Positions 1-20,783 of a DNA stretch of 20,783 nt are shown piece by piece. The notes below the pieces were generated by a model. The model did no database searches, was not told the origin of the DNA, and saw only the letters and a list, made by a program, of their open reading frames with translations. The stretch is from Yuukianura sp. NJ FZ-2021. Its lineage: Eukaryota. The stretch lies in contig JAJCTO010000018.1 of assembly GCA_046563655.1 (NCBI GenBank), positions 124,001-144,783 of the forward strand, written 5' to 3'. Within the stretch, counting starts at the first letter, position 1; each line of letters starts with the position of its first letter. The translations under genes and the position numbers were made by a program.

Positions 1-119
1 AACAACACAAAATTAAACAACATTTGACCTCAATTTTTGGCTACTCTGTCACTCAATGATAATTAAACTGCGTAATCCTCAATGTAAAATGGGTGTTGAG
101 TAAAAGGAGAGTGGCGTAC

Positions 120-1110
120 CTGGAATGGAGATGACAGACAAGGGTGCTGGTCTCCCTTTGCCCACCATTTTGAGTTCAACTCCAATCAAGCACCGATCAG
201 CATTAGGAATGGAAATGTACTTGAAGTGCTGCGACTCCTTGACTGCTGGGCATTTCTTCAGTTGAGCATCCAACAGAGCCAGAAGAGCACAGTTTCTGAG
301 GACGAAGAAACCACAAGAGTGGGATGGTTGAAAATCGGCGGATTCCGTCACTGTAGGCGGGAGAGTGACAGCATTTCGCCTCAGCAGAACATCCCAGTCG
401 ATGCGGAAGGGAAAAGCACACTTGAGCAGCACCAAATTAGGCCGCTTCGCTGGAGGATACCTAAACAAACATTAATTTTCATGTTAACAAACCGATTAAA
501 TAAAGTACAAATACAAAGAAATAAATAAAGTTACACTCTTTGTAATCCTCTTTGAGTTTAGCTCAACGACGGAAATACTGTACCTGAAGTACGTTTCTTT
601 AGCTTTGTCTCCCTGGAGCTGTGCTTCCGTTTGACCAAAGAGTGAGTCTGGTTGAGGGAGATGAGCAGAATGAACAGAACCAAACTCCAACACATGATTA
701 TCAGCATCTCGAAGTCCAAATGGCCGAACACATCTGATGGACAACATCAAGGAAATCATAAAGTGGAATGTATAGAATTAATTCTTAATTAATTGTTGTT
801 AATTAATTGATGTCGAATGTGTTGAAGTGAGGTGATACCTGTATGAGAGAGCAATCCAGAAGGCGAGTGTCCATCCTCGTGGCACAATCAAGTCCCACCC
901 ATTCCCCTCTTCCTTGATCAAAACAATAGGCACTTGGTTTTCATCCTCCCCAAGGTCCAGTTCGGATCCTGTAAAAGTCATTGGACTTCAAGTCAAACAT
1001 TCATTCTACATGTTCAAATGTTCATTTTTGTACCTGGAATGAGGAGTTGAGCTCTGCGTCTGCTTAGCTCAACGTCGCTCATCTTCTCTCCCAAAATACG
1101 CTCTCTGACG
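120..1110 (-). CDS. POP1: POP1 (RNase P/MRP subunit) 3'-half fragment, copy 1. Exons ~1110..1034 (5'-truncated), 968..839, 733..584, 460..120; the last exon lies off-window
   Basis: The spliced translation ..EKMSDVELSRRRAQLLIPG-SELDLGEDENQVPIVLI..GWDLIVPRGWTLAFWIALSYR-CVRPFGLRD..PQPDS..YFR-YPPAKRPNLVLLKCAFPFRIDWDVLL matches the conserved POP1 POPLD-region motifs (GWD.I.P.GW..AFW, PPAKRPN). All introns are GT-AG and phase-compatible. No N-terminal POP1 exons are present upstream. Confidence 0.9.
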
Positions 1111-1136
1111 GGTTAGGTCTCTAACCTAACCTAACC
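1111..1136. repeat. Short head-to-head telomere-type junction GGTTAGG-tct-CTAACCTAACCTAACC (copy 1)
   Basis: Read directly from the sequence. It lies exactly where POP1 homology stops and the orphan ORF ends. GGTTAG/CTAACC can form a small hairpin. Confidence 0.85.
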
Positions 1137-2439
1137 ATTTTCCTTGAGGGCTGTTTGAATGGCACCTGCTTGGACGCTTCCAAGTTGCAAAATTTGTAGC
1201 GTAAACTCTTGGTCCTTTCTTTCTCGTCTTGCATTTTTCAAGGTGACTTTCAACCATTTCCTTTGATTAACTTTCTCATTAATTTCAAGAGTGCACCCTT
1301 TAATGTTCTCCTTGCACGAGGCCTCTCTCTTTTTTAAGTCTTGGATCCTATCTTCGATGGCTATGAAGTCAGCGGTCTTTTCAGAAACAGAACCTCCATG
1401 ACTGTGTTGAAGGGGGAGCAACTGGTTAGGATTCACTGCAATTTCTATAACAGATGCATCGACTTCATCATTTGGAACACGTTCGGAGCCTTTCGTACTT
1501 CCGCGATGACTGTTTGCCTTCAACGAACGTTTAATTTGCTTGGATGTGATGCTGCCCACTGGACGATTTGTTCACCGCTTTACATTTAAGTTGAACATGA
1601 GCCAAGCATCTGGAGTGCAAATAGACTGGACAGATTCTGAACGCCCAAAAATGTTGAGAAGAGGTGATGGTAATACAAGCGGTGAAGCCCAGATGCCGTT
1701 TTGCAATTCGTCCGGTTGGCTCAAGACGAGAGCTACGGACTTCATTCCTTCTTCGCCAATTACTTCAGTAAGGCGTGGTTTATCGTAGCGTAGATTCAGG
1801 GAATCTAAAAACAACAAGCATGGATTAGTCCACATTTGTATGGTAAATGCTTTCAAAATGTTGAAGTAACAGGCTTACAATAGAGTTTGACCAAGAACAG
1901 AGCAAAGTACCCTTTGGAGTACTGATCCTTGATCATCGAATTGACTCCTCGTAAAAGCTGCTTAGCCTCGGTTCCTAACCCCTTGATTAGATTTGTGCCG
2001 TATTGAGTTGCACAGTACTCCTCCAGCGATGGTACTTCCTGAAGTGCGTCGGGACCAGCAAATCGTTCAGTAAGTTTGTACCGGTTTGGCGGCCTGTAGG
2101 AACCACCTTGACTAGCGCTGGCAAACTGCTTGATTCGGAAAAACTGCACTCCAAAATGGCTTGGTTTCTGCTGTCTTGATGTCCAGAAGTTTGTTCCAAT
2201 CTTTCAAAGGCAATAAGCAATCGCTAGGTTCATCAAGGCCATCGCCGAGCAAATCAGCAACTACACATAGTAGTAAATCCGTCGGTATTCCTAGGGCTGT
2301 AAATAAAAGACGCGTGTTTTCCTGCGCCGTAGCAAAATCCGATAGTGTAAATGGTGTCAGCTGCTCCTAAAAATTAGAAACAAAATTTACTTCAACTAGT
2401 ACATAGCCAGGTATTTCTACATGTCGAGCTTACCATCAT
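1131..2439 (-). pseudogene. Unknown spliced gene with C-terminal coiled coil, copy 1 (frameshifted). Predicted exons 2439..2434, 2366..1879, 1804..1584, 1517..1131
   Basis: ATGATG|gtaagc donor and tttttag|GAG acceptor. The predicted 67, 74 and 66 nt GT-AG introns remove the apparent frame break at ~1856 and the TGA at 1572. The A5 run at ~2139-2143 is 2 nt shorter than in copy 2 and breaks the frame (could be a homopolymer sequencing error). Heptad-like segment IEDRIQDLKKREASCKENIKGCTLEINEKVNQRKWLKVTLKNARRERKDQE. Confidence 0.65.
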
Positions 2440-2595
2440 TCTAAAATTGTTCCAATTTGACGACAGCTAACCTAAAACACAAAAGTGTAAGGGCAGCATT
2501 AGACGTGGTACACTTGGTTAAACGGAAAGAAAAATGAAATTAGATATTGTTTCCACAATTTCCCAGCTTACCGCAAATAAAGTAAAGGGAAGGGC

Positions 2596-2610
2596 TTAGG
2601 TTAGGTTAGG
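2596..2610 (+). repeat. (TTAGG)3 interstitial telomere-type repeat upstream of the orphan gene (duplicate at 16385..16399)
   Basis: Seen directly. TTAGG is the ancestral arthropod telomeric repeat. Confidence 0.85.
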
Positions 2611-2644
2611 GTATTCACTAACTTGATGTAGGTCGAAGTTAGGT

Positions 2645-3412
2645 TAGTTTGACTTTTTATTTTTGATCCTTTGTTTATTTCGAAAAAGTTGCGTTGCTAA
2701 TAGCAATTTCGATGACTGAACGCAATTGTACGGAACGAATCGGACTAAATGGTACAGCGTAGTTTAGTTATTAGTTAAAAGAAATGTTGAAAAACTGCCC
2801 AACCTGAACTTGAAATTAGAGTACATTTGACAACCAAATGTTGAAATTGTACCCAAAGTTCAATTTCCTTGATTTTTCATGCATTTTGGATAGGTACAGC
2901 GTTGCCGCTTTTCGTAAAAATTTCTTTCGGGTAGGTCGCAGCCTGTGCCGACCCAGCCTTCTGTCATTGCGACTTTGTCAATTGTACGAGAATTTTCTTG
3001 AAATATTTCGGATTAATGCTTTAGTATTTGCAAAACTAGTCTCTGTTTTAAAAACTTGACAAAATTTGACATCGCCTGATATTAGAATCGCCCGAAAATC
3101 CTTTTGCCAACACTCTGAAATCAGGGATTGAAAATAAAAACTTATCTTCGGCCACGAGGCAAAGGACGGAAAACCCAACTACGCAAAGTTGCAAAATTAC
3201 GTTTTATCGATTAAAAGAAAGATCCACATCCACAGCTGGGCATTACGATTTCAATCAAAATATTTTTGTTAATTTGTTATTTTTATCAGTAATTAATTTC
3301 GCAGTAATTTAATAAATTACGGCAACAAAAATTCCGCTCCATTTTCCCCTGTAACTGAATTTTGGGTGAGAAAATGCAATCAACAAAGGATCAAAAATAA
3401 AAAGTCAAACTA
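2645..3412. mobile_element. Non-autonomous TIR element (MITE-like, 768 bp) with perfect 31-bp terminal inverted repeats
   Basis: tagtttgactttttatttttgatcctttgtt (2645..2675) is the exact reverse complement of aacaaaggatcaaaaataaaaagtcaaacta (3382..3412). The interior is AT-rich and non-coding. The outer TA could be a TA TSD or part of the TIR; superfamily unresolved. Confidence 0.85.
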
Positions 3413-4360
3413 TAGTCAAGAGTTTCAGATTTCCTAAATTGGGAGCAGAGCTGATTCCATTAAGGAGCAGATACACTTCTTCGAGAGTTGAATAAGTGTA
3501 GACCAAATGTTCCAGAGTTTTTGGGAGGCTAGCCAGTAAACAACCGAGGTTTGTTACATTCTTCATAAAATTATTGTTTGCGGTCAGCCCAACTTCCACA
3601 AGCTTCGTACGTGCAGGGAAAGTAATTTTTCACATAGAGTTCCCCTCCGCTTCATTTTCTTCGTCACGTGACTCCGGAATCACAAATACTTCCAAGTCCT
3701 TCAGCGGGGTCACAATCCTTTACAAGAATTTCACGCTGATTGCTTCTATGTTGATTGTCTTGATTTATTGTCGATTTGCATCGCAAAACCGAGTACTAAA
3801 TTGTTGCAAGTTAATGGGGTTGGTCGAGCCAGCAAAATGAACTGTAGTAACTTAGGAGCCAAGCGCTTTCGGTTAGGATTTCCGTTGAAAAACGAAGTAG
3901 GGCCGTAAATGACTTTGATTGAGCCCTTCTGCTCCGCTTTCGTTTTTATTTTCCTTGCACCGTCTTCGTCATCAACATCCTCCAAATAAATAGAACATTT
4001 CGCTTACTACAATCAGCTGGGCCACAATGAGTCACATGCAAGCGTTGTATTGCATTAGTTTTTCCTACTACCTTATGCATTACACTGCACACTTTGACAT
4101 TACCTCAGTCGTATTTTTTTTCGGTACAGAGCTTCGGGTCCAATGTCGCCGTCCAATTTGTACCTAGATTGGCGAATTCTGCTGCGATGGACCCTGGTCA
4201 GGTTAGAGTTCATCGTCTGACAAGTCTACACTCTACAGCTTCCACAAAATTTTCTGATGTTCGTTCCTGCTTCAGTATTATAACGCCGTCGTCATCGTTG
4301 GTATCTCCTTTGGCAAACGATGTCAGTATCCCAAGACATTCCTGCTGCCGCTCGTGACAT
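3413..4360 (-). pseudogene. LRR-like gene family copy A (3'-truncated at the TIR element, frameshifted). Exon 1 4360..4104, exon 2 3979..3413
   Basis: Homologous to copy D: ATG TCA CGA start, GAG|gtaatg donor, peptide pieces DVDDEDGARKIKTKAEQKGSIKV and TNLGCLLASLPKTLEHLVYTYSTLEEV split over different frames. Confidence 0.8.
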
Positions 4361-4560
4361 TGTGCTAAATGCTGATGGAAGCTCTAGGAAGTCGGTGTTC
4401 AAACAAAACCAAGCAACAGCGGCATGGTTAAAGTACAACATACAAAACAATGGCAATTGTCATAAATAAACCTGGGTTGCAAAATTACATGAGTCGGAGG
4501 TGCAATTACCATTTCATGTTTCATTTTCCAAATTTTAATCGCCAGGCCTTACCCTAACCG

Positions 4561-5472
4561 CAGAGACAGTTCTTCTTTGTGTTCATCATCATCACTATCG
4601 TTCGATTCGGTTTTCTCAATAGTCAAGATTTTCAGACTTTTCAATTTCTGGAGAAGAAATGATTCAATTGAGGAGCTGCTCGACTTCTTGGAGACTTGAA
4701 TACGTGTAGGCAAAATGGTCTACAGTTTTCGGTAGGCTGACCAGTAAGCCGCCACCGAGGTTTGTTGTGTTCTTGAAAAAATGCTTGTTTCCGGTTAACA
4801 CAACTTTCACAAGCTTCATACGTGCTGGGAAAGTGAATTTTGAGCTAGAGTTATCCTCCGCTTCACCGCGTTTTGTTCAAGTGACTCTGGAATCACCAAC
4901 GCTCCCAATTCCTTCCGCCGGGTGGCTATCTCCTTCAAGAATTCGAAGTTGATTGCATCTACGTTGATTGTCTTGAATTTTTTTCGATTAGTATCAGAAG
5001 CGAGTTAATTGAGGCAAGTTAATCGGTCTCGATCCAGCAAAATGAGCTGTAGTAACTGTGGAGCCATACTTTCGGTTAGGATTTCCGTTGAAAAGCGAAT
5101 GCCATAAATGACTTTGATTGAGCCCTTCTGCTCCGCTTTCGTTTTTTCTTTGCTTGCACCGTCTTCGTCATCAATATCCTGTAAATAAATAGAACCTTTA
5201 ATTTTACACAATCAGCTGGTTCACATACTAGCGTTCGCTTACATCAGTTTTTACTGCTACCTTGTGCATTACATTGTACACATTGACTCAGGCGTAATTT
5301 CTTTCGGTATAGAGTTTCGTGTGAAATGTCGCGGTGCAATTTGTACCAAGGTGGGCGAATCCTGCTGTGATGGACCCTGGTCACGGTAGGGTTCATCAGT
5401 ATCGTCGCGCAAGTCTACAGCTTCTACAAGTTTCGGTATTACAAGGTCGACGTTGTCGCTGGTATTTTGCAA
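4561..5472 (-). pseudogene. LRR-like gene family copy B (fragment truncated at both ends, frameshifted)
   Basis: Peptide pieces VEAVDLRDDTDEPYRDQGP..APRHFTRNSIPKEITPE and QDIDDEDGASKEKTKAEQKGSIKV are homologous to copy D. The exon-1 donor is lost, and the fragment abuts the 3' end of copy C at ~5475. Confidence 0.8.
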
Positions 5473-5475
5473 GAT

Positions 5476-7991
5476 GTGCTAAAATCAGCTTCTTCAGCCC
5501 CATTAGGTGCTCAATGCCATACTCCCGTCTGCGCAGAATGGCATCATCGATGGTCGTCTGTATCCAAATGGGAAGTTCGATTCCTTTGTCTCGAATGAAC
5601 TCTTGAAAAACGTCGTTGTTTCTGTTTTCTAGTTCCAGGAGCTTAGTGAGGCTTTATGCTGGATTCACATTACAAAGCAACTCGCAGACTTTATGCTAGT
5701 TGCAAGTTGTCACAGTTTTCTGCTTTATGCGAGTTGCGTGTTCACACTGGGCCTTTTCTCGAGGCCCGAATGATAAGGAAAGTCGCGGGCAGACGCTTCA
5801 AAGGAGGCACATCAAAAGTCGCCTTTATATGTGAACGCTTTCACTTCGGGCATAGGGGAAGACATGCAGTTTCTGCCTTACAGCTTCGTTTGACGAAGCT
5901 CACAAAATCTTGTCTGCGCAGCACTTTTTGGAGCAGATTTTCTGCCACATTTTTGTGAGTGTAAGCAGCAGCCACAACTCCTTTCCGCAGAAAAGCCCGT
6001 AACTTTTGCTAAAATTTTCTGCACATTCCAATCTCTAGTGTGTGCATTAGGATGTTGCGTGTGTTAGGTTGCAATCTCGAGTTGCGGTGTAATGGGAATC
6101 CAGCATTAGTCGTCTCTGATTGGCAGATGGTCTCGCTTAGGAAACAAAGCATCTTCCAGCGTTCCTATGAAGTCATACGCTGTTTTCAAACGTAAGGTTT
6201 CACAGGAACAATTCACTTATGTAATGAAAAAAGTATCGTAGACATTCCTCAGTTGGATACTTCATGGTAATTCGTTTCAACGCGGGAAACATTTTACTAA
6301 TGTTAAGCATAAACAATTGGTCTTGAATGGTATGAGGAAGTCTGAGGTTACGAACGAAATTGAATTTGTAAAATTCGGAGTTAAAAACTTCTGGAGACGT
6401 AGGTATTTGCATTGTCTGTCCAGTTGCTGCAAATATGAAGTGTCTTTAACTTTGGGAACTGCGATAGCTGGATCCTGTCGATATGATTTGAATTCCCGAG
6501 ACATCCGAGAGACAAGCTTTTCAGAGTTGGAGTTGCACAAAATGAAATGTTTATGTCGGTCGTTCCTACTTTGTCCAAGGAAATGACGTGGCCATATTGC
6601 ACTACATTTTGTGCACCAACATGTCCCCTGGCTAAGTCGTCGTCGCTGCCACTACCGCGGTCGTCTTCATAGTCGTCTGATTCGATGAATCTTTCAGTTT
6701 CTTGGAGTTCATTCCCACTTCCATTTCCTATGTGAAAAGTCCTCACTTGAGCCATCTTCGGGACATGACATTTGACTTGGTTGTCGGCTATGCCCACTCC
6801 TTGCCAGTTTCCCGCGATAGTAAAATGTCGCAGAGTTGGAGAAAATTTTGATAACGTCGATGTCAGATCCATTGCGTATCTTCCCATATCCCGCATTTTA
6901 ATTCTAACCTTGCTAACGCGGGAAGATTCACATTGGTGATCGATAGAATTTGTTTGCGATGCAGTGCAAGTTCTTCTTTGTCGTCTTAAACGTTTCACTC
7001 GATTTTCTAAATAGTTAGAAGCTTCATATTCTTCAAATTCTGAGAAGAATTGATTCCATTGAGGAGCTGATTGACTTATTGGAGATTTGAGAAAGTGTAG
7101 TGTACACCAATTGGTCTAGACTTTTTGGGAGGCTAGCCCAAGGTGGGTAAACAAACAAAGGCTACACCAGGTTATTCAGTAAGCAACAGGTTTGTTGCGT
7201 TCTTCAGAAAGTTATTGGTTCCGTTAAGCACAACTTTCACAAACTTCGTATGTGCAGGGAAAGTGAATTTTGAGCTAGGGTTATCCTCCACTTCATCGTT
7301 TTGGTCACGTGGCTCTGGAATCACCAAAACTTCCAATTCCTTCAGCCGGGTCGCAATCTCCTTTAACATTTGGAAGTTGATTGCTTCTACGTTGATTGTC
7401 TTTATTTTTTTTTTGATTAGCATCTCACAAGCGAATAAATTGAGGCAGATAGATCGGTCTCCATCCAGGAAAATGAACAGTAGTAACGTTGGAGCCAATT
7501 TTTCGCTTACGATTCCCTTTGAAAAACGAACTTAAGCTGGAAATGACTTTGACGGAGCGCTTTTGTTCCGCTTTCGCTTTTCCTTTGCTTGCACCGTCTT
7601 CGTCATCACTAACCTGTAAATAATAGAACATTTCATTTTCCACAATCAGCTGGGTCACATACAAGCGTTATATTGCATTAGTGTTTCCCACTTTACGCAT
7701 ACATTGTACACATTGAAATTACCTCAACCGAGATCTTTTTCGGTATAGAACTTCGGGTGAAACCCGAATTCGGGCGGTCCATTCTGTACTGCGGTTCGCG
7801 AATCCTGCTGTGATGGACTCTGCTCACCACCGGGTTCATCAGCATCGTCGGACAAGTCTACAGCTTCTACAGCAGTTTCCGGTTGTTGTTCTTGCTTCAC
7901 TATTACGACGTCGTCCTCATCGCTGGTATCTGCCTGGCGACCGTTGTCGGTATTCGAAGACGTTCCTGCTCCCTGCTGTCGGTGGTGACAT
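5476..7991 (-). pseudogene. LRR-like gene family copy C (near full length, multiple frameshifts, MITE inserted at 5657..6105)
   Basis: ORF fragments 7425..7664, 7172..7498, 6381..6998 and 6200..6412 are collinear with the copy D protein (LKEIATRLKELEVLVIPE, SPTLRHFTIAGN, FPKLKTLHI, MFPALKRITMKYPT). The upstream region 8000-8400 matches 11750-12110. Confidence 0.85.
5657..6105. mobile_element. PIF/Harbinger (Tourist-like) MITE, 449 bp, TTA target-site duplication
   Basis: ~28-bp TIRs tgctggattcacattacaaagcaactcg / cgagttgcggtgtaatgggaatccagca (3 mismatches), with TTA on both sides (5654..5656, 6106..6108). Paralogous empty sites at ~9520 and ~12525 have a single triplet at this position. A TWA TSD is the Harbinger signature. 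Confidence 0.85.
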
Positions 7992-9398
7992 TGTGTTGAA
8001 TGCTGATGGCAGCTCTAGGAACACGAAGTCGGTGTTCCAACAACAAAAAAACAAAAGCGACATGGTAGAAAATACTAAGCAATGGCAATTGCAATAATCT
8101 GGGGTTACAAAATTGCATGAGTCGGAGGGCCAATTGCCATTTCATGTTTCATTTTTTCAATTTTTATCGCCATTCTAACTTCTCAAGTTTTGCATTTCTC
8201 AATTTGCAGAGGTTTTCTATCCTTTACACTACGTATATGTTGCAGGGTCAGCAAAATGATTCTGACTGACGTTTCAAATTTATGAAATTTATGGCTGGCG
8301 TTTTATTGACGCTTTATGACGCGATTCCTTGTCACAACACGGCATTTTCTTGAAATTCAAAATTTTTTCACATTTTCTACTATTTCGAATGCAACTTTCG
8401 AAATTTTTTTCCCAAGAGGTTCTGCCGCTTCTGACTTACATCAAAATGTTGCCATGAACGATGAGATTACGTTTTGCTGAATTTCCTTGGGGCGTTCATC
8501 TGAAATTTAAAATCCTGAGCAGTTGAAGTTGGACTGCATGAATTTTTTGAATTTGACATTGTGAAATGCACGGACAGGTCCCGACGCTGAAGCCGACAAG
8601 GAACGTGCTGAATGAAACAACAATCGAAGTTCCGCCAGCACATGCTGCGCCAGTAGCCAAGGAAGTTGTCACTTGCAAAACTCTAAATTACCTGAAATCT
8701 AAACTAAAATTTTGCGCTTACCATCACACAAATTGAATTTAATTAAAAATAAAGAACATGTCAAGGTCAACATTGCCAATTTCCTATTCAAAACTCCAAA
8801 TTCTATTGAGCAATTAATCTTCTTCGAAAAATTACACTGGAAAAGGGAAAACTACGTTTAAATTCCCCAAAATTAAATCTCCATACATTACTTTGTCACA
8901 CCCTAACATTTGTTTTGAATAATCACGTTAGGTTTGACCAAGGCTCCTTTTTTACCCTTATGGCTCCTGTTTGACATCCCTCTTCACCTCATGTCTAACT
9001 TTGTTCCCAAATCATCGCTTGACGTGGAACTCAAGCGGGCTCCTCCGTCTTGACTTTCTTGATTTGTCTGTCCCTGGCAAAGTTGCGTTTTACCCTCTTC
9101 TTACTGTTGGATTCAGCCACAGTACTGCCAGCATCTTCAAAGGCATCTCCGGCCTTGCGCTTCCCCTCCTTACTCCTGGATCCTATTGGTTCCAATTTAA
9201 AATACCGATCCAACAACTTGTCGTCAAACTTGTACTTCCAGAATCCGATTCTGCAATGTTGATCAAATGTTTGCTATGGATGTTTATGTGAAACTTTATT
9301 TAACGGAATTTTGGCCGGTTTCTTGTTTAGATTTTCCAGACTCATCATCTTGAGCCCTCTCAAGTGCTCCAATGCCATACTCCCGTCCGTGCAGAATG

Positions 9399-11744
9399 TC
9401 ATGATCGATGATCAACTCTGCCGTCTGCCCAAATGGCAACTTCAATTACTTTGTCACGAATGAATTCCTCTAAAACGTCTTGGTTTTGAGCGTTTTTTAG
9501 TTCCAGGAGTTTAATGAGACTGTACTCGTCTCCGATAAGTGGAAGGTAACGTTGAGGAAACAGAGCATCTTCCAGCATCCCATGGACATCAAATGTTGTT
9601 TTCAAGTGTAGTGTTTCCACGAAATAATTGGCTATGCCATGAAAAAAGTATCGGATACATTTTGCAGTTGGGTACTTCATGGTGATTCGGTTCAAAGCGG
9701 GAAACATTTTACGAATGTTAAGCATAAAGAATTGGTCTTCAACACTGGTGCTAATTGAGTGAGCGCCGCTCGAGCGAGCGGCGCTCATCATCTGCTGCAA
9801 AAAATTTTACCGCTCCGCTCCCGCCCGCTCCCTCGTCCGCATCGCTCCCGCTCCGCTCAGAGCGGTCATAAAACTTTAACGACCGCCCGCTCCCGCTCTC
9901 TCATGTGTTAACATAGGAGCGGGCGGAGCGAAGAGCGCCGCTCTTCACCAATTTTTGGCTTCGTTGCGCTCCCGCCCGCTCTTTCGGAAAATTTTTGTGC
10001 ACCGCTCCGCTCCGCTCTCCGAGCGAAGAGCGGAGCGGTCACCGCTCTTCTAAAGAGCGATCGCTCTCAAAAGAGCGGCGCTCTCTCAATTAGCACCAGT
10101 GGTCTTGAATGAAATCAGGAAGCCGGAGGTCACGAACGAACTTGAATTCGTGTAATTCGGAGTTATATGCTTCCGGAAAAGTTGGGATTTGAATTGTCAC
10201 GGTCCAGTTACTGCGAATATGAAGCGTCTTCAACTTTGGAAACATGGATGGTTGGATTCTGTCGATACGAATTGAGTTTCCGATAGACAAACGTTTCAGA
10301 GTTGGAATTGTAGCGAATGAAATTTCTATGTCAGTCGTTCCTGCTTTATCCAGAGAAATGACCTGGTAATCTTGTTCATTTTGTGCACCGTCGTCGTCGT
10401 CGCTGTCACTACCGCTGTCGTCTTCATAGTCATCAGATTCGATGAATGTTTCAGTTTCAGTTTCTTGGACTTCATCCACGCTTCCATTTCCCATGTTAAA
10501 AGTCCTCAATTGGGCCATCTTCGGGACATGAAATTTGACTTTGTTGTCGGCCAAGTCCACTCCTTGCCCGTTTCCGGCAATCGTGAAGTGTCGCAGAGTT
10601 GGAGCAAATTTTGGCAAGAGAGTAGTCAAATCCATTGCCTTCACATCCTCCCACATGCCGCACTTTAATTCTAAACTTGCTAATGCTGAAAGACTCAAAT
10701 CCACAATCGACAGAACTTGTTTACGATGCAGTGCAAGTTCTTCTTTGTCGTCTTCATCCTTCGACTCGATCTTCTGAATAGTCAAGAGTTTTAGATTTTT
10801 CAAATTCGGAAAAGAATTGATTCCATTGAGCAGCTGATCGACTTCTTGAAGGCTTGAGTAAGTGTACACCAAATGGTTGAGCGTTTTCGGCAGGTTGGCC
10901 AGCAAGCAACTGAGGTTTGTGGTGTTCTTCAGAAAATTATTGTTTCCATTAAGCACAACTTTCACAAGCTTCATACCTTCAGCGAAAGTCAATTTTGAGC
11001 AAGAGTTCTCCTCCGTTTCATCGTTTTGGTCACGTGACTCTGGAATCACCAACACTTTTAATTCCTTCAGCCGGGTCGCAATCTCCTTCAAGATTTGGAA
11101 TTTGATTGCTTCTCTTGTCTTGATTTTTTGTCGATTATTATCGCAGAAGCGAATAAATCGGGACAAGTTAATCGGTCTCGATCCAGGAAAATGAACTGCA
11201 GTAGTAACCTTGGAGCCAAGTTTTCGGTTACGATTCCCGTTGAAAAACGAACTAAGGCTGTAACTGACTTTGACTGAGCCCTTCTGTTCCGCTTTTTCTT
11301 TACTTGCACCGTCTTCGTCATCACCATCCTGTAAATAACAGAACATTTCATTTTCCACAATCAGCTGGGTCACATACAAGAGTTGTTATTGCATTAGTTT
11401 CTCCTTCCTTAGTAATATGTACTAGGTACAATGTATGCGTAACGGATCCTTACGCATACATTGTACCTACATATTGCCATTACCTCAGGCGAAATTGTTT
11501 TCGGTATAGAGCTTCGGGTGAAACGTCGCGGTACAATTTGTATCGGGGTGGGCGAATCCCGCAGCGGTGGACCCTGGTCACGGCCGGGTTCATCACCATA
11601 AGTATCGTCGGACAAGTCTACAGCTTCTACAGCAGTTTCCGGTTTTTGTTGCTGCTTCAGTATTACAACGTCGCCGTTATCGCTGTTATCTGCTTGGCGA
11701 ACATTGTGAGTATTCGAAGACGTTCCTGCTGCCGGTCGTGACAT
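9399..11744 (-). pseudogene. LRR-like gene family copy D, the best preserved. Exon 1 11744..11484, exon 2 11328..9399 interrupted by a MITE; ~607 aa if the MITE and one TSD are removed
   Basis: ORF 11409..11744 splices (CCTGAG|gtaatg..ttatttacag|GAT, phase 0) into the 429-aa ORF 10090..11379, which continues in frame into 9399..9734 once the insertion is removed (..FIQD|QFFMLNIRKMFPALNRITM..). Repeated LxxLxL-type motifs (LKELKVLVI, FPNLKNLKLLTI, PTLRHFTI, PTLKRLSI, FPKLKTLHI) suggest an RNI/FBXL-like LRR solenoid. No clear F-box seen. A possible further 3' exon remnant lies at ~9031..9250. Confidence 0.8.
9743..10101. mobile_element. hAT-like MITE, 359 bp, 29-bp TIRs, 8-bp TSD, interior filled with GAGCG/CGCTC pentamers
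   Basis: cactggtgctaattgagtgagcgccgctc / gagcggcgctctctcaattagcaccagtg (1 mismatch). Flanks are gtcttcaa (9735..9742) and gtcttgaa (10102..10109). The empty site with a single gtcttgaa is in copy C at ~6320. An 8-bp TSD fits hAT, but P and Merlin are not excluded. Confidence 0.9.
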
Positions 11745-12277
11745 TGGGCTGAATGCTGGCTGATGGAAGCTCTAAGGAGTCGGTGTTCAAACAAAAACAA
11801 ACAAAACCGGCATGGTACACGTACAAACTACAATGGCAATTGCAACAAACCAACCGGGGTACATGAGTCGGAGGGCCAATTGCCATCTCATGTTACATTT
11901 TGTCAATTTTTATCCCCATTGTAACTGTTCAAGTTTTGCATTTCTCAATTGCATGGTTTTGTGTTTTGTACACGCCGTAAGTTGCAGGGTCGGCAAAATG
12001 ATTGTGACTGACGTTTCATGTTTATGACTGGCGTTTTATTAACGTTTTTTTATAAAGCGACCCTTTGTCACAACACGGCATTTTCTTGAAATGCAAGAAT
12101 TTTTGGTTACATTATCGTTTCAGGGGCAGTGAAAAATTTTTTTTGGTCAAAATTTTCGAAAAATTTTTTTTTCGATTTTTTCACTTTGTATCATGTTTCA
12201 AACGTTTTTAGAACGTTTAGAGCAAAAAATTTTTCCTGACCCCAAGGGTCCCCCTTTCCCATTTTTTTGAGAATCGG

Positions 12278-13130
12278 GATGTTTATGTGAAATTTTGGTA
12301 TTCAACGGAATTTTGACCGGTTTCTTGCGGAGATATTCCAGATTCACGTTCTTGAGCCCTCTCAAGTGCTCCAATGCCATACTCCCGTCCGTGCAGAATG
12401 TCATGATCGATGATCAACTCTGCCGTCTGCCCAAATGGCAACTTCAATTACTTTGTCCCGAATGAATTCTAGAAAAACGTCCTCGTTGTTTTCGGCGATG
12501 TTTAGTTCCAGGAGTTTAGTGAGACTGCAGTCGTCTCCGATTAGTAGAAGGTATCGGTGAGGAAACAGAGCATCTACTAGCATCCCTTTGAAGTGAAATG
12601 CTGTTTTCAAGTGTAGTGTTTCCAGGTGAGAATTGGCCATGCCATGAAAAAGTATCGAAGACATTTCGCAGTTGGGTACTTCATGTTTTTCGTTTTAAGG
12701 CGGGAAACCATTTTATGAATGTTAAGCATTACAAATTGGTCTTTCTTGAATGAAATCAGGAAGCCGGAGGTCACGAACGAACTTGAATTCGTGCAGTTAA
12801 ATGCTTAAGGAGACGTTAGAATTTGCATTGTCAGTGTCCAGTTGCTGCGAATATGAAGTGTCTTTAACTTCGGGAACATCGATGGCTGGATCCTCTCGAC
12901 GTGAATTGAATTTCACGTGAAACAAAGTTTTCAGAGTTAGAATTGAAGAAAATTAAATTTCTATTTCAGTCGTTCCTATTTTGTCCAAGGAGATAACCTA
13001 GCGATCTTGTACCTTTTCTTCGCCAAATGTCCCCCAGCTGAGTCGTCGTCGCTGTAACTACCGCAACCTTCATAGTCGTCTGATTCGACGAATCCTTCAG
13101 TTTCTTGCACTTCATACACGCTTCCATTTT
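12278..13130 (-). pseudogene. LRR-like gene family copy E (3' part only, frameshifted), immediately downstream of the POP1 3' UTR
   Basis: The ORF 12401..12664 ending EFIRDKVIEVAIWADGRVDHRS* has the same ending as copy D. Homology to 10110-10490 continues to ~13130. Confidence 0.8.
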
Positions 13131-13294
13131 CCTCCATCTCCCCAAAATCACTCTCAAAACAATACTTTTAGTAGGAAGTATTTATAAATATTCAATCATG
13201 TCATTAATTGAACCAATAACACTATTGAATATTTACAACATTCCAACTTACACCAACTTAACAAGTTACAAAAGTGGAATAATTCCAGTCTGGA

Positions 13295-14897
13295 TTAGAA
13301 ACAGTCTTTGAAAATGTGGACTTTGGCTTGCCTGTACTGGAGACTGTTGGAACAATCCCTCAGCAGAACAACGTCCTTCCTCTTCCAGCAGTTGACCTTG
13401 TCCAGAAAGTGGGCGAGTCCAGCGTAGGTGACATAGCCAAGGGCCCTCCCTTTCCCCCCGCGCAGTCCCTCCCCACCTAGGGTCACAAATCCAATGGGGG
13501 TTCTGGACATGCTGTCCAGGGCAGCTCCAGCATCCACCTCACACAGCGATTGCACCTCTTCGTTGAATTCCCGCACAAAGGGAGTGGAGTCGTAGTGTCC
13601 AACCTCTGCCGCTCCCTCTGCTTGTTTCCGCAGTTTGCGGCGCTTCTTGCGCAGAAAGGCCAAGTCCTTCTGATGCTTTTGTCGAAGTTCCTTTCTCTTC
13701 CGTCCAAGGTTGTGACAGGGGCTGGGGGGCTCTGTCGTCTCACTCCGCTTGTCACCAACATCACTCTCATCTACAACAACACCAAATTATACAACATTTG
13801 ACCTCAATTTTTGACTACTCTGTCGCTCAATGAGATAATTAAACTGTAGTTATGGAATCCTTAAAAAATGGGGGTTGAGTAAAAGTGAGAGTGGCGTACC
13901 TGGAATGCAGATGACAGACAAGGGTGCTGGTTTCCCTTTGCCCACCATTTTGAGTTCAACTCCAATCAGGCACCGATCAGCATTAGGAATGGAAATGTAC
14001 TTGAAGTGCTGCGACTCCTTGACTGCTGGGCATTTCTTCAGTTGAGCATCCAACAGAGCCAGAAGAGCACAGTTTCTGAGGACGAAGAAACCACAAGAGT
14101 GGGATGGTTGAAAATCGGCGGATTCCGTCACTGTAGGCGGGAGAGTGACAGCATTTCGCCTCAGCAGAACATCCCAGTCGATGCGGAAGGGAAAAGCACA
14201 CTTGAGCAGCACCAAATTAGGCCGCTTCGCTGGAGGATACCTAAACAAACATTAATTTTCATGTTAACAAACCGATTAAATAAAGTACAAATACAAAGAA
14301 ATAAATAAAGTTACACTCTTTGTAATCCTCTTTTTGAGTTTAGCTCAACGACGGAAATACTGTACCTGAAGTACGTTTCTTTAGCTTTGTCACCCTGGAG
14401 CTGTGCTTCCGTTTGACCAAAGAGTGAGTCTGGTTGAGGGAGATGAGCAGAATGAACAGAACCAAACTCCAACACATGATTATCAGCATCTCGAAGTCCA
14501 AACGGCCGAACACATCTGATGGACAACATCCAGGAAATCATAAAGTGGAATGTATAGAATTAGTTCCATTCTTAATTAATTGTTGTTAATTAATTGTATG
14601 TTGAATGTGTTGAAGTGAGGTGATACCTGTATGAGAGAGCGATCCAGAAGGCGAGTGTCCATCCTCGTGGCACAATCAAGTCCCACCCATTCCCCTCTTC
14701 CTTAATCAAAACAACAGGAACTTGGTTTTCATCCTCCCCAAGGTCCAGTTCGGATCCTGTAAAAGTTATTGGAGTTCAAGTCAAACATTCATTCTAAATC
14801 TTCAAATGTTGATTTTGTACCTGGAATGAGGAGTTGAGCTCTGCGTCTGCTTAGCTCAACGTCACTCATCTTCTCTTCTAAAACACGCTCTCTGACG
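13295..14897 (-). CDS. POP1: POP1 3'-half fragment, copy 2, including the natural C-terminus. Exons ~14897..14821 (5'-truncated), 14756..14627, 14515..14366, 14240..13900, 13770..13295
   Basis: Same POPLD motifs as copy 1, plus the terminal exon RTPIGFVTLGGEGLRGGKGRALGYVTYAGL..VVLLRDCSNSLQYRQAKVHI*, matching the POP1 C-terminal domain (GFVT.G..S...G.G.ALG.V...VLLR....LQYR.A). There are no stops or frameshifts, and all introns are GT-AG. 381 aa from the internal ATG at 14869. Confidence 0.92.
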
Positions 14898-14923
14898 GGT
14901 TAGGTCTCTAACCTAACCTAACC
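14898..14923. repeat. Head-to-head telomere-type junction (copy 2), identical to 1111..1136
   Basis: ggttaggtctctaacctaacctaacc seen directly. Confidence 0.85.
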
Positions 14924-16228
14924 ATTTTCCTTGAGGGCTGTTTGAATGGCACCTGCTTGGACGCTTCCAAGTTGCAAAATTTGTAGCGTAAACTCTTGGT
15001 CCTTTCTTTCTCGTCTTGCATTTTTCAAGGTGACTTTGAACCATTTCCTTTGATTAACTTTCTCATTAATTTCAAGAGTGCACCCTTTAATGTTCTCCTT
15101 GCACGAGGCCTCTCTCTTTTTTAAGTCTTGGATCCTATCTTCGATGGCTATGAAGTCAGCGGTCTTTTCAGAAACAGAACCTCCATGACTGTGTTGAAGG
15201 GGGAGCAACTGGTTAGGATTCACTGCAATTTCTATAACAGATGCATCGACTTCATCATTTGAAACACGTTCGGAGCCTTTCGTACTTCCGCGATGACTGT
15301 TTGCCTTCAACGAACGTTGAATTTGCTTGGATGTGTTGCTGCCCACTGGACGATTTGTTCACCGCTTTACATTTAAGTTGAACATGAGCCAAGCATCTGG
15401 AGTGCAAATAGACTGGACAGATTCTGAACGCCCAAAAATGTTGAGAAGAGGTGATGGTAATACAAGCGGTGAAGCCCAGATGCCGTTTTGCAATTCGTCC
15501 GGTTGGCTCAAGACGAGAGCTACGGACTTCATTCCTTCTTCGCCAATTACTTCAGTAAGGCGTGGTTTATCGTAGCGTAGATTCAGGGAATCTAGAAACA
15601 ACAAGCATGGATTAGTCCACATTTGTATGGTAAATGCTTTCAAAATGTTGAAGTAACAGGCTTACAGTAAAGTTTGATCAAGAACAGAGCAAAGTACCCT
15701 TTGGAGTACTGATCCTTGATCATCGAATTGACTCCTCGTAGAAGCTGCTTAGCCTCGGTTCCTAACCCCTTGATTAGATTTGTGCCGTATTGAGTTGCGC
15801 AGTACTCCTCCAGTGATGGTACTTCCTGAAGTGCGTCGGGACCAGCAAATCGTTGGGTAAATTTGTACCGGTTTGGCGGCCTGTAGGAACCACCTTGACT
15901 AGCGCTGGCAAACTGCTTGATTCGGAAAAAAACTGCACTCCAAAATGGCTTGGTTTCTGCTGTCTTGATGTCCAGAAGTTTGTTCCAATCTTTCAAAGGC
16001 AATAAGCAATCGCTAGGTTCATCAAGGCCATCGCCGAGCAAATCAGCAACTACACATAGTAGTAAATCCGTCGGTATTCCTAGGGCTGTAAATAAAAGAC
16101 GCGTGTTTTCCTGCGCCGTAGCAAAATCCGATAGTGTAAATGGTGTCAGCTGCTCCTAAAAATTAGAAACAAAATTTACTTCAACTAGTACATAGCCAGG
16201 TATTTCTACATGTCGAGCTTACCATCAT
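14918..16228 (-). CDS. Unknown coiled-coil protein gene, copy 2, open frame. Predicted exons 16228..16223, 16155..15666, 15591..15371, 15304..14918 (367 aa)
   Basis: Exon lengths 6+490+221+387 = 1104 nt with consistent phases (0, 1, 0). Translation MMEQLTPFTLSDFATAQENTRLLF..KPFWSAVFFRIKQF..ALKENG*. The third intron has a weaker acceptor and is inferred. No recognisable family. Confidence 0.65.
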
Positions 16229-16611
16229 TCTAAAATTGTTCCAATTTGACGACAGCTAACCTAAAACACAAAAGTGTAAGGGCAGCATTAGACGTGGTAC
16301 ACTTGGTTAAACGGAAAGAAAAATGAAATTAGATATTGTTTCCACAATTTCCCAGCTTACCGCAAATAAAGTAAAGGGAAGGGCTTAGGTTAGGTTAGGG
16401 TATTCACTAACTTGATGTAGGTCGAAGTGTTCATCCAACCTCGTTCATCGAAATTCAATGAACAGGCGTTAACGATGTACTGTATTTGATGAACACTAGA
16501 AAATCGACAGCTGGATTCTAGGCACTAGAATAGAGAGTTGCAACCTAACCTAAATTCAATGAACAGGCGTTAACGATTTACACTATTTGATGAACCACTA
16601 TTTGATGAACA

Positions 16612-16815
16612 CTCGAAAATCGACAGCTTGATTCTCGACAGTAGAAAAGAGACAGTCCCAATTTCCGACAGTGGAAAATCGACAGCTCGACAGTAGAAAA
16701 TCGACAGCTTCACTTCCGACACTAGAAAGTCGACAGTCCCATTCTCGACAGTAGAAAAGAGAGTAACAATTTCGGACATTAGAAAAGAGACAGCTCCATT
16801 CTCGACAGTAGAAAA
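16612..16815. repeat. 29-30 bp satellite, first block (continuous with 17915.. before the insertion)
   Basis: Units such as gacagtcccaatttccgacagtggaaaatc / gacagcttcacttccgacactagaaagtc. Confidence 0.9.
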
Positions 16816-17914
16816 CAAGGTAGGGCGATGCTCAAGGTTGACCATTGGTCTTCTGGAGGTAGTTGACAATTGATTCGACTTAAACCGGCCTGCCTCAAAA
16901 CTGTACAAGAACTAAGAAACCGTTTTCATGTAGTTGATGCACCAAAACGTCTCTCAAAGTTTTCAGTGCGAATGTGAGGTCCTACTTTGTGCATAAGTTG
17001 CACCAAGTTATACAATAGCAAAACCGTTTGCACTTTGAACGTTTTAAACGCTTGAAATGCTTCAGCGTAAAACAGGTGCACTGAAATTTTGTGTGTAAGC
17101 GATAATACCGGCGAACTATGCACAATTATTGCTTCCAACTGTGCACAACATGCGCATAATATACTTCCAATGTTGCCATGACAATGCCGTAGCATAAACA
17201 GGGTTAAATAACTCTATCAAAATAGTGTTGTTGAAATTAAAACAATAATAATTATTATTGTTGAAATTCAGTAAACAAAATTCACATAAGGCACGGTAGT
17301 TACGGTGAATGTTGCCATGACAATGCAGTGGCAAAAAAAGAACGTAAGCCAAACGGCATCAAAATAATGATATCAAAATTATTGAGCTTTGTGCATAATG
17401 CACAAAATTGAACGTTGATGAGTATGTGTCGAATATCCCTTCTTCTACATTGAAAAAGTTATTAAGCCGAAAATCGTTGGTTTATAATTAAAATTATAAA
17501 AAATTCTAGTAAATGCAAATTTGACCCTTGTTATGCACTATTCACATATTAAACATTTAAGCCGGATTTTCTACCTTCTGATAAGTCTTTATTTAACAAC
17601 GTAATTAAACATAATGCCAGAAAATGAGCAGATCAAAACATCGTTGTTAAAAAATATTTTGAGTGTAATGCAGACCTAACACAAAATTTTGACGACTTAA
17701 GAAACAGCAACGCGAAGCAGCCGCATACTTTGGCGTTGTTAATGTACGACTTTGAGTGCAATGTAGACCTATGAAAACTCTAGAGCCATACATAACCCCC
17801 GGGCAACATGGAGCTTGAGTTTTAGTGCAAAAGATACTACAAAAGCGAACGGACAGACAAAGTCGTATCAATAGTCTTCTTCAGCACGTCGTAGACGTGC
17901 GTCTCCAGAAGACT
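16816..17914 (-). mobile_element. Probable non-autonomous Helentron (DINE-1/HINE-like) element, ~1.1 kb, inserted in the satellite
   Basis: Asymmetric 11-bp subterminal IRs gtcttctggag (16848..16858) and ctccagaagac (17903..17913). Terminal palindrome agtcttct..gcacgtc-gta-gacgtgc..agaagact (17873..17914), and a weak hairpin near the other end (~16823..16833). Inserted in an A/T run of a satellite unit with no discrete TSD. Confidence 0.65.
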
Positions 17915-19153
17915 AAAAGGACAGTCCCAATTTCCGACAGTAGAAAATCGACAGCTTCATTTCCGACATTAGAAAGTCGACAGTCCCAATCTCGACATTT
18001 GGAAAGAGACAGTAACAATTTCCGACACTAGTAAGTCGACAGCTCCATTCTCGACAGTAGAAAAAAGACAGGCCCAATTTCCGACAGTAGAAAATCGACA
18101 GCTTCATTTCCGACACTAGAAAGTCGACAGCGACAGTCCCATTCTCGACAGTTGAAAAGAGACAGTCCCAATCTCGACATTTGGAAAGAGACAGTAACAA
18201 TTTCCGACACTAGTAAGTCGACAGCTCCATTCTCGACAGTAGAAAAAAGACAGTCCCAATTTCCGACAGTAGAAAATCGACAGCTTTATTTCCGACACTA
18301 GAAAGTCGACAGTCCTATTCTCGACAGTCCCAATTTCCGACACTAGAAAATCGACAGCTTCATTTCCGACAGTAGAAAGTCGACAGTTGCAAGGTTAGTT
18401 AACCTAACCTAAATCCAATGAACAGGCGTTAACGGTGTACTGTATTTGATGAACACTTGAAAATCGACAGCCCCAAATTCCGACATTAGAAAATCGACAG
18501 CTTCATTTCCGACACTAGAAAGTCGACAGTGCCAATTTCCGACATTAGAAAATCGACAGCTTCATTTCCGACACTAGAAAGTCGACAGCTCCATTCTCGA
18601 CAGTTGAAAAGAGACAGTCCCAATTTCCGACAGTAGAAAATCGACAGCTTCATTTCCGACACTAGAAAGTCGACAGTCCCAATCTCGACAGTTGAAAAGA
18701 GACAGTAACAAGTTCCGACACTAGTAAGTCGACAGCTCCATTCTCGACAGTAGAAAAAAGACAGTCCCAATTTCCGACAGTAGAAAATCGACAGCTTCAT
18801 TTCCGTCACTAGAAAGTCGACAGTCCCATTCTCGACAGTTGAAAAGAGACAGTAACAATTTCCGACACTAGAAAATCGACAGCTGCACTGTCGACCGTAG
18901 AAAAGAGACAGTCCCAATTTCCGACATTAGAAAGTCGACAGTCCCATTCTCGACAGTAGAAAAGAGACAGTAACAATTTCCGACACTAGAAAGTCGACAG
19001 CTGCACTGTCGACCGTAGAAAAAAGACAGTCCCAATTTCCCACATTGGAAAATCGACAGTGGCAATTTCCGACAGTAGAAAATCGACAGCTGCAGTATCG
19101 ACCGTAGAAAAGAGACAGTCCCAATTTCCGACAGTGGAAAATCGACAGCTTCA
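17915..19153. repeat. 29-30 bp satellite (two ~15-bp GACA-containing half-units) with a 147-bp five-unit higher-order repeat; interrupted at ~18388..18457 by a TTAGG-containing module
   Basis: The unit start gacag(t/g)cccaatttccgac recurs at 17920 and 18067, and at 18613, 18760 and 18907 (147-bp steps). The array is rich in TCGA/GTCGAC. Confidence 0.93.
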
Positions 19154-19182
19154 TTAGGTTAGGTTAGGTTAGCCTAACCTAA
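19154..19182. repeat. (TTAGG)3TTAG-CCTAACCTAA head-to-head telomere-type motif closing the satellite
   Basis: Seen directly at the exact end of the array. Confidence 0.85.
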
Positions 19183-19289
19183 TTTCAGTAATTAATAATT
19201 AGCAATTTGAAGTTAAACTTTGAAGGAAAGTTACGTTTGAATGAGAATAATTATACTTAAGAAGTAGTTAGAATCAGGAACTACGGCCT

Positions 19290-19511
19290 CTAAAGTTAGG
19301 AGGAATTTATCGTAAGATAGGAGCTCCTAAAGGTTCGAAAACATGGGAGATCTTCAGTAGGGTTTTCCCCTAGCCCAAGTCCCTACTTAGGACTGTCATA
19401 GGATTTCCTACCAAAATCTGGGAACTTAGGAAATCCTAGAGGAGTCCCATTTTTTGTCCTAAATAGTTAGGATTGGCCTAACTTAGGATTCCTAACTTTC
19501 GAAGAACCCTG
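19290..19511 (-). mobile_element. Diverged inverted partial copy of the adjacent element's left end (ends ..gaaccctg)
   Basis: Reverse-complement similarity to ~19509..19740, e.g. aacttaggaaatcctagaggagtccca vs tgggactcctctaggatttcctaagtt, and ctaaagttaggaggaattt vs aaattcctcctaactttag. Confidence 0.7.
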
Positions 19512-20136
19512 GGCTGACATTTTGGTACGAAAGTTAGGATGTCCTAAGTCACGCCGATCCTAACTATTTAGGAGAAAAGATGGGACTCCTCTAGGATTTC
19601 CTAAGTTGCCGTATTTTGATACGAATCCTAGGACTGTCCTAAGTCTGGAGTTGGGCAATGGGAGATAGGTACTTAGGATCGCCCATATTTTGGTAAAGAT
19701 AGGATTTCCTATCTTTGTCAAAATTCCTCCTAACTTTAGGGTCGGTCTTTCCACGTCCTAAGTCAATCCTAACGATTACTTTATAATGTAAATGTACATT
19801 TATGTGAAAGTTTGACTTCAAATCAATATACTATACTTATATATAATGTACTAATGCAATAATCATTAATTAATATGCATTAATGAATACATTAATGTAC
19901 TATACTATACTATATAATACAATAATTATATTTAATCATAAGCTTTTAATTATTTATAGGAATATTTTTTATTAATAGTAACTATTTAACAGTATTTTAA
20001 AATCCGATAAGTTGTGTTAAAACTTAGGAGGTTCGGGGATCCTATCTTTACCAAAATCTGCTTTGTCCTATCTGTTCCTAAGTTTGGTCCTATCTTAAAG
20101 TTAGGACGTCCTAAGTGTACCAAAATGTCAGCCCTG
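19509..20136. mobile_element. hAT-like MITE (~628 bp) with 20-bp TIRs, TTAGGA/TCCTAA subterminal repeats and an AT-rich core
   Basis: ctgggctgacattttggtac (19509..19528) vs gtaccaaaatgtcagccctg (20117..20136), 1 mismatch. A CAGGG-type end is typical of hAT. No TSD is visible because the left end is fused to the inverted copy. Confidence 0.75.
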
Positions 20137-20783
20137 CTGTCTAATTATCTTCCCAAGGTTATTGTTTCGTGTCCGATTATCAATGCTCTACTTAAAAAAA
20201 AAATAAAATCCCCCTAAGGTTTGACGAGACTGGATTTAATTGTCGGATTAAGTTATGCGGGCTACAATCGAAACCCCATTTATATTGTCAGGAGCAGGTT
20301 CTGTAAACGGCTTTGCCAGTTGAAAACTTTGGATTCCTTGGGGTTATGCAATATTTGGGTTAGTCTACGTTAGCTATAATTTTGATTGATTTGAACATTT
20401 GCATACAATATTTTTCAAACATGCAGGTCGGCCCTGAGGATCGAGCATTACTGAAACAAAAACATGAGCGGATCAAATTTTATAAAAGATGGAAATGAGT
20501 TCTAAAGTGGTAACTAGTGGGTGGTTCAAATTGCAATCTGTTACTTTGAAATACTTATTTAAATTTACACGTAGCCGGAAAACAGTTGGCATAACGTTTT
20601 CCAACCCTTTATTGAATGTTTTTTAATAGATACATGAATAAATCTTTTTCACACAACCAACTTTTTATAGGAATTTACAAGACTTTTCTGATACATTGCT
20701 TCATTTTGAGAGTAAAAATTGCCGATAGGCCACTTATCTTTTGGATTTTGCACATTTTGTAGTTCAACAATATGTTTTTGAAA

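Follow-up and report, generated by a model that had tools for sequence, protein, structure and literature searches.

Whether two gene fragments that meet at a telomere-type repeat form a working gene, or merely preserve the trace of repaired chromosome breaks, is the question raised by a locus of Yuukianura sp. NJ FZ-2021. The window, by which we mean the whole stretch of DNA analysed (20,783 nt; GCA_046563655.1, contig JAJCTO010000018.1, positions 124,001 to 144,783), carries a gene fragment of unrecognized family, here called the orphan, next to the 3' half of POP1. An earlier note on this DNA proposed that exon shuffling had fused the two into a chimeric gene through a splice donor formed by a TTAGG repeat; its description of both pieces as same-strand and abutting is borne out. 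The interpretation that we favour, and hold to be probable, sees two gene fragments joined at the DNA level in a subtelomere-like patchwork, the fusion frame most likely being a by-product and not a selected gene.

The two gene pieces and the predicted fusion frame

In the copy of the locus that is complete in the window (copy 2), eight predicted exons with GT-AG borders on the minus strand (Table 1) total 2196 nt and give a single open frame of 731 aa that ends at the POP1 stop. Open reading frames of at least 146 aa number 8 in the window versus 0.19 in shuffles. When recomputed, the exon lengths, sum, protein length and phases given in the earlier note were all correct, including a predicted junction intron of 166 nt (14922-14757) in phase 1 at both donor and acceptor; judging from these borders and phases, an in-frame spliced product is possible on paper. 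If the GTTAGG donor is unused, the frame terminates after 367 aa at a TAG within the repeat (14920-14918), which agrees with the alternative product foreseen in the note. At +3, GTTAGG has T where the model's seven other donors carry A, and it is the weakest-looking of the eight. The least certain piece of the model is exon 1, with its presumed start codon. The stretch from the orphan stop to the 3' end of POP1 contains neither AATAAA nor ATTAAA, so that transcripts initiated in the orphan would probably read into POP1.

Table 1. Predicted exons, telomere-type runs and related features of the window.
Feature	Position	Strand	Basis
Orphan exon 1, putative first coding exon	16223..16228	-	ATGATG then GTAAGC; identical in copy 1
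Orphan exon 2, 490 nt	15666..16155	-	within 171-aa stop-to-stop ORF
Orphan exon 3, 221 nt	15371..15591	-	splice context
Orphan exon 4, 382 nt, truncated by telomere run	14923..15304	-	coiled-coil-like look
POP1-derived exon 5, POPLD start	14627..14756	-	POPLD profile positions 1-21
POP1-derived exon 6, POPLD middle	14366..14515	-	POPLD profile positions 18-72
POP1-derived exon 7, POPLD end and POP1_C start	13900..14240	-	human POP1 residues 688-712 and 852-878
POP1-derived last exon, POP1_C and natural stop	13295..13770	-	PF22770; human POP1 residues 954-1022
POP1 exon remnant containing the break	14821..14897	-	native donor at 14820; intronic under the chimeric model
Telomere-type run, GGTTAGGTTAGGTTAG on the minus strand (CTAACCTAACCTAACC on the plus strand)	14908..14923	-	motif scan, junction alignment
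Opposed telomere-type run GGTTAGGT, at the broken POP1 end	14898..14905	+	contigs of all four runs diverge right after 14897
(TTAGG)3 at the far end of the orphan block	16385..16399	+	outward-facing, like a chromosome end
GTTAGGTTAG, exactly at the end of the match between copies	2638..2647	+	copy alignment, motif scan
Copy 1 of the junction-bearing unit	1..2639	-	truncated by the window edge; 97.6% identity to 13775-16428

The last four exons derive from POP1, a protein subunit that RNase P shares with RNase MRP; they match POPLD (in sub-threshold pieces), POP1_C and human POP1 (structures 6ahr and 6ahu), the last up to residue 1022 of 1024. A Pfam search recovered POP1_C (PF22770; E value 6.5e-20, 72.5 bits, cut-off 24.3), with profile positions 1-25 on exon 7 and 39-173 on the last exon, and a PDB search aligned both exons with human POP1 (E 5.1e-5 for the last). 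POPLD (PF08170) is covered by three collinear exon pieces, the third at profile positions 69-92; as introns divide the domain and the scan went exon by exon, every piece stayed under the cut-off of 26.8 bits, at 15.1-23.5 bits. The N-terminal POP1 domain, which we take to be PF06978, was matched by none of the 126 stop-to-stop ORFs of at least 60 aa in the window (E <= 0.01). The fragment thus has the composition described in the note; as both this domain and the N-terminal motif are missing, it does not count as a POP1 gene. According to PMC13184271, that motif lies near the catalytic centre in the human MRP structure.

For the orphan, described in the note as an unknown coiled-coil protein, searches with its exons gave no credible relative. 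Pfam returned no match for exon 2 or exon 3 and only sub-threshold matches to coiled-coil families for exon 4. A phmmer search of exon 2 against 1.84 billion representatives found no credible homologue: its three hits, internally repetitive proteins matched over 7-14 short stretches, were judged artefacts. In the protein atlas, exons 2 and 4 scored 0.82 and 0.86 to generic coiled-coil clusters, values below 0.9 that are leads only. A word-index protein search returned nothing for exon 2 and the POP1 last exon (both against longer proteins) or for a 431-aa leucine-rich-repeat (LRR) ORF that the window also contains, blanks that weigh little because even POP1 was missed. Rfam gave no match across the window. 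We take the orphan to be the 5' part of a gene, comprising about the first 1.1 kb of coding sequence and three introns of 66-74 nt with GT-AG borders. From its start codon to the next telomere run there are 157 nt, or 28 nt if a 9-mer at 16256-16264 is also a scar, so that a promoter may be missing.

Opposed telomere-type runs at the junction

The telomere motif TTAGGTTAGG occurs 11 times in the window versus 0.02 expected from 100 shuffles. Read on the plus strand, positions 14898-14923 consist of GGTTAGGT, a filler CT (14906-14907) and (CTAAC)3C, that is, CTAACCTAACCTAACC. The TTAGG repeat announced for the join is there, as two opposed runs and not as one; opposed motif runs at the border of unrelated blocks are the arrangement of a head-to-head interstitial telomeric sequence. 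Both the candidate GT donor (14922-14921) and the TAG come from the run at 14908-14923, and the orphan exon's final G (14923) may itself be repeat-derived.

The opposed design is repeated at 18390-18412 and 19154-19182, single runs stand at further block borders (16385-16399, 16542-16553 and 2638-2647), and a 59-nt satellite array flanks the telomere runs. We read GTTAGGTTAG at the end of copy 1 as a later break-and-heal scar. By its sequence organization the window is a subtelomere-like patchwork of blocks with telomere scars at several borders. Exon shuffling, proposed in the note, does not in its classical, intron-mediated form fit a join occupied by opposed short telomere runs like those at several other block borders.

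A DNA transposon with telomere-like inverted ends spanning 14908-16399 was considered and rejected: the flanks differ without target-site duplication, the sequence beyond 16399 does not resume the parental POP1 continuation seen at 14897, and no transposase family was found among the window's 126 ORFs. Titles and opening lines of abstracts yielded nothing relevant on a telomere repeat serving as a splice donor.

Two known types of telomeric sequence resemble the junction. As in the fusion-type interstitial telomeric sequence of human 2q13-2q14, opposed arrays mark an end-to-end join, but compared with that case as outlined in PMC6410037 the arrays measure just 8 and 16 nt, kilobase-scale gene fragments rather than whole chromosomes are joined, and such opposed arrays recur several times in 20 kb. 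Short telomere-like repeats are also inserted at double-strand breaks during repair, as in neotelomeres and the scars of telomerase-mediated repair; the short insertions outlined in PMC8537989 and PMC10705422 are single stretches at a repaired break, whereas here both joined ends carry repeats.

Divergence between copies and sequencing-run contigs

A 2.65-kb unit including the junction is present twice in the window, and the junction is the same letter for letter. The borders that the note had predicted for copy 1 (GTTAGG donor at 1136, acceptor at 968) are both present, and of the 14 splice borders of exons 1-7 none has been lost. The open fusion frame holds for copy 2; in copy 1 it is broken where a T-run in exon 2 of the orphan has lost 2 nt (equivalent of 15926-15927). 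This homopolymer deletion, which is not recorded as such among the listed contigs of four sequencing runs, could be an assembly error.

Twelve of the 20 exon differences between copies are synonymous, the expected share being about 0.23 (binomial P ~1e-3 at p = 0.25), with 6/11 in the orphan (dN/dS 0.24) and 6/9 in POP1 exons 5-7 (dN/dS 0.15). Orphan exon 2 has 6 synonymous changes out of 9 in the annotated frame, the highest of six frames (0-4 in the other five), and exon 3 is identical between copies. The POP1 part has 8 indel events, all of them within its 425 intronic nt and none within the 621 nt of exon (Fisher P = 7e-4), and its substitutions amount to 3.5% of intronic and 1.45% of exonic positions (P = 0.035). 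The orphan part diverges alike in coding and non-coding sequence (11/1099 and 3/406). Differences are unevenly spread: there are none over 15928-16427, yet dS is 0.14 over 15667-15861. Such patchy divergence indicates sequence exchange, or gene conversion, between copies. The synonymous excess favours coding constraint, but gene conversion from functional parents could equally account for it.

Contigs covering the POP1 part in all four DNA runs continue beyond 14897 into differing sequence for 147-255 letters, and one contig extends 3.9 kb further. In the 30 letters shown beyond 14897, translated by hand, the POP1 frame carries on without a stop, and this continuation appears to belong to a full-length parental POP1 elsewhere. 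The parental POP1 that the note suggested looking for would be represented by this upstream continuation. Copy 2 differs from the contig of run X3 by 2 letters over 13883-14897 but by 24 letters plus 2 gaps over 13153-13882, copy 1 departs from copy 2 along the whole POP1 part, and runs X1 and X2 contain a third version of the orphan; these patterns, too, speak for exchange among copies. Among the contigs listed, none spans 14863-14923 and ends fall exactly at 14923; among the records listed for X3 and X4, orphan contigs are absent. A further 275 records lie beyond those listed, and holes of this kind are no proof. The best-matching runs have word shares of 0.82 and 0.76.

Origin of the join and possible fates of the fusion frame

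From the junction anatomy we infer an order of events in which telomerase extension preceded end joining. A duplicated copy of the POP1 locus would have broken within an exon, after 14897; telomerase would have added GGTTAGG to the 3' end at this break and about three repeats to the 3' end of the orphan fragment, and the extended ends would have been joined head to head, with 2 nt of filler between them. The joined unit would then have been duplicated about 13.8 kb away and later have exchanged sequence with other copies. Because the fragments are by chance co-oriented and phase-matched, any transcript of the locus could be spliced from the GT of the repeat onto POP1 exon 5, which would give the 731-aa protein. 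By our estimate the chance of such a join is about 1/6, so the open frame alone is weak evidence. With the donor unused, a TAG-terminated 367-aa product would result, nonsense-mediated decay being probable owing to the downstream introns. Both products would presumably be without function.

That the locus is instead a working young chimeric gene, transcribed from upstream of the orphan and using GTTAGG as 5' splice site onto POP1 exon 5, seems to us unlikely. Its predicted protein, with POPLD and POP1_C behind a new N-terminus, would dock on RNase P/MRP partners or compete with POP1. The points that count against a mere by-product are those that a constrained, working chimera would show: the synonymous bias in both halves, POP1 exons free of indels and 14 borders kept in copy 1, where the frameshift is possibly erroneous. 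The open frame with GT-AG at all borders, the collinear if sub-threshold POPLD, the retained POP1_C and the run of sequence free of AATAAA and ATTAAA are also in keeping with a functional gene. Selection on the fusion is opposed by that same copy 1 frameshift, by GTTAGG being the sole donor of eight without A at +3 and by the prior of about 1/6; moreover, the signal of constraint could have been imported by gene conversion, to which the mosaic divergence points, the orphan evolves alike inside and outside its coding sequence, and the surroundings are a patchwork of break scars and satellite. Less likely still is that the telomere scar was co-opted as splice donor and alternative stop, yielding a young multi-copy chimera with a lineage-specific N-terminal module placed before POPLD and POP1_C. 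The chimeric protein would then engage RNase P/MRP partners or titrate them, and selection on the chimera would explain the excess of synonymous changes and the indel-free exons in both copies. POP1 is also a component of yeast telomerase, and by that analogy a link of the chimera to chromosome ends is conceivable.

We give a similarly low rank to function of the orphan alone, as a 367-aa protein, with the final residue and stop codon supplied by the telomere repeat and the POP1 exons left as a 3' untranslated tail or dead remnant. The frame that closes at the TAG, the concentration of synonymous changes of exon 2 in the annotated frame and the three short, well-bordered introns are consistent with it. 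It has to accommodate the copy 1 frameshift, the possible absence of a promoter and several spliced introns 3' of the stop; introns spliced downstream of a stop codon usually trigger nonsense-mediated decay. An assembly artefact, be it a mis-joined junction or two haplotypes placed in tandem, is very improbable. The unbridged interval among the contigs listed, the ends at 14923, the orphan contigs missing among the X3 and X4 records listed and word shares short of 1 would suit such an error. Short k-mer contigs are, however, expected to end at repeats, the window contains no N, and the same junction stands in both copies, which diverge by 2.4% in the rest of their sequence and were thus read from different molecules.

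A join of fragments with the fusion frame as by-product places the locus near DDX11L, a human subtelomeric family of gene fragments supported by spliced ESTs and RT-PCR, whose authors suggest that new genes may originate in regions of this kind (PMC2705379). As described there, DDX11L shares with our locus a rearranged portion of a housekeeping gene, a telomere-adjacent and multi-copy setting beside telomere-associated repeats, GT-AG introns and possible ORFs. Whereas DDX11L has spliced transcripts, the fragment in the window is known from DNA, and a telomere-repeat scar links it in frame with another, unrelated gene piece, unlike the family as described in that source.

The fusion protein is a candidate, possible on paper. 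If it is expressed, the locus would be a clear case of gene birth via chromosome-end repair, in which letters added by telomerase supply a splice donor and an alternative stop codon, and an essential ribonucleoprotein scaffold is duplicated in part and fitted with a new head. Should the locus be silent, it is still a base-resolution record of ends with one to three telomere repeats that were joined head to head and then copied, and it bears on the subtelomeric shuffling of gene pieces in organisms with TTAGG telomeres.

Gene parts and the frame that joins them

This eukaryotic window contains short GT-AG introns and numerous short runs of TTAGG, the arthropod-type telomere repeat. On the minus strand of copy 2 the earlier note had proposed a chimeric gene, in which a gene fragment without detected relatives (the orphan) is spliced in frame to the 3' half of POP1, an RNase P/MRP subunit, through a GTTAGG donor. 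Its observation is confirmed: the eight exons total 2196 nt and form a single open 731-aa frame terminating at the POP1 stop (13295), and the 166-nt fusion intron (14922-14757) has a phase 1 donor and a phase 1 acceptor. GT and AG are found at 7/7 introns of this model; the GTTAGG donor has T at position +3 versus A in the seven remaining donors.

The last exon matches Pfam POP1_C (E 6.5e-20; 72.5 bits versus a cut-off of 24.3), and POPLD (profile positions 1-21, 18-72 and 69-92) is matched collinearly by exons 5, 6 and 7; since the domain is divided by introns, each of these pieces stays under the cut-off. The alignment to human POP1 (1024 residues) comes from exons 7 and 8 and covers its residues 688-712, 852-878 and 954-1022. 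The N-terminal POP1 domain was found in none of the 126 stop-to-stop ORFs of at least 60 aa in the window. With the C-terminal regions kept and the N-terminal domain absent, as the earlier note had it, the sequence identifies this piece as the 3' half of POP1, not a POP1 gene.

Contigs of four DNA runs (X1-X4; three from one sample, the fourth under another organism label) were compared with the window over 12800-17200. In all four, contigs covering POP1 depart from the window directly after 14897 and carry 147-255 letters of non-window sequence, one X3 contig reaching 3.9 kb further. By manual reading, the 30 displayed letters past 14897 continue the POP1 frame without a stop. We interpret these contigs as coming from a parental POP1 at another genomic location, where the gene extends upstream; the fragment would have arisen by a break within an exon. 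In X1, k-mer depth across 13153-16373 is 200-228 over the POP1 3' part versus 51-59 over the orphan part, which suggests that the POP1 3' half exists in more copies than the orphan block. Parental POP1 contigs, and no orphan contigs, are present in X3, which derives from the same sample.

The orphan consists of consecutive ORFs of 171, 100 and 146 aa, in frame across introns of 67, 74 and 66 nt; the window holds eight ORFs of at least 146 aa versus 0.19 in shuffles. The 6-nt first exon and its start codon are putative. Pfam gave a sub-threshold coiled-coil family on exon 4 and nothing else on the orphan, and protein atlas scores for orphan exons (0.82 and 0.86) were under the meaningful level. 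The large homology searches covered exon 2, exon 3 being compared with Pfam alone. For exon 2, a word-index protein search found no relatives, and full phmmer against 1.84 billion representatives returned three matches, which we regard as artefacts since all are internally repetitive proteins matched over 7-14 short stretches each. The word index likewise missed POP1 relatives, so the source lineage may be poorly represented in it. Taken over all these searches, orphan status holds within the databases covered.

Downstream, at 3400-13150 on the minus strand, at least four paralogous units are arrayed in tandem (76-87% identity, ~3.7 kb spacing), one of which begins at ~13135, 160 nt past the POP1 stop. 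In this gene family the N-terminus is acidic and the leucine-rich-repeat match weak; its longest ORF (431 aa, 10093-11385) scores below the cut-off against LRR_4 (E 7e-4), ORFs are broken in several units, and no relatives came up in the word-index search. Within the array, at 9757-10085, are short microsatellite tracts of the CCGCT and GAGCGAGCGCCGCTC type.

Telomere-repeat scars

TTAGGTTAGG occurs 11 times in the window versus 0.02 expected from shuffles. Along the plus strand the junction reads POP1 fragment to 14897, GGTTAGGT, CT, CTAACCTAACCTAACC, orphan; the telomere repeats therefore sit on each fragment's own 3' end, with the G-strands meeting head to head. A further run closes the far side of the orphan block, so that the block is capped like a tiny linear molecule, and similar designs recur further along (table).

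Positions of the gene parts and telomere-motif features
Feature	Position	Strand	Remark
Orphan exons 1-4	16228-16223, 16155-15666, 15591-15371, 15304-14923	minus	copy 2
POP1 exons 5-8	14756-14627, 14515-14366, 14240-13900, 13770-13295	minus	copy 2
POP1 exon remnant	14897-14821	minus	native donor retained at 14820
(TTAGG)3	16385-16399		far end of orphan block
CCTAA run	16542-16553		motif after run same as after run at 18400-18412
Satellite array, 29/59-nt units	16570-16815 and 17920-19148		interrupted and bounded by telomere-motif runs
GGTTAG, TTAA, CCTAACCTAA	18390-18412		design recurring as at junction
(TTAGG)3.8 abutting CCTAACCTAA	19154-19182		design recurring as at junction

Within 16542-16570 and 18400-18425, CCTAA-type runs are followed by the near-identical motifs ATTCAATGAACAG and ATCCAATGAACAG, a pattern that would fit two captures of one chromosome-end sequence. 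The pairing recurs at a third place, a loose end at 16451 in X1. X1 k-mer depth reaches ~15,000 in the satellite region (bin 16769-16915), so this repeat is very abundant in the genome. Just past the last scar, a nested inverted repeat in AT-rich DNA (19257-19772; arms of 149 nt with 71% and 84 nt with 88% complementarity) may be a foldback or MITE-like element.

The most economical mechanism would be repeated end-to-end joining, within a subtelomere-like region, of broken ends that telomerase had first extended by one to three repeats. The match between copy 1 and copy 2 ends exactly at GTTAGGTTAG (2638-2647), which we read as a break-and-heal event postdating the duplication. A transposon with telomere-like inverted ends was rejected: neither a target duplication nor a transposase was found, and the sequence past 16399 differs from the parental POP1 continuation.

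Divergence and exchange among copies

Copy 1 (1-2639) is 97.6% identical to 13775-16428 and has the junction and 14/14 splice borders (exons 1-7) unchanged; that the join is an assembly artefact appears highly improbable. Copy 1 lacks 2 nt from a T-run in orphan exon 2, which splits the ORF; this deletion is in none of the contigs listed for the four runs, so an assembly error in copy 1 is possible.

Twelve of 20 exon substitutions are synonymous, against an expected share of ~0.23 (binomial P ~1e-3 at p = 0.25): 6/11 in the orphan (dN/dS 0.24) and 6/9 in POP1 exons 5-7 (dN/dS 0.15). In a six-frame test of orphan exon 2 the annotated frame scored highest (6 synonymous versus 0-4). Across the POP1 part, 425 nt of intron hold 15 substitutions plus 8 indel events, versus 9 and 0 in 621 nt of exon (P = 0.035 and 7e-4, respectively). 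Divergence of coding (11/1099) and non-coding (3/406) sequence in the orphan part does not differ.

The divergence has a mosaic pattern. Against an X3 contig, copy 2 has 2 differing letters over 13883-14897; over 13153-13882 the count is 24 letters plus 2 gaps, with at least 15 synonymous and 8 other differences among those listed in exon 8 (dS 0.15). The two copies differ all along the POP1 part, show no differences in 15928-16427 and reach dS 0.14 in 15667-15861, and a third orphan version in X1 and X2 differs by 9 letters in 15289-15521. Nine substitutions and the 2-nt indel separate 15667-15927 from copy 1 (1880-2138) within 260 nt, the cluster's edge lying at most 2 nt from the exon 2 donor; a single difference lies in the 74-nt intron beside it, and none in the adjoining 500 nt on the upstream side. 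The segment looks like a conversion tract with its edge at an exon border. A simple history of duplication and divergence cannot account for such a mosaic. Sequence has been exchanged among copies, probably including the functional parents, and a synonymous excess can be imported in this way. The signal shows that genuine coding sequence under constraint gave rise to both halves, without establishing constraint on the chimera itself.

Readings of the join

We favour, with some reserve, two gene fragments joined by a double telomere scar within a recombining, duplicated, subtelomere-like patchwork, the fusion frame being a by-product. The earlier interpretation is partly supported, the abutting gene parts and the open frame being among the points that stand. 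Since co-orientation has a chance of 1/2 and a donor phase matching the acceptor one of 1/3, we estimate that about one join in six would give an open frame; among the GTs of the repeat, only the first precedes the in-frame TAG.

That a working gene unites the orphan with the back half of POP1 we consider unlikely. From the orphan stop to the POP1 3' end, neither AATAAA nor ATTAAA occurs, so RNA from the orphan, if transcribed, probably runs into POP1. Its start codon lies only 157 nt from the next telomere run upstream, and a telomere-motif 9-mer (16256-16264) lies 28 nt upstream of the putative start (~0.8 such 9-mers estimated per window by chance); the orphan promoter may or may not have been carried along. 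Somewhat less probable still is a stand-alone orphan protein: as the earlier note had pointed out, with the fusion donor unused the TAG at 14920-14918 closes a 367-aa product. This form would have introns 3' of its stop, which usually means nonsense-mediated decay.

Among the titles and abstract openings listed by a literature search, none looked relevant to a telomere repeat serving as splice donor. The closest analogue is the human DDX11L family, in which a rearranged segment of DDX11 occupies numerous subtelomeres and has been shown to be transcribed (PMC2705379). Head-to-head telomere arrays are the hallmark of interstitial telomeric sequences of the fusion type, for example 2q13-2q14 (PMC6410037), and both neotelomeres and the insertion of short telomere-like stretches where breaks were repaired are described (PMC8537989, PMC10705422). 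POP1 also figures in a study of the yeast telomerase holoenzyme (PMC7619062); we take its meeting with a telomere scar here to be coincidence. In human RNase MRP, the POP1 C-terminal domain and other subunits wrap the RNA, and the N-terminal motif of POP1 sits near the catalytic centre (PMC13184271). A protein limited to the back half of POP1 could bind no more than part of the complex.
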